64,000 bases of DNA from Candidatus Omnitrophota bacterium. Lineage in GTDB: Bacteria > Omnitrophota > Gorgyraeia > Duberdicusellales > 4484-171. The position numbers and the translations under genes were made by a program. The notes below the pieces were generated by a model. It was not told the DNA's origin and searched no databases. It worked only from the letters and a program-made list of their open reading frames with translations. Below, piece by piece: positions 1 to 64,000 of the stretch. The DNA lies in the NCBI GenBank assembly GCA_041652815.1, contig JBAZGN010000002.1:366261-430260 (forward strand), read 5' to 3'. Numbering within the stretch: position 1 is the first letter of the stretch; the number at the start of each line of letters is the position of its first letter.

Positions 1-613
1 TTCTTCAGCTACAATAAGAAACGTAATGGAGACTCTGGAGAAAAAAGGGTTTCTTTCTCATATCCACACATCATCAGGGAGAGTCCCCACAACAAAGGGT
101 TTTAAACAGTACGTAGAATGTCTTAAGAAAGAAAAGATGGTAAATAATTACCCGATAGAGCTGGAATTTTATAATACAATTTCCGATAGCAGCCAGGTTA
201 TTAATAGTGCGCTGGATACTTTGGCGCTAAAAAGCGGTTATGCTTCATTTTTGGCAGTCTCTGGCGAAGGGCATAAGTTATTTTTTAGGGGCGCGCGTTT
301 TATTCTTGAGCAGCCGGAATTCGAAAACATCGTGCGGCTTAAGAGCGTTTTTTATGCTCTTGAGGTAAGATTAAATCAAATACAGGAGTTGCTACTTAAC
401 TATTTTGATGAGCAGGTAAAAATTTTGGTGGGCGATGAAATAGGTTTTGACGAAATATCGGATTGTTCGCTGGTTGTGTCTGGTTCCGGAGAAAAAAAGG
501 TTTCCTATTCACTGGCATTGCTTGGCCCGATGAGGATGGATTATGTAAGAGCTGTTTCCTGCTTGCAATCCATTAAATATCAGCTTGAAGCAATTATCGA
601 AGATAAGTTATGA
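1..613 (+). CDS. hrcA: Heat-inducible transcription repressor HrcA, C-terminal part (5' end lies off-window)
   Basis: Frame is open to the window start. VSSATIRN-like motif spans nt 2-28, then LE..G....HTSSGRVPT as in HrcA. Followed by grpE-dnaK-dnaJ. Confidence 0.8.
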
Positions 614-723
614 ACCCCGCCCTTCTAAGGCGCATTATGGTTTTTGAAAAATATAATAAATCTTACGAAAAACAAGGGTTGGGGTAAAAACAATAAATCT
701 AAAATACAAGGAGGAAGGGCGGG

Positions 724-1353
724 GTGAACGACGGTAAAGCAAAAAATAATAAAAACAACAAAGAAGAATTAGCTAAAGAAGAGAAGAAAGAAGAGCTTTG
801 CTTTCCGGTAGGCTCAGGTAAAGAAAAAAAAGAAGACTATGATGCTCTTTGGGGAAAATATACGCGGATCTGTGCGGATTTTGCTAATGCCAGAAAGCGC
901 TGGGACAGGGAAAAAGAAGACTTAATAAAATTCTCTACATCGTCGCTGATTAGAGACCTTTTAATAGTGCTTGATGAGTCAGAGCAGGCATTAAAAATGG
1001 TAAAAGAGCACGGCAATATAGAAGAAATTATAAAAGGCCTTGAAATGGCTTATAATAATTTTGTAAATCTTCTTAAAAAAAGAGGCCTTACACCTATAGA
1101 AAGTATTGGCAGGTTTTTTGACCCGCATTTACATGAAATAGTGGCAACTAAAGAAGTTGACGACTCAACAGATAAACCTATGGTTTTAGAAGAAATTCAA
1201 AAAGGTTATATGCTTGAAGATAAAGTATTACGTCCTTCAAGGGTAATTGTAGGGATTAAAAAACAGAGTACAGAGAACAGAGGGCAGAGTACAGATAACA
1301 GAGAACAGAAAACAGAAGAGGAAGAGCAAAGCCCAGAGGATAAAAAAAACTGA
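724..1353 (+). CDS. grpE: Nucleotide exchange factor GrpE
   Basis: GTG start after an AAGGAGG RBS. K/E-rich N-terminus and GrpE core. Synteny hrcA-grpE-dnaK. C-terminal low-complexity tail QSTENRGQSTDNREQ. Confidence 0.85.
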   Translation: MNDGKAKNNKNNKEELAKEEKKEELCFPVGSGKEKKEDYDALWGKYTRICADFANARKRWDREKEDLIKFSTSSLIRDLLIVLDESEQALKMVKEHGNIEEIIKGLEMAYNNFVNLLKKRGLTPIESIGRFFDPHLHEIVATKEVDDSTDKPMVLEEIQKGYMLEDKVLRPSRVIVGIKKQSTENRGQSTDNREQKTEEEEQSPEDKKN

Positions 1354-1414
1354 TCTCTGTTTTCTGTCATCTGTCGTCTGTAAACTAACCGACGAGTGAA
1401 ACGAGGAGGTTGAT

Positions 1415-3349
1415 ATGGCGAGAGTAATTGGTATAGATTTAGGAACTTCTAATTCAGCGGCAGCAGTAATGGAGGGGGATCGCCCTGTAATTCTTCCGTC
1501 AGCAGAAGGAGCGGGAGTTGCCAGCGGAAAAGCTTTTCCTTCTTTTGTTGCATTTACAAAAGACGGACAGAAACTTGTGGGTGAACCCGCAAGGCGCCAG
1601 GCTGCTATAAATCCTGAAGGAACTATTTTTGCGGCAAAACGCAAAATGGGAACAGATTATAAATTTAAGGTATTCGGCAAAGAATATACGCCTCAGCAGA
1701 TATCTGCGTTTATTTTACAAAAAATTAAACAGGACGCAGAAGCTTATCTTGGCGATAAAGTTGAAGAGGTGGTTATAACTTGCCCGGCATATTTTGACGA
1801 TAACCAAAGAACCGCCACAAAAGACGCAGGCGAAATAGCAGGGCTTAAGGTGCTTAGAATTATCAATGAGCCAACAGCCGCCTGCCTTGCTTACGGGCTT
1901 GAAAAAGCAGGAAAGGAATTAAAAATCCTGGTTTTTGACTTTGGCGGCGGAACTCTTGATGTCACCGTCATGGAGATGTGGAAAGAGGGTGGATTTAAAG
2001 TAATGGCAACAAGCGGAGATACACAGCTTGGCGGAACAGATATGGATAATGTCATAATTGATTATATTGTTAATCAATTCAAACGTGAAACAGGCATTGA
2101 TTTGCGTAATGACAAAATGGCAACGCAAAGAGTGCGCGAAGCTGCCGAAAAAGCAAAGGTAGAGCTTTCAAGCACTCTTACAACGGACATAAACCTTCCC
2201 TTTATAACCGCAGATAGCAGCGGGCCAAAACACCTTACAATGTCAATTAACCGCGCGAAAATCGAGGAATTGGTAGGTTCTATTGTAGAGCGCTGCCGCG
2301 GGCCGCTCGAGCAGGCGCTTCGCGACGCAAAAGCTGCTTTCGAAAAAGAAGGAGTAACTTTTAGCGATAAAACTGCGATAGATAAGATTATTATGGTAGG
2401 CGGCCCCACAAGAATGCCTATAGTTCAGAAATTCGTAGAAGATTATTTCGGTAAAAAAATTGAACGCGGGGTAGACCCCATGGAATGCGTTGCCTTGGGA
2501 GCAGCAGTGCAGGCAGCGATTATCAAGGGCGATGTAAAAGATGTGTTGCTTTTAGACGTAACACCCCTTTCTTTGGGTATTGAAACCTTAGGAGGAGTAA
2601 ATACCAAGCTTATAGAAAGAAATACAACTATACCTACAAGAAAATCCCAGATTTTTTCAACAGCTGCCGATAACCAGACCGCGGTTACCATACGCGTAAT
2701 ACAGGGAGAAAGGACTATGGCTGATGCCGAAGGCAATGTCGAGCTTGGCAGGTTTGATTTGGTTGGTATTCCTGCAGCACCCCGTGGAGTGCCTCAGGTT
2801 GAAGTTGCTTTCGATATAGACGCAAACGGAATCGTACATGTTTCAGCTAAAGATTTAGGCACGGGTAAAGAGCAGTCCATACGTATTACCGCTCCCAAGA
2901 AACTTTCCAAGGAAGAAATAGATAAAATGGTCCATGATGCCGAGAAATTTGCAGCTGAAGATGCGAAAAAGAAAGAAGAAGTAGAAACAGTAAACCAGGC
3001 AGACCAGCTGATTTACGCCACAGAAAAATCATTAAAAGATTATGGTGACAAAATTTCGCAAGCTGAGCGTGCCGACATTGAAGCAAAGATTAATGATTTA
3101 AAAACAGCAGTCAAAGATAAAAACGTAAATATGATTAAGAAAGGTATGGAAGATTTGACCAAAGTAGCACATAAGCTTGCTGAAGAAATCTATAAGAATG
3201 CATCTCAAAAACAGCAAGAACAAGGAAAGGCTAAGAGTGAGGCAGGCCCACAGGCTGGCCCTCAGGCCGGGCCAACCCAGGAAGCTCCAGAGCCGGAGAA
3301 GAAAGAGGATATTATCGACGCGGACTTTAAGGAAGAAGATAAGAAATAG
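1415..3349 (+). CDS. dnaK: Chaperone DnaK (Hsp70)
   Basis: [18 protein letters not shown] and VTIRV motifs; 644 aa. Confidence 0.97.
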
Positions 3350-3443
3350 CTATCAGCCATCAGTCGTCAGCTCTCAGCCCCCCCTAAGGGGCGCCCGTAA
3401 AGGGTGGCTGATAGCTGAAAGCTGACAGCTGATAACTGAAACA

Positions 3444-4565
3444 ATGAGTACACAAAAAAGAGACTACTACGAAATCTTAGGCGTTAAAAAAACTGCTTCT
3501 GTTGAGGATATAAAACGGGCATATCGGCAGCTTGTTATGCAATATCATCCTGATAGAGTTGCTCCCGAAAAAAAGAAGGAAGCTGAAGAAAAGTTTAAAG
3601 AACTTTCCGAGGCTTACGCGGTCTTAAGTGACCCCAGTAAAAAGCAGCTTTATGACCAGTATGGCCACGCCGGTGTTGATTCGCGTTATTCTACTGATGA
3701 TATTTTTAAGGGAGCTGATTTCTCAGATATTTTTAGAGGCCGTCAGGGTGCAGGACAAGGAGATTTTGGCAGTATTTTTGAAGAATTTTTTTCTGACCTT
3801 GGCTTTGATGTTTTTGGGGCATCCAGCCGTCAGGGACAGGGCCGCAGGCGCCATGGCGAAGATGTCCAGTTAGAAATGTCGGTGGCGCTTGAAGAGGCTG
3901 CTTTCGGAGCAGAGAAGGAAATTTCTTTCTATCACTACGAAAATTGTTCGCAGTGTAACGGAAGCGGTGTCCAGCCTGGTTCAAAAAAAGAAACTTGTTC
4001 AACGTGCCGCGGCAGAGGGGTAGTTTCCAGCAGAATGGGGCCTTTAAGTTTTTCGCAAACTTGCCCTGATTGTCAAGGAGAAGGGGCAACGTTTAAAAAT
4101 CGCTGTTCAAAATGTTCAGGCCAGGGCAGAATAAAGGTTAAAAAACAAGTCAAAGTAACAATACCGCAGGGTGTTGATGATGGTTCCGTGCTTCGCTTAA
4201 AAGGTGAAGGAAATTTCGCCGGTGCCGGATACGGTGATTTGTACCTGCATATAGTAGTAAAACCGCATATTCTTTTCCAGAGGCAAGGCGATGATGTAAG
4301 ATGCAAGGTAAAAATAAACGTCTTTAAGGCCATGCTTGGCGCAGAGATTGAGGTGCCGACTTTATCGGGGAATGTTAAGATGAATATTCCCACCGGCACT
4401 CAACCAAACGCAGTTTTCAGGCTCAAGGGGAAAGGAATAGCTAATTTACGTACAAAAAGATTGGGCGATGAGCTGGTTGAGGTTGAAATAGAAATACCAA
4501 AAAGGGTATCCGCAAACGAGAGAAACGTTTTACTTGAAATAGCAAAAGAGCGCGGTGAAATCTGA
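3444..4565 (+). CDS. dnaJ: Chaperone DnaJ
   Basis: J domain (HPD), G/F-rich region, four CxxCxGxG zinc-finger repeats. Confidence 0.95.
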   Translation: MSTQKRDYYEILGVKKTASVEDIKRAYRQLVMQYHPDRVAPEKKKEAEEKFKELSEAYAVLSDPSKKQLYDQYGHAGVDSRYSTDDIFKGADFSDIFRGRQGAGQGDFGSIFEEFFSDLGFDVFGASSRQGQGRRRHGEDVQLEMSVALEEAAFGAEKEISFYHYENCSQCNGSGVQPGSKKETCSTCRGRGVVSSRMGPLSFSQTCPDCQGEGATFKNRCSKCSGQGRIKVKKQVKVTIPQGVDDGSVLRLKGEGNFAGAGYGDLYLHIVVKPHILFQRQGDDVRCKVKINVFKAMLGAEIEVPTLSGNVKMNIPTGTQPNAVFRLKGKGIANLRTKRLGDELVEVEIEIPKRVSANERNVLLEIAKERGEI

Positions 4566-4690
4566 TCGCGAATATTCGCGAATTTAAACCTTGATAGTTT
4601 GATTAAGGTATAAACGCGAATACACGCGAATGGAAAACAAATGTAAACAAAACTATTCGCGACCATTCGCGTTGGATTCGCGAGAATTTG
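4566..4690. repeat. Hairpin element built from ttcgcgaat/attcgcgaa words
   Basis: Includes the perfect palindrome cgcgaatattcgcg. Related elements at 6270-6488 and 10722-10808. Confidence 0.8.
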
Positions 4691-4747
4691 TGTTTAGAAA
4701 CTTGCAACTTATAGCTTTGTGTATATAATATCAGGGAGGTTTTTGTT

Positions 4748-4975
4748 ATGCCTACGTATGATTACGAATGTACAAAATGCGGCCATCATTTTGAGGCTTT
4801 TCATAAAATAAGCGAGCAGAAAAAGATAGAATGCCCGAAATGCAAAGCTATAAGCAAAAAAAAGATAAGCGCAGGCAGCGGCCTGATTTTTAAGGGCAGC
4901 GGTTTCTATGCTACGGATTACAAAAAAAATAAATCCTGTGATTGCCCGAATAGCAAAAACTGCAATAAAAAATAA
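4748..4975 (+). CDS. FmdB-family zinc-ribbon regulatory protein
   Basis: MPTYDYEC..CGH.FE......CP.C N-terminus typical of the FmdB family. Confidence 0.7.
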   Translation: MPTYDYECTKCGHHFEAFHKISEQKKIECPKCKAISKKKISAGSGLIFKGSGFYATDYKKNKSCDCPNSKNCNKK

Positions 4976-5073
4976 TTGAGCCCTTAAGGTTTTTTATTAT
5001 CAGTGACTCATCCTGAGGAGCGAAGCGACGAAGGATCTCAAAACGGGACAATCAGTAAAATCTTTAAAATTTA

Positions 5074-6294
5074 ATGGCAGATATAATAAGGCCCTTCCGG
5101 GCTACACACTACAATCCTTCTTTTTTCAAAAATCTTTCTGCGTTTACTTGCCCGCCGTATGATGTTATAAGCAAAAAACAGCTTTCTTTGTTAAAAAGAA
5201 AATCTCCTTATAATTTTTCAAATATTCTTATTGCAACTAATAACGACTACAAAGAAATAGGCGAGAGGTTACGCAGCTGGATTGATAAACGGATATTGGT
5301 AGACGACCCGGCAGAGAGTATTTTCCTTTATGAACAGAGATTTAGAATCGGAACCGAGAAATATAAACGCTTCGGATTCCTTTCACTTTTGAAAATGAAT
5401 CAAAAAGGAGCAATTTTCCCTCACGAATATACTTTAAGCGCTCCGAAGGAAGACCGCAAAAAAGTAATAGAGGAAGTTGAGGCTAATTTAAGCCCGATAT
5501 TTGTGATAGCGCCGAAAAAGATTAACTATTTTCATGCGCTGCACAATCGGTATTGCACCAAAAAACCGTTCATGAGATTTAAAGATTTAGACGCGAATGA
5601 AAATCTGGTTTGGAAAATAACCGATAAGGATACGATAAAAAAAATATGTTCACAGGCAAACGGTAAAAATCTTGTGATAGCTGATGGGCACCACCGCTTT
5701 GAAGTAGCCTCCGGCTACTACAAGAGAAACAAAAGGCGTTTTAAAAACCTAAATTATATAATGAGTTACATAACAGACGCGCAGCGCGGGCTTGTAATAC
5801 TACCTACCCATAGAGTAATTTCAGTGCCGGATTTTGATGGTGCGCTTGCCACGCTTAAGCAATATTTTGATATAAAAGAAGTAAAAAACGATAATGTTCT
5901 TACAGGCCATCTTGGAAAAGAAAAAAAATTTTCCTTCGGTGTTTATAGACGGAGTAAATTCTATTTTCTGAAGTTGAAGAATGAAACTATCCTTGATAAG
6001 CTTTTCCCGGCGTCTCCCTATAAGAAACTTAATACGTATCTATTGCACCAGTTTGTTCTACCTATGCTTAAAACGGACGGTAGTATCCAATATACGCACG
6101 ACATAAAAGAAGCCGAAAAGCTGGCAGGCCACGATAAAACCGCTTTTATCTTAAAGCCGGTTAGTCTATCGGCAGTATTTGACATAGCCAATCGTGGCTA
6201 CCGCCTGCCTCAGAAATCAACATATTTTTATCCCAAAGTTTACAGCGGAATAGCCATACGAAGGTTTGCTAACGCGAATATACGCGAATTTTAA
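5074..6294 (+). CDS. DUF1015-like protein
   Basis: N-terminal M..I.PFRA.HYNP pattern resembles DUF1015. The last codons (ANANIREF) lie in the cgcgaat repeat. Confidence 0.45.
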   Translation: MADIIRPFRATHYNPSFFKNLSAFTCPPYDVISKKQLSLLKRKSPYNFSNILIATNNDYKEIGERLRSWIDKRILVDDPAESIFLYEQRFRIGTEKYKRFGFLSLLKMNQKGAIFPHEYTLSAPKEDRKKVIEEVEANLSPIFVIAPKKINYFHALHNRYCTKKPFMRFKDLDANENLVWKITDKDTIKKICSQANGKNLVIADGHHRFEVASGYYKRNKRRFKNLNYIMSYITDAQRGLVILPTHRVISVPDFDGALATLKQYFDIKEVKNDNVLTGHLGKEKKFSFGVYRRSKFYFLKLKNETILDKLFPASPYKKLNTYLLHQFVLPMLKTDGSIQYTHDIKEAEKLAGHDKTAFILKPVSLSAVFDIANRGYRLPQKSTYFYPKVYSGIAIRRFANANIREF

Positions 6295-6488
6295 CCTAAA
6301 TAGTTTATTTAGGCATAAACGCGAATATTCGTAATTAATAGGGCGCTCTGAATACTTGTTATATGCGTAAATTTGATTTATAATAAAGGCAAATATGCGC
6401 TAACGAAGTGCGATAAATTTATTCGCGTTCATTAGCGTTTGCACCTCTAATAAACATAAAGGTATAAATTCGCGACAATTAGCGTTTT
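6270..6488. repeat. Hairpin element built from cgcgaata/tattcgcg words
   Basis: Left arm overlaps the last codons of the DUF1015 gene. Confidence 0.75.
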
Positions 6489-7328
6489 ATGAGAATATTT
6501 AAAAAACCATTTCGTTATACTCTGGCAAGAAGAAGAAAGGAAATGCCTGACGGGCTTTGGAGTAAATGCCCCAGCTGTTCCCATCTTATTTTTAATAAAA
6601 TACTGCAGGAAAATTTAAAAGTGTGCCCTAAATGTAATTATCATTTTTCTCTTGTCTGCTGGGAACGCATAGAATTGCTTGTAGATGCTGATACCTTTAA
6701 GGAATTTGATAAGGATATGGAATCATTAGACCCTCTCAATTTTGCAGGGCCTAAATCCTACAAAGATAAATTAAAAGAAGATACGCAAGATACAGGATTA
6801 AAAGATGCGATAATAACCGGTGAAGCAAAAATGGACAAAAAAAATATTGCCCTGGGAGTTACCGATTCCCGTTTTATTATGGGCTCTATGGGTTCAGTAG
6901 TTGGTGAAAAAATTACCCGTCTTATAGAGTATGCTATTAGCAAAAAACTGCCGGTAATTATTGTTTCAGGTTCAGGCGGAGGAGCACGGATGTATGAGGG
7001 GTTACTTAGCCTTATGCAAATGGCAAAAACATGCGGGGCCCTTTCACGTTTAAAAGAAGCACGCTTACCATTTATTTCCGTGCTTACGCACCCGACAATG
7101 GCCGGCGTTATGGCATCGTTTGCGGGAATAGGTGATGTAATTATCGCCGAGCCGGGGGCGCTCATAGGCTTTACCGGGCCGCGGGTTATAAAACAGACGA
7201 TAAAACAGGATTTGCCTAGAGGTTTTCAAACTTCTGAATTTAACTTAGAGCATGGCCTTTTAGATATGGTGATAAGCAGAAAAGATTTAAAAGCGACTTT
7301 ATCCAAGTTATTGTATTATTTAACTTGA
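6489..7328 (+). CDS. accD: Acetyl-CoA carboxylase carboxyltransferase beta subunit
   Basis: N-terminal C4 zinc ribbon (CPSC..CPKC) and CT-beta core with GGARM. Confidence 0.9.
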   Translation: MRIFKKPFRYTLARRRKEMPDGLWSKCPSCSHLIFNKILQENLKVCPKCNYHFSLVCWERIELLVDADTFKEFDKDMESLDPLNFAGPKSYKDKLKEDTQDTGLKDAIITGEAKMDKKNIALGVTDSRFIMGSMGSVVGEKITRLIEYAISKKLPVIIVSGSGGGARMYEGLLSLMQMAKTCGALSRLKEARLPFISVLTHPTMAGVMASFAGIGDVIIAEPGALIGFTGPRVIKQTIKQDLPRGFQTSEFNLEHGLLDMVISRKDLKATLSKLLYYLT

Positions 7329-7420
7329 CATCTCTTTAACTAAAACATAAAATTATGCTTTGTTTGGTGTTTTGATTGGTGATTTTTTCTGTTTCTACTC
7401 TACCTTAATCTATAAAAAAT

Positions 7421-8524
7421 ATGGCACAAGTTAGTCTTAAAAATGTAATGAAACAATATAACGGTGATTCAATTGCCGTTAAGAATGTAAGCCTCGGCGT
7501 AGAGAACAAGGAGTTTCTCGTTCTTCTTGGCCCTTCCGGATGCGGTAAATCAACCACCCTGCGCATGATTGCTGGCCTTGAGTGCCCTACTGAAGGAGAA
7601 ATCTACATTGCAGACCGTCTGGTAAATAACGTCCCGGCTAAAGACAGGAATATTGCGATGGTTTTTCAAAACTACGCTCTTTATCCTCATATGTCGGTTT
7701 ATGAAAATATGGCATTTGCACTTAAACTACGTAACTATGCAAAGACAGACATAGATAAACGCGTAAAAGAAGCAGCTCAGATATTAAGCATAATGCATTT
7801 ATTGAATAGAAAACCCAGAGAGCTTTCAGGCGGAGAGCGGCAGAGAGTTGCGGTAGGAAGGGCAATTGTAAGAAAGCCCCTTGTTTTTCTTTTTGATGAA
7901 CCCCTGAGCAATCTTGATGCAAAACTTCGCGTACAAATGCGCACAGAAATCCATAAACTGCATCTTAAGATTCAGACTACAATGATTTATGTTACACATG
8001 ACCAGACAGAAGCAATGACTCTCGGAGACCGAATTGCCGTAATGAAGGATGGAAATTTGCTTCAGCTGGATACGCCGCTAAATGTTTACAATAATCCTAT
8101 CAATAAATTTGTCGCGGGATTCATCGGTTCTCCCCCGATGAATTTTATGAAAGGTATCATTATAAAGAAAAATGAAAGCCTTTATTTTAATGAAGGAAGT
8201 TTTAAGATAAAGATACTTGAGGGAATGAACGATAAGCTCAAAGCTTATATGGATAAAGAGGTTATACTAGGGCTACGCCCAGAAAATATTTATGATAAAT
8301 TATTTGCATCAAACTCTACCCCCGATAATACGGTTGCCGTAGTCTGTGATGTCGTTGAAACTATGGGTTCGGAAAATTACGTATATCTTTCCAGCGGAAA
8401 ACATATCTTTGTAGCAGTGGTTGAAGCTTCGAATATACCTTCTATCGGAAGTATGATAGAGGTTGTCTTTGATATGAAGCGAGTTCATTTTTTCGACCCA
8501 GCTAGCGAAGAAACCATTGTATAA
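7421..8524 (+). CDS. ABC transporter ATP-binding protein, MalK/UgpC-type with C-terminal TOBE domain
   Basis: Walker A GPSGCGKST, signature LSGGERQR, Walker B LFDEP. Confidence 0.9.
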   Translation: MAQVSLKNVMKQYNGDSIAVKNVSLGVENKEFLVLLGPSGCGKSTTLRMIAGLECPTEGEIYIADRLVNNVPAKDRNIAMVFQNYALYPHMSVYENMAFALKLRNYAKTDIDKRVKEAAQILSIMHLLNRKPRELSGGERQRVAVGRAIVRKPLVFLFDEPLSNLDAKLRVQMRTEIHKLHLKIQTTMIYVTHDQTEAMTLGDRIAVMKDGNLLQLDTPLNVYNNPINKFVAGFIGSPPMNFMKGIIIKKNESLYFNEGSFKIKILEGMNDKLKAYMDKEVILGLRPENIYDKLFASNSTPDNTVAVVCDVVETMGSENYVYLSSGKHIFVAVVEASNIPSIGSMIEVVFDMKRVHFFDPASEETIV

Positions 8525-9773
8525 TCTTATTGCAACCTTAAGTCTGCTATTGTTTTTAGGTTTCGCCTTGATAACTGCTATTGTAGGCAAGCTAAGTTTT
8601 TTATTTTGTGCAATTACCTTCCTGATATTTCTTGTAATTTTTTGGATATTCCGCAAAATCAACCTTAAGATAGCCTCAAATTTCCAAGTCGAATACGAAA
8701 AGCTTGAAGAAAAAATAAATCTTTTATCTCAGGATATTTGCGAAAAAAAGAAAATTTCAATTTTACTTCCGGAGAAATCTAAGAAAATAGAATCCCTTTT
8801 CGAAGTTTCGCATGAACTGGTTGAATTATATAATTTTCAGGAAATATTTGATTTTCTGCTTAAGTCTTTATGCTGGCTGTTTCCCTCTGCGGAAAACATA
8901 ATGCTTTTTGCACTGCACAAAAATTCGCTTTCTCTGGAACTTTCCTTCAAAAAAGAAGAATACGTAATTAAAGAAAAATGTGGAGATATTATCGAAAAAT
9001 GGTTGCTCAAGCATAACCAATCTTTGATAATAGATGATTTGTTCAAAGATTTTCGGTTCGATTGTAATAAAATAGCAGCTTTTCGCGAAAGAAAAATCCG
9101 TTCTCTTATCGCGAGCCCGATTTCTGTAGGCGATACTCTTCTCGGTACTGTACGCGTCGAGCATAAAATGCCTTCTTCTTTTTCTTTTGATGATTCCCGC
9201 CTGTTGCGTGATATGTGTGACCTTACTGCGGTAGTTTTGGAGCGTGCCGCGCTTTTTGCTAAAGCCGAGGAGCTTGCCATAAGGGATTCGCTGACGTTTT
9301 TATTTGTAAAAGGCCATTTCTACAAGCGCGTTGAAGAAGAACTTAAGCGTGCAGAGTATAAGAAGAGTAATTTAGGGATAATTATGATTGATATCGATGA
9401 TTTCAAAAAAATAAATGATACTTACGGCCACATAGTCGGAGATATTGTCTTAAAACGCTTGTCCGCCGTGTTGATTGAGACGGTAGGCCCGACCGGAGAT
9501 ATTATTGCAAGATTCGGAGGAGAAGAGTTTGTTGTAGCGCTTATTGAATGTGATAAAGAAAGGCTTATTAAAGTAGCCCAAAACATACATAGTAATGTTG
9601 AACTCGCCAAAATAGGTTTTCGCCGCAAAACCATAAATTTTACGGTATCTCTTGGAGCTGTTTTGTATCCAGAAGACGGATTAGAATTAAACGGTTTGGT
9701 CAATCGAGCCGACCAGTGTTTATACAAAGCGAAAAAAGAAGGAAAGAATAAGGTATGTTTTACCTGGCAGTAA
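8517..9773 (+). CDS. Membrane-anchored GAF-like/GGDEF diguanylate cyclase
   Basis: TTG start overlapping the upstream stop. RFGGEEF active-site motif. N-terminal TM helices. Confidence 0.8.
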   Translation: MYNLIATLSLLLFLGFALITAIVGKLSFLFCAITFLIFLVIFWIFRKINLKIASNFQVEYEKLEEKINLLSQDICEKKKISILLPEKSKKIESLFEVSHELVELYNFQEIFDFLLKSLCWLFPSAENIMLFALHKNSLSLELSFKKEEYVIKEKCGDIIEKWLLKHNQSLIIDDLFKDFRFDCNKIAAFRERKIRSLIASPISVGDTLLGTVRVEHKMPSSFSFDDSRLLRDMCDLTAVVLERAALFAKAEELAIRDSLTFLFVKGHFYKRVEEELKRAEYKKSNLGIIMIDIDDFKKINDTYGHIVGDIVLKRLSAVLIETVGPTGDIIARFGGEEFVVALIECDKERLIKVAQNIHSNVELAKIGFRRKTINFTVSLGAVLYPEDGLELNGLVNRADQCLYKAKKEGKNKVCFTWQ

Positions 9774-10720
9774 TTTTTCTGTTAATAATCGTATTTATCC
9801 TTGAAGAAATACTTCTCTTAAAAAGATTTCTGAATAAAAATTTTAGAAATAAAGAGCAGCTGTTGGTTAAAATAGATGCGTTGGATAAAGAACTGAGCCC
9901 TATAAAAAAGAATATAGATGCCTTAGAAAAACAAATGTCTGAGCATTTCTTTTTCTATGACCTGATGCGTAAACTTTCACCTTTTCTTAACAAAAAAGGC
10001 CTCTTTAAGGTTTTTTCTGAAGAAATAAAATATCTCGGCGAAGTGGAAGCCGTAGAATTCAGCCGCCCGGAGAACGAAAAAAAATATTTGCAATTTGTGT
10101 TTGATGATGAAGGAAGTAGCTTATATGTAAAAACTACATCGAAAAAAATTATCGAGCATCAGGATGTTTTAAGGAAGCTCCTTGAGCTTTGTACAGAGAG
10201 GATAAACCTTTATGACAGATTCCAACAGCTATCTATATATGATGCTTTAACCGAAACCTATAACCGGCGTTATTTTGTAATACGATTTATCGAAGAGTTC
10301 GAGCGTGCCAAAAAGTTTTCCTTAAAACTATCGTTTCTCATGATTGATATTGATAATTTTAAAAAGATAAACGATACTTACGGCCATTTAGTGGGCGATG
10401 CTGTTTTAAAAGAGATAGCGAAGATTATAAAGCAAAACATAAGAGAAATAGATTCTTTAGCCAGATTCGGGGGCGAGGAGTTTTCGTTAATTTTACCTGA
10501 GACGGATAAGATGTCCGCAATAGTAGTTGGGGAAAGAATACGAAGCAAAATTTCCGAGAGAATAATAAAGGCTTTTGATGAAACGCTAAGTGTTACGATA
10601 AGCACCGGAGTGGGAAGTTTTCCGCAGAATACTTTGTATTCGGATGTTTTGATGGAAATTGCCGATAAGGCGCTTTATCAGGCAAAAATTTCCGGCAGAA
10701 ACCGGGTGTGTTGGTTTTGA
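9755..10720 (+). CDS. GGDEF diguanylate cyclase
   Basis: RFGGEEF motif and coiled-coil N-terminus. Overlaps the upstream paralog. Confidence 0.8.
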   Translation: MFYLAVIFLLIIVFILEEILLLKRFLNKNFRNKEQLLVKIDALDKELSPIKKNIDALEKQMSEHFFFYDLMRKLSPFLNKKGLFKVFSEEIKYLGEVEAVEFSRPENEKKYLQFVFDDEGSSLYVKTTSKKIIEHQDVLRKLLELCTERINLYDRFQQLSIYDALTETYNRRYFVIRFIEEFERAKKFSLKLSFLMIDIDNFKKINDTYGHLVGDAVLKEIAKIIKQNIREIDSLARFGGEEFSLILPETDKMSAIVVGERIRSKISERIIKAFDETLSVTISTGVGSFPQNTLYSDVLMEIADKALYQAKISGRNRVCWF

Positions 10721-10721
10721 T

Positions 10722-10808
10722 AAACGCGAATTTCCACGAATTTGGAACGAATTAACACGAATAAATTCGTGGTAATTCGTCTTGTATCCGTGGTAATTCG
10801 TGTCTAGC
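10722..10808. repeat. Hairpin element built from cacgaatt/aattcgtg words
   Basis: Four cgaat words on the left arm, three attcg words on the right. Confidence 0.75.
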
Positions 10809-10848
10809 ATTGCAATTAAAAATTTTCCTGCTATAATTCTACTTCATT

Positions 10849-12270
10849 ATGATGGACAGATTAGAGCAATATCTTTTAGACGCGCAAGGCAAGGAGAAAG
10901 AGGAAATTTCCTCAAACAATCCTTATGGAAAGATAGGGTTTGATAGCGGTAAAAAACGCCTTGGTTGGGTAAGAGTTACGCCTTTTAATTTAATAAAAGA
11001 TTCCTTATTGAGCATCTCACCGCTTTTAAAAGGAAAAGAGAACTTCATTTTTGTGGGCATGGGAGGCTCAATCAATGGGATTAAAACACTTTTTTTCCTT
11101 TTTAAAAGGCATAAACTTTTCACTCTGGACAGCCTGGATCCCGCTGCAACAGAAGCTATACTTAAGAAAATCAAAAATATAGATAAAACTCTCGTTATTT
11201 CTATTTCAAAATCAGGTACAACCCAGGAAACGCAGCTTTTGTCTTTAGCCTTGCGGGAGAGTTTCGGCAGCAATTGGTCGAAACACTTTTTGTGGCTGGC
11301 TGACCCGTCAGCTTTTGAAAAACTTGAAACTCTTGGCTGGAAAGGAGCCCAAATGCGGCCTATCCAGTTTGACGCGCAAGCTGATGTGGGTGGAAGATTT
11401 TCTTGTCCGCACACGCTTATATTTTTTCTTCCTTTATTTCTGCTTTTGAAACAAGATATAGGTAAACTTAAACAGGTTTACGATATTTATTTATCTTCCC
11501 AGGCGCTGGCGCGGCACCAAGCTTATTTATTTGCCGAAAAATATAAGGATAAGGAACCGGCGTATTTTTTTCCGCAAGTAAAGGGTAACCTTGGCGAAAG
11601 TTTTTCTTCATGGATTGTGCAGCTTTTTCAGGAATCACTGGGCTCTAAGAAAGAAAACTTTAGCGTAAAAACAACAGGATTACTTAAGGTGAAGAATAGT
11701 TTGTTTCTCCCCATTAAGCTTAAAGCTAAAATTAATAATCCCGTAGCGTCCCTTATGAGCCAAATGTATTTTTTTCAGGCATTTGTAGCATTCTATAGCG
11801 CTTTTAAAGATATAAATTTTGTCGATCAGGAATTTGTCGAAAAATATAAAGACGCAATGCGAAAAATCGAAGGAAGTAAAACTGATGACATAAATTTATT
11901 AGATTTAGCGCAAATTATTAAGGAAGTTAAAGGTAAAATCTCTACAAAACAAAAATTCATCGAAGTAGTGCTTTATTTTTATCCTTCCAAGGAAATAATC
12001 GCAAAGGTAAGGCAGGCGATGAGTAGGGCATTTAGCGATAGGATGGTTTTTGTGTTTGTCGGCAGCGACTGGAACCATCATTCTTATCAGGCGGCTTTTG
12101 CGGATAAAAATACATTTTATGTATTTTTGCTTGCTTCAAGCTATCTAAACTTCGTAGAAGGTATCTCGCAGGCTACACTTGTTAAAAATATCGAGAAACT
12201 GAAAATCATAAGCAAAGCTACCCACCTTACGTTAGAGGATAAATCTCTTCTTTTTAGATTTAGCCGATAA
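10849..12270 (+). CDS. Glucose-6-phosphate isomerase-like (SIS/PGI superfamily) protein
   Basis: FVGMGGS.NG motif resembles the PGI IGIGGS motif. Divergent. Confidence 0.4.
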   Translation: MMDRLEQYLLDAQGKEKEEISSNNPYGKIGFDSGKKRLGWVRVTPFNLIKDSLLSISPLLKGKENFIFVGMGGSINGIKTLFFLFKRHKLFTLDSLDPAATEAILKKIKNIDKTLVISISKSGTTQETQLLSLALRESFGSNWSKHFLWLADPSAFEKLETLGWKGAQMRPIQFDAQADVGGRFSCPHTLIFFLPLFLLLKQDIGKLKQVYDIYLSSQALARHQAYLFAEKYKDKEPAYFFPQVKGNLGESFSSWIVQLFQESLGSKKENFSVKTTGLLKVKNSLFLPIKLKAKINNPVASLMSQMYFFQAFVAFYSAFKDINFVDQEFVEKYKDAMRKIEGSKTDDINLLDLAQIIKEVKGKISTKQKFIEVVLYFYPSKEIIAKVRQAMSRAFSDRMVFVFVGSDWNHHSYQAAFADKNTFYVFLLASSYLNFVEGISQATLVKNIEKLKIISKATHLTLEDKSLLFRFSR

Positions 12271-12525
12271 TATTTAGCCATACTTACTCATTTAGGTTAC
12301 TATAGGCTAATCCATCTCTAAACAGCTATTATAAGAATCAAAATACAAATTGAGAGCGTTGAAAAACCTTTTCAACGCTCTCATCCCGAGCGTCCGCGAG
12401 GGATCTCAAAATGAATTCTCTATATAATTTTAAGATCCTTTACTTCGTTCAGGATGAGACCGTTGACTCTTTTAACGGTCTCAAATTAGTTCTACTTTAC
12501 TTGTTGGGATGATGCAGCTTTAGCT

Positions 12526-13602
12526 GTGGTTAATTTTTTTGCTTTTTACGTAATGAATGATATAATTTTTGCTATGAGAAGATTATGTTTTTTGCTTATA
12601 ATTTTATTTTTTACAGCCTGCGCTACAACTTCCAGTCGGCAGGCTGGTATGGGGTATAGGCAGTCAGATTTTATATATATAGGTGATTTTTGTAAGAAAC
12701 ACAACCTGCAATATGATTTTGACACTCTGGATGATGTCATAAAAATTTCCTCAAGCGGAAAAGATATACGGTTAATTTTAAATTCAAATATAGTTTATTT
12801 TAATGGCTCAACTTTTTCACTTTCCGATGCGCCGCAATATTCAAACGGGAAGCTCTTTGTGCCGCAAGGCCTTGAAAAAACAATTTTTTCTAAAGAGCCG
12901 GTATTTTCTGGGTCAATTTTCACCATAAAAACAGTTGTTATTGACCCCGGCCACGGAGGAAAAGACCCGGGAGCCCTGTCTTGCCGGGGCATGCGGGAGA
13001 AGGATTTAAATCTAAAAATAGCAAAATATCTTAAAGAAGAATTGGAAGATCGCGGGATTAAAGTTATACTCACACGAGACAGGGATATTTATATTTCCTT
13101 GCAGGGAAGAGTGAATGTGGCAAAGCGCCACAATGCGGATATTTTTATAAGTATTCATGGCAATTCCAATCGTTCGAAGCGCTTAAAGGGCGCAGAGGTA
13201 TATTATCTTGCGCCAAATCGCTTCAATAGCCAGGAGCGCGCTCTGAAATTGGCTAAGGAAGAAAACTTTCGCTTAAAGAGGGTTAATCCGGACACAGAAG
13301 CAATTCTCTGGGATTTATTGCTTACTCAAAATTATGTATTATCAGTTGAGCTGTCGCGCTCACTTTATTTTTCTTTCAGAGACTTAGGGTTTTCAATGCG
13401 CCCTCCTAAAAAGGCGCCTTTTTATGTTTTACGGCTTGCCTATGTTCCTTCAGTGTTGGTTGAAACCGGTTATTTAAGCAATCGTTATGAAGAAAAATGG
13501 CTCAGGAAGGAGTCTTATCAAAGGCAAATCGCAGAAGCAATTGCCTTGGCAATAGTTTCTATGAATAAACAGTATAATAATTTTGCAAGCAAAAGTAAGT
13601 AA
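12526..13602 (+). CDS. N-acetylmuramoyl-L-alanine amidase (Amidase_3)
   Basis: IDPGHGGKDPGA motif. The likely true start is the internal Met at ~12574, which has a lipoprotein-like signal. Confidence 0.85.
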   Translation: MVNFFAFYVMNDIIFAMRRLCFLLIILFFTACATTSSRQAGMGYRQSDFIYIGDFCKKHNLQYDFDTLDDVIKISSSGKDIRLILNSNIVYFNGSTFSLSDAPQYSNGKLFVPQGLEKTIFSKEPVFSGSIFTIKTVVIDPGHGGKDPGALSCRGMREKDLNLKIAKYLKEELEDRGIKVILTRDRDIYISLQGRVNVAKRHNADIFISIHGNSNRSKRLKGAEVYYLAPNRFNSQERALKLAKEENFRLKRVNPDTEAILWDLLLTQNYVLSVELSRSLYFSFRDLGFSMRPPKKAPFYVLRLAYVPSVLVETGYLSNRYEEKWLRKESYQRQIAEAIALAIVSMNKQYNNFASKSK

Positions 13603-13617
13603 AGATAGGATAAAACT

Positions 13618-14421
13618 ATGGAAAACAAGGCGATAGGTATTTTTGATTCAGGAGTTGGAGGGCTAACTGTTCTTAAGGAAGTAGAAAGATTATTGCCGAA
13701 TGAGGATATAATTTATTTCGGAGATACAGCGAGAGTCCCATATGGCAATAAATCAAAATCTACTATAATAAAATTCAGCACCGAAAATATCCTTTTCCTA
13801 TTAAAGAAGAAAGTGAAAATCATCGTAATTGCCTGCAATACAGCGTCAAGCCTTGCGTTAGATTCTTTGAAAGATATTTTTAGTGTCCCCCTTATTGGCG
13901 TTGTTGAAGCAGGGGCAGCCAAGGCGCTTAAAGTATCTAAAAACAGGAAAATCGCGGTTGTAGGGACACGTTCAACCATAAACAGCAAAAGTTATGAAAA
14001 GGCTATTCTAAAAAATGACAAAACAGCAAAAATTTATTCAAAGGCTTGCCCTTTATTTGTGCCGTTAGTTGAAGAGGGGATTTTGGAAGGGGTAATTGCA
14101 AAAAGCATTATTGAGATGTATTTGAAAAGCTTTAAGAGTGCCCATACAGACGTAATTATCTTAGGCTGCACGCATTACCCGCTTTTAAAAAGGCAAATCG
14201 CGGCCTACTTAAAGGGGGTTTATATTGTTGATTCAGCAACAGAAGTAGCCTTGCATGCTAGGGGAGTGCTTATGCAGCACAATCTACTGCGCAGCAAAAA
14301 TAATAAAACCGGAAAAAGAGAATTTTACGTTACCGACGAGCCAAAAGCTTTTATGAGGCATGCCGGATTATTTTTAAAAAGAAAGATACCATTGCCTAAA
14401 GTTATAAATAATTTGCAATAA
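13618..14421 (+). CDS. murI: Glutamate racemase
   Basis: IGIFDSGVGGLTV and VIACNTAS motifs. Confidence 0.92.
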   Translation: MENKAIGIFDSGVGGLTVLKEVERLLPNEDIIYFGDTARVPYGNKSKSTIIKFSTENILFLLKKKVKIIVIACNTASSLALDSLKDIFSVPLIGVVEAGAAKALKVSKNRKIAVVGTRSTINSKSYEKAILKNDKTAKIYSKACPLFVPLVEEGILEGVIAKSIIEMYLKSFKSAHTDVIILGCTHYPLLKRQIAAYLKGVYIVDSATEVALHARGVLMQHNLLRSKNNKTGKREFYVTDEPKAFMRHAGLFLKRKIPLPKVINNLQ

Positions 14422-14424
14422 GCT

Positions 14425-14793
14425 ATGTATAAAATAAAAATAAATTCAAATTTTAGCGCTGCTCACTTTTTGCGCGGTTACCAGGGTAAATGTGAAAATC
14501 TGCATGGCCACAATTGGAAAGTTGAGGTCGTAGTTGTATCAAAAGTGCTTGGCACATCCGGAATGGTTATGGACTTTAGCGAGTTAAAGAAGGCTACCTC
14601 TGCTATATTAGAGGAACTGGATCATAAACACCTAAATGAATTGCCCTATTTTGCCGATATTAATCCTAGCTCCGAAAATATCGCCTGCCACATATTCAAC
14701 AAACTAAAAGAAGGGCTTAAAGGGAAAGACTGTAAACTGGAAGAAATAAGCGTATGGGAAACCGACGCTTCTTGCGCTTCGTATAAAGAATAA
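14425..14793 (+). CDS. queD: 6-carboxy-5,6,7,8-tetrahydropterin synthase
   Basis: C.NLHGHNWKVEV motif. Confidence 0.88.
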   Translation: MYKIKINSNFSAAHFLRGYQGKCENLHGHNWKVEVVVVSKVLGTSGMVMDFSELKKATSAILEELDHKHLNELPYFADINPSSENIACHIFNKLKEGLKGKDCKLEEISVWETDASCASYKE

Positions 14794-14842
14794 TAGCTTT
14801 GCCAAATAAACAATAAATTCTTATATATCCAAAACATATAAA

Positions 14843-15217
14843 ATGATATGTCCGAAATGCCACAAAAAAATTAACCCATTCTTGATTCTTCCTCGCCATT
14901 GGTACGGCACTATTTACCCTATTTACTTTTTTACTAAATTTCGTTGTTATCATTGTCAAACAGGGTTAAAGCCAGACATTCGTAAACATAAGTGCCTGGC
15001 TATCATATATAACCTTGCATTTTATTTCATATTCGTAACAGCAGGAATGGTAATATGGAAAAAGTATTTTTATGGTAATTCTATCGGATTGTTAGTAGTA
15101 GGATCTTTTTTGATTATATTATTATATTTTTTGGACATAAAGTTATTAGGTAGCAAACTGGCTTTGTTTTATTGTGAGGCATATTTAGATGATAAAGAAT
15201 TCGCTGCCAGGCAATAG
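14843..15217 (+). CDS. Hypothetical zinc-ribbon membrane protein
   Basis: CPKC...CYHC pairs plus TM helices. Sits between queD and queC. Confidence 0.4.
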   Translation: MICPKCHKKINPFLILPRHWYGTIYPIYFFTKFRCYHCQTGLKPDIRKHKCLAIIYNLAFYFIFVTAGMVIWKKYFYGNSIGLLVVGSFLIILLYFLDIKLLGSKLALFYCEAYLDDKEFAARQ

Positions 15218-15221
15218 TTTT

Positions 15222-15872
15222 ATGACTGGAGCAGTTATTTTACTTTCTGGTGGTCTTGATTCGGCAGTTACCTTATATTATGCGAAAAATAGAGGCTATA
15301 AACTAACTGCTCTTATCTTTGATTATAACCAGCGGCATAAGAAAGAAATGGATTCTGCCGTGCGAATTGCGCGGTTGAATAATCTAAAGTTTTATGTTAT
15401 AAAAATAGAGTTGGATTGGGCAAAATCAAGCCTTACTGATAAAAGAATAAAAGTTCCCATAAACCGCAGCATAGAAAGCAAAGGCATCCCGCTTACGTAT
15501 GTTTCTGGAAGAAATATAATTTTTTTAAGCTATGCCGCATCTCTCGCAGAAAGTATCGGTGCAAAATCAATATTTATCGGAGCGCATATCCAGGATTATT
15601 CCGGTTATCCCGATTGCCGGCCGCAATTTCTAAAAGGTTTTGAGAAAACTTTAGGCGAAGGTTTAAAAAATAAAGGCATAAAAATTGTTGCCCCGTTACT
15701 TAATAAGAATAAAAAAGAAATAATTCAGTTGGGGTTAAAATTGAAAGTTCCATTTGAATATACTTGGTCGTGCTATAATGGTAACAAGAAGCCTTGCCTA
15801 AAATGTGATAGTTGTAGGTTTAGGATAGGGGCATTTGAGGAGCTGGGGATGAAAGATCCGTTATTGCGATAA
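15222..15872 (+). CDS. queC: 7-cyano-7-deazaguanine synthase
   Basis: AVILLSGGLDS PP-loop and C-terminal Cys cluster. Internal Met start chosen (the ORF opens at 15189). Confidence 0.85.
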   Translation: MTGAVILLSGGLDSAVTLYYAKNRGYKLTALIFDYNQRHKKEMDSAVRIARLNNLKFYVIKIELDWAKSSLTDKRIKVPINRSIESKGIPLTYVSGRNIIFLSYAASLAESIGAKSIFIGAHIQDYSGYPDCRPQFLKGFEKTLGEGLKNKGIKIVAPLLNKNKKEIIQLGLKLKVPFEYTWSCYNGNKKPCLKCDSCRFRIGAFEELGMKDPLLR

Positions 15873-15875
15873 GCT

Positions 15876-15990
15876 GCCTCACGTAACAGGTAGCCTCGCC
15901 ACCATAGAAAGATATTTAGGCGAGTCCACCTGGAGTGGACGTAACACGTTTATTAAATAAGACTTGTTACCTGAAACGTGCTACGTGATA
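15876..15990. repeat. Hairpin element with acgtaacacg/acgtgctacgtgatac words
   Basis: Paralogous to 33375-33545. Confidence 0.65.
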
Positions 15991-16000
15991 CTTAAAACAA

Positions 16001-16672
16001 ATGGATATGAAGGCTAAAATTTCAGAAATTTTTAAAAGTATACAAGGTGAAGGCCTGCATCAGGGGACCGAGCAGATATTTGTCCGTTTCTTCGGCTGTA
16101 ATATGCATTGTTCATTCTGCGATACACGGTTAAACGATTACAGCGAAAAAACAGTTGAAGAGGCATTGAAAGATATTCTTTCTCTCGGCGTTTGCAGTTT
16201 TGTTTCTTTAACCGGAGGAGAGCCGCTCATGCATGCCGATTTTGTAAAAACTTTAGCTAGCCGGTTAAAGGGCGAAGGCAAAACCGTATATCTTGAAACT
16301 AATGGAATTATGTATGAAAATCTGAAAGAAATAATAGGTTTTACTGATATAATAGCAATGGATTTCAAATTACCTTCTTCGACTAATTTGATTAGTTTTT
16401 GGCATGAGCATGAGAATTTTTTGAAGATTGCCAGCGCAAAAGAAGTATTCGTTAAAGCTGTAATCGGCAAAGATACCCAAGTAGATGATATTTTTGAATC
16501 AATAAGAATAATTAAAAGAGTAAATCCGGATGTGCCATTTGTGCTTCAGCCGCAAAATCCTTTCGAAGAGGCTTTAAGGGAAAAACTTATATTTTTTTCC
16601 GATATTTGTCAAAAGGAGCATATAGATGTAAGAACCATGTGCCAGCTTCACAAAATATTGGGTGTTAAATGA
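16001..16672 (+). CDS. queE: 7-carboxy-7-deazaguanine synthase (radical SAM)
   Basis: SIQGEG and CNMHCSFCDT (CxxxCxxC). Confidence 0.88.
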   Translation: MDMKAKISEIFKSIQGEGLHQGTEQIFVRFFGCNMHCSFCDTRLNDYSEKTVEEALKDILSLGVCSFVSLTGGEPLMHADFVKTLASRLKGEGKTVYLETNGIMYENLKEIIGFTDIIAMDFKLPSSTNLISFWHEHENFLKIASAKEVFVKAVIGKDTQVDDIFESIRIIKRVNPDVPFVLQPQNPFEEALREKLIFFSDICQKEHIDVRTMCQLHKILGVK

Positions 16673-17517
16673 AGAATCCATTAAAGTGCGATATCGAGCT
16701 CTTGGTTAAAGAGGCAAATTTTTCTCTCAGAAGGGACGTTTCGAAGTTATTGAATAGAGCTTATCGTGCTGAAACAAATAAAAAAGCAAAAAAAGCTTTA
16801 AGCTGGATTTTGGGAAACGCGGATATTGCAAAAAAGCAAGATTTGGCAATCTGCCAGGATACCGGCCTGCCAATAATTTTCATTGAGGTAGGTAATAATA
16901 AATCCATATCCTGTGTTTGTGTAAAAAACATAGAACAGGAAGTCTCTTTAGCTTACAGAAAGAACTATTTACGCCCTTTTTCGGTTTCGCCGCTTTGTAG
17001 AATTACCCCTTCTTATAAAGGTGTAATCACTCATGTTGATTTTAATCCGGCTAAAAGAGGTATCAAGGTAACTGTTTTTCCGAAAGGTTTCGGCAGTGAG
17101 AATAAATCACAGCTTAAAATGTTTAACCCTACCGTCGAGGTGACGGAAATTGAAGATTTTATTGTTGAAAGTGTGGCGAAAGCCGGCCCCGAAGCTTGCC
17201 CTCCCTTTATTGTGGGAGTTGGAATAGGCGGAACTTCTGATGAGGCATTGCTTTTGGCTAAAAAAGCGCTTCTTGCGGGGATAGATCTTCCAAATAAAGA
17301 TAGATTACTGAATAACCTTGAGAAAAGGCTGCTTAAAAAGATAAATGCTTTAGGCATAGGGCCAATGGGGTTAGGCGGAACGCATACAGCTTTAGCAGTA
17401 AAAATAAAAACTGTGCCTACGCATATCGCCGGGCTTCCGGTAGCAATAAATATAAGTTGTCATGCTCTTCGCAGTGCAAGTTGCGAACTAAAAAATATTA
17501 CGGCAAATGAAAGATAA
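16669..17517 (+). CDS. Fe-S hydro-lyase (class I fumarate/tartrate dehydratase) alpha subunit
   Basis: CQDTGLPIIF motif. Confidence 0.85.
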   Translation: MKNPLKCDIELLVKEANFSLRRDVSKLLNRAYRAETNKKAKKALSWILGNADIAKKQDLAICQDTGLPIIFIEVGNNKSISCVCVKNIEQEVSLAYRKNYLRPFSVSPLCRITPSYKGVITHVDFNPAKRGIKVTVFPKGFGSENKSQLKMFNPTVEVTEIEDFIVESVAKAGPEACPPFIVGVGIGGTSDEALLLAKKALLAGIDLPNKDRLLNNLEKRLLKKINALGIGPMGLGGTHTALAVKIKTVPTHIAGLPVAINISCHALRSASCELKNITANER

Positions 17518-18004
17518 GTGGTTGCTTACGATAAGAATAGTTACGGCGTTTGTGATTGTGGTTAATCTGCTGCTTTTGTTGCCGATAAGCCGTGGGGCGC
17601 TTTTGCACATGGATGATATTGTGCGTTTTTCGTTACTGAAAAGCTTGATAATTTCTCCTTTAGGTTTTTACCAGGACCTTGCATTTATGCCTTACCAATT
17701 ATTTTTTTCATTTATAGTTTCAACTATAATACTTTGCGTATTCATTTTAATGTCAAAGAATATTGCCAGAATAATGTTTATTCTTTTTCAATGCGCAATT
17801 ATTTTGTTCGGGCTTGTTATTATGGCATTATTTTTTGTTATCAGCAGGCAAAGCAGAATGTATTGGATTTTTGATACTTTTATCCGTATCTGCCTTTTTC
17901 CGGCTATCTATTGCGTGTTTTTTTCATTGCCAAAAGTAAGAGAACAATTTAAGGGAAATAAGCCCTTTGATTCCCTTGCATTGCATCGCGGTCGCTCAGG
18001 ATGA
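17507..18004 (+). CDS. Hypothetical polytopic membrane protein
   Basis: Hydrophobic ORF only. Confidence 0.4.
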   Translation: MKDKWLLTIRIVTAFVIVVNLLLLLPISRGALLHMDDIVRFSLLKSLIISPLGFYQDLAFMPYQLFFSFIVSTIILCVFILMSKNIARIMFILFQCAIILFGLVIMALFFVISRQSRMYWIFDTFIRICLFPAIYCVFFSLPKVREQFKGNKPFDSLALHRGRSG

Positions 18005-18190
18005 AATTACAAAAAATACGGAACACCAAACTGGCAAGTCCATGTTGCCTAAAATATATCTACCTTAGGACTTGCTAATATAGTGACATCCGCCGACTTG
18101 TCCTCCGAAGCTTTAGCGTAGGAGGAAGCCCATCATGGCTATTGCTCTTCTAACAAAGAGCGAAGGCGGATAAACCTACGGAGGCATTTT

Positions 18191-18745
18191 ATGAAAGCAT
18201 CAGGGTTGAGGAAAGGTTCGGTTATTAATGATAAGGGTGAACTTTGTATAGTTGTGGATATGGACCATAGAACCCCGGGCAATTACCGGGCGTGCTATCA
18301 GGTTTATTTAAAGAACCTAAAGGACGGCCGCGTTGTAAAGCAGCGTTACAATCCCGATGATGAAGTTGAAGAGGTAAGGCTTGAGGCTCAAAAGGCGCAA
18401 TACTTGTATCATGATAATAGCGGATTCCATTTTATGGATATGGAAACTTACGATACAATTATATTAAACGAAGAAATTGTAGGTGATGCCAAGAATTACA
18501 TTAAGGAAAACTCAGAAGTAACATTCTTATGCCACAACAAGAAAGCTGTTTCGCTAGATTTACCGCCGAGAGTTGACCTTCGTGTGGTGGAGGCGCCGAT
18601 AGGCTTAAGAGGAGATACAGAAGGCACAGCCAGAAAACAGATTACTCTTGAAACCGGTTTTAAGCTCAATGCCCCGCTTTTTATCAAGGAAGGAGACATT
18701 GTGCGTATAGACACGGCAACTGGCGAATACGTAGGGAGAGCTTGA
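18191..18745 (+). CDS. efp: Elongation factor P
   Basis: EF-P length and KPGKG-region architecture. Confidence 0.88.
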   Translation: MKASGLRKGSVINDKGELCIVVDMDHRTPGNYRACYQVYLKNLKDGRVVKQRYNPDDEVEEVRLEAQKAQYLYHDNSGFHFMDMETYDTIILNEEIVGDAKNYIKENSEVTFLCHNKKAVSLDLPPRVDLRVVEAPIGLRGDTEGTARKQITLETGFKLNAPLFIKEGDIVRIDTATGEYVGRA

Positions 18746-18747
18746 TG

Positions 18748-18848
18748 AAGGTTACGAATGTTACGAAAGTTACGCAGGTTACGAAGGTTACAATAAACCA
18801 CGAGGTTTTAAATGTAACTTTCGTAACTTCCCGTAACCTTCGTAACCT
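18748..18848. repeat. Hairpin element built from gttacgaa/ttcgtaac words
   Basis: Related copy at 41617-41764. Confidence 0.8.
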
Positions 18849-18870
18849 AAAGTTGATATAGCTATAACAA

Positions 18871-19401
18871 ATGAAAGTTCATAAGGAAGCAGAAATGAAT
18901 GCTCTGAGGATGCTTAAGGCGGGAGAAGAAATATTGTTCTCTGGTTATGTCTATACCGCAAGAGACCAGGCGCATAAAAAAATTGTAGATTTGATAAAAA
19001 AAGGTAAAAAGCTCCCGTTAGATTTAAAAGGCCAAATCATATACTATTGCGGCCCGACTGAAACGCCAAAGGGTAAAATCATCGGTTCCTGCGGGCCTAC
19101 CACATCCAGCCGAATGGATGAGTTTGTCGATTTATTTTTAAAGAAAGGGCTTGTGGGAATGATAGGAAAGGGAGCCAGGTCAAATAAAGTACGAGAATTG
19201 ATAAAAAAATATAAATGCGTTTATTTTATTGCGCCAGCAGGTTGTGGCGCGCTTTTAGCCCAAAAAGTTTTGTCTAAAAAATTAGTATGCTTTAAGGCTC
19301 TTGGCCCGGAAGGAGTTTATAAACTTAAGGTAATTGATTTTCCTTTAATTGTTGCTATAGATTCCAGGGGAAATAATATATATCAACGTTTACCCCGTTA
19401 G
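18871..19401 (+). CDS. Fe-S hydro-lyase (class I fumarate/tartrate dehydratase) beta subunit
   Basis: TtdB/FumB C-terminal-domain-like: YYCGPT...GSCGPTTSSRMD. Confidence 0.8.
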   Translation: MKVHKEAEMNALRMLKAGEEILFSGYVYTARDQAHKKIVDLIKKGKKLPLDLKGQIIYYCGPTETPKGKIIGSCGPTTSSRMDEFVDLFLKKGLVGMIGKGARSNKVRELIKKYKCVYFIAPAGCGALLAQKVLSKKLVCFKALGPEGVYKLKVIDFPLIVAIDSRGNNIYQRLPR

Positions 19402-19438
19402 GAAACTAAGTTCTCTAACGGGATTTACAGAAGTAACT

Positions 19439-19996
19439 ATGCTTTCAACTCTTTTCTTTAATGTTATAAAGCCGGTATTAAACTTCGGTTTTTTTGCTAT
19501 ATTCTTTTTGATTCTTAGTTTTGTCTGTATAAATTTTTACTTGTCTTCAAAAAGCAAAAAAAGAAAAATCCCGTTTGCGATCATATTTATATCCGGCCTC
19601 AATGTTTCTGTCGGTATAGCCGGATTGATAGTTATGTTTTTCGTCAAGGAAACTAAATCTTTTGTCTATGATTTTCTTCTAAAAGCGGGCGTATTTTTAT
19701 TCGCGGCTGTAAATATATTTCTTGGGATAATTTTGGTAAAACTTAAACCTTACGCGAAGGTATTGATACTATGGATTTTAGCTATTTTTGCAATTTTCGA
19801 TATAGTTTTTACACTTACTACCGAGCATTCTAAATATATTTTTGGTTTTATAGGCTTTTACGCGGTAGTATTTACCATGTATTATTCCGGGCTGAACGAA
19901 AAATATTTTAAGAGCGGAGATGAAGGTTTCTCTTTGCGTAGCGATGCAGCTATTAAGAAAGAGCGTTCTACGATTACGGATTTTTTTAAAGAATAA
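19439..19996 (+). CDS. Hypothetical membrane protein
   Basis: Hydrophobic ORF only. Confidence 0.4.
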   Translation: MLSTLFFNVIKPVLNFGFFAIFFLILSFVCINFYLSSKSKKRKIPFAIIFISGLNVSVGIAGLIVMFFVKETKSFVYDFLLKAGVFLFAAVNIFLGIILVKLKPYAKVLILWILAIFAIFDIVFTLTTEHSKYIFGFIGFYAVVFTMYYSGLNEKYFKSGDEGFSLRSDAAIKKERSTITDFFKE

Positions 19997-20089
19997 CTTT
20001 GGGGAAAGCTATATTTACCCCTTGCGTCTAGATACCAGGGGCTGCGGGGTTAATTTTCCGCCGTAGGCGGAAAATTAAGGAGGAAATAT

Positions 20090-20812
20090 ATGAAAAGAAT
20101 TGACAACAGGGCTTTTGAGGAACTTAGAAAAATCAATATCGAAAGAGATTATATAAAATACGCGGACGGCTCATGCCTTATTGAAGTGGGCAATACCCGC
20201 GTAATCTGCACGGCTACAGTTGACAGAAATGTCCCTTTATTTTTGCGTAACTCAGGCACAGGCTGGGTAACTTCGGAATACGGTATGCTTCCGCGCTCAA
20301 CGCAGATACGTATACCAAGAGATAAAAATTCAGGAAGAACCATGGAGATACAGCGGCTAATCGGGCGGTCACTGCGAAGCGTAGTTGATTTAAGAAATAT
20401 CGGAGAACGTACAATCTATATTGATTGTGATGTCATACAGGCTGATGGCGGAACCCGTGTCGCATCAATCGTTGGAGGATTCTGCGCCCTTACCGATAGT
20501 TTGCATAAGCTTTTTAAGTCAGGGACTATAGCCAAGATGTGCATAACTGATTTTTTAGGCGCGATAAGTGTTGGTATATGGAAAGGCAAATACATCCTTG
20601 ATTTAAACTTTGCCGAAGACTCAGATGCCGAGGTTGACATGAATATTGTTATGAAGTCGTCTGGTGAATTTATCGAATTGCAAGGCACCGGCGAGCATGG
20701 TTCGTTTTCAAAAGACGATTTGAATGCGCTTATTGACCTTGGGAAATCCGGCATAGAAGAGATAATTGATATGGAGAGAAACCTATTTAAAGATATTTTA
20801 CCGAATGTATAA
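20090..20812 (+). CDS. rph: Ribonuclease PH
   Basis: RNase PH core (R.DGR-like, ..ADGGTR). Confidence 0.9.
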   Translation: MKRIDNRAFEELRKINIERDYIKYADGSCLIEVGNTRVICTATVDRNVPLFLRNSGTGWVTSEYGMLPRSTQIRIPRDKNSGRTMEIQRLIGRSLRSVVDLRNIGERTIYIDCDVIQADGGTRVASIVGGFCALTDSLHKLFKSGTIAKMCITDFLGAISVGIWKGKYILDLNFAEDSDAEVDMNIVMKSSGEFIELQGTGEHGSFSKDDLNALIDLGKSGIEEIIDMERNLFKDILPNV

Positions 20813-20831
20813 TTCAAACAGGGGAGAAAAT

Positions 20832-21377
20832 ATGAAAATTATTAATGTGGTTTCTATGTTTTTGATTTTGTTTTTACTCGGAGGCTGCCTTACTACCAAT
20901 AAAAAGAAAAATGATAAAAATATAGAAATTTATAAGCTTGATTTAGATAAGGATATGATAGAAGAAGTGGTTGAAATCGAAAACCGCTTTGCGGCACATG
21001 GCGATATGCTAATTAAGATAACCAAACCTGCTAAAAATAAAAAAGCAGAGCCAAAAATATTCAATTTTACAATTAACGGGCAGTTCAATAAGGTTGAATT
21101 CGCTGAATTAGGCTGTGACGGATTTAAGCAAATGCTTATTTATTATGATACGGCAAAAAAATTTACCCACCTTGTTATCTACAAGTTTAAGAATGATAAG
21201 GTGTCCCAGATTTTTTTAGCCAGCAGTAATTGTGATATTGAAACTGATTTTGACACGGTTCCAAGAGTGAAAATAGCAAAAAACATCGATAGGGGAAACG
21301 ATTGTTCTGTTATAGCTCGCGGCAATGAATGGGAAAGCTGGGCATGGGATGGGGAAAAATTTGTCAAAGAGCCATAA
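20832..21377 (+). CDS. Hypothetical lipoprotein
   Basis: MKIINVVSMFLILFLLGGC lipobox. Internal start chosen (the ORF opens at 20766). Confidence 0.45.
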   Translation: MKIINVVSMFLILFLLGGCLTTNKKKNDKNIEIYKLDLDKDMIEEVVEIENRFAAHGDMLIKITKPAKNKKAEPKIFNFTINGQFNKVEFAELGCDGFKQMLIYYDTAKKFTHLVIYKFKNDKVSQIFLASSNCDIETDFDTVPRVKIAKNIDRGNDCSVIARGNEWESWAWDGEKFVKEP

Positions 21378-21544
21378 ATTTTTCAACCTTTCGAAAAATT
21401 TATTATCTTGACATTTAAAGGCTTAATTGTAAAATAACCTCGTTTTGAGGACAAAGGCGTCCTTTCTGTTAACAGGGAGGGGACGCTATTTTTTTTGTTT
21501 TGGTTGTTTAGCCTTTAAACATATAATGCACAAAATTTAAGCAT

Positions 21545-22384
21545 ATGAGTATAAAAATATTAGAGAAAAAAATATTGGCGGATGTGCCCGGTTCAAGGAT
21601 AGTTCAGATAAAACTTGCTGCTCAAAATATTGCCGTTCGTGCAAAGGCAGGGCAATTTATAGTGCTTATGGCGGGTGAAGAAGGCGAAAGAATACCCCTG
21701 ACCATAGCCGAAATCGACGCAAATAAAACAGCTATTACTATAATCTTTCAGGAAGCCGGGTTTACTACCAGGCTTTTAGGGAAGTTAAACGTTGGAGATT
21801 CTTTATATGCGCTTGCCGGGCCTCTCGGGCACCCTACAGAAATTCATAAATCTGCTAATGTGATTATAGTCGGCGGCGGCGTGGGCATGGCAGAAATTTA
21901 TCCTGTAACTCGTGCGTTTAAAGCAGCAGGCAACAGGGTAACTACTATTTTAGGCGCACGGACTAAAGAGTTGCTAATTTTAGAGCAGGAGTTAAAGAAA
22001 GCATCAGATAACTTTTATATAACGACAGATGATGGGTCTTACGGGAAAAAGGGCTTTGTTACCGATATTTTGAAAGATTTATTAGCTCGAAAGAGTGAGC
22101 CATACAGCCTTGTATATGCTGTCGGGCCAATACCAATGATGCGTAAAGTTGCTGAAACAACAAAACCATTTAATATAAAAACTCTTGTTTCGCTTAACGC
22201 TCTGATGGTTGATGCAACCGGTATGTGCGGGTGCTGCCGGGTAAGCGTTGGGGGAAAGACCAAGTTTAGCTGTGTTGACGGCCCGGAATTCGATGCCCAC
22301 GAGGTCGATTGGGATGAGCTGACAAAAAGAAACAAGATTTATTACGATAAAGAACAGCATATTTGTCGGTTGAATAATTTGTAA
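21545..22384 (+). CDS. NfnA/SudB-like FAD/NAD(P)-binding electron-transfer subunit with C-terminal [2Fe-2S] cysteines
   Basis: FNR-like fold with MCGCCRV..G....C. Paired with the GltD-like gene downstream. Confidence 0.75.
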   Translation: MSIKILEKKILADVPGSRIVQIKLAAQNIAVRAKAGQFIVLMAGEEGERIPLTIAEIDANKTAITIIFQEAGFTTRLLGKLNVGDSLYALAGPLGHPTEIHKSANVIIVGGGVGMAEIYPVTRAFKAAGNRVTTILGARTKELLILEQELKKASDNFYITTDDGSYGKKGFVTDILKDLLARKSEPYSLVYAVGPIPMMRKVAETTKPFNIKTLVSLNALMVDATGMCGCCRVSVGGKTKFSCVDGPEFDAHEVDWDELTKRNKIYYDKEQHICRLNNL

Positions 22385-22506
22385 GCAGCGATAAACAATA
22401 AATTTCTATTAATTTCTACGAATCTCTATCAATTTTAATCGAAATTGGTTGAAATTGGTTGTTTAGTAAAATTTATCTACTCTTTAAACTTAAGAGGTTT
22501 AACATC

Positions 22507-23922
22507 GTGAAAAAAGAACCCGTAAAAATCAAAGAAGTAGAAGCTAAGGTCAGAGCCGAAAATTTCAATGAAGTTATATTGGGATATGGCGAAGAAGAGG
22601 CTCTTGCCGAGGCGGGTCGGTGCTTGCAATGCAAAAATCCGCTTTGTATCTCAGGGTGTCCGGTTGAGATAGATATAAAAACATTTATTTATAAAATTAC
22701 CCAGAAAGATTATGCTGGCGCTTATAATACTATCCGGGAAAAAAATAATTTCCCTTCTATTTGCGGAAGAGTTTGCCCCGCTGAATACCAATGCCGAAAA
22801 GCATGCGTTTTAAGCAAAAAAGGTGAGCCTTTTGCAACGCCTCAGGCGATAAACATTCATTTTTTAGAGCGTTTTATTGGCGATTACGGAATGAATCATA
22901 ACGATTCTACGCCCCACGCCCCACGCCCCACGCCACACGCCAAGCGAGTGGCTATAGTTGGCTCCGGCCCTGCAGGCATAGCTTGCGCCGGCGAACTTGC
23001 CCGTAGAGGAATAAAAGTAGTTATGTTTGAAGGCTTGCATAAATTAGGGGGGGTGCTGCGTTATGGAATACCGCCTTTTAGGCTGCCAAGAAATATTCTT
23101 GATTATGAGATAGATTCACTTAAAAAAATGGGCGTTGAATTTATACCTAATTTTATTGTGGGTAGAAACAAAGATGTGGACGAATTATTAAAAGAAGGGT
23201 TTTCCTCGGTGTTTTTAGGCTTGGGCGCGGGAATACCGTCTTTCTTAGGCATTAAAGGGGAAAACCTTTGCAATATTTATTCGGCTAATGAATTTTTGAC
23301 CAGAGTAAATTTGATGTCTGCTTATAAGTTCCCTAAAGCTCACACCCCGGTAAACATAGGCAAAAGTATGGTTGTTATCGGCGGCGGCAATACTGCTATG
23401 GATGCAGCGCGATGCGCTTTGCGATTACAGAAAATGAATGGCATTAACCCAAATACCACTATTCTTTATCGCCGTAGCGAGGTAGAAATGCCGGCAAGGC
23501 GCCTTGAGATTGAACATGCCAAGGAAGAAGGCATACAATTTAAACTTTTAGTTAAGCCGCAGGAGTTTTTCGGGGATGAGAAAGGTTTTGTTACGAAACT
23601 GCGTTGTTTACAATGCGAGTTGGGAAAGCCAGATAGCTCAGGCCGGCGAAAGCCCATAGAAATTCCGGGAAGTGATTTTGAGGTAGATTGCGATATCGCG
23701 ATAGTTGCTATAGGTTTAAATGCTAATCAAATATTAACTAAAGTTACTCCAGCGTTAAAAACAGATAAATATGGCGATATTATTGTGGAGCAAGAGGCCA
23801 TGGAAACATCCATAAAAAATGTTTTTGCCGGAGGAGATATTGTCGGAGGTGAAGGAACAGTAATTGAAGCAATGGGTATGGCTAAAAAGGCAGCCAAGGC
23901 TATTATTGATAGGCTTAAATAA
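22507..23922 (+). CDS. GltD-like NAD(P)H oxidoreductase (NfnB/SudA-type, glutamate synthase small-subunit family)
   Basis: Two Fe-S Cys clusters and a GSGPAG FAD motif. Likely GTG start at 22507 after AAGAGG (the ORF opens at 22459). Carries an internal cgcccca repeat linker. Confidence 0.8.
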   Translation: MKKEPVKIKEVEAKVRAENFNEVILGYGEEEALAEAGRCLQCKNPLCISGCPVEIDIKTFIYKITQKDYAGAYNTIREKNNFPSICGRVCPAEYQCRKACVLSKKGEPFATPQAINIHFLERFIGDYGMNHNDSTPHAPRPTPHAKRVAIVGSGPAGIACAGELARRGIKVVMFEGLHKLGGVLRYGIPPFRLPRNILDYEIDSLKKMGVEFIPNFIVGRNKDVDELLKEGFSSVFLGLGAGIPSFLGIKGENLCNIYSANEFLTRVNLMSAYKFPKAHTPVNIGKSMVVIGGGNTAMDAARCALRLQKMNGINPNTTILYRRSEVEMPARRLEIEHAKEEGIQFKLLVKPQEFFGDEKGFVTKLRCLQCELGKPDSSGRRKPIEIPGSDFEVDCDIAIVAIGLNANQILTKVTPALKTDKYGDIIVEQEAMETSIKNVFAGGDIVGGEGTVIEAMGMAKKAAKAIIDRLK

Positions 23923-23997
23923 TAGCGGTGCCGGCTTTGCTCAAAGTTAGAGTAAAGCCCTTAAAGCAAGGCAGCAAAGTTAGTAAAAGGAGGATAT

Positions 23998-25335
23998 ATG
24001 ATAAAAAAAGTTGACGAATTCATGAAGAAGGTAATTAAAAGAGATCCCGGGCAACCGGAGTTTCATCAGGCAGTGCGTGAAGTAGTTGAATCAGTTATGT
24101 CGTTCATTGAGGCAAATCCAAAATATGAAAAAGCAAAAATATTAGAAAGAATGGTTGAGCCGGAAAGGGTAATTATGTTTCGCGTTCCCTGGATTGATGA
24201 TAAGGGGGAAATCCAGGTAAACAGGGGTTTTCGTATCCAGATGAATAGCGCTATAGGCCCCTATAAGGGTGGTATACGCTTGCATCCAAGTGTTAATTTG
24301 GGCATATTAAAGTTTTTGGCATTTGAACAGGTATTTAAAAATAGTTTAACCACATTACCTATGGGTGGCGCTAAGGGCGGCTCTGATTTTGACCCTAAAG
24401 GAAAATCTGATAATGAAGTAATGCGTTTTTGCCAGAGCTTTATGACTGAGCTTTTCAGGCATATTGGCCCGGATACAGATGTTCCTGCCGGAGATATCGG
24501 AACAGGTGGCCGTGAAATAGGTTTTATGTACGGGCAGTATAAACGCCTGCGCAATGAATTTACGGGAGTTTTAACCGGCAAAGGCTTACAGTGGGGCGGA
24601 AGCTTAATCAGGCCGGAAGCTACCGGTTATGGTTGTGTTTACTTTGTGCAGGAAATGCTTAAAACAAAAGGTGAATCTTTGAAAGGAAAAGTTTGTGCGG
24701 TTTCCGGTTCCGGTAATGTCGCGCAATACACCGTTGAGAAGTTGCATCAATTAGGTGCTAAAGTTGTTACGCTTTCTGATTCTAACGGGTTTATTTATGA
24801 CAAAGATGGAATTGACGACAAAGAATTAAAGTGCGTAATGACCCTTAAGAATGAGCGCCGCGGCCGCATCAGAGATTGCGCTAAAGAATTTAGCTGTAAA
24901 TATTTTGAAAACGAAAAGCCATGGAACATTAAATGCGATATTGCTTTTCCGTCTGCTACGCAGAATGAAATAGACGAAGCTGATGCAAAAGTTTTGGTTA
25001 AGAATGGCTGTATGGCAATAGGTGAAGGTGCAAATATGCCATCTACCCCTGAAGCGATTAAAGTGTTTCAGAAGGCAAAAATTTTATACGCGCCTGGAAA
25101 AGCTTCTAACGCCGGCGGTGTTGCAACTTCTGGTTTAGAGATGTCGCAAAATAGTATGAGGCTTTCTTGGAGCCGCGAAGAAGTAGACAATAAATTGCAC
25201 GACATTATGATTGCTATCCATGAACAATGCGTAAAATACGGCAAAGACGGAAAATATATAGATTATGTGAAAGGAGCAAATGTCGCAGGATTTGTTAAGG
25301 TCGCTGAGGCAATGCTCGCGCAAGGAGTAGTATAA
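23998..25335 (+). CDS. gdhA: NADP-specific glutamate dehydrogenase
   Basis: GGAKGG and GDH family motifs; 445 aa. Confidence 0.92.
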   Translation: MIKKVDEFMKKVIKRDPGQPEFHQAVREVVESVMSFIEANPKYEKAKILERMVEPERVIMFRVPWIDDKGEIQVNRGFRIQMNSAIGPYKGGIRLHPSVNLGILKFLAFEQVFKNSLTTLPMGGAKGGSDFDPKGKSDNEVMRFCQSFMTELFRHIGPDTDVPAGDIGTGGREIGFMYGQYKRLRNEFTGVLTGKGLQWGGSLIRPEATGYGCVYFVQEMLKTKGESLKGKVCAVSGSGNVAQYTVEKLHQLGAKVVTLSDSNGFIYDKDGIDDKELKCVMTLKNERRGRIRDCAKEFSCKYFENEKPWNIKCDIAFPSATQNEIDEADAKVLVKNGCMAIGEGANMPSTPEAIKVFQKAKILYAPGKASNAGGVATSGLEMSQNSMRLSWSREEVDNKLHDIMIAIHEQCVKYGKDGKYIDYVKGANVAGFVKVAEAMLAQGVV

Positions 25336-25357
25336 GTTTAGAATAAGTAGATTTTTC

Positions 25358-25394
25358 TAAATAGGCGCCTCATTTTGAGGCGCCTATTTTATTT
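25358..25394. terminator. Bidirectional rho-independent terminator between convergent gdhA and glnA
   Basis: aaataggcgcctcattttgaggcgcctatttt: perfect hairpin with T runs on both sides. Confidence 0.8.
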
Positions 25395-25400
25395 TAGCGG

Positions 25401-26936
25401 TTATAGCAGAGGAAGATACTTTTTTATTTCGTGCTGGGTAATTTGAATCCGGTATTCTTCCCATTCTTTTTTCTTGTTGAATAGAAACCGCGTGAATACA
25501 TGCTCGCCTAAAGTTTCTTTTATGAATTTACTTTTTTCTGTTTCTAATATTGCTTCAAACAGGTTACCGGGTAGCGACTCTACACCCCGTTTCTCGCGTT
25601 CCTCCATAGCCATGTGATAGAGGTTAGGTTCAACCGGCGGCATAAGCGTATATTTTTTTTCAATACCTTCTAATCCGGCAGCAAGCATTACCGCAAAAGC
25701 AAGATAAGGATTACAGGCCGGGTCCGGGCACCTTAATTCTACCCGCGTTGCTTTTTCGTTTCCCGGCCGATATAACGGAACCCGCAGGAGTGCGGTGCGG
25801 TTTTTTTGCGCCCAGGAAATATAGACCGGTGCCTCATAGCCGGGAACCAGCCTCTTGTAAGAGTTAACCCATTGCGCGGTAAGAGAGCAGATTTCGCGCG
25901 CATGGATTAATTGCCCGGCGATAAATTCCTTGGCAATTAAGGAAAGGTGATGTTTGTCTTTTTTCTCAAAAAATGCATTACGGTCTTCCTTGAATAATGA
26001 TTGATGCACATGCATACCTGAACCATTCACGCCGAAAAGCGGTTTAGGCATAAAGGTAGCATAGACTCCATTTTGCTGGGCAATTTCTTTGATTACATAT
26101 TTGCTGGTTATGGCGTTGTCAGCCATAGAAAGAGCGTCATTATATTTAGGGTCTATTTCATGCTGGCTGGGGGCAACTTCATGATGGGTTGCTTCCATAG
26201 TAATCCCCATCTCTTCCAGGACCCTCACAGTTTTATTGCGCATATTGTCAGCGAGGTCATTAGGTATCAGCTCAAAATAAGAGCCCTCATCTATAACTTC
26301 AGGGTTTTTGTCTGATCTAAAATAAAAATATTCAATTTCAGGGCCGACGTAGAAAGTAAAGCCTAATTTTTTTGCCCGAGCAAGAGCTTTTTTCAAAACA
26401 TAACGCGGGTCTCCTGCGTAAGGAGTTTGGTCCGGATTTAATATGTCACAAAAAAGCCTGGCAGTAAGGTGAGTTTCTTTTGTCCAGGGGAGTATCTTAA
26501 AAGTTGCCGCATCCGGCATGGCAACAATATCTGATTCCTGAGCTTCCGCAAAGCCGGTGACGGAGGAGCCGTCAAAGCCTTTTCCGTGCTCTAAAACATC
26601 TTTTAACTCTCCCGGAGTTATGGATATGCATTTTAGTATTCCTAAAATATCAACGAACCAGAGCTGTATGGTTCTGATTTCAGATTTACGTACTTTTTCC
26701 AAAATGCTTACGGTAAGTTCATTCTTATTCATTTTTCTTTTGACTCTGTCGCTTGCATCAGGTTCTTCCTTAATGGAGGAATGGCCGGCTGCGCTAAGCG
26801 TGTTTTTAGGAATAATATAACGGTTTCCAACTCTCTCCGCATAAAGATTACCATGTTTAATCCGTTCAATAACTGCCTGCCGGCTTATGCCTAAAACCTT
26901 AGCCGCTTCTGTTGGGCTTAGATATTCTTGTTCCAT
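25401..26936 (-). CDS. glnA: Glutamine synthetase (type I-like) with N-terminal helix-turn-helix domain
   Basis: GS catalytic region plus an N-terminal ~50-aa HTH (LSPTEAAKVLGISRQAV). Confidence 0.85.
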   Translation of the reverse strand: MEQEYLSPTEAAKVLGISRQAVIERIKHGNLYAERVGNRYIIPKNTLSAAGHSSIKEEPDASDRVKRKMNKNELTVSILEKVRKSEIRTIQLWFVDILGILKCISITPGELKDVLEHGKGFDGSSVTGFAEAQESDIVAMPDAATFKILPWTKETHLTARLFCDILNPDQTPYAGDPRYVLKKALARAKKLGFTFYVGPEIEYFYFRSDKNPEVIDEGSYFELIPNDLADNMRNKTVRVLEEMGITMEATHHEVAPSQHEIDPKYNDALSMADNAITSKYVIKEIAQQNGVYATFMPKPLFGVNGSGMHVHQSLFKEDRNAFFEKKDKHHLSLIAKEFIAGQLIHAREICSLTAQWVNSYKRLVPGYEAPVYISWAQKNRTALLRVPLYRPGNEKATRVELRCPDPACNPYLAFAVMLAAGLEGIEKKYTLMPPVEPNLYHMAMEEREKRGVESLPGNLFEAILETEKSKFIKETLGEHVFTRFLFNKKKEWEEYRIQITQHEIKKYLPLL

Positions 26937-27435
26937 AGAGACCCTCCTTTCGCTTTGTAAACCAATATTTCGTTATTACGATACAATTGTAAAACATTAC
27001 TTTACAATTGTCAAGTATTTTTTATCTTTTTTTATAATAGGGCAAAAACTGTTGAAAAATATAGCATTTTTTGCTTAAGAACTAAGCACAATCTACAATT
27101 TTTGTAAAAGATGCTGCAAATAGTATTATCCTGATTGAACCAGCCTTAAGATGCTTAAGAGTTGATACGTTTGGCGGCGCACAAACCGCGCCCTTTAGGG
27201 CGCGGAATATACAGGCGCCGCTCAGTATCAACCCTGAGCAAACCACGGGCTATAAAGCCCGTGGTACGTCGAATGGGTTGATTTTATGCTAAAAGTTGCT
27301 ACAATATAAGACACGAAAGAGGATTTATCCTTCTTTGCCCTTCGCTAATTGGAATTCCTGGTAGGGCTTCGAAGGAATGAACCTCTGGTAAATTTTTCAA
27401 ATAAACCCTGTTATCTACGGCGAGAAGGTTCGTTT

Positions 27436-28137
27436 ATGAAAAAAAGCCCCCATAAAGAATATCTGGAAACACTGCGTGAAATTGGTAAGGCTATAACCAG
27501 CGATCGTTACCTGGAAGATATTTTAAAGCTTATTGTCACACTTACCGCTAACGTAATGAATGCTAAGATATGTTCGCTTTGGTTGCTGGATGAAAAGGAT
27601 AAGGCATTGAAGATCCGGGCAACGCAGGCAATGAGTGAAGAGTATCTTAAGGAAAGAAAATTAATGGTGGGAGAAGGTATCGTAGGCTTGGTAGCTAAAG
27701 AGAAAAAGCCTATCGTGATACCGGATGTTTTAAAGGACCCTCGTTATAAGGAAAAGACTTTAGCCAAGAAAGAAAAATTAACTTCCATGTTGAGTGTTCC
27801 GATGATGGTAAAAAACCGGGTTATCGGAGTTATTAATTGTTATACTACGACATTATATGAATTCAGCGAGAGCGATATTGACCTTTTAACTACAGTCGCC
27901 AATCAGGCTGCAGTCGCTATAGAAAATACTGAGTTGCTGGTTAAAACTAAAATTGTTCAGGAAGAGCTTGAGGCGCGTAAAAAGATAGAAAGAGCAAAAG
28001 GAATATTAATGAAACAAAAAGGCCTTAGCGAAGAGCAGGCTTATGAGCTCCTAAGAAAAGTGAGCATGAATAAACGCCTTACCATGAAGGATGTTGCTGA
28101 GGCGATAATCCTTTCGTACGAAATCAAAGGGGCTTGA
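27436..28137 (+). CDS. GAF-ANTAR RNA-binding antitermination regulator
   Basis: GAF domain followed by an ANTAR helix bundle (ERAKGILM...LLRKVSMNKRLTMKDVAEAI). Internal Met start chosen (the ORF opens at 27349). Confidence 0.8.
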   Translation: MKKSPHKEYLETLREIGKAITSDRYLEDILKLIVTLTANVMNAKICSLWLLDEKDKALKIRATQAMSEEYLKERKLMVGEGIVGLVAKEKKPIVIPDVLKDPRYKEKTLAKKEKLTSMLSVPMMVKNRVIGVINCYTTTLYEFSESDIDLLTTVANQAAVAIENTELLVKTKIVQEELEARKKIERAKGILMKQKGLSEEQAYELLRKVSMNKRLTMKDVAEAIILSYEIKGA

Positions 28138-28189
28138 TAAGCTGGCCTTTTAATATGGTATAAATATATAATAAAATAATTTAAGGCAA

Positions 28190-28225
28190 ACAAACCCCAA
28201 TCCAAAAGATTGGGGTTTTTCATTT
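28190..28225 (+). terminator. Rho-independent terminator after the GAF-ANTAR gene
   Basis: aaaccccaatccaaaagattggggttttt. Confidence 0.75.
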
Positions 28226-28296
28226 TAGAAAACAGCGATGCCATAAAAAAGCGCCTCTTTTTCTTATACCTAGAGCTTATTATTACGCAAAAAATA

Positions 28297-28324
28297 TTGA
28301 CAAATTCATCAATAAGAGTAAAAT
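28297..28324 (+). promoter_or_regulatory. Sigma70-like promoter of the hydrogenase operon (TTGACA, 16-nt spacer, TAAAAT), followed by a ~340-nt structured leader
   Basis: Consensus hexamers read directly from the sequence. Confidence 0.5.
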
Positions 28325-28663
28325 TTTTCTTTAATTGATACGTATGATTTAGAATATTTCCCGAAAAGCGCCTAATTCCAAAAAATTGGAGGACCAAATT
28401 AACCCATTTTTGGCGCAAAAAGCTTGAAATGGGTTATTTTTATTCTTCTTAGCCTATATGGCGAAGAAGAATAATCCTTCGAAGCCCTACCGGCGACTAA
28501 AAAAGTGGAGGGCGAAGAAGGATATATTTAGGTGTTTGGCACTTCGACTTCGCTCAGTGTCGATGGTGAGCGTAATCGAACCATTGGCTTCGAAAAATGA
28601 ACTGAATGCCCGCGCTCCGCCTTTGGCGTTTGGCCGCGGGGAATAATAAGGTATTCCATAAAC

Positions 28664-30094
28664 ATGCCCGAAACTATTCTAATTCTAACCATTCTTATTC
28701 CTATGGCCGGGTCGGCTGTCCTGCCCTTTGCAGGATTATTGAGCCGGCGCTTGAGGAATATTCTTGCCTTTTGCTTTGTTTTTTCTTCATTTCTACTTTC
28801 CCTGGTTATGCTGACACGCATTCTCTCCGGTGAACAGATTGTTTTTTTCAAACAATTCCCTTTAGGCCTTAATTTTTCTTTTACCGCGGATGCTCTTGCT
28901 GTTTTTATGGCGATAGTTTCATCCTTAATCAGCTCAATCATAGTATTTTATTCTTTCGGATATATAAGCCACTATGAACACCAAACTGAATATTATTCGA
29001 TGGTTACTTTGTTTTTGGGTTCAATGATGGGGCTTGTATTTTCTTCAAATTTGATTCTTATTTATGTATTCTGGGAGATGACGGCAATCTGCAGTTGGCG
29101 GTTAATTGGTTTTTTCAGGGAAAAGAATTATGTCCTGCGCGCTGACAAAGCATTTTTAATGACGGTATCCGGCGCGTTACTTATGCTTGCGGGTTTTCTA
29201 CTGGTTTACCAACAAACCGGATCTTTTGACCTTAGCGTTATCAAAGGCAATCCTATTGGTAACCTGGCGATTTTCTTTATCCTGGCAGGTATACTTTCCA
29301 AATCAGCCGTATTACCTTTTCAGGCCTGGCTTCCGGATGCCGGCGTTGCGCCTTCGCCGGTTACCGCACTTTTACATGCTGCGGTTTTAGTTAAAATCGG
29401 CGTATATGTTTTTGCCCGCCTTTTTGTATTTACTTTTAACATCGACCAAATATGGCATACGATTGTTCCAATTATTGCAGCAGCAAGTGCGATTGTTTCA
29501 GCGGGTTGCGCGTTGGTTGAAACAGATATCAAAAGAATAATTGCCTATTCAACCATAAGCCAGATAGGTTTTATTTTTTTAGGCCTAAGCACAAATTCTA
29601 ATATCGGAATAGTGGGCGGGCTTTTGTATATTCTTATGCATGGCCTTTCCAAAGCCGGGCTTTTTCTTTGCGCCGGCATTGTTGAGCAGAATACAAAAAT
29701 AAAAGACATAACCAGGCTTGGCGGGCTTATCAAGGCCATGCCGATTACTGCGATTTCTTTTTTGCTTTGCGCTTTTTCCGTAATGGGCATTCCGCCTTTT
29801 GGCGGTTTTTTCAGCAAATATATGGTGTTTGCTTCAGCTGTTGAGTCCGGGCATCTGGTAATTAATTTTGTTTTTCTTATCGGCGCGTTTATGACAGTGC
29901 TTTATCTTGTCAGATTATTTAACCTGGTGTTTATGGGCGAGCCCCATACAACCCTGGTTAAAGAGGGCTCACGCACTATGGTTACGGCAGTTTTGATTTT
30001 AGGCATACTTTCATTAGCAAGCGGAATATTTGTTTATTATCCTTTTAAAGTAGCGCAGTTTAGCGTTTTAAACGTAGCAGGGTTGATTAAATGA
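28664..30094 (+). CDS. Group 4 hydrogenase membrane subunit, NuoL/MrpA/HyfB-like antiporter-type
   Basis: Proton-conducting NuoLMN-family TM protein, 476 aa. Confidence 0.8.
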   Translation: MPETILILTILIPMAGSAVLPFAGLLSRRLRNILAFCFVFSSFLLSLVMLTRILSGEQIVFFKQFPLGLNFSFTADALAVFMAIVSSLISSIIVFYSFGYISHYEHQTEYYSMVTLFLGSMMGLVFSSNLILIYVFWEMTAICSWRLIGFFREKNYVLRADKAFLMTVSGALLMLAGFLLVYQQTGSFDLSVIKGNPIGNLAIFFILAGILSKSAVLPFQAWLPDAGVAPSPVTALLHAAVLVKIGVYVFARLFVFTFNIDQIWHTIVPIIAAASAIVSAGCALVETDIKRIIAYSTISQIGFIFLGLSTNSNIGIVGGLLYILMHGLSKAGLFLCAGIVEQNTKIKDITRLGGLIKAMPITAISFLLCAFSVMGIPPFGGFFSKYMVFASAVESGHLVINFVFLIGAFMTVLYLVRLFNLVFMGEPHTTLVKEGSRTMVTAVLILGILSLASGIFVYYPFKVAQFSVLNVAGLIK

Positions 30095-31947
30095 CAAATT
30101 TTTCTATGTACTTACCTTTATATATAAGTTTATTGGTTATCCTTCCGATTGGGGGAGCGCTTATTTTATTTCTCCTGCCGCAGAGCTTAAGGAAGCTTAA
30201 CGCAATCTTTACGTTTTTTGTTGCCTTTATCAATTTAATACTAGCCGCGTTACTATTCGGTAAAAATTTTTCCTATGTCACCCCCTGGCTTAATTTCGGC
30301 TTTGAAATTGCGATAAGATTATATAACTTTAGTTCCTTTATGCTTATCGCTGCCGCGGGCTTCTGTTTTTTAATCACTCTTTACTCGATAGTTTTCATGA
30401 AAAACAGGGAGCATCAGACGCAATTCTATTCTTATCTTCTGATAACCCTTGGTTTAACAAACGGCGTATTAATTTGCGATAATTTATTTTTGCTTTTATT
30501 TTTCTGGGAAGGTTTGCTTTTGGTGTTGTTCGGTATGATAGCAGTCGGTTCAAAAACTGCTTTTAAGGCAGCAAGTAAGGCTTTAATCATTACAGGTATC
30601 TGTGATCTCTGTATGATGATAGGTATTATTCTTGCCGGACATCTTGCGGGCACTCTGACTATTTCTAAAATTCATCTTGCTTCCGGCGGGCTGGGAAGCT
30701 TAGCCTTTTTGCTTTTGATGATAGGTGCAATTTCCAAAGCCGGTTCCATGCCGTTTCACAGCTGGATACCTGACGCTGCAATTTCTGCGCCGCTTCCCTT
30801 TATGGCGCTTGTTCCCGCAGCTTTAGAAAAACTTATTGGGATTTATTTTCTCGCAAGAATTTCTCTTGATATGTTTAAACTTAGCACGAATTCCGCTCTT
30901 AGCACTATCCTTATGTGGATAGGTATCTTAACCATAATCCTTGCGGTTATGATGGCGCTAATACAAAAAAACTATAAACGGCTTCTTTCCTATCACGCCA
31001 TAAGCCAGGTAGGATACATGATTTTAGGTATAGGAACTGCTGTCCCGGCAGGCATAGTCGGCGGCCTGTTTCATATGATTAATCACGCAATTTACAAAAG
31101 CGGTTTGTTTTTAACCGGTGGTGCAGTTGAGAAGCAAACAAATACAACTAACCTTGAAGAGCTGGGTGGGCTTGGCAAAAAAATGCCGGTTACCTTTTTA
31201 TGTTTTATTATAACTGCGGCTTCAATATCGGGAGTACCTCCGTTTAACGGATTTTTTTCCAAAGAGCTCGTTTACGATGGCGCCCTCGAAAGGGGATTGA
31301 TATTCTATCTAGCCGCGATAGCAGGTTCTTTTTTAACTGCAGTGTCATTTCTTAAACTCGGGCACACGGTATTTCTTGGAAAATCTTCACAGAGCCATGA
31401 AAATGTCCGGGAAGTTAAATGGCAAATGTTTTTGCCTATGCTTATTCTAAGTTTCTTTTGCGTGTTATTCGGCCTTATGAACAGTTTGCCGTTAAATAAG
31501 ATTATACCGATAGTTCAAGCTTCTTTACAAGATAGCCGGCATAGTTATGTTTTCCATATCAATATAAAACTTATCATCGCTACGGTAGTTGTGCTTATCT
31601 TGGCATTATTAAACCATATTTTTGGAGTACGTTTAAATAAAGGCGCTTTGCACGCTTCAGACCACATAAGGTACGCGCCAATACTGTCCGGGATTTATGA
31701 TAAAGCCGAAAGAAGATTTTTTGATCCCTTTGAAATAGGTTTAAAGGTAACCAGGCTTTTATCAAAAATTACTTTTAAGTTCGACAGGTTAATAAATTGG
31801 GTTTACGACGTTTTAACCGTTAAAATATTTTACGCTACCGGTTCTTTTATTCGCAGGCTTCATATGGTGAATTATCCGGTTTATCTGATGTGGTCGTTGC
31901 TTGGGTTTGCGGCGGTTGCTTTATATTTACTGTATTCACTTAAGTAA
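30091..31947 (+). CDS. Group 4 hydrogenase membrane subunit, NuoL/MrpA-like
   Basis: NuoLMN family, 618 aa, overlapping starts. Confidence 0.8.
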   Translation: MTNFSMYLPLYISLLVILPIGGALILFLLPQSLRKLNAIFTFFVAFINLILAALLFGKNFSYVTPWLNFGFEIAIRLYNFSSFMLIAAAGFCFLITLYSIVFMKNREHQTQFYSYLLITLGLTNGVLICDNLFLLLFFWEGLLLVLFGMIAVGSKTAFKAASKALIITGICDLCMMIGIILAGHLAGTLTISKIHLASGGLGSLAFLLLMIGAISKAGSMPFHSWIPDAAISAPLPFMALVPAALEKLIGIYFLARISLDMFKLSTNSALSTILMWIGILTIILAVMMALIQKNYKRLLSYHAISQVGYMILGIGTAVPAGIVGGLFHMINHAIYKSGLFLTGGAVEKQTNTTNLEELGGLGKKMPVTFLCFIITAASISGVPPFNGFFSKELVYDGALERGLIFYLAAIAGSFLTAVSFLKLGHTVFLGKSSQSHENVREVKWQMFLPMLILSFFCVLFGLMNSLPLNKIIPIVQASLQDSRHSYVFHINIKLIIATVVVLILALLNHIFGVRLNKGALHASDHIRYAPILSGIYDKAERRFFDPFEIGLKVTRLLSKITFKFDRLINWVYDVLTVKIFYATGSFIRRLHMVNYPVYLMWSLLGFAAVALYLLYSLK

Positions 31948-31951
31948 AATT

Positions 31952-33370
31952 ATGTTGGCACTTCTGATTACAGTTCCTTTTTTCAGTATATTATTCTTTA
32001 ATCTGCCGTTTCTTGGCTCTTTAAGGCGGGCAATTACTACCTGGGCTTATGTTTTGTTTTGTGCTCAGATAGCGTTAGCGCTTCGGTTCTTTTCTCCCGA
32101 ATTCTTAAATAGTTTCACCTCGCAAGCGCATCTTTTTAATTTCAATATCGCTTTGGATAATTTAAGCCTGATTATACTTTTGTCATCTGCGATTGTGCTT
32201 TTTATAACTTTGATAATCGCAACTTATACGATTGATTCGCAAAGGCAAAGGTTTAATTTCGTAAACTTGCTCCTTTTTGCTCAAGCCGGGTTAAACGGCC
32301 TGTGTTTGGCACGAGATATGTTTTCGCTTTATATTTTTATTGAAATAGTTGCCGTAACTTCCTATATTCTGATAGTTTTTGATAAAGATATCAAGGCGCT
32401 GTCAGCGGCTTTTAAATATGTCATATTATCTACCGTAGCAAGTGTTTTTATGGTTGCATCAATTGCTCTGATGCTTTTAATTTCAGGAGATACTAAATTT
32501 TCCGTAATTCAAAAAACTATCAGCGGCCAATCGCCTAATTTCTTAATTATGTTTTCAGTTGTGCTTTTCGTATGCGCGGCCTTTGTTAAAGCCGGAGTTG
32601 TTCCTTTCCACGGCTGGCTTCCTGAAGTATATTCCCGTTCGCCTGCGGCAGTTTCGGTCCTGTTTTCCGGTATAATTTCAAAAGCGCTTGGAATTTATAC
32701 GCTTATGCGCGTAGCCAAGGATGTATTCGGAGTTAACGTTGCCTTAAATAATGTTCTTCTTTTTATCGGAACCGTTTCTATCATTGTAGGCGCATTAGCG
32801 GCCTTGGTTCAGAAGGATTTTAAAAAGATGCTCGGGTTTTCAAGCATAAGCCAGATAGGATATATTATTTTGGGTGTAGGCTCCGGTACAATTCTGGGTT
32901 TCGCCGGCGCTGCATTTCATATTTTTAACCACGCAATTTTTAAATCGCTTTTATTCGTAAATTCTGCGGCAATTGAGAGTAGAACCCGCACTACGCACAT
33001 GCATGAATTAGGCGGACTTTCCAAAGTTATGCCAATTACAGGTTTTACTTCTATTTTGGGTTTTATTTCTGCGGCGGGGCTGCCGCCTTTAGCAGGATTT
33101 TGGAGCAAGCTTTTAATCGTAATGGCTCTTATATTATCCGGGCACTTTATCTATGCAATTCTGGCAATTGTTTTAAGCGCGTTAACTCTTGCCTATCTGC
33201 TTTCCATGCAGAGGCTGGTTTTCTTTGGTAAATTAAATGAAAGGTTTATAAAAATAAAAGAAGCTGAATTCGGATTTAGTTTAGCGGCAATTATACTTGC
33301 TGCGATAATAATTATTACGGGCTTATTTTACCCGTTTGTGTTAGGGAAATTCATATTGCCTCTGGTGTAG
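31952..33370 (+). CDS. Group 4 hydrogenase membrane subunit, NuoM/N/MrpD-like
   Basis: NuoLMN family. Internal Met start chosen (the ORF opens at 31901). Confidence 0.75.
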   Translation: MLALLITVPFFSILFFNLPFLGSLRRAITTWAYVLFCAQIALALRFFSPEFLNSFTSQAHLFNFNIALDNLSLIILLSSAIVLFITLIIATYTIDSQRQRFNFVNLLLFAQAGLNGLCLARDMFSLYIFIEIVAVTSYILIVFDKDIKALSAAFKYVILSTVASVFMVASIALMLLISGDTKFSVIQKTISGQSPNFLIMFSVVLFVCAAFVKAGVVPFHGWLPEVYSRSPAAVSVLFSGIISKALGIYTLMRVAKDVFGVNVALNNVLLFIGTVSIIVGALAALVQKDFKKMLGFSSISQIGYIILGVGSGTILGFAGAAFHIFNHAIFKSLLFVNSAAIESRTRTTHMHELGGLSKVMPITGFTSILGFISAAGLPPLAGFWSKLLIVMALILSGHFIYAILAIVLSALTLAYLLSMQRLVFFGKLNERFIKIKEAEFGFSLAAIILAAIIIITGLFYPFVLGKFILPLV

Positions 33371-33374
33371 TTCT

Positions 33375-33545
33375 TTAGTATTTTGGTAAGGAAGTCACAT
33401 CGGTTGCGGCAATTGTTGCGGTTGCACAACCAGCATCGTAACACGTAGCATGTAGCAGGTAACACGTCAAGGAAACAAGAATCAAAAGAAGACGTGCTAC
33501 TTGATACGTGTGACGTGATACATAATCCATACGAGCCGCGCAACC
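33375..33545. repeat. Hairpin element with gtaacacgt/acgtgctacttgatac words plus ggttgcacaacc palindrome
   Basis: Paralogous to 15876-15990. Confidence 0.65.
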
Positions 33546-33570
33546 GGTAGGCGTAATTTGGAGTATTTAA

Positions 33571-34065
33571 ATGAACTTAAACATACTAATACTAATAATC
33601 TTGATAACCGCCGCGCTCTGGGCAGCAATGACCAGAAGCCTGCTTCGTGCGGCAATAGGCTTGGCTCTGATGAGTATTGTGCTTGCCATACTTATGTTTC
33701 GTCTTAATTCCGGGCTTGCGGCAGTGTTTGAACTTTCTGTTTGCGCAGGGCTTATTCCCGTACTTTTTGTAAGCACCATAAGCCTTACGCATCCTTTAAC
33801 AAAAGAAGAAGTTTTACAGCATATGAAAGACAGAATCCGCAGGTTCTGGTATCTTCCTTTTATAACTGTTGTGTTAGGTATTGCTTTAAGCTTGATAACG
33901 GTAAAGCTTAATATTAAATTGCCGCCCCCTGAGACAGAGAAAGATGTACGCGCGGTTTTATGGAACCAGCGGCCGCTTTATCTTACCGGGCAAATCATAA
34001 TTTTACTTGTTGGTGCATTTAGTGTAGTTATCCTTTTTAAGGAGGCAGGGAAAGATGAGCGTTGA
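33571..34065 (+). CDS. MnhB/MrpB-like small membrane subunit
   Basis: Hydrophobic; its position in the Mrp module. Confidence 0.5.
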   Translation: MNLNILILIILITAALWAAMTRSLLRAAIGLALMSIVLAILMFRLNSGLAAVFELSVCAGLIPVLFVSTISLTHPLTKEEVLQHMKDRIRRFWYLPFITVVLGIALSLITVKLNIKLPPPETEKDVRAVLWNQRPLYLTGQIIILLVGAFSVVILFKEAGKDER

Positions 34066-34375
34066 GGCGTTACAAATGTTCTGGCCGTTTTTGCTTTTTG
34101 TGATAATGCTTTTTATAATAGGCATATATTGTATTCTAATCACTTTTAACCTTATCCGGGCATTGCTTGGTGTTGAAATACTTATCAAGGCAGTCACGCT
34201 TTTAATCGTAATTGCCGGTTTCGTAAGCGGGCATACTGCTCTTGCGCAGACAATAGTTATTACTTTAATAGTCGTAGAAGCTGTTTCTATAGCTGTTGCA
34301 GTAGGCATTGTCCTTGGTATCCACAGCCATAATAATTCGCTTGATGTAAGAAGGCTTTTAGATACAGATAAGTAA
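34055..34375 (+). CDS. NuoK/MnhC/HyfE-like subunit
   Basis: ~100-aa 3-TM protein with the NuoK-like LIRALLGVEIL motif. Confidence 0.7.
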   Translation: MSVEALQMFWPFLLFVIMLFIIGIYCILITFNLIRALLGVEILIKAVTLLIVIAGFVSGHTALAQTIVITLIVVEAVSIAVAVGIVLGIHSHNNSLDVRRLLDTDK

Positions 34376-34376
34376 A

Positions 34377-34667
34377 ATGAACCCAGCCCTTCCACATACA
34401 TATTATGTTTATCTATTGTTGTCAGATAAGGGCGGCCATATATACATTGGTTGTACGGCTAATTTGGAAAGAAGAATTAACGAGCATGAAGCAGGAAAAG
34501 TGTTTTCTGCAAAAAGATATCTTCCGATGAGCTTAGTTTATTACGAAACATATATTTCAAGAGTGGATGCGTTTAATCGTGAAAAATCACTTAAACAATA
34601 TGGTAGTGCTTTAGCAAAGTTGAAATTACGTTTGAAAGATACCTTGCAAGGAGGAAGGGCTGGGTGA
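34377..34667 (+). CDS. GIY-YIG nuclease-domain protein (YhbQ/UPF0213-like)
   Basis: YYVYLL...G.IYIGCT.NL.RR..EH motif; 96 aa. The ORF is bounded by 13-bp perfect inverted repeats. Confidence 0.8.
   Translation: MNPALPHTYYVYLLLSDKGGHIYIGCTANLERRINEHEAGKVFSAKRYLPMSLVYYETYISRVDAFNREKSLKQYGSALAKLKLRLKDTLQGGRAG
34381..34665 (+). mobile_element. 285-bp mini-element carrying the GIY-YIG ORF, bounded by perfect 13-bp terminal inverted repeats acccagcccttcc / ggaagggctgggt
   Basis: The two repeats are exact reverse complements at 34381-34393 and 34653-34665. The right end supplies AAGGAGG plus GTG for the downstream gene. Confidence 0.6.
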
Positions 34668-34996
34668 ATAGTTTATTATTAACTCCACCAATTGCATTTT
34701 TAATAATTCTATCTGTTTCTATCGCGGTTAGTTTTTCCTTTTCAAAGCTTAGCTTTAAGGGAAAGAAGAAAAGCGAGGAAAGCGGGGATTCCTACGCCTG
34801 CGGCGAAGATTTGTATGACCACATGGCCCAGCCTGACTACAGCAATTTTTTCCCTTTTGCTTTTTTCTTTACGCTTGCCCACGTAGGAACATTGATAATA
34901 GCAACTGTCCCGATAGAAACTATTAAATCATTTGATATGGCGGTTGTTTACATTATAGGTATTATCGTCGGGCTTTCGATTTTATTTAGAAAATAA
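34664..34996 (+). CDS. NuoA-like small membrane subunit (tentative)
   Basis: 3-TM protein with a YACGED motif reminiscent of NuoA/ND3 YECG. GTG start inside the element's right repeat. Confidence 0.45.
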   Translation: MNSLLLTPPIAFLIILSVSIAVSFSFSKLSFKGKKKSEESGDSYACGEDLYDHMAQPDYSNFFPFAFFFTLAHVGTLIIATVPIETIKSFDMAVVYIIGIIVGLSILFRK

Positions 34997-35001
34997 TTAT
35001 T

Positions 35002-35153
35002 AATAACCAAGTTCCAAGATACAATAACCAAATAATGACCAATAATCAAATTCCAATAACCAAACAAAAAAGGACAAAACTGTTTGGTCATTGGTTATTG
35101 GATATTGGAATTTATTTGGAGCTTGTATCTTGGTTATTGGTTATTTCGTAAGC
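35002..35153. repeat. ~150-bp hairpin element built from aataaccaa/ttggttatt words, copy 1 of 3
   Basis: Near-identical to 39451-39603 and 40335-40468. Confidence 0.85.
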
Positions 35154-35173
35154 AGGTAGTTAAATAAAAAACA

Positions 35174-35638
35174 ATGGGAGTGCTTAAAAAAGTTGTAACT
35201 TGGGCGCGCATAAAATCACCTTGGATTTTACATTTTAATACCGGTGCTTGTAACGCCTGCGACATAGAAATTATCGCAACGCTTACCCCGCGTTACGACC
35301 TTGAACGATTTGGCGTGCAACTTAAAGGCACCCCGCGCCACGCAGATGTTCTTATTTGTTCAGGCCCGGTAACAAAACAGGTGCACGATAGGTTACGCAG
35401 AATTTACGAACAGATGTGCGAACCTAAATTCGTAATTGCAGTAGGCACTTGCGCTTGTTCGGGCGGCGTGTTTAAAGGCTGTTATAATGTTGATTCCGGA
35501 ATCGATATGGTTTTGCCTGTAGCAGCATATGTTCCGGGGTGCCCTGCAAGCCCCAAAGCTATAATTGATGGAGTGGTTAAGCTGTTGCAGAGCCTTGAAG
35601 AAAAAGAAACCAGAAACCAGAGCACAGAAACCAGATGA
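35174..35638 (+). CDS. [NiFe] hydrogenase small subunit (NuoB/HycG/EchC-like)
   Basis: CNACDIE, GTCACSGG and GCPASP cysteine motifs. The C-terminal tail KETRNQSTETR is encoded by repeat words. Confidence 0.88.
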   Translation: MGVLKKVVTWARIKSPWILHFNTGACNACDIEIIATLTPRYDLERFGVQLKGTPRHADVLICSGPVTKQVHDRLRRIYEQMCEPKFVIAVGTCACSGGVFKGCYNVDSGIDMVLPVAAYVPGCPASPKAIIDGVVKLLQSLEEKETRNQSTETR

Positions 35639-35746
35639 TAGAAAATAAAAATAAAATGGTAAAGTTTATTCCGTCATATCCTTATACTCTGTACTCTAGT
35701 TTCCGGTTTCTGGTTTCTCTGATAAACCGAGCGAAGCGAGGTTAAC

Positions 35747-36202
35747 ATGAATAGCGAAGAAAAAATACAACAAGAACTAATTGCTAAATTCAGCTACCTT
35801 GACGGTAAAGTCAAAGTGCAACGCGCTCGGCGCATTTTTGCGGAAGTAGAACAGGAAAAGTTTTTTGAAGTTTTTGACTATATTGTAAGAGACGCCGGTT
35901 TTTCTCATCTTTGCGCAATTACTGGCTTGGATGAAGGCCCCGGCACTCTGGGTGTTATTTACCATCTTTCAGGCAATGCCGGTGTTATCATTAACCTGAA
36001 AACATCGATTCAGAAAGAAAATCCCATACTCCAAACGGTAACACCTTATTTTCCGGGAGCGGAAATTTATGAAAGAGAGTTAACAGATTTATTAGGCGTT
36101 GAAATAGATACTTTATCTCCGGGGCCAAGATATCCCTTGCCGGATGATTGGCCGCATGACGAATTTCCTTTGCGTAAAGACTGGAAACCGCGGGATAAAT
36201 AA
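35747..36202 (+). CDS. NuoC/HycE-N/EchD-like subunit
   Basis: 30-kDa-subunit-like; position before the large subunit. Confidence 0.7.
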   Translation: MNSEEKIQQELIAKFSYLDGKVKVQRARRIFAEVEQEKFFEVFDYIVRDAGFSHLCAITGLDEGPGTLGVIYHLSGNAGVIINLKTSIQKENPILQTVTPYFPGAEIYERELTDLLGVEIDTLSPGPRYPLPDDWPHDEFPLRKDWKPRDK

Positions 36203-36204
36203 TA

Positions 36205-36298
36205 GAAGCGGATATCCGCGGATCTAAACGCGGATATCCGCCAGCGAATTACCGTGCGTCTATCCGCGTAGATATCCGCGGTAATCCGCTTCTATAAT
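36205..36298. repeat. Hairpin element built from gcggatatccgc words
   Basis: Outer stem tagaagcggat/atccgcttcta. Confidence 0.7.
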
Positions 36299-36311
36299 AT
36301 AGGAGTATAAA

Positions 36312-37538
36312 ATGCGTAAACAAAATAAATTTAGAATTCCCATAGGACCGCAGCACCCTGCGCTTAAAGAGCCAGCTGGTTTTAGCGTGGCTTTAAAGGG
36401 AGAAAAAATAAAGGGCGTTAGTGTCCGGCTTGGTTATAATCATCGCGGCATAGAGAAAGCCTGTGAACAGCGGACTTATGTCCAGGATGTATATCTTATC
36501 GAGCGTATCTGCGGCATATGCTCGCATACACATTCAACCTGTTTTGTGCAGGGAGTTGAGGAAATTGCTGGTTTGGCAGTTCCTAAAAGGGCGCTTTATA
36601 TCCGCACGATAATCGGAGAGCTTGAGCGTATCCACAGCCATTATTTATGGCTAGGGGTAGCCGGCCACGAGATAGGTTTTGATACTCTGCTTATGTATTC
36701 CTGGCGTGACAGGGAAGTAGTTATGGATGTGTTAGCTATGCTTACCGGAAATCGTGTAAATTACGGCATAAATTGTATCGGCGGAGTCCGGCGCGATATA
36801 GACGAAGCGCAGGTAGGCCAAGTCCTTAAAGCTATAGATATTCTTGAAGAAAGGACTAAGTATTATATTGAAGTGGCTACCGAAGAAACCACAATGATAA
36901 AAAGGCTTTCCGGTGTTGGAGTATTAAGCCGCGAAGATGCTTTACGTCTCGGTGCAGTCGGCCCGACTGCCCGAGCTTCAGGCTTGGATTATGATATAAG
37001 GCGCATTGACCCTTATGCAGCATACGCGGAGCTTGATTTTGATGTAATAACAGATACTCACTGTGATGTCTACGGCCGGACAGTCGTGCGGATGAAAGAG
37101 CTAATGCAATCCTGCCGGATAATTCGCCAGGCGCTTAAGAATATGCCGCAAGGCCCGATTTCAATAAAGGCTCCGCGTAAAATCGCCGCCGGCGAAGTTA
37201 TCAGCAGATACGAAGCCCCGCGCGGAGAAGATGTGCATTATATTAAATCAAACGGCACAGAACAGCCGGAAAGAGTAAAAGTTCGAGCGCCCACGCTTGC
37301 CAATATGAAAGCGGTTAAGCATATGCTTCGTGACAGGTATTTGGCTGATATGCCTATTGTTATCGCTGCGATAGACCCTTGTTTTTCCTGCACTGACAGA
37401 ACTATTGCACTTGATAACCGCGATACCAAAAAGAAAGAAATCATCGAGTGGAAAACTTTGCGCAATTACGGTATAGAGTGGTACAAGGGGCGGGGAATAG
37501 ACTTTACAGATTTAAATAGAAGGTTAGCTTCTATTTAA
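36312..37538 (+). CDS. Group 4 [NiFe] hydrogenase large (catalytic) subunit
   Basis: Both Ni-Fe ligation motifs present: RICGICSHTH (L1) and DPCFSCTDR (L2). Complex I NuoD lacks these. Confidence 0.9.
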   Translation: MRKQNKFRIPIGPQHPALKEPAGFSVALKGEKIKGVSVRLGYNHRGIEKACEQRTYVQDVYLIERICGICSHTHSTCFVQGVEEIAGLAVPKRALYIRTIIGELERIHSHYLWLGVAGHEIGFDTLLMYSWRDREVVMDVLAMLTGNRVNYGINCIGGVRRDIDEAQVGQVLKAIDILEERTKYYIEVATEETTMIKRLSGVGVLSREDALRLGAVGPTARASGLDYDIRRIDPYAAYAELDFDVITDTHCDVYGRTVVRMKELMQSCRIIRQALKNMPQGPISIKAPRKIAAGEVISRYEAPRGEDVHYIKSNGTEQPERVKVRAPTLANMKAVKHMLRDRYLADMPIVIAAIDPCFSCTDRTIALDNRDTKKKEIIEWKTLRNYGIEWYKGRGIDFTDLNRRLASI

Positions 37539-37655
37539 ATAACTATCAGTTATTGGCTTTGGCTAAAAGGAAAAGCCAAACCACGGCCTTCTGGCCAGCA
37601 GTTTTCTGCTTTCAGCTGAAGACTGACGACTGAAAGCTGATAGCTATATTTAATT

Positions 37656-38597
37656 ATGTTTTACCAACTTTTTTCTTTATTAATATTTCCCGGGCTTTTA
37701 TTTGTGAGCGTATCTTCGCTTTTTGCCGAATTTCTGGACAGAAGAATTTACGCCAGGCTGCAAAATAGAATTGGTCCGCCCTGGTTTCAGCCTTTTGCTG
37801 ATTTTATCAAGCTGCTTGCCAAAGAAGAAATTATTCCCAGAGACGCAAACCCGAGAATGTTTAAAATGATGCCGATATTTGCCTTTGCCTCGGCAGTTTG
37901 CGCTTTTCTTTACATACCGCTTTATAAAACGCATTCGCTTTTCTATTTTGATGCGGATTTAATTGTTGTGCTTTATTTTTTAACTATTCCCACTCTCGCT
38001 TTTTTTATCGGCGGGTGGTATTCCACTTCTCTTTATGCAAGAATCGGCTCGGTGCGTTCCCTTACCCAGTTATTTGCCTATGAAGTTCCTTTATTTATCG
38101 GCATACTTTCCGCGGCAGTGCTTGCGAATACCTGGTCAATTTCCGAGTTGAGTATTTTTTATGGCCGGCACCCGTTTTACTGGCTTTTTAACCTGATTGG
38201 TTTTGGTGTTTCACTGATTGCTCTTTTGGCAAAGCTTGAGAAGGGGCCGTTTGATATTCCCGAAGCAGAAACCGAAATTGTTGCAGGCAGTTTTACCGAA
38301 TACAGCGGCCGCCACCTGGCATTTCTGCGCCTTACTTTAAACGTGGAAATGGTTGTCGGAAGCGCACTGCTCGCTGCGGTATTTTTACCTTTCGGCTATG
38401 AATTCGGCCCGGTTATCGGTTTTCTGATTTTTCTCTGTAAAATAATCTTCATAATTGCGTTACTTTCCTTGTCCAGGACTGTTTTTGCCAGAATGCGTAT
38501 TGACCAGATGATAAATTTTTGCTGGAAGTATCTGGTTCCTTTTGCATTCTTTCAGCTTCTACTAAACCTTATTTTAAAAGGAGTGATACTACGATGA
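37656..38597 (+). CDS. NuoH/HycD/EchB-like membrane subunit
   Basis: 8-TM NuoH family. Confidence 0.8.
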   Translation: MFYQLFSLLIFPGLLFVSVSSLFAEFLDRRIYARLQNRIGPPWFQPFADFIKLLAKEEIIPRDANPRMFKMMPIFAFASAVCAFLYIPLYKTHSLFYFDADLIVVLYFLTIPTLAFFIGGWYSTSLYARIGSVRSLTQLFAYEVPLFIGILSAAVLANTWSISELSIFYGRHPFYWLFNLIGFGVSLIALLAKLEKGPFDIPEAETEIVAGSFTEYSGRHLAFLRLTLNVEMVVGSALLAAVFLPFGYEFGPVIGFLIFLCKIIFIIALLSLSRTVFARMRIDQMINFCWKYLVPFAFFQLLLNLILKGVILR

Positions 38598-38968
38598 GGC
38601 CGGGGAAAATGATAAGGCAGGTCCTTAAATCGATATTTAAAAAGCCTGTCACCGTAATGTATCCCTATGAAAAGCTGGAAATGCCTGATAAGTTTAGAGG
38701 CAAGCTGAAATATTATCCCGAAAGATGCATCGGCTGCCGGCTTTGCATAAAAGATTGCCCAACCGGAGCAATCGATATAAAAAAAGTCGGCGAAAACCAA
38801 TTCGAAGCGTTGATTGATTTAGGAAGGTGTATTTATTGCGCCCAGTGCGTTGATAGCTGCCCAAAAAAAGCTTTGGAAGCTACAAAAGATGTAGAGCTTG
38901 CCCAATTGGATGAGAGCAAGCTAAAAATAATATTTCATGCAAAGCCTTATAAACCAGCTGACAAATAA
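38594..38968 (+). CDS. NuoI/HycF-like 2x[4Fe-4S] ferredoxin subunit
   Basis: CIGCRLCIKDCP and CIYCAQCVDSCP. Internal ATG chosen (the ORF opens at 38519). Confidence 0.8.
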   Translation: MRPGKMIRQVLKSIFKKPVTVMYPYEKLEMPDKFRGKLKYYPERCIGCRLCIKDCPTGAIDIKKVGENQFEALIDLGRCIYCAQCVDSCPKKALEATKDVELAQLDESKLKIIFHAKPYKPADK

Positions 38969-39437
38969 ATTAGCCAATGCCAAGCGTATTGTTGTCCTTG
39001 GAGTTGGCTCGGAGCTTCGCAGTGACGATGCCGCAGGCCTTATCGCTGCAAGAACTATCCAAAAAAAAGTTTCCAAATCTAAAAAACCACAAGTTGCTGT
39101 GCTTTTAGGGGAAACCGCCCCGGAAAATTTTACCGGAGAAATCAAGAAGTTAAAGCCAACGCATCTTATAATCATTGATGCGGCAGATATTTCTAAAAAA
39201 AGTGGAGATGTTGTGTTGTTTAACCCGGAGGATATAAAAGGAATTTCTTTTTGCACTCACCAGCTGCCGATGAGCATTATGATTGATTACCTGAAAAATT
39301 ATATTAACTGCGACGTTTCAATCATTGGCATCCAGCCTAAGAGCTTGAGAGTGGGAAATAACCTTTCCAAAGAAGTTAAGATTGCGGTAAAATGTGTGAG
39401 CGATGCAGTTTTGGGCGCTATATATACAAGTAAGTAG
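38937..39437 (+). CDS. Hydrogenase maturation endopeptidase (HycI/HybD family)
   Basis: VLGVGSELRSDDAAG motif; ~160 aa. Confidence 0.8.
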   Translation: MQSLINQLTNKLANAKRIVVLGVGSELRSDDAAGLIAARTIQKKVSKSKKPQVAVLLGETAPENFTGEIKKLKPTHLIIIDAADISKKSGDVVLFNPEDIKGISFCTHQLPMSIMIDYLKNYINCDVSIIGIQPKSLRVGNNLSKEVKIAVKCVSDAVLGAIYTSK

Positions 39438-39450
39438 AAAGATAGTGGAG

Positions 39451-39603
39451 GAATAACCAAGCTCCAAGATACAATAACCAAACAATGACCAATAATCAAA
39501 TTCCAATAACCAAACAAAAAAGGACAAAACTGTTTGGTCATTGGTTATTGGATATTGGAATTTGTTTGTATCTTGTACCTTGGTTATTGGTTATTTCGTA
39601 AGC
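39451..39603. repeat. aataaccaa/ttggttatt hairpin element, copy 2
   Basis: See copy 1. Confidence 0.85.
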
Positions 39604-39638
39604 ATCTTTGTTAATCTGTGTAACAAAAGGAGGAAACA

Positions 39639-40253
39639 ATGTTCAATTTCATCATAAAAGGCGGGCCGATTATGATTCCTATTCTTCTTGGCTCGCTTTT
39701 TGGCTTTGCCATAGCCATTGAAAGATTTTTTGTTTTTAGAAAAACCCGTCTTGATACTTTTCAGTTTGTTGAAGAAGTCTTTAAAGCTTTAAAGATTAAA
39801 GATACAAGAAAAGCTTTAGAGCTTTGTGAGCGCAGCCGCCATCCGCTGGCAAGTATTTTCAAAATCGGCATCGAGCGCCGCGGGCTACCTTTAGACCGGC
39901 TTGAGAAAATTCTGGAGCAGGCAGGAAACAACCACGTTTATAAACTTGAAAAAAGGCTGGGTGCGCTTTTATCCATAGTCAGCATTGAGCCATTGCTTGG
40001 ATTTCTTGGAACAATTACCGGATTAATCCACGCTTTTATGACCTGGGAAAAAGCCGGCGCAAGTGTTACTGTGAGTTCGCTTGCCTCTGGTATCTACGAA
40101 GCAATGATTACAACCGCAGCCGGCTTAACTATCGCCATACCGCTTTATCTTTGCTATAATTATTTTATAAGCCGCATAAAAATTATCTCTAACGACCTTA
40201 CAAACCATAGTATCCAACTGCTCGAGGTAATCGCGGAAACTAAAGATAAATGA
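39639..40253 (+). CDS. MotA/TolQ/ExbB proton-channel family protein
   Basis: 3-TM protein with the conserved ExbB/TolQ C-terminal region. Confidence 0.8.
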   Translation: MFNFIIKGGPIMIPILLGSLFGFAIAIERFFVFRKTRLDTFQFVEEVFKALKIKDTRKALELCERSRHPLASIFKIGIERRGLPLDRLEKILEQAGNNHVYKLEKRLGALLSIVSIEPLLGFLGTITGLIHAFMTWEKAGASVTVSSLASGIYEAMITTAAGLTIAIPLYLCYNYFISRIKIISNDLTNHSIQLLEVIAETKDK

Positions 40254-40334
40254 AGTTATGTTGCGAAATTTCGGTTATGGTAACAGTAACGAAACTCCTA
40301 TCAGTTATGTCTAACGGCAACGCCTATGAAAATA

Positions 40335-40468
40335 AATAACCAAGCTCCAAGAAACAATAACCAAATAATATCCAATAACCAAATATCAATAACCAAACAT
40401 TTCTGTTTGGTTATTGGTCATTGGAACTTGGAATTTGTTTGGAACTTGTATCTTGGTTATTGGTTATT
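40335..40468. repeat. aataaccaa/ttggttatt hairpin element, copy 3
   Basis: See copy 1. Confidence 0.8.
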
Positions 40469-40597
40469 TTTATCTTAACGTAAACGTAACCCTAAGACGA
40501 AATTGGCATCGTAACCATAGCCATAACCGAATTCTTAATAGGCTTGTAGATAAAATTAGGAGAAATTTAAGTGAAAATCTCTGGAAGGCGTGAATAT

Positions 40598-40993
40598 ATG
40601 GGTGCGCTGGAATCGGTTGCAATGACCGATATCATCCTTAATATGTTTATTTTCTTTTTCATTTCTTTCAGCCTTCTTTACACATTTAACACAAGCCGCC
40701 TGCATAAACTTGGTGTTACCATACCAAAAGCAAAAACTGCCACACCCGTTGACGACGCAAGTGTTATAAATATTTCCGTAGCCAAAAACGGTGTAGTTTA
40801 TTTTGAAAAAGAAGCCGTAACTCTGGATGAGCTTATTGACGGCATAGAGGTTACTAAATCAAAAAATCCTAGCCTACGCGTTCTCGTGCGTGCAGACCAA
40901 ACCGCGCCCTTTAAAGATGTTGCCAAAGTTTTGGATGTTTTAAACGGCCTTCAGGTTCAAAATATCGGTATAGCAGTCGAAGCGGAGAGGTAA
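40598..40993 (+). CDS. ExbD/TolR biopolymer transport protein
   Basis: Single N-terminal TM plus ExbD periplasmic domain. ATG at 40598 preferred over GTG at 40571. Confidence 0.8.
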   Translation: MGALESVAMTDIILNMFIFFFISFSLLYTFNTSRLHKLGVTIPKAKTATPVDDASVINISVAKNGVVYFEKEAVTLDELIDGIEVTKSKNPSLRVLVRADQTAPFKDVAKVLDVLNGLQVQNIGIAVEAER

Positions 40994-41100
40994 TGAATAG
41001 ATGGCAGATGACAGTTTGGCAGATGGCAGATAAAATCTATCTGCATAACTGCTATCTGCCATCTGCTATCCGCTTGAGTTTTTAACCATATGAGGTGATG

Positions 41101-41616
41101 TGTATGATAAGAAAAATTTCCCTTATTTTAACATTTTCGTTTTTACTCTTAGGCCTTTTGAAAGTTAATGGAGAAGGAGGAATATCTATGAAGCTAACCA
41201 GCCCGGATTTTAAAAATAATGAATATCTGCCGAAAAAATTTACCTGTGACGGTAAGGCTATAAACCCCAGCCTTAATATCGAAAGTATTCCTGATAACGC
41301 AAAGAGCCTTGCGTTGATTGTTGACGATCCTGACGCACCAGCCGGAACATTCATCCATTGGATAGTTTTTGATATTCCGGTTACAAATAAAATAGCAGAA
41401 AACACTGCCCCCGGTAAGCAAGGCATTACTAGTTCGCGCACTAAAGAGTATGTCAGCCCCTGCCCGCCTTCCGGCACCCACCGTTATTTCTTCAAAATAT
41501 ATGCTTTGGATACTATGCTGAATTTAAAAGAAGGCATTACCAAGCAAGAGCTTGAGGCGGCGATGAAGGGGCATATCGTGGCGCAAGCGGAGATGATAGG
41601 GTTGTATAAAAGATAG
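41101..41616 (+). CDS. YbhB/YbcL-family PEBP (Raf-kinase-inhibitor-like) protein
   Basis: DDPDAP.GTF.HW motif and signal peptide. Confidence 0.8.
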   Translation, partial: CMIRKISLILTFSFLLLGLLKVNGEGGISMKLTSPDFKNNEYLPKKFTCDGKAINPSLNIESIPDNAKSLALIVDDPDAPAGTFIHWIVFDIPVTNKIAENTAPGKQGITSSRTKEYVSPCPPSGTHRYFFKIYALDTMLNLKEGITKQELEAAMKGHIVAQAEMIGLYKR

Positions 41617-41764
41617 GTTACGAAGGTTACGGATGTTACGAGGGTTACGAAAGTTACCCTTAAACCGCGTGTTTTATTGTAACCTCCGTAACTTAATTCT
41701 TCCGCCTCCGGCGGAAGAATTAACGTAACCAGACTGCCGTAGGCAGGCGCGTAACCTTCGTAAC
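41617..41764. repeat. Hairpin element built from gttacgaa/ttcgtaac words
   Basis: Related to 18748-18848. Confidence 0.8.
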
Positions 41765-41766
41765 AA

Positions 41767-41800
41767 AAAAAAGAGGAGCCAAAAAAGCTCCTCTTTTTTA
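41767..41800. terminator. Bidirectional terminator hairpin
   Basis: aaaaaagaggagccaaaaaagctcctctttttt. Confidence 0.7.
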
Positions 41801-41907
41801 TTAAACAACAGGGAGGCGAATCCCTTCACTTTTATTTTTGCGCAGAATAGAATTAATGCAAGAGAAAAAGCGTATTTTTTGGAAAGCGTTTACAGTATTT
41901 TTCTATC

Positions 41908-42096
41908 TTGAATAGATTATCCAGAGACAATATCAAAACAGACGAGGATTTTATGACTAACGCTAAAGGCGTATTCGCCGCCGGAGATATGCATAAAGGC
42001 CAATCGCTAATTGTTTGGGCGATTGCAGAGGGAAGACAAGCGGCGTATAATGTTGATAGCTACTTAATGGGAAAGAGTAGTTTGCCTGCGATTTAG
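41908..42096 (+). pseudogene. 3' fragment of a gltD-type (glutamate synthase small subunit/FAD oxidoreductase) gene, last ~55 codons only
   Basis: VFAAGDMHKGQSLIVWAIAEGRQAA..D.YLMG is the conserved GltD C-terminus with no upstream body. Confidence 0.7.
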
Positions 42097-42156
42097 TCGA
42101 TAGTCTAACCTAAAGCCTGTTAACTTAATAACCAAAAAACCCACTATCGTTTTTCA

Positions 42157-42185
42157 TTGACAACTATTTCATATCGTAATATAGT
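42157..42185 (+). promoter_or_regulatory. Sigma70-like promoter for the retron (TTGACA, 17 nt, TATAGT)
   Basis: Consensus hexamers read directly from the sequence. Confidence 0.5.
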
Positions 42186-42247
42186 TAGGCAATAAACGAT
42201 TTGGAGTGGTGAACAAATCTATTAGATAATTTTAGATTAAAAATATA

Positions 42248-42398
42248 GGCATCTGCAGAAAGGTATTTAATGTGTCGTTGATCCAGCGACAGTTAACGCA
42301 AAGTTTCGCTTTAGGCCATGTTTACTGCAATGATTTTGAGTTAATGATAAACTGATGATCTGAGTTTTCGGCAAAAGGTAGAATACTCTGCAGATGCC
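42248..42398 (+). ncRNA. Candidate retron msr-msd ncRNA flanked by inverted repeats a1 (ggcatctgcag) and a2 (ctgcagatgcc); a2 overlaps the RT start
   Basis: 11-bp perfect a1/a2 inverted repeat at 42248-42258 and 42388-42398. Internal stem-loops; immediately 5' of a retron-type RT. Confidence 0.6.
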
Positions 42399-43905
42399 AA
42401 TTAATATCGACCTATCATTAAATAGAACGGAAGAAGAGCTAAGGGAATCATTTTTTTTACTGAAAACTTGCGATGATCTAGCATTACTTTTAGAAATACC
42501 TGCCTCAAAATTAACATATTATCTTTACGGCTTGCCTGAAGACAAAAAATACTATAATTTTACAATTCCGAAAAAATCTGGAGAGCAAAGAGTTATTTGT
42601 GCTCCGATAAATGGATTAAAAATTATTCAGCAGAAAATAAGCCAAGTTCTGTTTTGTATTTATAGACCAAAATCATCTGTGAATGGTTTCGTTTCAAGCA
42701 GGAATATTGTTACCAATGCAAAAGTACATTGCAATAAAAAGTTTGTTCTAAATATTGATTTAGAAAACTTTTTTCCATCGATACATTTTGGCCGGATACA
42801 AGGAATGTTTATGGCTTGGCCTTACAACTGCAATCATGAAGTAGCTAAAACATTAGCGCAAATCTGTTGTTGTAACAAAAAACTACCTCAGGGGGCACCG
42901 ACCTCGCCCATTATTTCTAATATGATTTGTAGTAAGATGGATTCAGAACTTCAGGGGTTGGCTAATAATTTCCGGTGTAGGTATACACGATACTCAGATG
43001 ACCTTACTTTTTCCACTTCTTCAGCTAAATTCCCAATAGAATTAGCAAAATATACGTTATTGTCGGGCAACAAAACACTAGTTGTGGGGGGCCATTTAAA
43101 AGAAATTATCGAAAAAAATAATGGGTTTCGAATTAATTACCGTAAAATAAGATTGCAAGAATTCAATCACAGGCAATCTGTAACAGGCATTATTACGAAT
43201 AAATTCCCCAATGTAAAAAGAAAATATGTCAGGCAAATAAGAGCAATGTTGCATGCTTGGGAAAAATTTGGACTAAAAGATGCAGAGCGTGAGTTTCGTC
43301 AAAAATTTGCTAAATGCCGCTGTCCCGCAAAGCAGTTACCATCTTTTCTTGAAGTGCTAAAAGGTAAAATAGGATTTTTAGGCATGGTAAGAGGTAAAGA
43401 TGATCCAATTTATTATTTTTTCAATTATAAATATAAAAATCTTTTGCGCCCCACATATTTAGATAAAAAAGGAGAAATAATGCAAAATAGATACGACGCT
43501 TTCATTAGTTATGCTAGTGAAGACAAAAAAAATTTTGTAATAAATTTAGCTAAAGAACTCATTAGAGAAGGTTTTGACATTTGGTTTGATGAAACTGCGA
43601 TAAAAGTTGGGGATAGTATCAGACGAAAGATAGATGAAGGTCTGACAAGATCAAGGTTCGCTATTGTTATATTTTCGGAAGCTTTTTTCAAAAAGAATTG
43701 GCCACAACATGAATTGTCTGGCTTAGTATCTCTAGAAATGAATGATGGCAGAAAACGTATACTGCCTATTTGGTACAAGATCGATAAGGAATATATAATA
43801 TCAATAAGCCCTCCATTGGCCGATATCCATGCATTAACCTTTCCACAGCAGACAATCGGGCAGATGGTGGATGAATTATCTAAAAAATTAAAAGACAAAA
43901 GCTAA
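42394..43905 (+). CDS. Retron-type reverse transcriptase fused to a C-terminal TIR domain
   Basis: Retron RT hallmarks: Y.F.IPKKSGEQRVI.AP, NAKVH (NAxxH), FFPSI, LPQGAPTSP, YTRYSDDLTFS (YxDD), SVTGIITN (VTG). C-terminus (aa ~370-503) is TIR-like: YDAFISYASEDK...IWFDE...GDSI...SRFAIVIFSE.F..K.W...EL. Confidence 0.85.
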   Translation: MPINIDLSLNRTEEELRESFFLLKTCDDLALLLEIPASKLTYYLYGLPEDKKYYNFTIPKKSGEQRVICAPINGLKIIQQKISQVLFCIYRPKSSVNGFVSSRNIVTNAKVHCNKKFVLNIDLENFFPSIHFGRIQGMFMAWPYNCNHEVAKTLAQICCCNKKLPQGAPTSPIISNMICSKMDSELQGLANNFRCRYTRYSDDLTFSTSSAKFPIELAKYTLLSGNKTLVVGGHLKEIIEKNNGFRINYRKIRLQEFNHRQSVTGIITNKFPNVKRKYVRQIRAMLHAWEKFGLKDAEREFRQKFAKCRCPAKQLPSFLEVLKGKIGFLGMVRGKDDPIYYFFNYKYKNLLRPTYLDKKGEIMQNRYDAFISYASEDKKNFVINLAKELIREGFDIWFDETAIKVGDSIRRKIDEGLTRSRFAIVIFSEAFFKKNWPQHELSGLVSLEMNDGRKRILPIWYKIDKEYIISISPPLADIHALTFPQQTIGQMVDELSKKLKDKS

Positions 43906-44978
43906 TGAATAGTACATTATTAGATTTTAGTGAAGCATTAAAGCAAGCTGTAAATATTGGTGGAAAGAAACAGCTGTTTTTGGGCAACGGATTTAGCATA
44001 GCTTGTTATCCAGGCTTTGAATACGGCACATTATATGAACAAGCTAAAAATAGCGGGCTCTCTAAACATTTAGATGAGCTTTTAAAAAGATATGGTAACA
44101 ATTTTGAAGATGTATTGAAATACCTTGATGAAGGAATGTTTTTGGCGGAGCATTACTATTTAAAAAAAAGTAAAAAAACTAATAGAGACATGGCTCAAGA
44201 TTACAAGGAACTTAAAGAGGCGTTAATAACGACAATAAGTGATAATCACCCTGATTATCCTAGCAGGATATCTAAAAATAAGTTTGAAAGTTGTATAAAA
44301 TTTTTAAGAAATTTTGATGCGGCTTTTACTGTGAATTATGATTTGCTTTTATATTGGGCTTCTTTGCATATTGACGAAAGTAAGGGCGAAGAGTTTCCAT
44401 TCTCTGATGGCTTCGGAAGAGAAGATGATGCTGCGAATCCCGATTGTTCTTTTTCCTATTCGAGCATGAGCTCGAAGCCATATTTATTTTTTCTACACGG
44501 CGCCTTGCATCTTTATACAAAAGACGGACATGTTTGGAAGCGTGTTTGGAATACTACAGGCATCCCAATCATTAAATGCGTTAGAGAAGCTTTTAGCAAA
44601 AAGAGTTACCCATTAGTGGTGACTGAAGGCAAATCTCTTGATAAACTTAAGAAGATTGAAAGTAGTAGCTATTTATCTCAAGCATATAGAAAATTCAAAA
44701 ATATCCAGGGGCATCTTTTTATTTTTGGACATTCGCTTAGTGAACAAGATAATCATATACTTAATGCAATAATTTGCTCAGAAAAATTTAAACTTACGCA
44801 TCTTTGGATAGGAATACATGGAGATTCAAATTCTGCTCATAACAAAAATATAATTGCGAAAGCATCTTTCTTAAGAATGAAAAGAGAAGAGCTCATTCCA
44901 AAAAAACTTAAATCTAAAGGCGAAGGTGAATTAAATATTGGATTTTTCGATAGTGCCTCAGCGCATATTTGGGATTAA
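43905..44978 (+). CDS. SIR2-family (SIR2_2/DHS-like NAD-binding) protein, probable effector
   Basis: LFLGNGFS (GAGxS-like), TVNYDLLL (TTNYDxLLE-like), LHGALH (KLHG-like) and IFGHSLSEQD (GYSl.D) motifs. 1-nt start/stop overlap with the RT-TIR gene. Confidence 0.7.
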   Translation: MNSTLLDFSEALKQAVNIGGKKQLFLGNGFSIACYPGFEYGTLYEQAKNSGLSKHLDELLKRYGNNFEDVLKYLDEGMFLAEHYYLKKSKKTNRDMAQDYKELKEALITTISDNHPDYPSRISKNKFESCIKFLRNFDAAFTVNYDLLLYWASLHIDESKGEEFPFSDGFGREDDAANPDCSFSYSSMSSKPYLFFLHGALHLYTKDGHVWKRVWNTTGIPIIKCVREAFSKKSYPLVVTEGKSLDKLKKIESSSYLSQAYRKFKNIQGHLFIFGHSLSEQDNHILNAIICSEKFKLTHLWIGIHGDSNSAHNKNIIAKASFLRMKREELIPKKLKSKGEGELNIGFFDSASAHIWD

Positions 44979-45199
44979 TCTAAAAAGGTAATTTCAGGGA
45001 CACAATACTTAATTATTTGACCGCACCATTTTTCCACAGTAAAATACCCGCAAGTTCCGGGGCGTAGGGAAACATACAATTTGGAGTTAACATCAAAGCG
45101 TCGGGAAACCGACGCTTTTTAATTAAACCAAAATTAATTATTGTATTCCTGTAATACCGAAATGGGTACAATAGAAGTAATTTTATAAAGAATAAATCA

Positions 45200-46531
45200 A
45201 TGGAACATCAAAGCGCATTAAGAAAGTTTTTAAAAACAATCCTTATCCCACAGCAAAAGGACAGCAAAAAGTCTTTCCTGTCTGGTGGTTTTATGCAAAG
45301 GCGGATTGATGAAAAATTACTGACGCCAGAGCTAAAAAAGTCAGGAAAGATTTTTTTTACTCTTGAAGGTGATGAGTTCAAGGGTTTTGAGAAAATTCAA
45401 CGTAATTTAAGACAAGATATTTCTACCGAATATTTGAAAGATAGAGAATTAGGCGATGCGTTATGGTATCTACTTTGCGATGTTTATTTAAACAAAGAAG
45501 TATATAGAAATTCAGAAAGCCTGAAGAGGCGAATAGAAAAATTTATTCAGCAAATTTGTAAACCGCTAAAAGACTACGAAGTTATATTCGGAGTATCGAA
45601 CCTTTCGATTAAAAAATATCCACTGCAAATATGGGATGTGGCTCTAAACAAGTTGACTAAAGAAGATTTGGAAAGAATGGAACTTAAAATCGGAGGAAAG
45701 TTAAAGGAGTTACTTTTTAAAAAGTTTATTAAGAACGCAGTAGTTATTATTGCTATGCAGGGCAATAATAGTGGTTTTGTTGTTGAAAGAGCTAGAGAAA
45801 AGGCTGAGTTTGCATTAAAGGTATTACAAGTGTATTTTAATGAATTAATTGAAATTCATGACGAAAATCTGCTTTTTGATGTTTCTGACTTCGCTCTTAT
45901 TAGGGGTAAAGAAATAAATAAATGGGCTTGGAGTTGGAAAAGAAAACGATCACCATTTGGTATTAGCATCGGAGATTCTTTATTGGCTTCTATCACGAAA
46001 GCTAATGATCATTTTAAGGTAATTAGTTATCTTAATCCTAATTTTCAATCTAGGGTGCAAAGGGCAATCTATTGGTTGGGTTCTGCCATCGAAGAAGAAG
46101 CTTTTGACCATAAAATGATTCATTTATGTACAGCGCTAGAAAGTTTATTAACCAGTCGGAGTGACAAGAGGAAGGGGGAGGTAATTGCCTATCGTATGGT
46201 AATTCTGAATCATCTGACAGAAGGTAATTTTCCTGATCCTTTTCGTTTGATGTGGTTTTATGAGTTACGTTCCAGAATTGTACATGGATCTGCCATTGGA
46301 CAAACCACTAAATCAGACTATCTTAATTTACAAGATATTACCACAAGGACCTTATTTAGTCTTATTACCCAAATAAAACAGCTTAATGCTAAAGACTATT
46401 TTGACCTTATATCTCAATTAGAAAATGAAGTAAATTTAAAACTAGTTAAATCTTATTTCGAAGGATTTAAGGGAGAGTGGCCACAGTCGATACTACAAAT
46501 TTTAAATGAAAAATTAGAAAAGTTTAAATAA
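45200..46531 (+). CDS. Hypothetical protein with C-terminal HEPN-like R-x4-H motif
   Basis: ELRSRIVHGS in a helical C-terminal region. No confident family. Confidence 0.35.
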   Translation: MEHQSALRKFLKTILIPQQKDSKKSFLSGGFMQRRIDEKLLTPELKKSGKIFFTLEGDEFKGFEKIQRNLRQDISTEYLKDRELGDALWYLLCDVYLNKEVYRNSESLKRRIEKFIQQICKPLKDYEVIFGVSNLSIKKYPLQIWDVALNKLTKEDLERMELKIGGKLKELLFKKFIKNAVVIIAMQGNNSGFVVERAREKAEFALKVLQVYFNELIEIHDENLLFDVSDFALIRGKEINKWAWSWKRKRSPFGISIGDSLLASITKANDHFKVISYLNPNFQSRVQRAIYWLGSAIEEEAFDHKMIHLCTALESLLTSRSDKRKGEVIAYRMVILNHLTEGNFPDPFRLMWFYELRSRIVHGSAIGQTTKSDYLNLQDITTRTLFSLITQIKQLNAKDYFDLISQLENEVNLKLVKSYFEGFKGEWPQSILQILNEKLEKFK

Positions 46532-46607
46532 CCAGTGATAATGGGGTCAGACCTCAAGATTAGAAACTAATCGGGTCAGGCCTCACCCTTAGCAGGGAGA
46601 GACCCTT

Positions 46608-46760
46608 CGACTCGCTTCGCTCGCTCAGGGTTAATTCGCACTATCATTTTTCCTGCGCCACTATTGGCTTGGAAAAATGATGTGCTCATTAGATTTCACA
46701 ACCGCCGGTTTTTAGTTAACCTAAATCCTACCGCGTAGGTGGGCTTTAGGTTGATATTAC
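46608..46760. repeat. ~150-bp cassette-junction module (cgctcagggttaattcg...ccattattggcttggaaaaatg...ttaacctaaatccNaccgcgtaggtgg hairpin)
   Basis: Near-identical copy at 48972-49140; partial copies at 47200-47230 and 53045-53085. Confidence 0.8.
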
Positions 46761-46766
46761 TGATTA

Positions 46767-47222
46767 TTGAAGATGAGCAAAGATATGATTGAACAAAGAA
46801 GAATAGTGTTTCCCGTCAAAGGCAACGACGCCAAATGTTTGGTTCCTTTTGTCCAATCTCTTGTCCAAAAAATTTATACACTCATTTCGCAGGAATATTT
46901 AAACAAATATAAAATTCAGTTAAAAGGGGATAATGATCCTAAAATTGTGGCATCAGATATTTTTATACAATTCGATAAGAAAATTTCTATTAGAATTAAT
47001 TTTTTCGCGCGGGAAAAAGACATTAACACGTTTATAGCCGGCGTTGTTATTGAGAAAAGTTTATTGGGATTTTTTTCACGAGTTGCAACTGATGACGCGC
47101 AAAGATTTTCGGAAATTATTTACAATAAAATTGTCAATATAATAGAAGCCGAAACCGGTTTACGTGGCTGGACGCATGAAGAGGCAGGGCAAAGATTAAA
47201 AAACCTAAATCCCACCGCGTAG
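46767..47222 (+). CDS. Hypothetical protein
   Basis: ORF between junction modules. Its last codons lie in the cctaaatcccaccgcgtagg hairpin. Confidence 0.4.
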   Translation: MKMSKDMIEQRRIVFPVKGNDAKCLVPFVQSLVQKIYTLISQEYLNKYKIQLKGDNDPKIVASDIFIQFDKKISIRINFFAREKDINTFIAGVVIEKSLLGFFSRVATDDAQRFSEIIYNKIVNIIEAETGLRGWTHEEAGQRLKNLNPTA

Positions 47223-47272
47223 GTAGGGAAAAATGTTTTTCTTGTCATTATATACAGTATTGGTAAAATAAA

Positions 47273-48130
47273 TTGATGCGATTTTATTTTTTCGCAATAC
47301 TTTTATTTTCCGGTTGCGCAGCTACAACGCCTCAAGCTACTTCGAATGATAGCGCAAATACTAATGTTGATGTGTTGCGTTTCGAACAAGCCAAAGCTTT
47401 ATCTGCTTCTGATATTCCTGATATCAATATTTCCCGCCTTTCTAAAGGAAGCAATGTAAAAATAAAACACATACAGGATGGTTTAGGCAGAACTTATTTT
47501 ACGGTAAAAACAGTGAAGGATGTAAAAGCCGCAGATAATGGCAAGATTTATGTTATTGATTCTGTAACGGAAGGAAGAACTTATACATTTTCAGAGGATT
47601 CAGCATCGTTACGCAAGGTAGTTTCGCCGTATGAAAATATACAACCGCTGGCAGATTTTAAAGACCCGTCAATGTCAGGCATGCCAGCAACTTTTATAAA
47701 TGCTCTTGGAGCCGGCGGCATCGGAATTGCCTTAATCCCGGTTACCCGCTCACAGGAGAGAGAAAGGAATAAAGAAGCAGGAGACCATGCAAGAGGAATG
47801 CGGGTAGAAAGAAAAATCACAGATTTTAAATTTGTATCAGATGAGGTTTTAAAGATTGCGGATAAGGATATTTTATGTAAGGTCTATCAAATTCATAGCC
47901 TTACCCGGCAGACAATGCCTGCTACTAAAACAATACCTTCCACGTTGCTCATAATTAATACTTCTGAGCGGATATGGATTTCCGAAGACGTTCCTTTTGG
48001 CATAGCCAAAAGAGAAAGCACCCAAACATTACATATGTCTCTGGCAGGCGGCGGCCGTTCGCGCAGGGATATTATACCTTCAGCGCAAACAACCCGCGAA
48101 ACTAACGAAGTTGTGGAATTCAGTTATTAA
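47273..48130 (+). CDS. Hypothetical lipoprotein
   Basis: Signal peptide with LFSGC lipobox. Confidence 0.45.
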   Translation: MMRFYFFAILLFSGCAATTPQATSNDSANTNVDVLRFEQAKALSASDIPDINISRLSKGSNVKIKHIQDGLGRTYFTVKTVKDVKAADNGKIYVIDSVTEGRTYTFSEDSASLRKVVSPYENIQPLADFKDPSMSGMPATFINALGAGGIGIALIPVTRSQERERNKEAGDHARGMRVERKITDFKFVSDEVLKIADKDILCKVYQIHSLTRQTMPATKTIPSTLLIINTSERIWISEDVPFGIAKRESTQTLHMSLAGGGRSRRDIIPSAQTTRETNEVVEFSY

Positions 48131-48416
48131 AAGTTCAATAACTCCGATGGCACAATGGAATTCCGGGGGCACAATACTTAATCATTTGACCACACTTTTT
48201 TCCGGCAGTGAAGCTTTCAAGCGAAACCCTGCCTCGAACCAGAATGAATTCGGTTCAGGGCAGCCCTAAATCGACCTTCGGTCTGGTTTGGCGGCTGAAC
48301 CGTACAGAACCTATACTGGTTCTGGACTGGTTCAGGGGTAAAATACCAGCAAGTTCACGGGTGTTAGTTTTTTATTCAATAATCAAAAGTTAACATTAGC
48401 CATATAATAAAAAAAT

Positions 48417-48878
48417 ATGAATACAAAAGTTTTCAAAATAATAGTCCTGAATCTAGTTGGTGTTATTATCGTTTATCTTCTTTTAATGGCCGGTTGTAGG
48501 GCTTTAATTATGAGAAGCTTCCAGCCCGATGCAAAAGCTATGTATAGGCATTATTTTTCAACCCCGATAGAAAAAGTAAAAGGGCTGCGTAGCGGCGGAA
48601 TGGCTTGGCTGGATAATCCGGTTTGCATAAAGTTTCGGAGCAAAGAAACAATAATTTTAAAAGACCAGAATTTATATTCTCCTGCTGATTCATCAGTGCC
48701 TCGCAGGTTTTTTTTGAGGGAATACCCTAATGATAAAATCATCTTAAATGATGTGGAAAACCTGGTATGTATTCGCTATGACAAGAAAGTAAAGGCCAGC
48801 GATAACAGGCAATACTCTTTATTGCATTGGCTGTTATATAATAAAAAGACAGGAAGCTATTATTTTCTTATTGAATAA
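48417..48878 (+). CDS. Hypothetical membrane-anchored protein
   Basis: N-terminal TM helix; ORF only. Confidence 0.4.
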   Translation: MNTKVFKIIVLNLVGVIIVYLLLMAGCRALIMRSFQPDAKAMYRHYFSTPIEKVKGLRSGGMAWLDNPVCIKFRSKETIILKDQNLYSPADSSVPRRFFLREYPNDKIILNDVENLVCIRYDKKVKASDNRQYSLLHWLLYNKKTGSYYFLIE

Positions 48879-48971
48879 CACTATCAATAAAGATTTGATA
48901 AATTTGGTTCCATCTTGGCCACTCCATCCCGTTCGGCTTCCTTCGGCTTGATTCGGTAAGGCTCACCACAA

Positions 48972-49140
48972 GTCGCTCAGGGTTAATTCGTGCTAACATT
49001 TTTCTTGCCCGCTTCGCCAAGCGAAGCGAGGCGAGCGCCATTATTGGCTTGAAAAATGTTGCACTCATTAATTTCCCGCAGTAAAATACCCACAACTTTC
49101 AAATTAACCTAAATCCCACCGCGTAGGTGGAATTTAAGGG
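48972..49140. repeat. Cassette-junction module, second copy
   Basis: See 46608-46760. Confidence 0.8.
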
Positions 49141-49208
49141 AAGATGACAGATAAAATATGATTTTTGCATTTGGCATGAAAAATAGCTTCTAAAAATAGG
49201 AGCCAAAA

Positions 49209-50126
49209 ATGGACTATTTCGAAGTGCCTCGCCCGCCAAAAGAAGGATTTTGTTCTGATAAAAACTGCCCCTGCCATGATACAGTAATTCTTCCCGGAGA
49301 AGGCTATTTGTATATCAGCCAGAAGCTGATTGATTTTCGCCGAGATTGTTTTACTTATGCCCAGCTGCAACTTAAATTAAAACAGATGGCCGAGTCAGAC
49401 CCGCTTAATAAGCTCGGCGCCGGCGGATTTGTGCGATTCTTGCCCCAGGGGACAACCAGCCCGATAATGATGTGTAAGCAAGCGGCAATGTTAAGGAGTC
49501 TTGACTTGGAAGTAGCCAGTGCCGATGCCAAATATTGGTGGAAAACCGGATTGGTGCCGTTCAGGGTAACGCCCTTGGTAGGAGGCGAGTTGAAAAATTC
49601 CATCTATGTTGAGCCTTCTGGTGCCGTGAGAGAAGAAACTAAAGTAAATCCATCGGCCATTAAAGGAAAGATATATCGCAATAGAAAATATGCATTTTCT
49701 TTGAATCTATCCGATGGCTGGATGGCAGAAAGAAAACTCCTGGATTTCGTATGCAATCCCAAAGAGGCAACCTTTAAATACAAAAAAGAAAATTTATCAT
49801 TATCTTTACATGTTTGCGTCACGCCTGTAGATAAAAAGACAATTTTTAACAAAGAGCATGAAGAGCACTCATTATTAAAAACTTTAGAAAAAACGGTTTC
49901 GCAGATGGAGCGAAAATCTAATCCTTTTTTATTGATAGATAAGACAATTGATGGTGAAAAAAATACTGTATGGGGAGAGTTCCACTCCATCTCCATTGAT
50001 AATAGTATTGAATTATTCGGAATCATCCATGCCCTGCATAATGGTTTATATTACATTATAAAATATTTTGGTGACTTGGCATTAGAGAATGAAGTCAAAA
50101 AAATATTATCTACTTTTCATTTTTGA
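49209..50126 (+). CDS. Hypothetical protein
   Basis: ORF only, 305 aa. Confidence 0.4.
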   Translation: MDYFEVPRPPKEGFCSDKNCPCHDTVILPGEGYLYISQKLIDFRRDCFTYAQLQLKLKQMAESDPLNKLGAGGFVRFLPQGTTSPIMMCKQAAMLRSLDLEVASADAKYWWKTGLVPFRVTPLVGGELKNSIYVEPSGAVREETKVNPSAIKGKIYRNRKYAFSLNLSDGWMAERKLLDFVCNPKEATFKYKKENLSLSLHVCVTPVDKKTIFNKEHEEHSLLKTLEKTVSQMERKSNPFLLIDKTIDGEKNTVWGEFHSISIDNSIELFGIIHALHNGLYYIIKYFGDLALENEVKKILSTFHF

Positions 50127-50450
50127 GATATCGCGGAAGGATAACGGGGCCAAGACCCAACATTAGAGTTTAGGATGCTTATGTCCGGCTGCCTATATAC
50201 TGATAAATTTTCTACGAAAATTTATCAGAGCAGCACGGACACGGCTGCTTCGCAGCCGGGGTTAGGCCTCGCCCGCCATTTATTATTTAACCCACTCCAC
50301 TCCGTAAGTGATATAGATTAAAGAGGGGAGGCGGCGATAAGGAGGTAAGGTTTAGTTAAAATATATCATATGATTATTATAACAAAGTTAGAAATTCTAA
50401 CTTGACATACTTTCCTACTATATGGTATACTTCTAATGGAGGTGAAAACA

Positions 50451-50708
50451 ATGACAGTAACGCGTCTTAAAACGAAAAATCAGATTACTATTCCGCAAAG
50501 CCTTGTGAAGCGCTTACATTTGAAAAAAGGGGAGCTTTTTGCCATAGATATAGAGGATAACTATCTAAGGCTTATGCCTGTTGAAATTGCCCCAAAATAT
50601 AGCGCAAAAGATTTAAAAAAGATAGACCGTATAGTTAAGAAAGAAAAAGGCAAAGCGAAATCTTTAAAATCAGGAAAAGAATTTGGAGAATACATTACAA
50701 AGATATAG
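50451..50708 (+). CDS. AbrB/MazE/SpoVT-family antitoxin
   Basis: TKNQITIPQSLVKRLHLKKGELF swapped-hairpin motif. Internal Met start chosen (the ORF opens at 50436). Confidence 0.65.
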   Translation: MTVTRLKTKNQITIPQSLVKRLHLKKGELFAIDIEDNYLRLMPVEIAPKYSAKDLKKIDRIVKKEKGKAKSLKSGKEFGEYITKI

Positions 50709-50710
50709 TA

Positions 50711-50992
50711 ATGAGAATAGTAAAAATTCTTCCTTCCTTTGAACGCTCACTTAAAAAGCTTTCTTCTCGCGATAAAGATAAATTAAAGGAAACCCTTGTG
50801 CAATTTAATGATTTTCTTGTCTCTGGTGTTTTTCCCGTTGGCCTGGGTTTTAAAAAGATAAACCATGACAAATATGAATTTAGGGTGGATATCCGCATAA
50901 GAGTGATTGTAAAAATTGAAAAAGAATATGTTTATCTTGTGCTTGCTGGCAGTCATGATAGGGTAAAACGTTATCTTCGCGAATATCGTTAG
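50711..50992 (+). CDS. RelE/ParE-family type II toxin
   Basis: C-terminal ...RIRVIVKIEKEYVYLVLAGSHD.V pattern; 93 aa; 3 nt after the antitoxin. Confidence 0.55.
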   Translation: MRIVKILPSFERSLKKLSSRDKDKLKETLVQFNDFLVSGVFPVGLGFKKINHDKYEFRVDIRIRVIVKIEKEYVYLVLAGSHDRVKRYLREYR

Positions 50993-51100
50993 AGAGGATA
51001 ACGGGATCAGGCCTTCAGATGTCAGATGAAACCCCGTCCACCCCGGAGGTGGACGCTGATTGTTGTTGATGGTGCTTGAAATTGAGGAGGTAGTTTAGCA

Positions 51101-51670
51101 ATGGAGAAAAATATTCGACAAATAAACCTTTCTGAAAGAGACCGGGCAATTCGCATGAAACTTGCCGTTGGGTTAGTTATTGTTTTTGTTTCTCTAGCCG
51201 TTTGGATGGGCAGTGGTATTTATCGACAAGCAGAAAATGGCGTTAGTTCTTCTCAATGGCCATCTACCGAAGGCTATATTGTTTCATCCGAAATTACTCG
51301 GCACGCAAATGGTAGTAGCCGGCGATTGCGTGCAACGCGATACTCGCCTAATATATACTATACTTATAAAATCAATGGAATCGAATATGAAGGCCGCCGT
51401 CTTACTTTTATGAATAGCTCAGGAGGGAAGAGCTGGGCTGAGCAAAAAGTCAATAATTATCCTGCTGGTAAGCGGGTAGATGTATATTATAAACCGCAAG
51501 ATTTAACAATTTCCGTATTGGAACCCGGGGCTACTATGAAATGGCTTATCCTGTCAAGCGGTGCAATATTAATTTTCTGTGTTGTTTTTTTGCTGATAGC
51601 ATATGTTTGTTACAGGGATTATCAAAAAGTCAAGAAAGCTCGTTTCGAAGGAGGAAGGTATTATTTCTAA
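51101..51670 (+). CDS. DUF3592-like membrane protein
   Basis: N-terminal TM, conserved YYTYKINGIEYEG..L and NYPAGKRVDVYY core, C-terminal TM. Confidence 0.55.
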   Translation: MEKNIRQINLSERDRAIRMKLAVGLVIVFVSLAVWMGSGIYRQAENGVSSSQWPSTEGYIVSSEITRHANGSSRRLRATRYSPNIYYTYKINGIEYEGRRLTFMNSSGGKSWAEQKVNNYPAGKRVDVYYKPQDLTISVLEPGATMKWLILSSGAILIFCVVFLLIAYVCYRDYQKVKKARFEGGRYYF

Positions 51671-51796
51671 AAATAGAGGAATTCCGGGGCACAATATTTA
51701 ATATTTTTTTTACGCTTATTAACCTAAAAACCTACAATCTAATAACCAAAATCATTGACCGCTGTATTTTCCCGCAGTAGAATAATTTCAATTCTG

Positions 51797-52741
51797 ATGA
51801 CGCAGCCACAAATATTAAGCCGGGATAAGATAGAAGAGCTGAATAGCGCGGTTTGTTTTTTTACTTTAAAAAGCAGGCGCAAAATAGCTTATTACGAATA
51901 CGGCGATCCAGCCGGAAAGCCCATATTTTTTTGCCACGGAACCGGTTCGCACATTCACGTCATGCTTCTGCACGATTCTGCCAGGCAGCACGGATATAGA
52001 ATAATTGTGCCTGATAGGCCAGGGGTCGGGTTATCCGATTTTGCTCCGCGGAGAAAACTCCTTGACGGGGCAGACGACATCGGACTTCTCGCCGACAAAT
52101 TAGGCATAGACAGATTTGGGGTGATGGGCATTTCAGGGGGCGGGCCGACCATACTTGCCTGCGCATACCGTTTACAAGAGAGGCTTAATTTCGTGGTGGA
52201 CCTTGCCGGCGCAGTCCCGCTTTATAATGATCCCGAAGCGCTAAAAAAGCTCGGCACGGTGGATAGATTTTACGCAAAGTTAGGCAGCCGCCTGCCATTA
52301 TTTTTATTTCAGATACCCTTCGCTTTGCTTGGGCTTCAGCAGAAGATGCTTAAAAGCCCGCAAGCTTTCGTCAACATGATGCGCTCAAGTATGTGCAAGG
52401 CAGATATGGAATTATTTATGATTCCAGAAATGCAATATGTTTTTATGCGCGATTTTCAGGAGCTTTTCCGCCAGGGTTCCCGCGGGCCGGCTCTTGATGC
52501 CCAGTTAATATATCATCCGTGGGATTTTGATATCAGTAAGATTAACACGCACGTAGAAATACGCCAGGGCAGCGAAGACCGCTGGATACCGCCATATTTT
52601 AGCCAGTATTTGGCAAAGACACTGCCGGACGCGACGCTTAACACGATAGAAGGGCAGGGCCATTTCTATCATATGGCTTACGCTGATGCTACGTTGTCTT
52701 TTGTAGGCCAGATAGCTAAGGATAATGGGAGCAAATCTTGA
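51797..52741 (+). CDS. Alpha/beta hydrolase fold protein
   Basis: HGTGSH and GISGGG (GxSxG) motifs. Internal Met start chosen (the ORF opens at 51755). Confidence 0.7.
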   Translation: MTQPQILSRDKIEELNSAVCFFTLKSRRKIAYYEYGDPAGKPIFFCHGTGSHIHVMLLHDSARQHGYRIIVPDRPGVGLSDFAPRRKLLDGADDIGLLADKLGIDRFGVMGISGGGPTILACAYRLQERLNFVVDLAGAVPLYNDPEALKKLGTVDRFYAKLGSRLPLFLFQIPFALLGLQQKMLKSPQAFVNMMRSSMCKADMELFMIPEMQYVFMRDFQELFRQGSRGPALDAQLIYHPWDFDISKINTHVEIRQGSEDRWIPPYFSQYLAKTLPDATLNTIEGQGHFYHMAYADATLSFVGQIAKDNGSKS

Positions 52742-52858
52742 AACTTAAATTTAGGATAATTGTGTCCGGCTGCGGACATACTACGAAAATCCCATGCTTT
52801 TCAAGTAGAATATTTTCATAGTTTTTATAATTTTAACCTTTTAATAGAGGAGGTCAGC

Positions 52859-52984
52859 ATGGCAGTAAAGAAAGTGGGAGAAAAGTATCGGTGTAATGTT
52901 TGCGGTAATGAAGTTACTGTAACCAAAGTTGGCGGTGGGGAGCTGGTTTGTTGCAAAAAACCGATGGAAAAAATTGACGGATAG
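52859..52984 (+). CDS. Desulforedoxin (rubredoxin-like Fe(Cys)4 protein)
   Basis: KYRCNVCGNEVTVTKVGGGELVCC..PME matches desulforedoxin. Internal Met start with AGGAGG RBS; the ORF opens at 52760. Confidence 0.75.
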   Translation: MAVKKVGEKYRCNVCGNEVTVTKVGGGELVCCKKPMEKIDG

Positions 52985-53135
52985 GAGTAAAATGTATAAT
53001 AGGGTTAAGCCTTCAGATGCCAGATAAATAAAAGGCCACGTTTTGCTGGCGCCTAACGGGTTAATTCACGCTATCATTTTTCTACGTGCAGGGAGCACTT
53101 GGAAAATTGCAAGTTTCATTAAATGGAGGGTCAAA

Positions 53136-53342
53136 ATGCATACAGGCAAGATTAAGAAATTGGTTCTCGAAAAAGGGTTTGGTTTCATAACTGATAGTGA
53201 CGGCACGGATGTATTTTTCCATAAGAATAATCTTGTGGGTATTACATTTGAAAGTTTAACCGGCGGGGAAGAAGTTACTTTTGAAATTGAACAAAATCCC
53301 AAAGGTAAACGTGCAATTAACGTGAGCCTTGCGAGTAAATAG
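53136..53342 (+). CDS. Cold-shock domain protein
   Basis: GKIKKLVLEKGFGFIT...DVFFH...G...VTFEIE..PKGKRAINV. Internal Met start; the ORF opens at 53043. Confidence 0.8.
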   Translation: MHTGKIKKLVLEKGFGFITDSDGTDVFFHKNNLVGITFESLTGGEEVTFEIEQNPKGKRAINVSLASK

Positions 53343-53460
53343 CAGGAAAGAAATCGAAGAAAAATTGAAATTCAGGATAATTATTCCTGGCTGCTTTGCA
53401 GCCAGGAATAATTATTTCATGCCCCGATGTTACTTATAAAGAGGGCATAGGTTAAATTTT

Positions 53461-53907
53461 ATGTTTTATTTTATTCTTGTTTTCGGCCTTGTTTGGGTTT
53501 TTGGAATGCTGTATGTCATAATAATGGGCCTGCGTAGTAAGAGCTGGCCTCTAACAACAGGGAAAATCGTTTCTTCCGAAGTCCGTAAACAAGTCAGTCG
53601 TGCTCGCGGCAACCGTCCCAATCCAGCTTCATATCAACCATATGTGCTTTATGAATACTCTGTTGGCGGCAATCGAATGCAGTCAGAGCAATTAGCTTTT
53701 GGCGGAAGAATGCAGGTTTCTGAAAAAAGAGCGCAAAAAATAATTGAAAACTACCCGGCAGGCAAAAACATACCAGTTTACTATAACCCTCAAAAACATA
53801 CCCAGTCAGTGCTGATAGCCGGTAATGTTATCGGGGTCTATATAATGCTTGCGTTTGGATTTGTATTTATTGCTCTTGGCGTAGCAGGCATTGCGCTTAA
53901 GTGGTAA
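53461..53907 (+). CDS. DUF3592-like membrane protein, paralog
   Basis: Same architecture and NYPAGKNIPVYYNP core as 51101-51670. Confidence 0.55.
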   Translation: MFYFILVFGLVWVFGMLYVIIMGLRSKSWPLTTGKIVSSEVRKQVSRARGNRPNPASYQPYVLYEYSVGGNRMQSEQLAFGGRMQVSEKRAQKIIENYPAGKNIPVYYNPQKHTQSVLIAGNVIGVYIMLAFGFVFIALGVAGIALKW

Positions 53908-53985
53908 TAACGAGATAACAGGATTAGTTTTCGCTCACCTCAGGCTAATTGCATAGAATATCTTAAATTGAGGAGGTAATCAATA

Positions 53986-54798
53986 ATGGCTACAGCTATC
54001 TATTATTTTTCCGCAACCGGTAATTCTCTCACCGTAGCTAAAGACCTTGCAGCAAGATTCGATAATGTGCAAATTATTCCTATAGCTAAAGCGCTTAAAA
54101 ATAATTTTGAGCAGCCTTTTGATGTTGTCGGCATTGTTTATCCTGTATATATGTTTGGCCTTCCGCTCATTGTCGCAGATTTCCTGAAACAAATAAAAAT
54201 AAAACCGCAGGCTTATATTTTTGCAGTTGCCACTTTAGGCGGCCTGCCGGGTTTGGCACATACACAAACCAAAGAAATACTTGAGAGTCGGGGGTTTTTG
54301 CTTTCTGCCGCTTTTTCCGTACTTATGCCGGGAAATTACACTCCGCTCTATGGAGCAATTGATAAAGAAAAACAGGAAGAAATGTTTAAAAAAGAGAAAT
54401 TACGCATAAACACAATTGTCGCAGCGGTTAAAGAGCAAAAGCGCGGCATAATGGAAGAAAAGCCGTTCCTTCTTAACTTTCTTTTTAATAAATTATTGTA
54501 TAAAGGCGGCACAAAACAAATTCCTTTAAGCGGAAGAAATTTTTGGGTGACAGAAGCTTGCACCAAATGCGGGCTTTGTGCTAAAGTCTGCCCGGTAGAA
54601 AATATTGAGCTGGTTGATAGCAAGCCCCAATGGCTTACTCATTGCCAGCATTGTATGGCGTGCCTTCAGTGGTGCCCGGTTGAGGCAATCCAGTATAAGA
54701 AATCAACTCTGGGCAGGAAGCGTTACCGGCATCCAGCTATAACCGTGCAGGAAATTGAAAATCAAAGGGTTAGCTCGGTAGAAGGAGACAGTAAATGA
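53986..54798 (+). CDS. EFR1-family ferredoxin (flavodoxin-like domain + 2x[4Fe-4S])
   Basis: IYYFSATGNS N-terminus and CTKCGLCAKVCP...C..C..C..CP. Confidence 0.7.
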   Translation: MATAIYYFSATGNSLTVAKDLAARFDNVQIIPIAKALKNNFEQPFDVVGIVYPVYMFGLPLIVADFLKQIKIKPQAYIFAVATLGGLPGLAHTQTKEILESRGFLLSAAFSVLMPGNYTPLYGAIDKEKQEEMFKKEKLRINTIVAAVKEQKRGIMEEKPFLLNFLFNKLLYKGGTKQIPLSGRNFWVTEACTKCGLCAKVCPVENIELVDSKPQWLTHCQHCMACLQWCPVEAIQYKKSTLGRKRYRHPAITVQEIENQRVSSVEGDSK

Positions 54799-56048
54799 AG
54801 AAAATTTTTAAAAGCAAAATTCAAATAGGCATAGGGATTATGGTTTTTGCGTTTATCTTCAGTCTTTTTTATTCTACCCAAATTTTTTCCGAGGAAATTC
54901 CCTTTAAGCGTTTGGATAAATTTTCCAAACGCATGCACCAGCTGCGCGGGGAGGCAGTAGGGTATCCGGTTAATCAAAATACAGACCTTAAGGAATTTTA
55001 TCAGTGGTATATTGATTCAAGGCTCTATGATGTTTCGATGAACAATGTCGGCGACCCCCAGAAAGCAAGCATCTATAGTATGAACACCCATGAGTTTGAA
55101 AATGAGTTGATTGATTTCTTTGCGCCGTTGTATGGATTTTCCAAAGATGAAGCCTGGGGAATAGTCACGATGAGCGGTACTGACGGCAATATGCACGGGA
55201 TGTATTTCGGGGTAAAGCAGCTTTTGAGCCAGACAAAAATGCTTCCGATTTGCTATGTTTCTGAAGAAGCGCACTATTCCATAAAGAAACTGGCAGATCT
55301 CCAAAACCTGGAGCTACGTTTAATCAAGGCTGACGAATCCGGGAAGATGATTGTAAGTGAATTTGAAAAAGCGCTTGACCCAACAAAACCGGCACTGGTG
55401 GTTATTGCCATGGGTACTACTTTTAAGGGCGCAATCGATGACCAGGCGGCGATTGACGCGGTGATTCGTAAAAAGAAGCCGATTGCCGTCTACAGGCATG
55501 TTGATGCGGCTTTATTCGGCGGGTATTTACCATTTACAGAAAACAAAGATTTGGTAAACCGTAAGGTGTTTTATTTTGATTCAATTGCCGTAAGCGGCCA
55601 CAAATTCTTCGGGTTTGATGAGCCGATGGGTGTTTTTATCACTACGAAAAAGACACTTAGCCAGATTAACCCTTTTAACGTGCCCTATCTTAATCAGGCC
55701 GTACCTACAATCACCTGTTCCCGCAATGCGCTTTCTGCCTTAAAATTCTGGTGGAAGGTTAAGAAAACCGGGATGCAGGGGTTTATAACGCAGGCAAAGG
55801 AAATTCTGGCGAATGCCAAATATTTAGAAGCTGAACTGCAAAAAATCAACTGTCCGGCTTGGCGGGGAGAATATTCCAATACTGTCTATTTTAAACGGCC
55901 AATTCAAACCGTGATGAGGAAATACGACCTTGCCCCTGAATTTGATTCTCGTTTGGGTGGCAATTTGGCACATATAGTGGTTATGCAGAATGTAAGCCGT
56001 AAAGTTATAGATGAAATTGTTAGTGATGTAAAAACTAAAATGCAATAA
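54795..56048 (+). CDS. PLP-dependent group II amino-acid decarboxylase (histidine-decarboxylase-like) with N-terminal TM/signal
   Basis: SGHKFFG lysine motif in a fold-type I context. Confidence 0.6.
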   Translation: MKKIFKSKIQIGIGIMVFAFIFSLFYSTQIFSEEIPFKRLDKFSKRMHQLRGEAVGYPVNQNTDLKEFYQWYIDSRLYDVSMNNVGDPQKASIYSMNTHEFENELIDFFAPLYGFSKDEAWGIVTMSGTDGNMHGMYFGVKQLLSQTKMLPICYVSEEAHYSIKKLADLQNLELRLIKADESGKMIVSEFEKALDPTKPALVVIAMGTTFKGAIDDQAAIDAVIRKKKPIAVYRHVDAALFGGYLPFTENKDLVNRKVFYFDSIAVSGHKFFGFDEPMGVFITTKKTLSQINPFNVPYLNQAVPTITCSRNALSALKFWWKVKKTGMQGFITQAKEILANAKYLEAELQKINCPAWRGEYSNTVYFKRPIQTVMRKYDLAPEFDSRLGGNLAHIVVMQNVSRKVIDEIVSDVKTKMQ

Positions 56049-56187
56049 AAGATCCCAAAATCATCGACCATCAAATTTTTGCGCAGTAAAATATTTCTAA
56101 TTGCGAGGCGTTACAGGCATTCATACAATCAGGAGTTGACATCAATGTTTAATGCTAGGTGATTTTGTTTATAAACAACCAGGAGGC

Positions 56188-56733
56188 ATGATGAGAAAGA
56201 AACCTTATCTATATATATTATTATTGATTGGACATTTTCTGTGGTGTGTTGCTATAACAAATAATTATGCTAGCGCTGAAGAAAAAACTTTCCTTGCGGA
56301 AGAATCTCTGGATCCCGAAGGAACCAGTTGTATGAAATTTCATGGATTTTATAACCCATCAAAGGAGGTTTCACCGGATGCCTGCAGGCAGAAAAACGAA
56401 GTGTATACATCCAATCCAAACAAAACAATTACTTTCAAATGGGATTGTCCAATAAAAGATGGGATTCCTTCCTTTTACTGGTTTTGTTGTTCATGTAAGG
56501 ACAATACAAGTTATACCGTTCCCGTTCCTTTTCCAATACCAGGCGTTCCTTGTCCTGTTTTGCCGGTATCCTGTAAGTTAGAAGATAATCCAAATAATGA
56601 TTACATTTCAGCATCTTGCACATTAACGGTTGATCCAAACCATGAATATGCTTATTCGGTAGCTTGCCCATTAAAAGCAGGCGTCATGAGTGGGTGTGGC
56701 GATAAATTGCGAGTTATAAAATACAAAAAGTAA
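56188..56733 (+). CDS. Cysteine-rich secreted protein
   Basis: Signal peptide and many Cys. An alternative start at 56146 lies inside the junction module. Confidence 0.4.
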   Translation: MMRKKPYLYILLLIGHFLWCVAITNNYASAEEKTFLAEESLDPEGTSCMKFHGFYNPSKEVSPDACRQKNEVYTSNPNKTITFKWDCPIKDGIPSFYWFCCSCKDNTSYTVPVPFPIPGVPCPVLPVSCKLEDNPNNDYISASCTLTVDPNHEYAYSVACPLKAGVMSGCGDKLRVIKYKK

Positions 56734-56955
56734 ATAGAAAAAAGGATAGTGGGGTTAGGTTTTCAGGTGTCAGACATATTCCAAAATTCCACCTTGACCA
56801 CCCAATTTCTGTGGAGTAAAATATTTCCAATTGTGAAGCGTTAAGTGCATTCATACAATTAGGAGTTAGCATCAAAGCGTTGGGCAACCAGCGCTTTTTG
56901 ATTATAAGTAGATAATAAGATTAAGCTGCTCCGCAGCCAAAATAACGAGGGAAGA

Positions 56956-57486
56956 ATGCGTTTGAAACAGAAAATATTGGATAAATTTAAAACGTATTGG
57001 GTAAATGTTTTTTACATAACTTTATTTTTTAGTATTTTCACTGATTACAGAAGATTGATATTGGCTCATTATCAAATTTATTATGGAGCGTATGGTATCA
57101 GCTTTATTAAGGGGTTAGTGTTAGCTAAGGTTATTCTGGTGGCAGAGCATTTTCACCTTGGGCGGGGATTCGAAGATATGTCCCTTATCGTCCCAACTCT
57201 ATATAAGTCGTTTATGTTTACTATCTGTGTTGCCATTTTAAGCATAATTGAATTTATGGTTCGCGGTTTTCTAAAAGCAGAAGGCTTAATTAAAGTATCC
57301 GATGTATTTATAAAATGCTTCTCATATGAATGGTTTTCCGGCATGTTGATAGTATTCGCGGCTTTTATTCCTTTTTTTGGAATCAGGGAATTAGGAAGGG
57401 TGTTGGGAAGCGGAAAAATAAGCGAGCTTTTTTTCCATAGGAAGATAGCTGCCGGGTCAAATCTTTCCAAGGATGAATCGCAATAG
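56956..57486 (+). CDS. Hypothetical membrane protein
   Basis: ORF only. Confidence 0.4.
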   Translation: MRLKQKILDKFKTYWVNVFYITLFFSIFTDYRRLILAHYQIYYGAYGISFIKGLVLAKVILVAEHFHLGRGFEDMSLIVPTLYKSFMFTICVAILSIIEFMVRGFLKAEGLIKVSDVFIKCFSYEWFSGMLIVFAAFIPFFGIRELGRVLGSGKISELFFHRKIAAGSNLSKDESQ

Positions 57487-57549
57487 TTTGCTATAATAAT
57501 TTATCCCAATGGCAATTAACATATTGATGGGATTAAATAATAGAAGGAG

Positions 57550-58056
57550 ATGAATATGAGAAGAATAGGAGCAATTACTTTTTTGTTAGTTTTTGTAACC
57601 ACTGTAATATGTTTTGCGGATGAGATTAAAGGTAAAGTCAGCGTTGTAGATAAAACGAAAAAGACATTACAAATTTCCGGCGTGCTGATACAGGCAGCTG
57701 ATGCATGGATAGAAAACGAACAGGATTATCCGCTGGTTCTTGGCAGTGTCGCAGCAGGAGACTATGTTGAAGTAGATGGCAAATTTATAGGTTCATCCGA
57801 GATAAAAGCAAGAAAGATTGACCGAAAGAAACCAGAATGCGGGGTTGTCAAAGGTAAGATTGCATCAATAGATACTAAAAAAAGAGAAATTATTATTAGC
57901 GGTATTATAATAAAAGTTCCAGCTGATGCCTGGTTGGAAGGGCCGAGCCGGGTTAGAATACCGCTTGAGTTATTTGCTCTCGGCTATTCTGTAGAATGCA
58001 GGGGGGATTGGACAGGAATTTCCGAATTGACAGCTTTTAAGGTAACTGTTGATTAA
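57550..58056 (+). CDS. Hypothetical secreted protein
   Basis: Signal peptide. Confidence 0.4.
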   Translation: MNMRRIGAITFLLVFVTTVICFADEIKGKVSVVDKTKKTLQISGVLIQAADAWIENEQDYPLVLGSVAAGDYVEVDGKFIGSSEIKARKIDRKKPECGVVKGKIASIDTKKREIIISGIIIKVPADAWLEGPSRVRIPLELFALGYSVECRGDWTGISELTAFKVTVD

Positions 58057-58229
58057 TCCCTTTGCCAGAAATCCACGGGCACGCCTGCCTTCGGCAGTCA
58101 GGCCCGTGCGGGCTCCAGATTAAAAAATTCTCTTCCATAATTTTTTGACGCTTAACGGGGATAATTCGAATAAAATAATTTTTCTGGCAGGAAGCCTGAA
58201 AGATAGCAAGTCTCATTAGGAGGTGGGGA

Positions 58230-59042
58230 ATGAAAAAATTGGTGAAGATACTTATAATTGCAGTAGTTATAATTTTTGTACTCTCGCTGGCTAAAGACAT
58301 AATTATTAAAATCTCAGTTGAAAAAGGAGTTGAATTTGTCACAGGCCTTAAACTAAATATAGGAAGCTTTAATGTCGGCATACTTAGGCCGATAACCGCT
58401 ATAAAAAATCTGAGATTATTTAATCCTGCTGGTTTTCCAGACAAAACTATGATTGATATGCCTGAAATTTACGTGCGCTACGACCTTCCGGCTATAATCG
58501 GCGGAAAAATTCATCTTCCAGAGGTTCGTCTTGTGCTTCGTGAATTTGTTGTCGTAAAGAATTCCAAGGGAGAACTGAATCTGAATGCTTTAAAGAGCGC
58601 GCAGGCGCAGAAAAAAGGTAAAACTCCAGAACAGAAAACAACCGGCAAAGCCCCTAAGATAAAGATAGATAAACTTGCGCTTAGCATAGGTAAAGTTATT
58701 TACAAGGATTATTCCAAAGGTGGTACTCCGGATGTGAAAGAATTCAATATCAACCTTAATGAAGTTTATACTAATGTGGACAATCCGTATACGCTGGCAA
58801 ACCTGATTGTAGTAAAAGCGCTTATAGGTACGCCTATAGCCGCCCTTGCCAATTTTGACCTTAAAGGTTTACAGGGGTCAGTCGGTGATGCTATGGCAGG
58901 CGCGCAAAAGACAGCCTCTACGGCAGCGGATAAGGCAGGCAAAACTGCAACGCAGGCAGCGGATAAGGCAGGCAAAACTGCAACGCAGGCAACGGACAAG
59001 GTGAAAGGCTTGCTTAAAAATCTTTTTGGCTCTGGTAAATAA
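58230..59042 (+). CDS. AsmA-like/DUF748-like membrane-anchored protein with C-terminal ADKAGKTATQA tandem repeat
   Basis: N-terminal TM. Resembles the partial ORF at 63067. 33-nt tandem repeat at 58926-59000. Confidence 0.45.
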   Translation: MKKLVKILIIAVVIIFVLSLAKDIIIKISVEKGVEFVTGLKLNIGSFNVGILRPITAIKNLRLFNPAGFPDKTMIDMPEIYVRYDLPAIIGGKIHLPEVRLVLREFVVVKNSKGELNLNALKSAQAQKKGKTPEQKTTGKAPKIKIDKLALSIGKVIYKDYSKGGTPDVKEFNINLNEVYTNVDNPYTLANLIVVKALIGTPIAALANFDLKGLQGSVGDAMAGAQKTASTAADKAGKTATQAADKAGKTATQATDKVKGLLKNLFGSGK

Positions 59043-59081
59043 AAATCGCAATTCGAAGCAAATCGGCCACGAAGCTTTTCG

Positions 59082-59513
59082 ATGACTACCCGCCTATCGG
59101 CGGTTAAAGCCCAAAAATTTCTGTTTTATTGTCCGGACAGCGCAAATATCATGATTGTAAAGCGGCTTAAGAAATGCAAAAAGTTTATTTCCGGAGATAA
59201 CGCGGTTTTGCGTGAGCTCCTGCATTCTGCTAAGGGTAATTTTAAATTCCGTTATAGCCTGGCGCATGCAATAATTAAACCGGCAAAAGCCACAAAGCCT
59301 CACAGGCTTAGAACTTGCGAGGTGTATTATATCTTAGAGGGTTTTGGCCTGATGCATGTTGATGGTGAGACTGCAAAAGTAAACAGCGGCTGTGCTATCT
59401 ATGTTCCGCCGCGCGCAGTGCAATATTTAAAAAATACCGGCAATTCTGATTTGGCGTTTTTGTGCATTGTTGACCCTGCCTGGCGCAAAGAAGATGAAGA
59501 AATCCGTGGTTAG
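59082..59513 (+). CDS. Cupin-domain protein
   Basis: YYILEG.G...VDGE...V..G.AIYVPP motif. True start may be the internal Met. Confidence 0.6.
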   Translation: MTTRLSAVKAQKFLFYCPDSANIMIVKRLKKCKKFISGDNAVLRELLHSAKGNFKFRYSLAHAIIKPAKATKPHRLRTCEVYYILEGFGLMHVDGETAKVNSGCAIYVPPRAVQYLKNTGNSDLAFLCIVDPAWRKEDEEIRG

Positions 59514-59549
59514 GACAGCGAAGTTAAATTTTTTCGATAGCTTATTCTA

Positions 59550-60128
59550 ATGATGCAAATAGAATCTTTCTTCCCATTTATTGTATTTTTGGCTTTCTTT
59601 GTTATTATTTATATTAGCAGTAGAAAGGGAAATGAAACCCTGAAAAAACTTTCCACTCATTTTAATGGCTCTGTTGTTAAGTTTGCTTTTTACCCCACAT
59701 TTTACGGCGAGCATCATGGTTTAAAATTTTCCATTAAGCTTATTCCAGCCAGCAAATCAACGCCGCCGCGCCTAAAGATTTCTTTAATTAAAAGTTCTTT
59801 TTTAAAATTAAGCATATATCGGGAAGGTTTTTTAAGTAATGTAGGGAAAAGATTACGTATAATCCGTGAAGTGAAAATTAATGATGAGTTGTTTAATAAA
59901 GAGTTTTTAATTTTTTCCAATAATTCTAAACAGGCAATAAGCCATCTTAGCGATGAGGCTGTAAAAACTGCGGCCAGAGAGTTATTCAACGAAGGATTTG
60001 AATATATAATTGCAAATTGTAAAACATTTACGATTCAAAAACCAAATTATGTTTTAGAAAGAGACCTTGATGCTAAATATATAACAAGTATCTTGCAGAA
60101 ATTGATTTTGTTTTCAAAGGGTTTGTAA
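59550..60128 (+). CDS. Hypothetical protein with N-terminal TM
   Basis: ORF only. Confidence 0.4.
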   Translation: MMQIESFFPFIVFLAFFVIIYISSRKGNETLKKLSTHFNGSVVKFAFYPTFYGEHHGLKFSIKLIPASKSTPPRLKISLIKSSFLKLSIYREGFLSNVGKRLRIIREVKINDELFNKEFLIFSNNSKQAISHLSDEAVKTAARELFNEGFEYIIANCKTFTIQKPNYVLERDLDAKYITSILQKLILFSKGL

Positions 60129-60137
60129 GATAAAGCG

Positions 60138-61220
60138 ATGAGAATAGCAGAATCAATGGTGCGCACTATGCCAAAAGTTAAAAGAAACTATAAAGCTTTA
60201 GCCGTACTCTTGGCATTTCCTTTAATAATGGGGGTGAGTATGAAAGAACCTGCGAAAGGCACAAAAATAAAAATATTCAATTCTTCAATAGGTAAAGTTG
60301 AAGAAGTAGAAAAAATCTACAAAACTAATGACGAATGGAAAAAAATTCTTACTCCCGAACAATACCGCGTTACCCGGCTTAAGGAAACAGAGAGGCCTTT
60401 TTCAGGGCAGTGCCCGCTACCACCTAAAGGCGGAGCAGGAATTTATCAATGTGTTTGTTGCGGTACTGATTTGTTTCGTTATGAAAGTAAATTTGAATCA
60501 GGCACTGGCTGGCCTAGTTTCTTTGAGCCGGTATCAGAACTTAATATTAGGCTGGTTACGGATAAGAGTTTTGGTATGCAAAGGCTTGAAGTACTTTGTG
60601 CAAGATGTGACGCCCATTTAGGCCATATTTTTGATGATGGGCCGGCTCCAACAGGAAAACGCTATTGTATTAATACAATAGCGTTAAAGCTTGCGGCAGC
60701 TATGCCTAAAAATATTACCAAGCAGATTGATACAGCTACTTTTGGCGCAGGTTGTTTTTGGGGTGTAGAGGCAGTATTTCGTAAGTCTAAAGGTGTTTTA
60801 ACTACAACTGTAGGCTTTATGGGCGGCAATCTCAAAAACCCAAGCTATAAAGATGTTTGTACTGATAAAACCGGACATGCTGAGGTTGTGCAGATAGAAT
60901 ATGACCCAAAGGTTATTTCTTACGAAGAACTTTTAGGTATTTTTTGGGATATTCATGACCCAACCACAGTAAACAGGCAAGGCCCGGACATAGGCAGCCA
61001 ATACCGGTCAGTAATTTTTTATCATAATGCCGAGCAGGAAAAAATTGCCCGCGCCGCCAAGGAAAAGCTGGAAAAGTCCAGAAGGTTTAAGGGCTTGATA
61101 GCCACAGAGATTGTCCCCGCTAAAGAATTTTACAAAGCAGAAGAATATCACCAGCGTTATTACGAAAAACAAGGTATTGAGCCGGTATGCCATTTGCCGG
61201 GAAAGCTTAAAAAGAAATAA
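60138..61220 (+). CDS. Bifunctional peptide-methionine sulfoxide reductase MsrB-MsrA with N-terminal signal/TM
   Basis: MsrB CxxC...GWPSF...CARCDAHLGHIFDDGP followed by MsrA GAGCFWGVEAVF. Confidence 0.88.
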   Translation: MRIAESMVRTMPKVKRNYKALAVLLAFPLIMGVSMKEPAKGTKIKIFNSSIGKVEEVEKIYKTNDEWKKILTPEQYRVTRLKETERPFSGQCPLPPKGGAGIYQCVCCGTDLFRYESKFESGTGWPSFFEPVSELNIRLVTDKSFGMQRLEVLCARCDAHLGHIFDDGPAPTGKRYCINTIALKLAAAMPKNITKQIDTATFGAGCFWGVEAVFRKSKGVLTTTVGFMGGNLKNPSYKDVCTDKTGHAEVVQIEYDPKVISYEELLGIFWDIHDPTTVNRQGPDIGSQYRSVIFYHNAEQEKIARAAKEKLEKSRRFKGLIATEIVPAKEFYKAEEYHQRYYEKQGIEPVCHLPGKLKKK

Positions 61221-61244
61221 TAGATTAATTAATACGGAGGTTTT

Positions 61245-62483
61245 ATGGCGAAAAGGTTCTTTGTTAAGCAATTTACTGCAGGAAGTTGTTATTCCTATAT
61301 AATTTCTTCAATCGGCGAAGCGCTGGTTATTGATCCCCACATAAGTTTATTAAAAAATTACGAAAGTTATTTAGTTAAAAACAATTTGAAATTGAAAATT
61401 ATTGTGGATACGCATACTCACGCCGACCATTTTTCTTTGGCAGCGGTTTTAAAGAAAAAATATGGAGCTAAAGTTTTAATGGGAGAAAAAGCAATATCAA
61501 GCGTTCGAGATATAAGCCTTAAGAACAATGATGAAGCAAAAATCAGCGAGGTAAGTTTGCGTGTTTTATACACTCCGGGGCATACCGATGATGCGATAAG
61601 CCTTTTTGGAGAAAAAACTTTATTTACAGGTGATGTTCTTTTAATTGGAAGCGTTGGTAGGGCTGATTTTCAAAATGGTTCGCCTGAATCTATGTTTGAT
61701 ACTTTACAGAGATTAAAGGAACTGCCTGATGATACAGTTGTATTTCCCGGGCACGATTATCATGAAAAACTTTCCTCAACTATTTCCAGGGAAAAGAACA
61801 AAAACCCATATTTGCAGGAAGAAAACAAAGAGGCATTTGTCCGGAATATGCGCGCAAAACAAATCCCAAAGCCTTTTAACATTGATAATATTATTCGAGT
61901 AAACCGGAAAGGGGAAGCTGTTACTTTGGAAATGATTTCTCCCCGCGACGCGCAAAGTTTGGCGCAAAACGATTCTAACGCAAAGTTTCTCGATGTACGG
62001 AGTGCCTTTGAGTTTGTTCAAATGCATATTAAAGATTCGATTAACATTCCGATAGATATGCTTGGCGCAAAAATTGATGATTTAAGCAAGGCCGACAATA
62101 AGTATATTGTTTTTTGCCGTACCGGAAACCGTTCGCCCATGGCCGCGGATATGCTTATTCAGGCAGGTTTGCATAATGTTAAGGTTATGGATGGAGGAAT
62201 CACCAGCTGGCAGAAAGAAAGATTGCCGGTTATAAAAGGAGAAGGCGGAATATCGCTTGAGCGCCAGGTAAGGCTTCTCGCCGGCTCATTTGTTCTGGTG
62301 GGCCTACTTTTGTATTGGTTTCTACACCCTGCTTTTGTGATTATCCCTATTTTTGTTTCCTGCGGATTAATCTACTCGGGCTTAAGCGATAATTGTCTTA
62401 TGGGTATGCTGCTTATGAAGCTTCCTTATAATAAAAAGCTTTATAAAACCAAATTAGGCGGCGGTACTTGTTCTGTAAGCTAA
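61245..62483 (+). CDS. MBL-fold hydrolase-rhodanese fusion with C-terminal DUF2892-like TM domain (persulfide-dioxygenase-like)
   Basis: HTHADH metal motif, rhodanese CRTGNRS active-site loop, C-terminal hydrophobic domain. Confidence 0.75.
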   Translation: MAKRFFVKQFTAGSCYSYIISSIGEALVIDPHISLLKNYESYLVKNNLKLKIIVDTHTHADHFSLAAVLKKKYGAKVLMGEKAISSVRDISLKNNDEAKISEVSLRVLYTPGHTDDAISLFGEKTLFTGDVLLIGSVGRADFQNGSPESMFDTLQRLKELPDDTVVFPGHDYHEKLSSTISREKNKNPYLQEENKEAFVRNMRAKQIPKPFNIDNIIRVNRKGEAVTLEMISPRDAQSLAQNDSNAKFLDVRSAFEFVQMHIKDSINIPIDMLGAKIDDLSKADNKYIVFCRTGNRSPMAADMLIQAGLHNVKVMDGGITSWQKERLPVIKGEGGISLERQVRLLAGSFVLVGLLLYWFLHPAFVIIPIFVSCGLIYSGLSDNCLMGMLLMKLPYNKKLYKTKLGGGTCSVS

Positions 62484-62509
62484 TATGCCCTTCTATTTTT
62501 TTATTTTGA

Positions 62510-63070
62510 TTGTATAATAACGCTATGTTTTCCTTCATAAAAATTCCGGCAAGATTTTTGAGTTTTCTTCTGGGTTTACGCATTACCAGTGGAGATGTGG
62601 CGCTTGGCGTTTGCCTGGGAATGTTTCTGGGCTTTGTTCCTTTGAACAAGGCAATGGCGCTATTTTTACTTTTGCTTTTCATAATAATACGCTTAAACCG
62701 TTTGACCGCCTTGATTGTTCTTCCTTTTTTTAAATTACTTTATATTATCGGTATAAGTAATTTAACCGACAAAATAGGCGAATACTTACTGGTTGATGCC
62801 AAATATCTTACAAATTTCTGGAGCTGGTTTACGTCGCAACCGATAATTGCGCTGCTTGATTTTAATAACACGCTTGTTTGCGGAGGCATAGCGTTTTCGC
62901 TCATTTTGTCCCCGTTTGTTTACTTTATTTCAAGAACGCTATATACGATTTATGTTGAAAAATACGTAAGAAACTTTCGGCAATCGAAATTTATAAAAAC
63001 AATTACAAAGAATAATTTTATAAATAGGATAGTTCTGGCTATGGAAGGTATCAGGGATAAGGCTGAATGA
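62510..63070 (+). CDS. DUF2062-like membrane protein
   Basis: Hydrophobic; family assignment tentative. Confidence 0.4.
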   Translation: MYNNAMFSFIKIPARFLSFLLGLRITSGDVALGVCLGMFLGFVPLNKAMALFLLLLFIIIRLNRLTALIVLPFFKLLYIIGISNLTDKIGEYLLVDAKYLTNFWSWFTSQPIIALLDFNNTLVCGGIAFSLILSPFVYFISRTLYTIYVEKYVRNFRQSKFIKTITKNNFINRIVLAMEGIRDKAE

Positions 63071-64000
63071 TTAAATATTTAAACCTTATAAAAATTTCGA
63101 TAATTCTGGTTATGCTTGTTGTATTTAATTTTGCAATAGGCTTGTTCATCTCTCCCGCCGTAACGCAATTTATAATAGCCCAACTGAATAAGAATACTGC
63201 CGCAAAAATATCTATTGATAAGGCGCAAGTCTGGCCTTTAACGTTAAGCGTTAAGCTGATTAACCTTAAAATATTTGACACGGATGATGTTAAAAAACGT
63301 ATTCTTAGTGTACCTGAAGCTTCCTGCCGATTGAGCCTTTTAGGAATTCTTTCAAAGCGGGCAGTTATATCGCATGCTGTATTAAATGATGCGGAAATTT
63401 CTCTTGAGAGAAGAGAAGATGGGTCTTTTAATATCCAGAATATCATTAAGCACAAACTGCCGTCAAAGGCGACGGAAAAACCCGTAGATATGGAAACGCC
63501 CAAGAAAGAAAATACATTAAGCGGTGCGTATAATGTAATCAAGGATATTTTTTCCAAAAAACACGCAGAGGAAGCCGCGCAAAAAAGGAAAGAAGATAAA
63601 CGGGTAACTGAAACAATAGAAAACCTTCCTCAGGGAAAGCTCGTTCATTTTAAAACCGTAAAGTATCTTTTGGAAATAGTCGATTTGGATTTTAATAACG
63701 CGGCAGTTTCTTTCAAAACAGCCGAAGGTAATACCATAGAGATAACTAAAGCAAAAATACAGCTGCGAGATTTTGCCTTTGACCCGAAACTTGGGATGCA
63801 GCTTGGCGGTTTCATAATCAATGCAACGCTGTCAAAAGATAAAATAACTCTTGGCGGCATATCGGCCAAAGGAACAATCCGCTATGTTCATGATGAGCCT
63901 AATGTGAATTTAGATATACAGCTTACGGAAGTTAACCCAAAACCCTTAGAATTCATTTACCGGGATTCTTTGCCGGTTACAATTGAAAAAGGAAGAATTA
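63067..64000 (+). CDS. AsmA-like membrane-anchored protein, N-terminal part (runs off window)
   Basis: ATG at 63067 with an open frame to the window end. N-terminal TM. Resembles 58230-59042. Absent from the ORF track only because no stop lies in the window. Confidence 0.5.
   Translation, partial: MIKYLNLIKISIILVMLVVFNFAIGLFISPAVTQFIIAQLNKNTAAKISIDKAQVWPLTLSVKLINLKIFDTDDVKKRILSVPEASCRLSLLGILSKRAVISHAVLNDAEISLERREDGSFNIQNIIKHKLPSKATEKPVDMETPKKENTLSGAYNVIKDIFSKKHAEEAAQKRKEDKRVTETIENLPQGKLVHFKTVKYLLEIVDLDFNNAAVSFKTAEGNTIEITKAKIQLRDFAFDPKLGMQLGGFIINATLSKDKITLGGISAKGTIRYVHDEPNVNLDIQLTEVNPKPLEFIYRDSLPVTIEKGRI

Follow-up and report, generated by a model that had tools for sequence, protein, structure and literature searches.

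Previously, Ssn proteins were described as single-domain GIY-YIG endonucleases that act on single-stranded DNA as directed by hairpins, together with the SRM (NTS) repeats (Chenal 2025, PMC11893778). In that study, proteins were assigned to Ssn by an rpsblast match to CDD cd10448 with a score >100, mobility of Ssn and NTS was raised only as a hypothesis, and domestication was favored, with SsnA/NTS in Neisseria proposed to be a host genome-maintenance factor. Here we analyzed a stretch of 64,000 nucleotides from a Candidatus Omnitrophota genome (the window), which carries a GIY-YIG gene of 96 codons; Ssn proteins, which also consist of this single domain, have ~90-100 aa. The clade profile of this nuclease matched Ssn proteins of Azospirillum (L163; 57.9 bits, E 9e-11), Shinella (L162; 53.6 bits, E 2e-9) and gonococcus (SsnA; 43.4 bits, E 3e-6; Z = 1.8e9 throughout), to which the nuclease is 37%, 47% and 36% identical, respectively. 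The SsnA sequence was taken from a PLSDB entry that is labeled as a plasmid although it is a gonococcal chromosome. Further likenesses are that the gene is bracketed by a GC-rich hairpin repeat with many orphan copies dispersed in the genome, that a conserved 5' flank gives the repeat its orientation, and that the Azospirillum ssn gene also lies inside an operon, between sufB and sufC. The SRM regular expression gave 9 matches around the gonococcal, 4 around the Shinella and 4 around the Azospirillum ssn genes, and the SRM consensus HGTCWYN(0-2)YYVSBRHN(0-5)WNVSBRGN(0-2)RNCYNB had 0 matches on both strands of the whole window. Thus, the repeats of the element are not SRM as defined in PMC11893778.

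The element at the NuoK-NuoA junction has a total length of ~290 bp and consists of one small nuclease gene between two hairpin arms, which form a perfect 13-bp inverted repeat separated by 259 nt (Table 1). Both the coordinates and the sequence of this arrangement agree with what the sequence-only reading had reported, and its label of a hydrogenase operon is fair in view of the 49-kDa-type subunit encoded downstream. It had also let the left repeat overlap the ATG of the nuclease gene, which is incorrect, as the perfect left arm begins 2 nt past that codon. Its statement that the right repeat carries AAGGAGG and the GTG start holds insofar as both overlap the right arm, but each shares just 2 nt with it and otherwise lies outside. 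The ATG of the GIY-YIG ORF (34377-34379) formerly served as the start codon of the NuoA-like gene. As in full-length copies generally, the TGA stop overlaps the new GTG (GTGA), which is composed of the last G of the element and the duplicated TG(AA). The 13-mer arm with up to 2 mismatches was found 6 times against 0.66 expected, and the 21-nt right end (AAGGAGGAAGGGCNGGGTGAA) twice against 0 expected. No Rfam family matched the window at gathering thresholds. The region also holds many short chance inverted repeats.

A second, ORF-less copy lies between hrcA and grpE. Where the arms of the full-length element have an A:T pair, those of the short copy have C:G, a compensatory change; the terminal arms of the short copy pair in minimum-energy folds of both RNA and DNA, and short elements found in L133 and L051, at other loci, are homologous to its interior. 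CIRCE, the HrcA operator, was also considered and rejected, as its sequence is unrelated.

Table 1. Features of the two element copies and of the neighboring genes (positions in the window).
Feature	Position	Strand	Remarks
Full-length element with flanking repeats, ATGAA / CCCAGCCC...GGGCTGGG / TGAA	34377..34668	+	Anatomy shared with L002, L005, L007, L009
Element core, CCC to GGG	34382-34664	+	Within the full-length element
GIY-YIG nuclease ORF, 96 aa, single-domain	34377..34667	+	Pfam PF01541, E 4.9e-14
Left hairpin arm ACCCAGCCCTTCC	34381..34393	+	Codons 2-6 (NPALP)
Right hairpin arm GGAAGGGCTGGGT	34653..34665	+	Exact reverse complement of left arm; codons GRAG and stop
Shine-Dalgarno-like (SD) AAGGAGG of the element, for the NuoA-like gene	34648..34654	+	9 nt upstream of GTG
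NuoA-like gene, GTG start	34664..34996	+	PF00507 match weak
NuoK-like gene, upstream of element	34055..34375	+	PF00420; TAA ends 1 nt before element ATG
49-kDa-type subunit, downstream	36312-37538		NiFeSe_Hases match; RICGICSHTH and DPCFSCTDR motifs in translation
ORF-less, MITE-like short copy	610..728	+	Between hrcA and grpE; ends shared with full-length element
hrcA	26-613		TGA inside ATGA of short copy
Short copy, ATGAA	610-614		
Short copy, arm1	614-626		
Short copy, internal arm2 AAGGGTTGGGG	674-684		
Short copy, SD AAGGAGG	708-714		
Short copy, arm3	713-725		
Short copy, TGAA	725-728		
grpE	GTG at 724		

To define the state of the junction before insertion, we compared it with orthologous hydrogenase operons. 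The NuoK-NuoA junction was empty in the close relatives L129-L132, where the sequence reads TAAAATGAA..., given also as TAAAATGAAAAAC, and the empty site has the form TAAA directly followed by ATGA(A/G). All 22 of the more distant relatives with a readable junction (61-69% NuoK identity and below) were also empty; this count does not include L156 and L157, whose sequences end before the junction. The relatives with an empty site have an ATG at the homologous codon and the same NuoA-like N-terminus, M-x-x-L-L-L-T-P-P. Filled sites were found in the window, in L128 (a deletion derivative) and in L133/L134 (short type). The closest pair, L132 (empty) and L133 (filled), has flanks that are 94.8% and 96.4% identical and differs by an insertion of 89 bp that has TGAA at either side. 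These comparisons place the apparent insertion point between ATGAA and the remainder of the NuoA-like gene, and the two TGAA copies may represent either a target duplication or an element-borne TGAA that follows the target TGAA, which are identical in sequence. These comparisons support the earlier proposal that the mini-element is an insertion, rather than a conserved ancestral feature.

A search for further repeat pairs with or without the ORF, which the sequence-only reading had suggested, yielded the short copy at 610-728 and at least 51 elements in other genomes. The genome scan returned 67 low-GC matches, 51 of them with a left arm; the elements are MITE-like and mostly 48-190 bp long, and the 51 with a left arm span 54-291 bp. 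Nearly all of these data come from MAGs and metagenome contigs, and the hosts are mainly Candidatus Omnitrophota and Elusimicrobiota. The scanned elements lie in sense orientation on a gene start and have the form ATGAA[CCCNGCCCTTCC...GGAAGGGCN'GGG]TGAA, with a GC-rich hairpin of the family consensus CCCNGCCC(T/C)TCC ... GGA(A/G)GGGCN'GGG, the loop of which is either the gene for the 96-aa single-domain GIY-YIG protein, giving ~290 bp overall, or a short remnant that codes for nothing, giving 48-190 bp. More than 40 unrelated pairs of flanking genes carry an element, and ATGAA is the only feature that they share. AGGAGG or GGAAGG is present at the same position in all elements. Of 36 elements, 34 have an ORF of 110 aa or more whose exact start is the right-end GTG, and 18 have the TGA of the upstream gene inside ATGA; low-GC matches without the strict left arm open long ORFs as well. 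MAG JBDROR01 contains near-identical short elements at seven or more loci, and ~7 further genuine copies were found in 349 kb of scanned loci. Nested or tandem insertions at (A/G)TGAA were present in L036, L086 and L161; nesting was read from the raw sequences, because the repeated arms make the MAFFT alignment of nested elements ambiguous.

The PF01541 domain of the nuclease spans residues 9-75, and the protein has no DNA-binding domain for a long target; the other Pfam matches, T5orf172 and MUG113, were both weak and related, no HUH/Y1 (IS200-like) family was found among the Pfam matches, and no NCBIfam family scored above its cut-off. This ORF is the only one in the element, which contains no recognized transposase of the DDE, HUH or serine/tyrosine recombinase type. 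Residues Y12, Y23, G25, R33, H37 and E57, of GIY-YIG type, were invariant in 10 homologues, as were R68 and E69; N67 varies, being H or K in some. Synonymous variation at 27 of 32 invariant interior residues indicates purifying selection on the nuclease. An AF2 model gave one compact beta-beta-alpha-beta-alpha-alpha fold (pLDDT 73.9; below 50 for residues 1-5), for which the best PDB folds were UPF0213, Slx1 and UvrC, and in this model the arm-encoded peptide tails fall outside the predicted nuclease fold. Homologous ORFs in other assemblies were 54-85% identical, and all 10 homologues keep the arm-encoded termini MNPAL(P/S)...GRAG and the same hairpin arms. They reside inside unrelated operons, between feoA and feoB, hisF and hisI, or fer4 and POR, and full-length elements in five different operon contexts have 4-nt overlaps on both sides.

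We next consider the arms, which pair in RNA and DNA folds. Their variable position is A:T in the full-length element of the window, L007 and L009, and C:G in the short copy of the window, L002 and L005. Among the 51 scan-ascertained elements this pair was C:G in 22, A:T in 18, T:G in 2 and mismatched in 9. Further compensated variants were found in L161 (CCCCGCCCCTC/GAGGGGCGGGG) and L011 (CCCCGCACCT/AGGTGCGGGG). Four-fold degenerate sites vary in 7 of 7 interior codons and are fixed in 4 of 6 arm codons, the remaining two of which covary. Arm complementarity is thus maintained by compensatory changes and fixed synonymous sites. Counted to tell RNA pairing from pairing in single-stranded DNA, mispairs between arm1 and arm2 were G:T in 58 and A:C in 46 cases, in an ungapped registration that makes these counts unreliable, and arm1 variants were by eye mostly C-to-T, a pattern that base composition and mutation bias confound.

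Altogether, our results suggest that the element in the hydrogenase operon belongs, as the autonomous member, to a family of selfish DNA elements of very small size, which are driven by their nuclease, inserted at start codons and accompanied by MITE derivatives; we assign this reading a probability of roughly 0.72. It sustains the earlier view of a mobile element, with a behavior closer to that of a target-specific transposon with MITE derivatives than to that of a classical homing endonuclease. Insertion between genes had been claimed as well, and the element does lie at a gene junction, but the target is the start codon ATGAA itself and not merely the intergenic gap. Insertion occurs in sense orientation at ATGAA, i.e., the start codon and the first two bases of the second codon, and leaves TGAA at either side, such that the host ATG, with its upstream ribosome-binding site if there is one, now heads the ORF of the element. 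The right end of the element provides a new AGGAGG or GGAAGG and a G that makes GTG from the duplicated TGAA, and thus the downstream protein is unchanged. Overlapping stops and starts would keep the translational coupling of the operon. An earlier proposal that the element preserves operon expression by supplying a translation start is borne out for the supply, since an SD-like sequence and GTG are provided (34 of 36 ORFs); that expression is preserved is what the sequence leads us to expect.

By homology with Ssn nucleases, the nuclease may recognize the folded sense-strand hairpin while it is single-stranded, on the lagging-strand template or in a transcription bubble. In the window, 66 of 68 genes are on the + strand and GC skew is positive, and hence the sense strand is probably the lagging-strand template. 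The nuclease would then cut beside the hairpin at TGAA, from which excision or copying could begin, and host replication, repair or ligation might finish the insertion at another ATGAA; short copies would be mobilized in trans. A point against this proposed transposition chemistry is that GIY-YIG enzymes hydrolyze DNA with no covalent intermediate, so that strand transfer or ligation needs other factors. We propose that copies persist at start codons because the host gene now takes its ribosome-binding site and start codon from the right end. The window has 13 ATGAA sites at gene starts and 23 in intergenic DNA, and survival, instead of targeting, could explain why the elements are restricted to start codons.

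Alternatively, the element could be a domesticated or host-beneficial cassette, in which the hairpin and SD/GTG form an mRNA coupling or stability element and the nuclease is a host genome-maintenance factor, as the preference for domestication in the Ssn paper (PMC11893778) would encourage. The elements are always in sense, transcribed and at gene starts; a stem of arm1 and arm3 would occlude the spacer and the GTG, with arm2 competing for arm1 in 35 of 53 short copies; and solo right ends in L084 and L117 remain as ribosome-binding sites. Selection on arm pairing could act at the level of mRNA, by control of the downstream start, instead of on single-stranded DNA. However, the closest relatives function without the element at the same junction, and the left arms, which are dispensable to the host, are intact in most copies. 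The ORF has decayed to pseudogene or deletion derivatives in L116 and L128, as is usual for selfish elements, nested insertions occur, and no Rfam family matches. We consider this explanation unlikely.

A classical free-standing homing endonuclease of the T4 Seg/Mob kind, making a double-strand break in one cognate allele that is repaired by homologous recombination, with the inverted repeat incidental or regulatory, would explain the GIY-YIG catalytic domain and a gene that, like its counterparts in T4, is set between conserved neighbors and overlaps them at start and stop codons. The NuoK-NuoA site is also filled in three lineages and empty in between, which lateral homing could yield. Against this, the protein has only 96 aa and lacks a DNA-binding domain for a long target, more than 40 unrelated junctions share only ATGAA, copies that lack the ORF but keep conserved ends have become numerous within single genomes, insertions are nested, and the arms are maintained by compensatory change. 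Homing in this sense is very unlikely.

We give still less credence to mobilization in trans by an unrelated hairpin-recognizing enzyme, e.g., HUH/Y1 or an IS110-type recombinase, with the GIY-YIG ORF as cargo in the loop. In its favor, strand transfer lies outside the chemistry of GIY-YIG nucleases, the majority of copies have no ORF, and elsewhere RAYT or IS110 enzymes move or target hairpin repeats (cf. the discussion of PMC11893778). Yet the first and last codons of one protein family contain the arms, both across its 54-100% identity and in sister clades (MNPAP...GGAG) whose arms have co-varied, the short copies L109 and L128 retain 5' and 3' remnants of the ORF, and the homologous Ssn proteins are themselves hairpin-specific nucleases. 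Finally, the idea that a small GIY-YIG gene of the ordinary, vertically inherited kind is flanked by an inverted repeat by chance, for which the many short chance repeats of the region might speak, is already refuted by the pattern statistics, the recurrence at unrelated loci and the empty orthologous sites.

The empty, filled, nested and deletion-derivative sites provide direct comparative evidence that small Ssn-like GIY-YIG nucleases and their hairpins are, or recently were, mobile. Because the element replaces both the ribosome-binding site and the start codon, it can reside, free of polar effects, in essential operons (hydrogenase, hrcA-grpE-dnaK, feoAB, his, POR). These elements account for many GTG starts and for conserved GGAAGGGCNGGGTGAA ribosome-binding-site regions in Omnitrophota and Elusimicrobiota, and annotators should be aware of the 25-aa mini-ORFs and N-terminally extended GIY-YIG proteins. 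The nuclease and its hairpin are also a candidate new specificity for the toolbox of single-strand DNA cutting proposed for Ssn enzymes. In a full-text literature search, no description of a start-codon-targeting or GIY-YIG transposon was found, and the sole paper found to name both GIY-YIG and Omnitrophota merely lists a GIY-YIG gene among horizontally transferred genes. A more ambitious claim, which we advance tentatively and at somewhat less than even odds, is that this family would be the first among prokaryotic DNA transposons to be driven by a bare GIY-YIG (Ssn-type) single-strand nuclease and the first mobile element to target start codons: it would take the host ATG and ribosome-binding site, give back SD and GTG, become indispensable through its right end ("addiction"), and use its arms at once as repeats, coding sequence and coupling structure.

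Among known systems, integron attC cassettes were rejected as a model, as they place the hairpin 3' of the ORF and require a tyrosine recombinase. Bacterial MITEs (ERIC, Correia/CREE, RUP and Rickettsia palindromic elements) resemble the short copies in their 50-190 bp, terminal inverted repeats and short flanking direct repeat, in co-transcription with operons and in their origin by internal deletion of a coding parent. The present family differs in having a parent other than a DDE insertion sequence, in targeting a start codon and in donating a ribosome-binding site and start; Rickettsia palindromic elements, moreover, lie in frame within genes, whereas the elements described here lie at the first codon. 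In REP/RAYT (REPIN) and IS200/IS605 systems, as here, hairpin repeats flank one small nuclease gene and non-autonomous copies are numerous; a short tetra- or pentanucleotide target lies beside the foot of the hairpin, and a single-strand, orientation-specific logic is plausible. As in IS608 (cf. TTAC/TCAA), TGAA at the left flank and the right terminus would permit precise excision. However, their enzyme is an HUH/Y1 transposase and not a hydrolytic GIY-YIG nuclease, and REPs are extragenic and usually follow genes, whereas these elements sit on start codons. T4-like Seg/Mob genes share the GIY-YIG domain, the small gene between conserved genes, the stop/start overlaps and the preserved transcription, but the present family has no DNA-binding domain and no single cognate site, and it possesses terminal inverted repeats and MITE derivatives.

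UPF0213/YhbQ (PDB 1zg2, 1ywl) and the Slx1 domain are the best solved structures both by sequence (E 7e-7) and by fold, although the clade profile gives them 32.6 bits against 43-58 for Ssn; we know of no repeat association for either. The Ssn proteins are thus the nearest relatives by this score, and the two systems differ in several respects. The C-terminal segment W..K..LIE..NP.W.DL of three SRM-flanked Ssn proteins, which we observed on these three members and which is no criterion of PMC11893778, is absent from the clade described here, which has YGSALAKLKLRLKDTLQGGRAG instead. Ssn genes have complete hairpins outside the gene, whereas here the ORF separates the two halves of a single hairpin, and its first and last codons contain the arms. 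Finally, insertion occurs here exactly on start codons, with SD and start replaced, and mobility is documented by empty, filled and nested sites.

The sequence-only reading had placed a perfect 13-bp inverted repeat around a 96-aa GIY-YIG ORF, between NuoK-like and NuoA-like genes, and both the sequence and a repeat finder bore this out: the arms are a 13-nt pair, 100% complementary, with a spacing of 259 nt. The operon also has genes for subunits resembling Nuo L/M/N, J, B, C and D, and its hydrogenase label was upheld, the D-like subunit matching NiFeSe_Hases. The left repeat does not overlap the GIY-YIG ATG (34377-34379), as had been claimed, but begins 2 nt after it. The right repeat was said to carry AAGGAGG (34648-34654) and the GTG (34664-34666) of the NuoA-like gene; each does overlap it, but by just 2 nt, and neither lies wholly inside. 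The TGA stop of the nuclease overlaps this GTG (GTGA). The 96-aa protein itself was traced to a Candidatus Omnitrophica MAG.

Coordinates of the element copies, neighbouring genes and compared features (window positions unless a replicon is named)
Feature	Position	Strand	Remarks
NuoK-like gene	34055-34375	+	upstream neighbour of the GIY-YIG ORF
GIY-YIG ORF, 96 aa	34377-34667	+	Pfam GIY-YIG, E 4.9e-14
Left arm ACCCAGCCCTTCC	34381-34393	+	window sequence
Right arm GGAAGGGCTGGGT	34653-34665	+	window sequence
NuoA-like gene	34664-34996	+	GTG start; downstream neighbour of the GIY-YIG ORF
hrcA	26-613		TGA within ATGA of the ORF-less copy
ORF-less copy, ATGAACCCCGCCCTTC ... AAGGAGGAAGGGCGGGGTGAA	arms 614-626, 713-725		between hrcA and grpE; same ends as the long copy
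grpE	GTG at 724		downstream of the ORF-less copy
AT-rich hairpins, 3 copies	34995-35145; ~39450-39595; ~40335-40465		
Canonical Ssn-type GIY-YIG gene (L163)	255506-255799, Azospirillum lipoferum 4B plasmid AZO_p3		flanked by sufB and sufC, all in one direction; 2 SRM hairpins each side

A mismatch-tolerant search of the window for the arm turned up a second pair. Where the long copy has A:T, these arms have C:G, a compensatory change, and two copies of the 21-nt right end are present in the window (0 expected). Together with copies in other genomes, this ORF-less copy confirms that the repeat pair recurs with or without the ORF. Nine homologues (54-85% identity) all retain the arm-encoded residues, N-terminal MNPAL(P/S) and C-terminal GRAG, and are divergent in the interior. 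On their own contigs, homologous ORFs were always co-directional with their neighbours, with a 4-nt overlap on each side (FeoA/FeoB, HisF-like/HisI, an unnamed gene/CDP-alcohol phosphatidyltransferase, and ferredoxin/POR alpha). Their junctions read ATGA(A/G)CCCNGCCCTT... ...GGAAGGGCN'GGGTGAA, with N complementary to N' in every case.

Scanning metagenomes with the NuoK-like protein gave 31 orthologous loci. The NuoK-NuoA junction is empty in L129 (TAAAATGAGTAAA), L130, L131 (TAAAATGAACAAG) and L132 (TAAAATGAAAAAC), at NuoK identities of 86, 85, 84 and 81%, respectively, and in the 22 distant relatives with a readable junction (61-69% and below; L156 and L157 end before it). Because of these empty junctions, the alternative that repeats and ORF are a conserved ancestral feature, with no empty sites anywhere, fails. 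The junction is filled in L128 (92%), by ~115 bp that keep ~30 first and ~16 last nt of the window element with a decayed left arm, and in L133 and L134 (80%), by a 94-bp short element. The flanks of L132 and L133 show 94.8% identity on the left (2327 bp) and 96.4% on the right, and the two loci differ by an 89-bp insertion with the layout ...TAAA ATGAA [ CCCAGCCC...GAGCTGAG TGAA ] AAACTTTTTATTAACTCC. The ATG that starts NuoA in the empty allele is a GTG in the filled allele; the protein N-terminus is the same. The element inserts at ATGAA start codons in the sense orientation, with TGAA on both sides, and donates a Shine-Dalgarno-like sequence (SD) and GTG.

The pattern GRAGGAAGGGCNGGGTGAA was then scanned against one genome per GTDB species, where it matched at least 117 loci. 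The high-GC hits, which lack a left arm and are not, as a rule, followed by a long ORF, are chance matches. Among the matches listed, 67 lie in low-GC MAGs, and for 51 of the 67 a left arm (≤3 mismatches) lies no more than 330 nt away; these 51 elements are 54-291 bp long (most <120 bp), and their variable arm position is C:G in 22, A:T in 18, T:G in 2 and mismatched in 9. The hosts are mostly Omnitrophota, with several Elusimicrobiota/Endomicrobiales and a few MAGs labelled Planctomycetales or Clostridia. Among the 36 strictly defined elements in the matches listed, an ORF of ≥110 aa opens exactly at the right-end GTG in 34, the TGA of the upstream gene lies inside ATGA in 18, and 27 have ATGAA as their left pentamer, with ATGAG in another 3. 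The near-exclusive location at start codons is not explained by the pentamer alone, because of the ATGAA pentamers in the window, 13 are at predicted gene starts, as against 23 between genes and 173 within them. It may reflect targeting, use of the captured start to express the ORF, or longer persistence of copies whose right end has become the ribosome-binding site of a host gene. Three low-GC loci (L084, L117 and L125) have a perfect right end (SD, right arm, GTGAA) opening a long ORF and no recognisable left arm. L084 (an Elusimicrobia MAG) and L117 (the MAG of L075, L080 and L121) look like solo right ends kept as host-gene ribosome-binding sites, and L125 (Paenibacillus alginolyticus, outside the host range of confirmed elements) may be a chance match.

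Most short copies have an internal arm able to pair with the left arm: at least 9 of 11 positions pair in 35 of 53 copies, against a mean of 7.0 in shuffled controls. This arm is often followed by T(A/G)AA, an SD-bearing spacer and the right arm, and by inspection it covaries with the left arm in L029, L033 and L043 (GCTCTT/AAGAGC). Terminal arms are paired in minimum-energy folds, both RNA and DNA. Full-length copies decay to deletion derivatives, short copies multiply, and elements nest. L116 617-906 is a pseudogenised autonomous copy, with a 282-bp core, perfect arms and a GIY-YIG frame broken by several stop codons; some short copies keep remnants of the ORF 5' end (L109, L128); other short copies have internal sequence in common across loci and genomes (window 610-728, L133, L051); and near-identical 85-86-bp copies occupy several loci of one MAG. 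Insertions at (A/G)TGAA can also be nested or tandem. In L036, a second hairpin module lies at the internal GTGAA of an L118-type element; in L161, a minimal hairpin unit occupies the start codon of the nuclease itself and adds the in-frame extension MNPAPQRGAS-VNPTPHNW.

Doubled N-termini (MNPAP...-VNPTP... or MNPAPSP...MNPAPSP...) were seen in the GIY-YIG proteins P0018, P0019 and L161 165-485, the last because of this insertion; gene callers report such proteins as longer ones. Directly upstream of the sister-clade full-length element in L160, where the contig ends, GGAAGGAGGGGCAGAATGAA (1-30) resembles a decayed right end (SD, right arm and start), which suggests repeated insertion at a start codon made by an older element. 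Three loci of MAG JBDROR01 (L086, L088, L118) have similar upstream flanks, TTA(T/C)GGAGA(T/C)TT...(A/G)TGAA, and the mobile unit of this subfamily may reach further left than ATGAA, with an SD of its own.

Complementarity of the arms is maintained. Five full-length genes were aligned by codon. At invariant residues, the four-fold degenerate third position varies in 7 of 7 interior codons and is fixed in 4 of 6 arm codons; the two variable ones, P3 (CCA/CCC) and A97 (GCT/GCG), covary perfectly. Synonymous differences at 27 of 32 invariant interior residues indicate that the protein is under purifying selection. The AF2 model, a GIY-YIG fold (pLDDT 73.9; <50 at residues 1-5 and 92-94) closest in the PDB to UPF0213, Slx1 and UvrC, agrees as a prediction with this codon-level picture of arms and interior. 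Sister clades encode MNPAP...G(G)AG, and the arms of L161 (CCCCGCCCCTC/GAGGGGCGGGG), L160 (ACCCAGCCCCTCC/GGGAGAGGCTGGGT) and an extra copy in L011 (CCCCGCACCT/AGGTGCGGGG) are compensated double changes.

A second, unrelated repeat family was observed in the window, an AT-rich long hairpin of ~145 nt built of CCAATAACCAA units (21 hits against 2.0 expected). Its copies apparently lie in spacers between genes of the hydrogenase operon, the gene context having been read at the first copy only. The RNA fold of 34990-35175 has -59.6 kcal/mol (z = -9.25), and in L128 and L133 the spacer corresponding to the first hairpin contains A-rich repeats of a different kind.

Altogether, the second copy, the empty and filled sites, the nesting and the multiplied short copies support the earlier mobile-element interpretation, and we rate the element as an Ssn-like GIY-YIG plus hairpin selfish element. 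Its unusual features are a hairpin split around the ORF and encoded in the first and last codons, start-codon insertion that rebuilds the ribosome-binding site and start, and a clear MITE-like derivative family in two little-studied phyla. By homology with Ssn, the nuclease would recognise the folded sense-strand hairpin when single-stranded and cut at the adjoining TGAA. Of 68 crude gene calls in the window, 66 are on the + strand, and every 8-kb bin has positive GC skew; therefore, the sense strand is probably the lagging-strand template, and the window probably belongs to a single replichore whose genes run in the direction of replication. Cuts after both TGAA (left flank and right terminus) would remove the element exactly and regenerate ATGAA, and with a hydrolytic enzyme host ligation or replication would be needed to finish the reaction.

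Full-text literature searching brought up the Ssn family (Chenal et al. 2025, PMC11893778) as the only closely related system, and found no account of elements of this kind inserting at start codons. The Ssn proteins (cd10448) consist of a single GIY-YIG domain in 94 aa; they bind NTS/SRM hairpin repeats of ssDNA and make their cut immediately upstream. Their genes are often repeat-flanked, orphan repeats can number hundreds, and the authors pointed out the IS-like architecture and the REP/RAYT analogy (PMC11893778). We recovered gonococcal SsnA (94 aa, 9 NTS repeats around the gene) and two SRM-flanked homologues, from Shinella and Azospirillum; the location of the latter (L163) shows that Ssn/SRM units sit within operons in Proteobacteria too. 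The source of SsnA was L159 (NZ_CP119140.1), listed in PLSDB as a 2.17-Mb 'plasmid' but evidently the chromosome of a Neisseria gonorrhoeae strain, in which the ssnA orthologue is unannotated and 9 NTS and many dRS3 repeats lie within 3.2 kb around it. The clade profile scored SsnA at 43.4, Shinella at 53.6 and Azospirillum at 57.9 bits, and PDB UPF0213 proteins at 32.6 bits. An exhaustive profile search found 15,614 representative relatives at E ≤1e-3 but just 6 at ≤1e-30, so the window clade makes up only a small part of a very large family. The C-terminal W..K..LIE..NP.W.DL common to the three Ssn proteins examined is absent from this clade, and the SRM consensus had no match in the window. 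Finally, TGAA at the left flank and right terminus parallels the excision logic of IS200/IS605, although the enzyme here is a hydrolytic GIY-YIG nuclease.

Follow-up and report, generated by a model that had tools for sequence, protein, structure and literature searches.

Intervening sequences (IVSs) of rRNA genes have complementary borders with an S23p open reading frame (ORF) inside. They are excised by RNase III, and horizontal transfer is presumed; their distribution is sporadic and they are seen as selfish (PMC4990558). In Coxiella, tandem GACAGAT heptamers lie upstream of S23p, with an RNase III site at the first repeat. The copy number of these heptamers varies between strains, and S23p itself is apparently not made (PMC4990558). 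The family of this protein, PF05635/TIGR02436, goes by the names 'four helix bundle protein' and 23S rRNA intervening-sequence protein S23p. It is related to Avd (PMC10053308), and rRNA insertions of CPR bacteria are also reported to contain PF05635 ORFs (PMC11270868). Two other groups of repeats are of interest here. Correia elements are described, in the summary given by PMC4853749, as hairpin-forming MITE-like repeats able to affect transcription. Among the heptamer repeats of Xanthomonas (GGGAATC), 70-75 occur as convergent inverted pairs (PMC4692102), and for heptamer repeats horizontal spread is suspected (PMC4679880).

Here, we analysed three hairpin elements in a window of 64 kb (the whole stretch of DNA under study, from an Omnitrophota genome); all coordinates are positions in this window and the copies are named A, B and C in order. 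Like the S23p IVSs of Leptospira and Coxiella burnetii, the window hairpins have a long stem made from terminal complementary sequences. The full-length forms of the element, found in other genomes, hold a PF05635 gene in the apex, and ORF-less hairpin IVSs exist too (Salmonella and others). The tandem heptamers beside the ORF of the Coxiella IVS have their counterpart in the 7-nt spacing of the window arms. However, the window copies are located in intercistronic spacers of protein-coding operons and not in 23S/16S rRNA helices, and the PF05635 ORF is absent from their apex. Their arms are also much longer heptamer arrays with periodic 3x3 mismatches, and elements of this type are multi-copy per genome and can nest in each other.

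With MITEs, Correia/NEMIS and ERIC repeats the element shares its short, non-coding, multi-copy nature, conserved inverted termini and a variable interior. It resembles MITEs further in having termini in common with a longer ORF-bearing element (the arms of locus L125; both forms on one contig in L130), in its insertion polymorphism between relatives and in its presumed co-transcription within operons. It differs from them in that there is no target-site duplication, the partner gene is no known transposase, and the arms are tandem heptamers rather than unique terminal inverted repeats. The heptamer repeats of cyanobacteria (STRR), Xanthomonas, Nostoc (GGGGAYT) and Beggiatoaceae/Bacteroidetes (TAACTGA) are likewise intergenic, over-represented arrays with a 7-nt period, but they are described mainly as direct arrays and their words differ from those of the window arms. 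STRR units are reportedly CCCCA(A/G)T, TTGGTCA and CAACAGT. The literature searched does not link any of these heptamer repeats to PF05635 genes or hairpin elements. Four-helix-bundle genes on plasmids of Nostoc, Planktothrix and Anabaena are flanked by heptamer arrays, including CCCCAAT x4, which hints at a link to the STRR repeats.

Avd of diversity-generating retroelements (DGRs) is a pentameric four-helix-bundle protein that binds nucleic acids and reverse transcriptase. The partner PF05635 protein has the fold of Avd and comes from its family neighbourhood (PMC10053308), but the elements have neither a DGR reverse transcriptase nor a template or variable repeat beside them. The reverse transcriptase that the window encodes is an RT-TIR of retron type XII. 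In the literature searched, the sequence TTGGTTATTGGTTATT occurs in no paper, and Omnitrophota are nowhere linked with such hairpins.

Three copies of one hairpin element in the window

Copies A (35002-35154) and B (39452-39604) are 153 nt long and 96% identical according to repeat search and alignment within the window, while the arms of copy C align to those of A with 88% (left, 68 nt) and 91% (right, 67 nt) identity. A sequence-only reading of this DNA had reported three near-identical copies sharing more than 90% identity, including a core aaaaaggacaaaactgtttggtcattgg. Three copies do lie at the places it gave and they are significantly similar on alignment; however, since copy C lacks the core, the figure above 90% holds for A against B alone. 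With up to 3 mismatches allowed, the window has three occurrences of the 31-nt left terminus AATAACCAAGYTCCAAGAWACAATAACCAAA, against 0.00 expected from 100 shuffles. An nhmmer profile of the family detected exactly three places, namely A, B and C, and no degenerate fourth copy in the window; its E-values were about 1e-36 on the + strand versus about 1e-22 on the other.

The hairpin of copy A (35002-35145, + strand) consists of a left arm of CAA-ending heptamers (35002-35066) and a right arm of TTG-starting heptamers (35081-35145), with the apex AAAAAAGGACAAAA between them at about 35067-35080. It is preceded by the stop codon of a NuoA-like gene (34996) and followed by the gene for the hydrogenase small subunit HydS, which starts at 35174; the neighbours were assigned by Pfam. 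The repeat shared by A and B extends 9 nt beyond the hairpin, and this tail, TCGTAAGCA (35146-35154 in A, + strand), is also common to many copies in other genomes; judged from sequence comparison, it is the beginning of an outer layer of the repeated unit.

Copy B has its hairpin at 39452-39595 (+ strand), with the same apex as A; the hycI stop codon (39437) lies before it, and the Shine-Dalgarno sequence of exbB, whose start is at 39639, comes after it. A flank of the ATAGCTGGAGA type, which lies 5' of copies in other Omnitrophota MAGs, matches the left flank of B, GATAGTGGAGG (39441-39451, + strand). The right tail TCGTAAGCATCTTTGTTAATCTGTG (39596-39622, + strand) is, by comparison of sequence and flanks, a remnant right arm of an outer layer made of CACAGAT/ATCTGTG words, and such a layer is seen around copies in L010, L072, L026 and L032. 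Both flanks of copy B (GATAGTGGAGG on the left and one ending in ATCTTTGTTAATCTGTG on the right) recur beside copies in other genomes. Copy C (40335-40469, + strand) is 135 nt long with a 4-nt apex, ACATTTCTG, which is 10 nt shorter than that of A and B and different from it.

Each copy folds as a long imperfect hairpin of 135-149 nt, with dG of -51 to -63 kcal/mol and z-scores of -7.9 to -11.7 on either strand. The antisense fold of A and B is better than the sense fold by 5-10 kcal/mol, and over 64 copies there was no consistent preference for folding of the sense strand. Rfam covariance models returned chance-level miRNA-like matches alone (E 0.3-0.95, far under gathering scores).

The arms are inverted arrays of degenerate heptamers

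Each arm is a degenerate tandem array of 8-9 heptamers (AAnnnCC / TTGGnnn) with three of the seven positions degenerate, and the two arrays are paired in inverted orientation, which results in a long hairpin with periodic 3x3 internal loops. In both arms of every copy, CAA or TTG recurs at intervals of exactly 7 nt, apart from a single 11-nt step (7,7,7,11,7,7,7 in copy A). The lag-7 identity of the arms, 0.55-0.68, was equalled by 0-3 of 2000 shuffles. Among copies of the family, about 30-35 nt at the termini are conserved and the interior is variable. Compensatory covariation between the arms is weak: complementarity of their interior is 0.66 within a copy versus 0.61 between arms of different copies (p = 0.004), an increase so slight that base-by-base selection for an RNA helix is unsupported. 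The longest unbroken helices have 9-15 bp, below the length of classical RNase III substrates.

Copy C is nested in a hairpin of another vocabulary

In the window, the spacer between exbB and exbD is 317 nt long (40254-40570), and its nested fold shows an outer host hairpin with a left arm at 40259-40334 (GGTTATGG / GTAAC words, + strand) and a right arm at 40470-40541 (CGTAAC / CCATAACC words, + strand). Copy C occupies the apex of this GTTAC/GTAAC-word hairpin, and the spacer folds whole as one nested hairpin of ~285 nt (dG -97 kcal/mol, z -9.2). The description of exbB and exbD as an otherwise tight pair is thus not borne out here; only in relatives is the distance as short as 2-28 nt. It had also been proposed that its multi-copy nature sets the element apart from other word hairpins of the window, but these share vocabularies across loci as well, e.g., the CAGC words at 3339-3378 and 37615-37654. 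They are the same kind of thing in different vocabularies.

Full-length elements carry a PF05635 gene

The full-length element consists of two inverted degenerate-heptamer arms around a PF05635/TIGR02436 gene of 113-126 aa. In L125 and L130, a left arm as in the window copies is followed by an ORF running from ATG to TAA and then by the right arm. The product of the full-length ORF matches Pfam PF05635 (E = 2e-18), TIGR02436 (E = 2.7e-24) and PDB 2rld (E = 3.6e-13). Copy A is identical to the arms of L125 at 63/67 positions on the left and 57/66 on the right. In the DNA compared, inverted heptamer arms flank every PF05635 gene, that is, in nine independent contexts (L020, L029, L096, L125, L130, L132, L137/138, L145/146b and L146a), and in L125, L130, L020, L132, L137 and L145 the ORF lies within arms like those of the window. 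Arm vocabulary and protein subfamily go together: where the arms are of the AACCAA type, the protein has 75% or more identity to P0121, and CTAAA and AAAATCA arms accompany more distant proteins. Within 8 kb, the contig behind L130 has three ORF-less copies besides a full-length one. Close PF05635 homologues number more than 2400, many of them on short contigs.

Loci amounting to about 0.9 Mb contained no transposase between arms of this kind; the sole gene found there was PF05635 (9/9 contexts). To our knowledge, no role of PF05635 proteins in mobility has been demonstrated and no catalytic function is known for them. Neither the window copies nor the rest of the 64-kb window contain a PF05635 gene, hence a trans-acting partner in this genome is assumed.

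Filled and empty sites in related genomes

In the syntenic relatives L099 and L148, the three matching junctions are only 1-14 nt long, thus empty sites exist; at orthologous sites, L099 and L148 are empty and the window, L117 and L096 are filled. Junctions filled in the window are compact in the outgroups L100 and L148. L096 and L099 have genes that are 95% identical, yet at least five spacer elements differ between them. Copy A was inherited in place in a closer relative, L117; it is more similar to copy B (96%) than to this ortholog of its own (about 90%). A near-identical copy with the apex of A and B was found at an unrelated locus of another metagenome (L105). The exact 24-nt terminus is present in 94 GTDB genome stretches labelled as several phyla, with up to 8 stretches per MAG, and the termini also occur in 29 metagenome stretches. 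The empty sites, the closeness of A to B, the L105 copy and these stretches together uphold the earlier view of a multi-copy, recently spread element with one copy inserted between exbB and exbD. Among viral contigs there were 0 matches to the 24-nt terminus, and there is thus no sign of a phage vector.

Target-site duplications had been suggested as something to look for; inspection of the ends of A, B and C and of 16 further copies gave no direct repeat, and the flanks of copy C are inverted rather than direct. The outer boundaries vary, with A, B and C differing in their flanking layers. Since boundaries are variable and target-site duplications absent, recombination or gene conversion between hairpins fits as well as transposition does.

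Hairpins of different words occur at one junction in different lineages, and exbBD and similar gene blocks change context between relatives. The matches are heterogeneous and include solo right arms and places inside ORFs; for example, at three Elusimicrobia loci the 24-mer lies in the 5' end of paralogous ORFs.

Origin of the element

Since full-length partners with the same arms exist and the left arm of copy A matches that of L125 at 63/67 positions, we consider it reasonably probable that the window copies are gene-less miniature (MITE-like) derivatives of a selfish, PF05635-carrying, IVS-like element, which would be co-transcribed with the operon and would process or stabilise its mRNA rather than terminate transcription. 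Arms that are simple tandem heptamers, pairing that comes mainly from the constant CCAA/TTGG cores, different words at one junction in different lineages and the intergenic location of all hairpins could also be produced if ordinary host regulatory structures, be they terminators, attenuators or mRNA stabilisers, had arisen in place by heptamer slippage, their similarity reflecting shared simple-sequence composition. We regard such an origin as very improbable: the 96% identity of A and B extends over 153 nt and takes in the non-repetitive apex and tail, their apex recurs in L105 at a locus that is unrelated, the exact 24-nt terminus recurs in 94 stretches from many genomes, and sister genomes of 95% gene identity differ in presence and absence. 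The lack of a terminator signature and the positions inside the operon also speak against this origin. Gene conversion or recombination between pre-existing hairpins, with no transposition and with the hairpins as scars of decayed PF05635 elements, would agree with the variable boundaries and shared flanking layers, with the inheritance of copy A at its site in L117 and with known deletions of IVS ORFs, one of which removed 176 bp in a Coxiella strain (PMC4990558). It is nevertheless unlikely, because an identical deletion junction occurs at no fewer than three unrelated loci in two genomes and requires copying of an ORF-less unit; several intercistronic sites have received the ORF-less form, with this particular apex junction, as one copied unit. 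That copy C is nested in a hairpin of another vocabulary and the compact state, in outgroups L100 and L148, of junctions filled in the window argue in the same direction.

How the copying is achieved is a related question. A classical MITE, moved through its terminal inverted repeats by a DDE or other conventional transposase with PF05635 as a passenger, seems to us distinctly unlikely, as no copy examined has a target-site duplication, no transposase lies between the arms in about 0.9 Mb (PF05635 does in 9/9 contexts) and the outer boundaries are not fixed. Such an element would, on the other hand, be expected to have conserved termini of about 30-35 nt with a variable interior and short, numerous, intergenic copies, as observed, and true MITEs with terminal inverted repeats and target-site duplications are present in these genomes, e.g., the ~355-nt insertion in L096 with its TTGAA duplication. 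Movement as single-stranded DNA, either of a REP/BIME or IS200/IS605-type element by a Y1 HUH transposase (RAYT/TnpA) or of an integron attC-like site, is extremely unlikely. A hairpin without target-site duplication and with an orientation bias is what such movers would give, and exbBD-type gene blocks do change context between relatives; yet the AT-rich units of 135-153 nt have no GTAG/CGTC head and are not short GC-rich palindromes, their ends, (N)AATAACC and GGTTATT(T), are without R''/R' (RYYYAAC/GTTRRRY) core sites, the neighbours are housekeeping operon genes, and the loci looked at, where the arm-associated gene is PF05635, showed neither a Y1 transposase nor an integrase.

If the copies are miniature derivatives of a PF05635 element, an IVS type of element would live in the spacers of mRNAs. 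Since it has both full-length and miniature forms, and since nearly identical genomes differ in whether a site is filled or empty, its mobility and function are directly testable. It also bears on questions of more than 30 years' standing, namely the origin of rRNA IVSs, the role of S23p and the origin of bacterial heptamer repeats. A bolder proposal, to which we give a small chance, is that inverted heptamer arrays and a pentameric S23p/Avd-like protein together make up a separate and widespread class of bacterial mobile element, with the heptads as protein-binding units and the hairpin (possibly an RNase III-released RNA, reverse-transcribed in trans) as the mobile intermediate. In that case rRNA IVSs, the operon word hairpins of Omnitrophota, CPR and Chloroflexota and the heptamer repeats (STRR, Xanthomonas, Bacteroidota) would all be its manifestations.

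Operon setting and putative effect on the transcript

All three copies are intercistronic, between the genes for the NuoA-like protein and HydS (A), HycI and ExbB (B), and ExbB and ExbD (C), in each case between the stop codon and the next ribosome-binding site. In tandem gene pairs, 23 elements are oriented with the flanking genes versus 5 opposite, and the full-length elements are all co-oriented with their neighbours. A consensus scan called no intrinsic terminator on the + strand at any copy, and promoter-like matches at the copies were at shuffle level, which gives no indication of promoter creation. Copy A and other word hairpins are internal to the hydrogenase operon, the stems of the copies are AT-rich, and a separate canonical terminator is found at the end of the cluster (about 41768-41800). 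Transcription termination, an effect raised by the sequence-only reading, is thus unlikely, and we rejected the intrinsic (Rho-independent) terminator as a candidate on the grounds of the AT-rich stems, the intra-operon position and the missing + strand call.

In the mechanism that we propose, the element would be co-transcribed with the operon and fold as a hairpin of ~140 nt (~285 nt where nested), in which blocks of 8-11 bp around the constant CCAA/TTGG cores would alternate with 3x3 loops formed by the variable triplets. If rRNA intervening sequences are a guide, the stem could be an RNase III substrate and/or a barrier to 3' exonucleases, and segments of the polycistronic mRNA may be cut or differentially stabilised rather than transcription being terminated. 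On this analogy, RNase III processing or segmental mRNA stabilisation is the likely effect of the hairpins.

Nearly every junction of the energy-conserving hydrogenase operon in this lineage can gain hairpins of 100-300 nt within about 5% divergence, and such gains in spacers must affect mRNA processing of the operon and translational coupling. The hairpins also break assemblies, create false small ORFs and can lengthen real ones, which matters for the annotation of uncultured phyla. One such false small ORF made by hairpin sequence is located at 40326-40478.

Three copies of a hairpin element in the hydrogenase-exbBD cluster

The sequence-only reading of this region had reported three near-identical copies of one hairpin element with a common central core. 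A repeat search, a count of the terminus and a profile search all showed that the three copies are real and lie where that reading placed them. Copy A (35002-35154, between the NuoA-like gene and hydS) and copy B (39452-39604, between hycI and exbB) are each 153 nt long and 96% identical to one another; copy C (40335-40469, between exbB and exbD) is 88% identical to A in the left arm and 91% in the right arm, with a different apex that is 10 nt shorter. The core is common to A and B, but it is absent from C. The 31-nt left terminus occurs three times in the window, against 0.00 occurrences expected by chance, and the family profile search of the window matched only at A, B and C, with E about 1e-36 on the + strand and about 1e-22 on the - strand. 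The copies fold into long imperfect hairpins on either strand (dG -51 to -63 kcal/mol, z -8 to -12), and this folding of A, B and C on both strands revealed no sense-strand preference in hairpin stability.

In all copies the two arms consist of heptamers repeated in tandem with some degeneracy: successive CAAs on the left side and successive TTGs on the right side are 7, 7, 7, 11, 7, 7 and 7 nt apart, and the lag-7 identity of the arms (0.55-0.68) was matched by 0-3 of 2000 shuffles. In each heptad four positions are constant (CCAA/TTGG) and three are variable, so that on folding helices of 8-11 bp alternate with 3x3 internal loops; as a result, either strand reads 5'-CCAA words, apex, TTGG words-3'. 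The whole exbB-exbD spacer (317 nt) folds as a single nested hairpin of ~285 nt (dG -97 kcal/mol, z -9.2), in which copy C occupies the apex of an outer hairpin built from GTTAC/GTAAC words.

The sites are filled in some relatives and empty in others

The gene order is an Mrp-like antiporter and group-4 [NiFe] hydrogenase cluster, then hycI, exbB, exbD and a PEBP gene. ExbB homologues place the organism in Omnitrophota, and syntenic relatives were collected by way of them. In two of these loci, L099 (from the same metagenome) and L148, every junction measures 1-14 nt, so that the sites of A, B and C are cleanly empty there; the outgroup, L100, likewise has compact junctions at all three. The genes of locus L096 are 95% identical to those of L099, yet L096 carries elements at five or more junctions. 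In a closer relative, L117, the site-A ortholog is filled, with the same left boundary and a diverged apex. The comparison of empty and filled junctions thus indicates that turnover of the spacer elements is fast relative to gene divergence. At all filled sites the element follows the stop codon of one gene and precedes the conserved Shine-Dalgarno sequence and start of the next.

The exbB-exbD pair itself shifts context among relatives. At 6600-6700 of locus L064 hycI is followed directly by the PEBP gene, without exbBD, and at 881-1145 of L147 (ExbB 96% identical) exbB comes after a GAF-ANTAR gene and a promoter-like stretch, TTGACAAATTTATCAATAAGAGTAAAAT, which in the window (28290-28340) stands upstream of the entire antiporter-hydrogenase cluster.

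The copies derive from full-length PF05635 elements

When metagenomes were scanned with the left terminus, 29 stretches matched. In two of these (L125 and L130) an ATG follows the left arm directly and the right arm comes after the stop codon of the ORF. This ORF encodes 113-115 aa and matches PF05635, the 23S rRNA intervening-sequence (IVS) protein, at E = 2e-18, as well as TIGR02436 (four helix bundle protein) and PDB 2rld. Among all loci collected, inverted heptamer arms surround every PF05635 gene, in nine independent contexts; AACCAA-word arms accompany proteins at least 75% identical to P0121, the family member that served as the plasmid query described below, and CTAAA and AAAATCA words accompany more distant ones. 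All nine elements are intercistronic and co-oriented with the flanking genes, at sites that include hisG/TPR, T2SS-E/F and the space between transketolase halves.

Copy A is identical to the L125 element at 63 of 67 positions in the left arm and at 57 of 66 in the right arm. Within 8 kb, the contig behind L130 holds a full-length element together with three copies that lack the ORF, one of them with an identical left arm of 65 nt. At the apex of A, of B and of a copy from another sample that lies at an unrelated locus (L105), ...CAAACAAA and CTGTTTGG... enclose one identical short remnant; in full-length elements these two sequences flank the ORF. As one and the same deletion junction is found at several loci, the ORF-less form itself was copied. 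This junction and the filled and empty sites support the initial view of the element as multi-copy and recently spread.

The P0121 subfamily comprises >2400 homologues at E <= 1e-10, the best 120 of which are 75-100% identical, belong to Omnitrophota where named and in many cases lie on short contigs. When P0121 was compared with plasmids by tblastn, matches came almost only from cyanobacteria, plus one Bacteroidota genome. The plasmid four-helix-bundle genes that were examined have heptamer arrays on their flanks; they are flanked in Nostoc flagelliforme by AATTCAA x4 upstream and TTTTGAA x4 downstream, in Planktothrix by CCCCAAT x4 and CGTAAAT x3 with inverted ATTTACG units downstream, and in Anabaena cylindrica by GTAAAAA/TTTTTAC words. 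The heptamer-flanked gene of A. cylindrica (pANACY.01, 155585-155932) lies between cas2 and cas1 and that of the Planktothrix plasmid between DISARM drmD and BREX pglX, neighbours which place both genes inside defence loci.

Distribution of the terminus across genomes

Among GTDB representative genomes, 94 stretches contain the exact 24-nt right terminus. According to the GenBank title of each genome, these comprise 28 from Omnitrophota, 19 from Chloroflexota/Dehalococcoidia, 13 from CPR/Patescibacteria, 13 from unclassified 'bacterium' (among them a MAG syntenic with the window), 12 from 'Planctomycetia', a label that is doubtful because some of these copies share flanks with Omnitrophota copies, 4 from Saganbacteria/Margulisbacteria, 3 from Elusimicrobia (within ORFs) and 2 from Gammaproteobacteria. 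The viral contigs searched gave no match to it. Complete hairpins with the paired termini AATAACCAA...TTGGTTATT are present at 64 of 98 sites, with a median length of 134 nt; ~30-35 nt are conserved at each end, the interior is variable, and further hairpins are nested within some of them. Only two of the 64 are not intergenic. When the two neighbouring genes share a strand, the 24-mer end faces 3' in 23 cases vs 5 otherwise, a polarity bias that may simply reflect the dependence of full-length elements on transcription from the host for expression of their gene.

Three paralogous ORFs of one Elusimicrobia MAG carry the terminus at their 5' end (L009, 5157-5180; L073, 51-74; L074, 7316-7339), where it reads in frame as LVSWLLVI, a hydrophobic segment. 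The match may come from an exapted arm, or it may be coincidental, through the paralogy of the ORFs.

Comparison with known systems

The IVSs of rRNA are bordered by complementary sequences, may hold an ORF for the S23p protein and are excised by RNase III; their distribution is sporadic and their mobility has long been suspected (PMC4990558). The Coxiella IVS carries two to three tandem GACAGAT heptamers and a degenerate one upstream of S23p; the number of GACAGAT units differs between strains, and the RNase III site falls at the first repeat (PMC4990558). PF05635 resembles the DGR protein Avd (PMC10053308) and is also found in rRNA insertions of CPR bacteria (PMC11270868). Unexplained over-representation of heptamer repeats was described in Xanthomonas (70-75 inverted pairs), Nostoc, Beggiatoaceae and Bacteroidetes (PMC4692102, PMC4679880). 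Our literature search, the incomplete coverage of which makes it weak evidence, found no paper that joins these facts or reports copies lacking the ORF from the spacers of operons.

The classification that suits the element best is that of an IVS-like, PF05635-associated palindromic element in an ORF-less, MITE-like form resident in mRNA spacers. Unlike rRNA IVSs, which are defined by their location, A, B and C do not lie in rRNA, and they differ from MITEs in two defining features: the target-site duplications that the earlier reading had proposed to look for were not found at the copies examined, nor was a transposase partner. The outer boundaries also differ between copies. Thus, we describe the element as one that resembles both families in how it works, and not as belonging to either. 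A conventional MITE occurs in the same lineage as a ~355-nt insertion in L096 (11168-11622, vs 11052-11151 in L099), with terminal inverted repeats CCCAAAATTT...AAATTTGGG and an apparent 5-bp duplication, TTGAA.

Proposed effect on the operon transcript

Copies A, B and C would be co-transcribed with the operon, and, by analogy with IVSs and other palindromic intergenic repeats, the hairpin RNA may then be cut by RNase III and/or form a barrier to 3' exonucleases. The expected outcome would be altered processing and relative stability of operon segments, and not transcription termination. A terminator role, raised in the sequence-only reading, is unlikely: the copies bear no terminator signature, they are internal to the operon, and a separate canonical terminator lies 3' of the last word hairpin, after the PEBP gene. 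Weak covariation of the arms, short uninterrupted helices and the equal lack of a strand preference in hairpin stability noted above are caveats to the functional part of this proposal.

Other word hairpins, a GIY-YIG cassette and a retron-like island in the window

Besides A, B and C, at least a dozen word hairpins built from other vocabularies are present in the window (ACAGA, CAGC, CGCGAAT, ACGAATT, GGTTACGAA, GCGGAT, GGCAGAT), some of them between cistrons of the same hydrogenase operon. Intergenic hairpins with heptamer-type vocabularies are located at 1277-1382, 3348-3437, 4561-4700, 10718-10809, 18745-18870, 33440-33520, 35610-35745, 36196-36301, 37599-37654, 40999-41064 and 41615-41760. 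Relatives show different vocabularies at the junctions that hold word hairpins in the window. These hairpins probably belong to the same element class as A, B and C. At the hydS/30-kDa-subunit junction (35610-35745) the left arm, ACCAGAAACCAGAGCACAGAAACCAGA, lies within the 3' end of the hydS coding sequence, and HydS of L096 is likewise lengthened by ~13 aa by a different hairpin; hairpin arms can thus be recruited into C-termini.

A GIY-YIG gene (96 aa, 34377-34667) forms a cassette inserted directly 3' of the NuoA-like ATG; it takes this host ATG for itself and gives the NuoA-like gene a new AGGAGG and GTG. Its ends (34376-34400, 34650-34665) carry a 12-nt inverted repeat, CCCAGCCCTTCC / GGAAGGGCTGGG. 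L099 and L100 are without the cassette (1-nt junction), and L096 has two ORF-less miniatures with the same ends (5122-5211 and 10619-10745, ~90 and ~116 nt), one at the NuoA-like junction and one just 5' of the exbD start codon.

A retron-like defence island occupies 42240-44978, with an RT-TIR gene (42394-43905; PADLOC RT-TIR_XII, E = 3e-148) followed by a PDC-S21/DUF4917 gene (43905-44978). The long inverted repeat before RT-TIR, GGCATCTGCAGA at ~42247 and TCTGCAGATGCC at ~42386, may represent the msr/msd ends. In relatives the place of the island is taken by P-II, GS and GOGAT genes, and the window keeps a glutamate-synthase-like fragment (41908-42096). Between 44985 and 57457, a promoter-like 40-nt repeat, TTGACCGCACCATTTTTCCACAGTAAAATACCC..., is present in six copies and a hairpin repeat, AACCTAAATCCCACCGCGTAGGTGGG, in three, both 5' of or between small genes.

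What the first reader, a model, noticed from the sequence alone, without database searches (positions are those of the whole stretch)
42157..44978. Retron whose RT is C-terminally fused to a TIR domain and translationally coupled to a SIR2-family gene: a retron/Thoeris-like hybrid
Seen in sequence: a sigma70-like promoter and a ~150-nt region bounded by an 11-bp perfect inverted repeat whose second copy overlaps the RT start codon, as in retron msr-msd loci. The ORF carries retron-specific RT motifs (NAxxH, VTG, YxDD), and its last ~130 aa form a TIR-like domain. The next gene overlaps the RT stop by 1 nt and carries SIR2_2 motifs. Established knowledge: TIR-associated retrons exist (Retron-TIR), and TIR plus SIR2 is the signal-producer/NADase-effector pair of Thoeris. 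Inference: I do not recall a described retron with RT-TIR on one polypeptide plus a separate SIR2 effector, so this may be an uncharacterised retron type in which msDNA sensing, TIR signalling or NAD cleavage, and SIR2 NAD depletion are combined.
Basis: partly seen in the sequence, partly recalled or inferred. Interest (0 to 1): 0.88.

Follow-up and report, generated by a model that had tools for sequence, protein, structure and literature searches.

The report
Known RT-TIR retron beside SIR2-like gene
This is a divergent but ordinary member of an already catalogued anti-phage retron type (type XII, reverse transcriptase fused to a TIR domain); the SIR2-like gene that overlaps its stop codon appears to be a separate defence-candidate gene sharing the operon, not a conserved third component.

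Summary
A promoter-like site precedes a structured non-coding region of about 155 nt closed by a perfect 12-bp inverted repeat that overlaps the RT start codon. Then come a 503-aa RT-TIR fusion, a 357-aa gene overlapping its stop by one base (TAATG), and a strong terminator.

The RT-TIR fusion with its ncRNA is retron type XII of Mestre et al. 2020 ("Retron-TIR"), which PADLOC treats as a single-gene system. It matches the PADLOC RT-TIR_XII model full length at E = 3e-148. The ncRNA shows covariation, and a covariance model built from it finds untrained retron loci.

The second gene is Pfam DUF4917 / PADLOC PDC-S21. Its predicted structure has a SIR2 fold and the N and H catalytic motifs, but it has no SLOG or other sensor domain, so it is not ThsA-like.

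The pairing is not conserved. None of 13 distinct other RT-TIR loci carries DUF4917; the six closest relatives carry different downstream genes, four of them defence-associated. None of 112 other DUF4917 loci has an upstream RT-TIR.

The retron, DUF4917 and a new HEPN-like gene lie in a 4.5-kb low-GC island in an Omnitrophota MAG. Functional coupling in this lineage is not excluded, but I put it at about 10%.

The parts
42157..42185 (+). Sigma-70-like promoter candidate (TTGACA-17-TATAGT)
   Evidence: 11 of 12 matches, the best in the region. Not conserved in relatives, and promoter-like sites are not enriched over shuffles.
42245..42401 (+). Retron ncRNA (msr-msd), closed by the a1/a2 stem
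   Evidence: MFE -50.7 kcal/mol, z = -4.8. In a 7-sequence alignment, 11 of 22 pairs carry compensatory changes and 0 of 500 shuffles reach the observed score. Covariance model R1 scores 152 bits here and finds full-length matches just upstream of the RT in 9 untrained retron loci.
42248..42259 (+). a1 arm of the inverted repeat (GGCATCTGCAGA)
   Evidence: The same arm with compensatory changes occurs in L081, L175, L176, L084 and L087.
42273..42291 (+). Conserved msr hairpin (TGTCGT-TGATCCA-GCGACA)
   Evidence: 6 pairs, 100% of cells paired in 7 sequences, 2 pairs with compensatory change.
42292..42345 (+). Long imperfect hairpin, the candidate msd stem; its sequence varies among relatives
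   Evidence: MFE structure and the variable central block of alignment A3. The assignment as msd is an inference.
42387..42398 (+). a2 arm of the inverted repeat (TCTGCAGATGCC), overlapping the RT start codon
42394..43905 (+). RT-TIR fusion gene (503 aa), retron type XII
   Evidence: PADLOC RT-TIR_XII E = 3.4e-148, full length. Pfam RVT_1 plus TIR_2. NCBIfam Retron_TIR_antiphage 475.9 bits, below the 600-bit equivalog cut-off. 100% identical to an NCBI protein from a Candidatus Omnitrophica MAG.
42565..43155 (+). RT domain (residues 58-254), including NAKVH at 42715-42729 and YSDD at 42991-43002. The VTG motif at 43180-43188 lies just 3' of this span.
   Evidence: invariant N108, A109, H112, Y200, D202, D203, T264, G265; V263 nearly invariant.
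43492..43845 (+). TIR domain (residues about 367-484); putative catalytic Glu E440 at 43711-43713
   Evidence: TIR_2 E = 2.4e-21 and TIR E = 6e-15. E440 is invariant in 23 homologues. Its catalytic role is inferred from the canonical TIR W-x-x-x-E motif.
43905..44978 (+). DUF4917 / PDC-S21 gene (357 aa), a single-domain SIR2-fold protein, co-transcribed but not a conserved retron component
   Evidence: Pfam DUF4917 E = 2.3e-58. PADLOC PDC-S21 E = 2e-96. AF2 pLDDT 87.6. Best Foldseek match is the SIR2 of SIR2-HerA, E = 3e-10, followed by ThsA and SPARSA SIR2. Invariant GNGFS 27-31, Y145/D146 (N144 nearly invariant) and H198/G199/H202.
45095..45125 (+). Intrinsic terminator (AAAGCGTCGG-GAAA-CCGACGCTTT followed by a T run) closing the retron-DUF4917 transcription unit
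   Evidence: Read in the sequence. Fold -17.6 kcal/mol, z = -5.8.
45200..46531 (+). Neighbouring gene in the same low-GC island: an uncharacterised 443-aa protein with a C-terminal HEPN-like domain. It is a separate unit, not part of the retron.

Best explanation
The locus is a type XII retron, a self-contained anti-phage system made of an msr-msd ncRNA and one RT-TIR polypeptide. It sits at the 5' end of a small, horizontally acquired defence island in an Omnitrophota genome. The gene that overlaps its stop codon is an independent single-gene defence candidate (DUF4917 / PADLOC PDC-S21, a minimal SIR2-fold putative NADase). It has come to share the retron's promoter and terminator in this lineage only.

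Proposed mechanism of the retron; every step is inferred from related systems and none was shown here. The RT reverse-transcribes the msd part of the ncRNA into msDNA, primed from a branching G next to the a1/a2 stem. The msDNA-RT-TIR nucleoprotein keeps the TIR domains inactive. A phage factor that degrades, modifies or binds the msDNA releases them. The TIR domains then associate and hydrolyse NAD+ through Glu440, causing abortive infection. This is analogous to the RT-Toprim retron Eco2, whose models are the third-best PADLOC match to this RT and which Mestre et al. link to RT clades 1 and 8; there the msDNA cages the effector until a phage nuclease degrades it.

DUF4917 most likely senses and acts on its own, consuming NAD+ through N144 and H198. 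It adds a second layer of defence, not a step downstream of the TIR domain.
For: Retron identity:
- PADLOC RT-TIR_XII at 3.4e-148 over the full length, ahead of RT-Protease_XI and RT-Toprim_I-C.
- Pfam RVT_1 plus TIR_2.
- NCBIfam Retron_TIR_antiphage aligned over positions 2-458 of 464.
- Retron motifs NAxxH, YxDD and VTG fall on invariant or nearly invariant columns.
- 12-bp a1/a2 stem with a2 over the ATG.
- ncRNA covariation: 11 of 22 pairs compensatory, 0 of 500 shuffles, and slid controls 30-55% paired against 91%.
- Covariance model R1 finds full-length hits immediately upstream of the RT in 9 untrained loci, including the Herpetosiphon and Nitrospirales RT-TIRs.
- Retron-TIR from Shigella dysenteriae, transformed into E. 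coli, is used as an anti-T5 defence system (bioRxiv 10.1101/2022.06.09.495361).

Independence of DUF4917:
- The six closest RT-TIR relatives (67-49% identity) have different downstream neighbours: DUF4268/PDC-S11, Hypoth_Ymh, a HEPN_Swt1-like protein, HEPN_AbiV, or small hypothetical ORFs.
- The E. coli plasmid and Herpetosiphon RT-TIRs have convergent genes downstream.
- In the tblastn tally, 0 of 13 distinct non-self RT-TIR loci carry DUF4917.
- The four closest DUF4917 relatives (78-63% identity) follow a type I R-M system, a hypothetical gene, Dcm/Vsr, or an OLD-like ATPase.
- 0 of 112 non-self DUF4917 loci have an upstream RT-TIR; 81 of them have at least 1.6 kb of upstream sequence.
- Homology among retron relatives begins at a1. 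Since each relative has a different gene after the RT stop, the conserved cassette is a1 to the RT-TIR stop.
- DUF4917 also occurs on 25 IMG/VR viral contigs.

Island: GC is 33.5% over 42000-46500, against 40-45% in the flanks.

Mechanistic analogy: Eco2 (PMC12916289).
Against: - The two genes are as tightly packed as possible: a TAATG overlap, no terminator between them, and one strong terminator after DUF4917. This is what a functional operon looks like.
- Both gene products are predicted to act on NAD+, so cooperation is chemically plausible.
- Four of the six closest relatives also have a co-directional defence-associated gene directly behind the RT-TIR. This could mean the clade uses swappable partners, not merely that it sits in defence islands.
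- Only 13 distinct RT-TIR loci could be inspected.
- No experiment was possible: msDNA, NADase activity and defence all remain unshown for this locus.
Confidence: 0.8

Rival explanations
1. One reading: a true tripartite retron in which DUF4917 is a dedicated second effector. In one version the TIR domain, once released from msDNA control, makes an NAD-derived signal that switches on the SIR2-like protein, as in Thoeris. In the other, RT-TIR and DUF4917 form a complex that depletes NAD+ together.
For: One-base overlap and a shared promoter and terminator. TIR plus SIR2 is the Thoeris pairing (established knowledge). DUF4917 keeps the SIR2 catalytic N and H. The arrangement is stable across three independent samples. 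One of 112 DUF4917 loci (L102) has a TIR_2 protein two genes downstream.
Against: There is no co-occurrence outside this lineage, in either direction. DUF4917 is a single domain with no SLOG, Macro, STING or other ligand sensor. No ThsA or ThsB model is among its PADLOC hits, and SIR2 scores only E = 0.0025. PADLOC lists type XII as a 'single gene' system, and Mestre et al. describe no associated protein cluster for it. The closest relatives of each gene sit in other contexts, one RT-TIR (P0006) and two DUF4917 genes (P0122, P0124) within the same metagenome sample ERZ27247363.
Confidence: 0.1
2. DUF4917 is not a defence gene at all. It would be a sirtuin-type protein deacylase with a regulatory or host-interaction role, like C. 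jejuni SliP, that merely happens to lie downstream of the retron.
For: The only experimentally studied DUF4917 protein in the searched literature, SliP, is reported as a canonical NAD-dependent deacetylase (PMC10421069).
Against: The best structural matches are defence-type SIR2 NADases (SIR2-HerA, ThsA, SPARSA) at E = 1e-10 to 4e-4, while classical sirtuins score about 1e-2 or worse. It matches a PADLOC phage-defence-candidate model at 2e-96. All four closest relatives sit among R-M, OLD-like, HD/nuclease and Vsr genes. The family occurs on viral or prophage contigs.
Confidence: 0.05
3. Type XII retrons of this Omnitrophota-centred clade have a general 'variable partner slot' directly behind the RT-TIR. 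Whatever gene occupies it (PDC-S11, Ymh, a HEPN protein or DUF4917) would be placed under retron transcriptional or translational control as an exchangeable effector.
For: Five of the seven loci in this group, counting the window, have a different co-directional defence-associated gene from -1 to +184 nt after the RT-TIR stop.
Against: Two close relatives (L087, L178) have only small hypothetical ORFs there. Distant type XII loci have convergent genes. The occupants are themselves known stand-alone Abi genes or defence candidates, so the pattern equals what any defence island gives. The gaps of +69 to +184 nt leave room for separate promoters.
Confidence: 0.05

Closest known systems
Retron type XII (Mestre et al. 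2020), equivalent to Retron-TIR of Gao et al. 2020 (Shigella dysenteriae NCTC2966)
   Same: RT of the same PADLOC model group (XII, XI and I-C are the best hits) fused at its C-terminus to a TIR_2 domain. A structured ncRNA with an a1/a2 stem lies directly upstream. It is a single-protein system. The RT motifs and the TIR Glu are intact.
   Different: It is divergent: 38.7% identity to the E. coli plasmid RT-TIR over two tblastn pieces, and below the NCBIfam equivalog cut-off (475.9 against 600 bits). The host is an uncultured Omnitrophota bacterium. A SIR2-fold gene overlaps the stop codon, which is not seen at any other type XII locus examined.
Retron Eco2 (type I-C1, RT-Toprim fusion)
   Same: RT-Toprim_I-C models are the third-best PADLOC match to this RT. 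It is a minimal one-protein retron with the effector fused to the RT C-terminus. The covariance model built from this ncRNA also finds hits upstream of related RT genes that lack a TIR domain. It is used here as the mechanistic template: msDNA cages the effector and a phage nuclease releases it (PMC12916289).
   Different: Its effector is a Toprim nuclease that cuts tRNA, not a TIR NADase. The trimeric caged architecture has not been shown for type XII.
Thoeris (ThsB TIR plus ThsA SIR2-SLOG)
   Same: A TIR domain and a SIR2-fold protein are encoded side by side, and both domains use NAD+.
   Different: Here the TIR is fused to a retron RT, not a free ThsB. The SIR2 protein lacks the SLOG (or Macro/TM) signal-sensing domain that defines ThsA. 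The pair does not co-occur in other genomes. There are no ThsA or ThsB HMM hits.
SIR2 of the SIR2-HerA (Nezha) system, and other defence SIR2 NADases (ThsA, SPARSA, DSR)
   Same: It is the best structural match to the DUF4917 model (E = 3e-10, TM 0.55). The Rossmann GxGxS-like motif, NYD and HG catalytic motifs are shared.
   Different: No HerA, Argonaute or large sensor domain is encoded nearby. DUF4917 is a bare 357-aa domain, and the related proteins inspected stand alone. Sequence similarity is marginal (Pfam SIR2_2 E = 0.01; PDB profile E = 0.36).
PADLOC PDC-S21 (single-gene phage-defence candidate), Pfam DUF4917, including C. jejuni SliP
   Same: Full-length HMM membership (2e-96 and 2e-58).
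   Different: No paper in the searched library mentions PDC-S21, so it is a candidate with no validation known to me. SliP is described as a secreted deacetylase, a different biological role.

Membership tests
Retron (general) | RT of the retron clade with the NAxxH, YxDD and VTG motifs | tested here: met
   All of the top PADLOC hits are retron RT models, the best being RT-TIR_XII at 3.4e-148. NAKVH 108-112, YSDD 200-203 and VTG 263-265 fall on invariant or nearly invariant columns.
Retron (general) | Contiguous ncRNA (msr-msd) closed by an a1/a2 inverted repeat next to the RT gene | tested here: met
   Perfect 12-bp inverted repeat. z = -4.8. Covariation in 11 of 22 pairs with 0 of 500 shuffles. 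The covariance model finds untrained loci. Rfam has no matching family.
Retron (general) | Production of branched msDNA (2'-5' link to a priming G) | not testable with these tools
   Needs msDNA extraction. The branching G could not be assigned from sequence.
Retron type XII (Mestre 2020) / Retron-TIR | RT fused at its C-terminus to a TIR_2 domain, with no separate associated-protein cluster | tested here: met
   Pfam TIR_2 at 370-484, E = 2.4e-21. Definition taken from PMC7736814 Table 1. PADLOC labels the model 'single gene'. The downstream gene is not conserved.
Retron type XII (Mestre 2020) / Retron-TIR | RT falls in RT clade 8 (with types XI and I-C) | tested here: inconclusive
   The ranking of HMM scores (XII, then XI, then I-C) is consistent with this. 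No phylogeny was built.
NCBIfam NF042941 Retron_TIR_antiphage (equivalog) | Score at or above the curated cut-off of 600 bits | tested here: not met
   475.9 bits with a full-length alignment. It is a homologue with the same architecture, but not an equivalog of the enterobacterial protein.
Thoeris | ThsA-type effector: SIR2 (or TM/Macro) joined to a SLOG-type signal-binding domain | tested here: not met
   The AF2 model is a single SIR2-like domain of 357 aa. There are no ThsA hits in PADLOC.
Thoeris | Stand-alone ThsB TIR gene conserved next to the SIR2 gene | tested here: not met
   The TIR is fused to the RT. The only NCBIfam Thoeris hit is 32.9 bits against a 220-bit cut-off. No TIR-DUF4917 co-occurrence beyond one locus of 112.
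SIR2 superfamily (fold level) for the second gene | SIR2/Rossmann fold with the catalytic Asn (NxD) and His (HG) | tested here: met
   Foldseek matches SIR2-HerA at E = 3e-10, ThsA at 1e-5 and sirtuins at about 1e-2. Y145, D146, H198 and G199 are invariant and N144 is nearly invariant. NYDLL and LHG align with the SIR2-like chain 8w9l.
Pfam SIR2_2 (PF13289) | Score at or above the gathering threshold (24.5 bits) | tested here: not met
   16.4 bits, E = 0.01.
Pfam DUF4917 / PADLOC PDC-S21 | Full-length HMM match above threshold | tested here: met
   DUF4917 198.5 bits against a 28-bit cut-off, profile positions 1-311 of 311. PDC-S21 321 bits.
Pfam DUF4917 / PADLOC PDC-S21 | Demonstrated anti-phage activity | not testable with these tools
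   No paper in the searched library mentions PDC-S21.

The most novel reading that the evidence does not exclude
In this Omnitrophota lineage a stand-alone SIR2-fold NADase (DUF4917) has been captured into the transcription and translation unit of a type XII retron, and the two now work together. Either both consume NAD+ once the msDNA checkpoint is tripped, or the SIR2 protein responds to a TIR product. That would make this an incipient retron subtype with two NAD+-targeting effectors, and the first retron linked to a SIR2 protein.
Probability: 0.1. Interest if true: 0.6.

Novelty: new member of a known kind. Interest (0 to 1): 0.27.

Why it matters
As it stands, the finding adds a divergent, intact type XII retron from an uncultured phylum (Omnitrophota). 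It also gives a usable ncRNA alignment and covariance model for these RT-TIR-like retrons. The alignment shows that the conserved cassette runs from a1 to the RT-TIR stop, while both flanks are free to vary.

The practical lesson is about method. A one-base overlap and a shared terminator are not enough to call a multi-gene defence system. The neighbourhood test in both directions showed the pair to be lineage-specific.

If the minority reading were true, it would be the first retron that uses a SIR2 protein and a natural fusion of retron and Thoeris-like logic. That would be of moderate interest to the phage-defence field.

The two neighbours are reasonable candidates for experimental testing as single-gene defences. 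One is DUF4917 / PDC-S21, a minimal SIR2 with no visible sensor. The other is the orphan HEPN-like gene.

Tried and rejected
- Rfam scan of 41000-46000 at E up to 10: only chance-level hits, and no retron msr family matched.
- PDB sequence-profile search with the DUF4917 alignment: only a marginal SIR2-like hit at E = 0.36. The fold had to be established by structure prediction instead.
- The genome-contig scan with the RT-TIR alignment returned mostly RT-only retrons of other types. Only 6 of 80 loci were RT-TIR.
- An RVT_1 gene 860 nt downstream of the closest DUF4917 relative (L168) was considered as a possible recurring RT link. It was rejected because it matches generic, UG17 and CRISPR-associated RT models, not retron models.
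- Weak RT hits near DUF4917 in L098, L110 and L120 are short, on the opposite strand, or only 23-31% identical. None is an RT-TIR.
- A shared longest-contig length of 1832 nt for P0010 and P0184 was considered as a possible second co-occurrence. It was rejected because such a contig cannot hold both genes.
- The afdb50 fold library was unavailable.
- An internal promoter-like site at 43770-43799, upstream of DUF4917, exists. It carries no weight, because such sites are as frequent in shuffled sequence.
- Literature searches for PDC-S21 and for retron plus SIR2 found no described retron-SIR2 system.
- The branching G and the exact msr/msd boundary could not be assigned from sequence.


Full report
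**1. What is in the sequence**

The stretch 42157-45125 reads as one compact transcription unit on the + strand.
- A promoter-like site TTGACA-17-TATAGT lies at 42157-42185. It has 11 of 12 matches, the best in 41600-46800.
- A perfect 12-bp inverted repeat follows: GGCATCTGCAGA at 42248-42259 and TCTGCAGATGCC at 42387-42398. Its second arm covers the ATG at 42394.
- A 503-aa ORF runs from 42394 to 43905.
- A 357-aa ORF runs from 43905 to 44978. Its ATG shares one base with the TAA stop of the first ORF (TAATG).
- A strong hairpin followed by a T run lies at 45095-45125 (AAAGCGTCGG-GAAA-CCGACGCTTT; -17.6 kcal/mol; z = -5.8).

One caveat applies to the promoter. Promoter-like sites as a class are no more frequent here than in shuffled sequence, and the sequence upstream of a1 is not conserved in relatives.

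**2. The first gene and the RNA are a type XII retron**

The protein evidence:
- Pfam finds RVT_1 (residues 58-254) and TIR_2 (370-484, E = 2.4e-21).
- PADLOC's best models are RT-TIR_XII (E = 3.4e-148, aligned 17-501 of 503), followed by RT-Protease_XI and RT-Toprim_I-C.
- NCBIfam's 'TIR domain-containing anti-phage reverse transcriptase' (NF042941) aligns end to end. It scores 475.9 bits, under the 600-bit equivalog cut-off. This is a homologue with the same architecture, but a divergent one.
- In an alignment of 23 RT-TIR proteins, N108, A109, H112, Y200, D202, D203, T264, G265 and the TIR Glu E440 are invariant, and V263 is nearly invariant.

The RNA evidence:
- The RNA between the repeats folds well beyond shuffles (-50.7 kcal/mol, z = -4.8).
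- The six closest relatives all have an a1/a2 stem about 120-135 nt apart that ends at or just before the RT start, and its sequence co-varies. Examples are GGCATCTGCAGG/CCTGCAGATGCC, AAGCATCCGCAGG/CCTGCGGATGCTT and TAACGGCATCTATAGA/TCTATAGGTGCCGTTA.
- On the 7-sequence alignment, 11 of 22 consensus pairs show compensatory changes and 91% of cells are paired. No shuffle out of 500 reaches the observed covariation score, and sliding the partner by one to three columns drops pairing to 30-55%.
- A covariance model built from these seven sequences gives a single hit in the window (152 bits). It also gives full-length hits immediately upstream of the RT gene in nine loci that were not used to build it. 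These include the Herpetosiphon and Nitrospirales RT-TIRs and several related RT genes whose tblastn match stops short of a TIR domain.

Mestre et al. [quoted passage not shown] The Shigella dysenteriae Retron-TIR, transformed into E. coli, is used as an anti-T5 defence system (bioRxiv 10.1101/2022.06.09.495361). The RT-TIR architecture is therefore already catalogued.

**3. The second gene has a SIR2 fold but is not ThsA-like**

- Pfam places it in DUF4917 (E = 2.3e-58, full length). SIR2_2 scores only 16.4 bits, below its threshold, and AbiH scores E = 1e-3.
- PADLOC places it in PDC-S21, a single-gene phage-defence candidate (E = 2e-96).
- The alignment of 28 homologues has invariant GNGFS (27-31), Y145/D146 with N144 nearly invariant, and H198/G199/H202. 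NYDLL and LHG align with the equivalent motifs of a solved SIR2-like protein (8w9l).
- An AlphaFold2 model (pLDDT 87.6, pTM 0.86) matches the SIR2 subunit of the SIR2-HerA/Nezha system best (E = 3e-10, TM 0.55). ThsA (1e-5) and SPARSA SIR2 (4e-4) follow, and classical sirtuins come only at about 1e-2.
- The model is a single domain. There is no SLOG, Macro or other ligand-sensing module, and that module is what makes ThsA respond to the TIR signal in Thoeris.
- The only experimentally studied DUF4917 protein I found is C. jejuni SliP, reported as a sirtuin-like deacetylase (PMC10421069).

**4. Is the pair a system? Neighbourhood test in both directions**

Starting from the RT-TIR side, the closest relatives have these downstream neighbours:

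| Relative | Identity | Downstream of RT-TIR |
|---|---|---|
| P0002 | 67% | DUF4268 / PDC-S11 at +14 nt, then AIPR |
| P0003 | 65% | Hypoth_Ymh at +69 nt (Shedu SduA lies upstream) |
| P0004 | 64% | HEPN_Swt1-like / PDC-M34B-like protein at +184 nt |
| P0005 | 57% | HEPN_AbiV at +83 nt (an integrase lies upstream) |
| P0006 | 49% | small hypothetical ORFs, then housekeeping genes |
| P0008 | 49% | hypothetical ORFs (a type III R-M system lies upstream) |

- Six more distant RT-TIR loci from species-representative genomes have no DUF4917 within 6 kb.
- The E. coli plasmid and Herpetosiphon RT-TIRs have convergent genes downstream.

Starting from the DUF4917 side, the closest relatives have these upstream neighbours:

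| Relative | Identity | Upstream of DUF4917 |
|---|---|---|
| P0122 | 78% | type I R-M system |
| P0124 | 74% | 211-aa hypothetical protein |
| P0127 | 65% | Dcm/Vsr and a 55-aa ORF |
| P0129 | 63% | OLD-like ATPase |

- An RT 860 nt downstream of P0122 is not a retron RT.
- Across everything fetched, 0 of 13 distinct non-self RT-TIR loci carry DUF4917 in the tblastn tally.
- 0 of 112 non-self DUF4917 loci have an upstream RT-TIR, and 81 of them have at least 1.6 kb of upstream sequence.
- The exact window arrangement recurs only as identical copies of the same locus in three samples.
- Within one of those samples (ERZ27247363), other contigs carry an RT-TIR without DUF4917 and DUF4917 genes without a retron RT.
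- Homology among retron relatives starts at a1, and each relative has a different gene after the RT stop. The conserved cassette is therefore a1 to the RT-TIR stop.

**5. Context**

- The window is from a Candidatus Omnitrophica MAG.
- GC falls from 40-45% to 33.5% over about 42000-46500. This block covers the retron, DUF4917 and a third gene at 45200-46531.
- On the left edge, a 62-aa ORF at 41908-42096 matches only the last 39 positions of Pyr_redox_2, so it is a remnant of a truncated gene.
- Together these features look like a small acquired defence island holding three independent modules.

**6. How it most likely works**

The following are shown:
- the gene and RNA anatomy;
- intact catalytic motifs;
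- conservation and covariation of the ncRNA;
- probable co-transcription of the two genes;
- absence of a conserved partnership.

The following are inferred. The RT makes msDNA from the msd hairpin region, and the msDNA-RT-TIR complex holds the TIR domains inactive. A phage factor that degrades or alters the msDNA releases them, and NAD+ hydrolysis through E440 aborts the infection. The template for this inference is the related RT-Toprim retron Eco2, in which msDNA cages the nuclease until phage DenB degrades it (PMC12916289). DUF4917 is most likely a separate NAD+-consuming defence candidate with an unknown trigger.

I give this reading about 0.8. A non-defence sirtuin role for DUF4917 and a general 'variable partner slot' each get about 0.05.

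**7. Novelty and score**

The RT-TIR retron is a new, divergent member of a known kind. The juxtaposition with a SIR2-fold gene is, on the evidence obtainable here, a lineage-specific operon fusion of two independent defence genes and not a new retron type. Interest is low to moderate (0.27). It rests mainly on the residual possibility of real coupling and on the two untested single-gene candidates next door.

Noticed in passing
[not shown]
   Followed up: partly
L081 6437-7369; L175 2797-3549; L176 1948-3135; L084 4412-5173; window 43905-44978: Four of the six closest RT-TIR relatives, like the window, have a different co-directional defence-associated gene from -1 to +184 nt after the RT-TIR stop: PDC-S11/DUF4268, Hypoth_Ymh, a HEPN_Swt1-like protein, HEPN_AbiV, and here DUF4917. 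This is either a recombination hotspot behind the retron cassette or ordinary defence-island packing.
   Followed up: partly
window 42252-42259 and 42387-42394; L081 4770-4777; L176 117-124; L084 2659-2666: The inner 8 nt of the a1/a2 stem are themselves palindromic (TCTGCAGA, CCTGCAGG, TCTATAGA) in four of the seven aligned retron ncRNAs. Each arm could therefore also pair with a copy of itself, either between two RNAs or in an alternative fold. The significance is unknown.
   Followed up: no
window 41908-42096 (+): A 62-aa ORF matches only the last 39 positions of Pyr_redox_2. It is the C-terminal remnant of a truncated oxidoreductase, GltD-like by my reading, lying directly at the left edge of the low-GC island. 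This is consistent with an insertion or deletion scar.
   Followed up: partly
window about 42000-46500: GC content is uniformly 33.5% across the retron, DUF4917 and the HEPN-like gene, against 40-45% in the flanking hydrogenase, ExbBD and PEBP genes and the downstream genes. This indicates a small horizontally acquired island.
   Followed up: partly
L102 862-3420: One metagenomic DUF4917 gene is followed by a C92-family peptidase-like ORF and then a 307-aa TIR_2 protein, with a PLD-like ORF upstream. It is the only DUF4917 locus of 112 with a TIR gene nearby.
   Followed up: partly
L187-L211 (IMG/VR contigs): DUF4917 homologues occur on 25 viral or prophage contigs, so the family is also carried by mobile elements.
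   Followed up: no
window 46767-50126 (+): A run of co-directional ORFs (151, 285, 153 and 305 aa) lies downstream of the island. None has a Pfam hit, and the first two, the only ones tested, have no PADLOC hit. The function is unknown.
   Followed up: no
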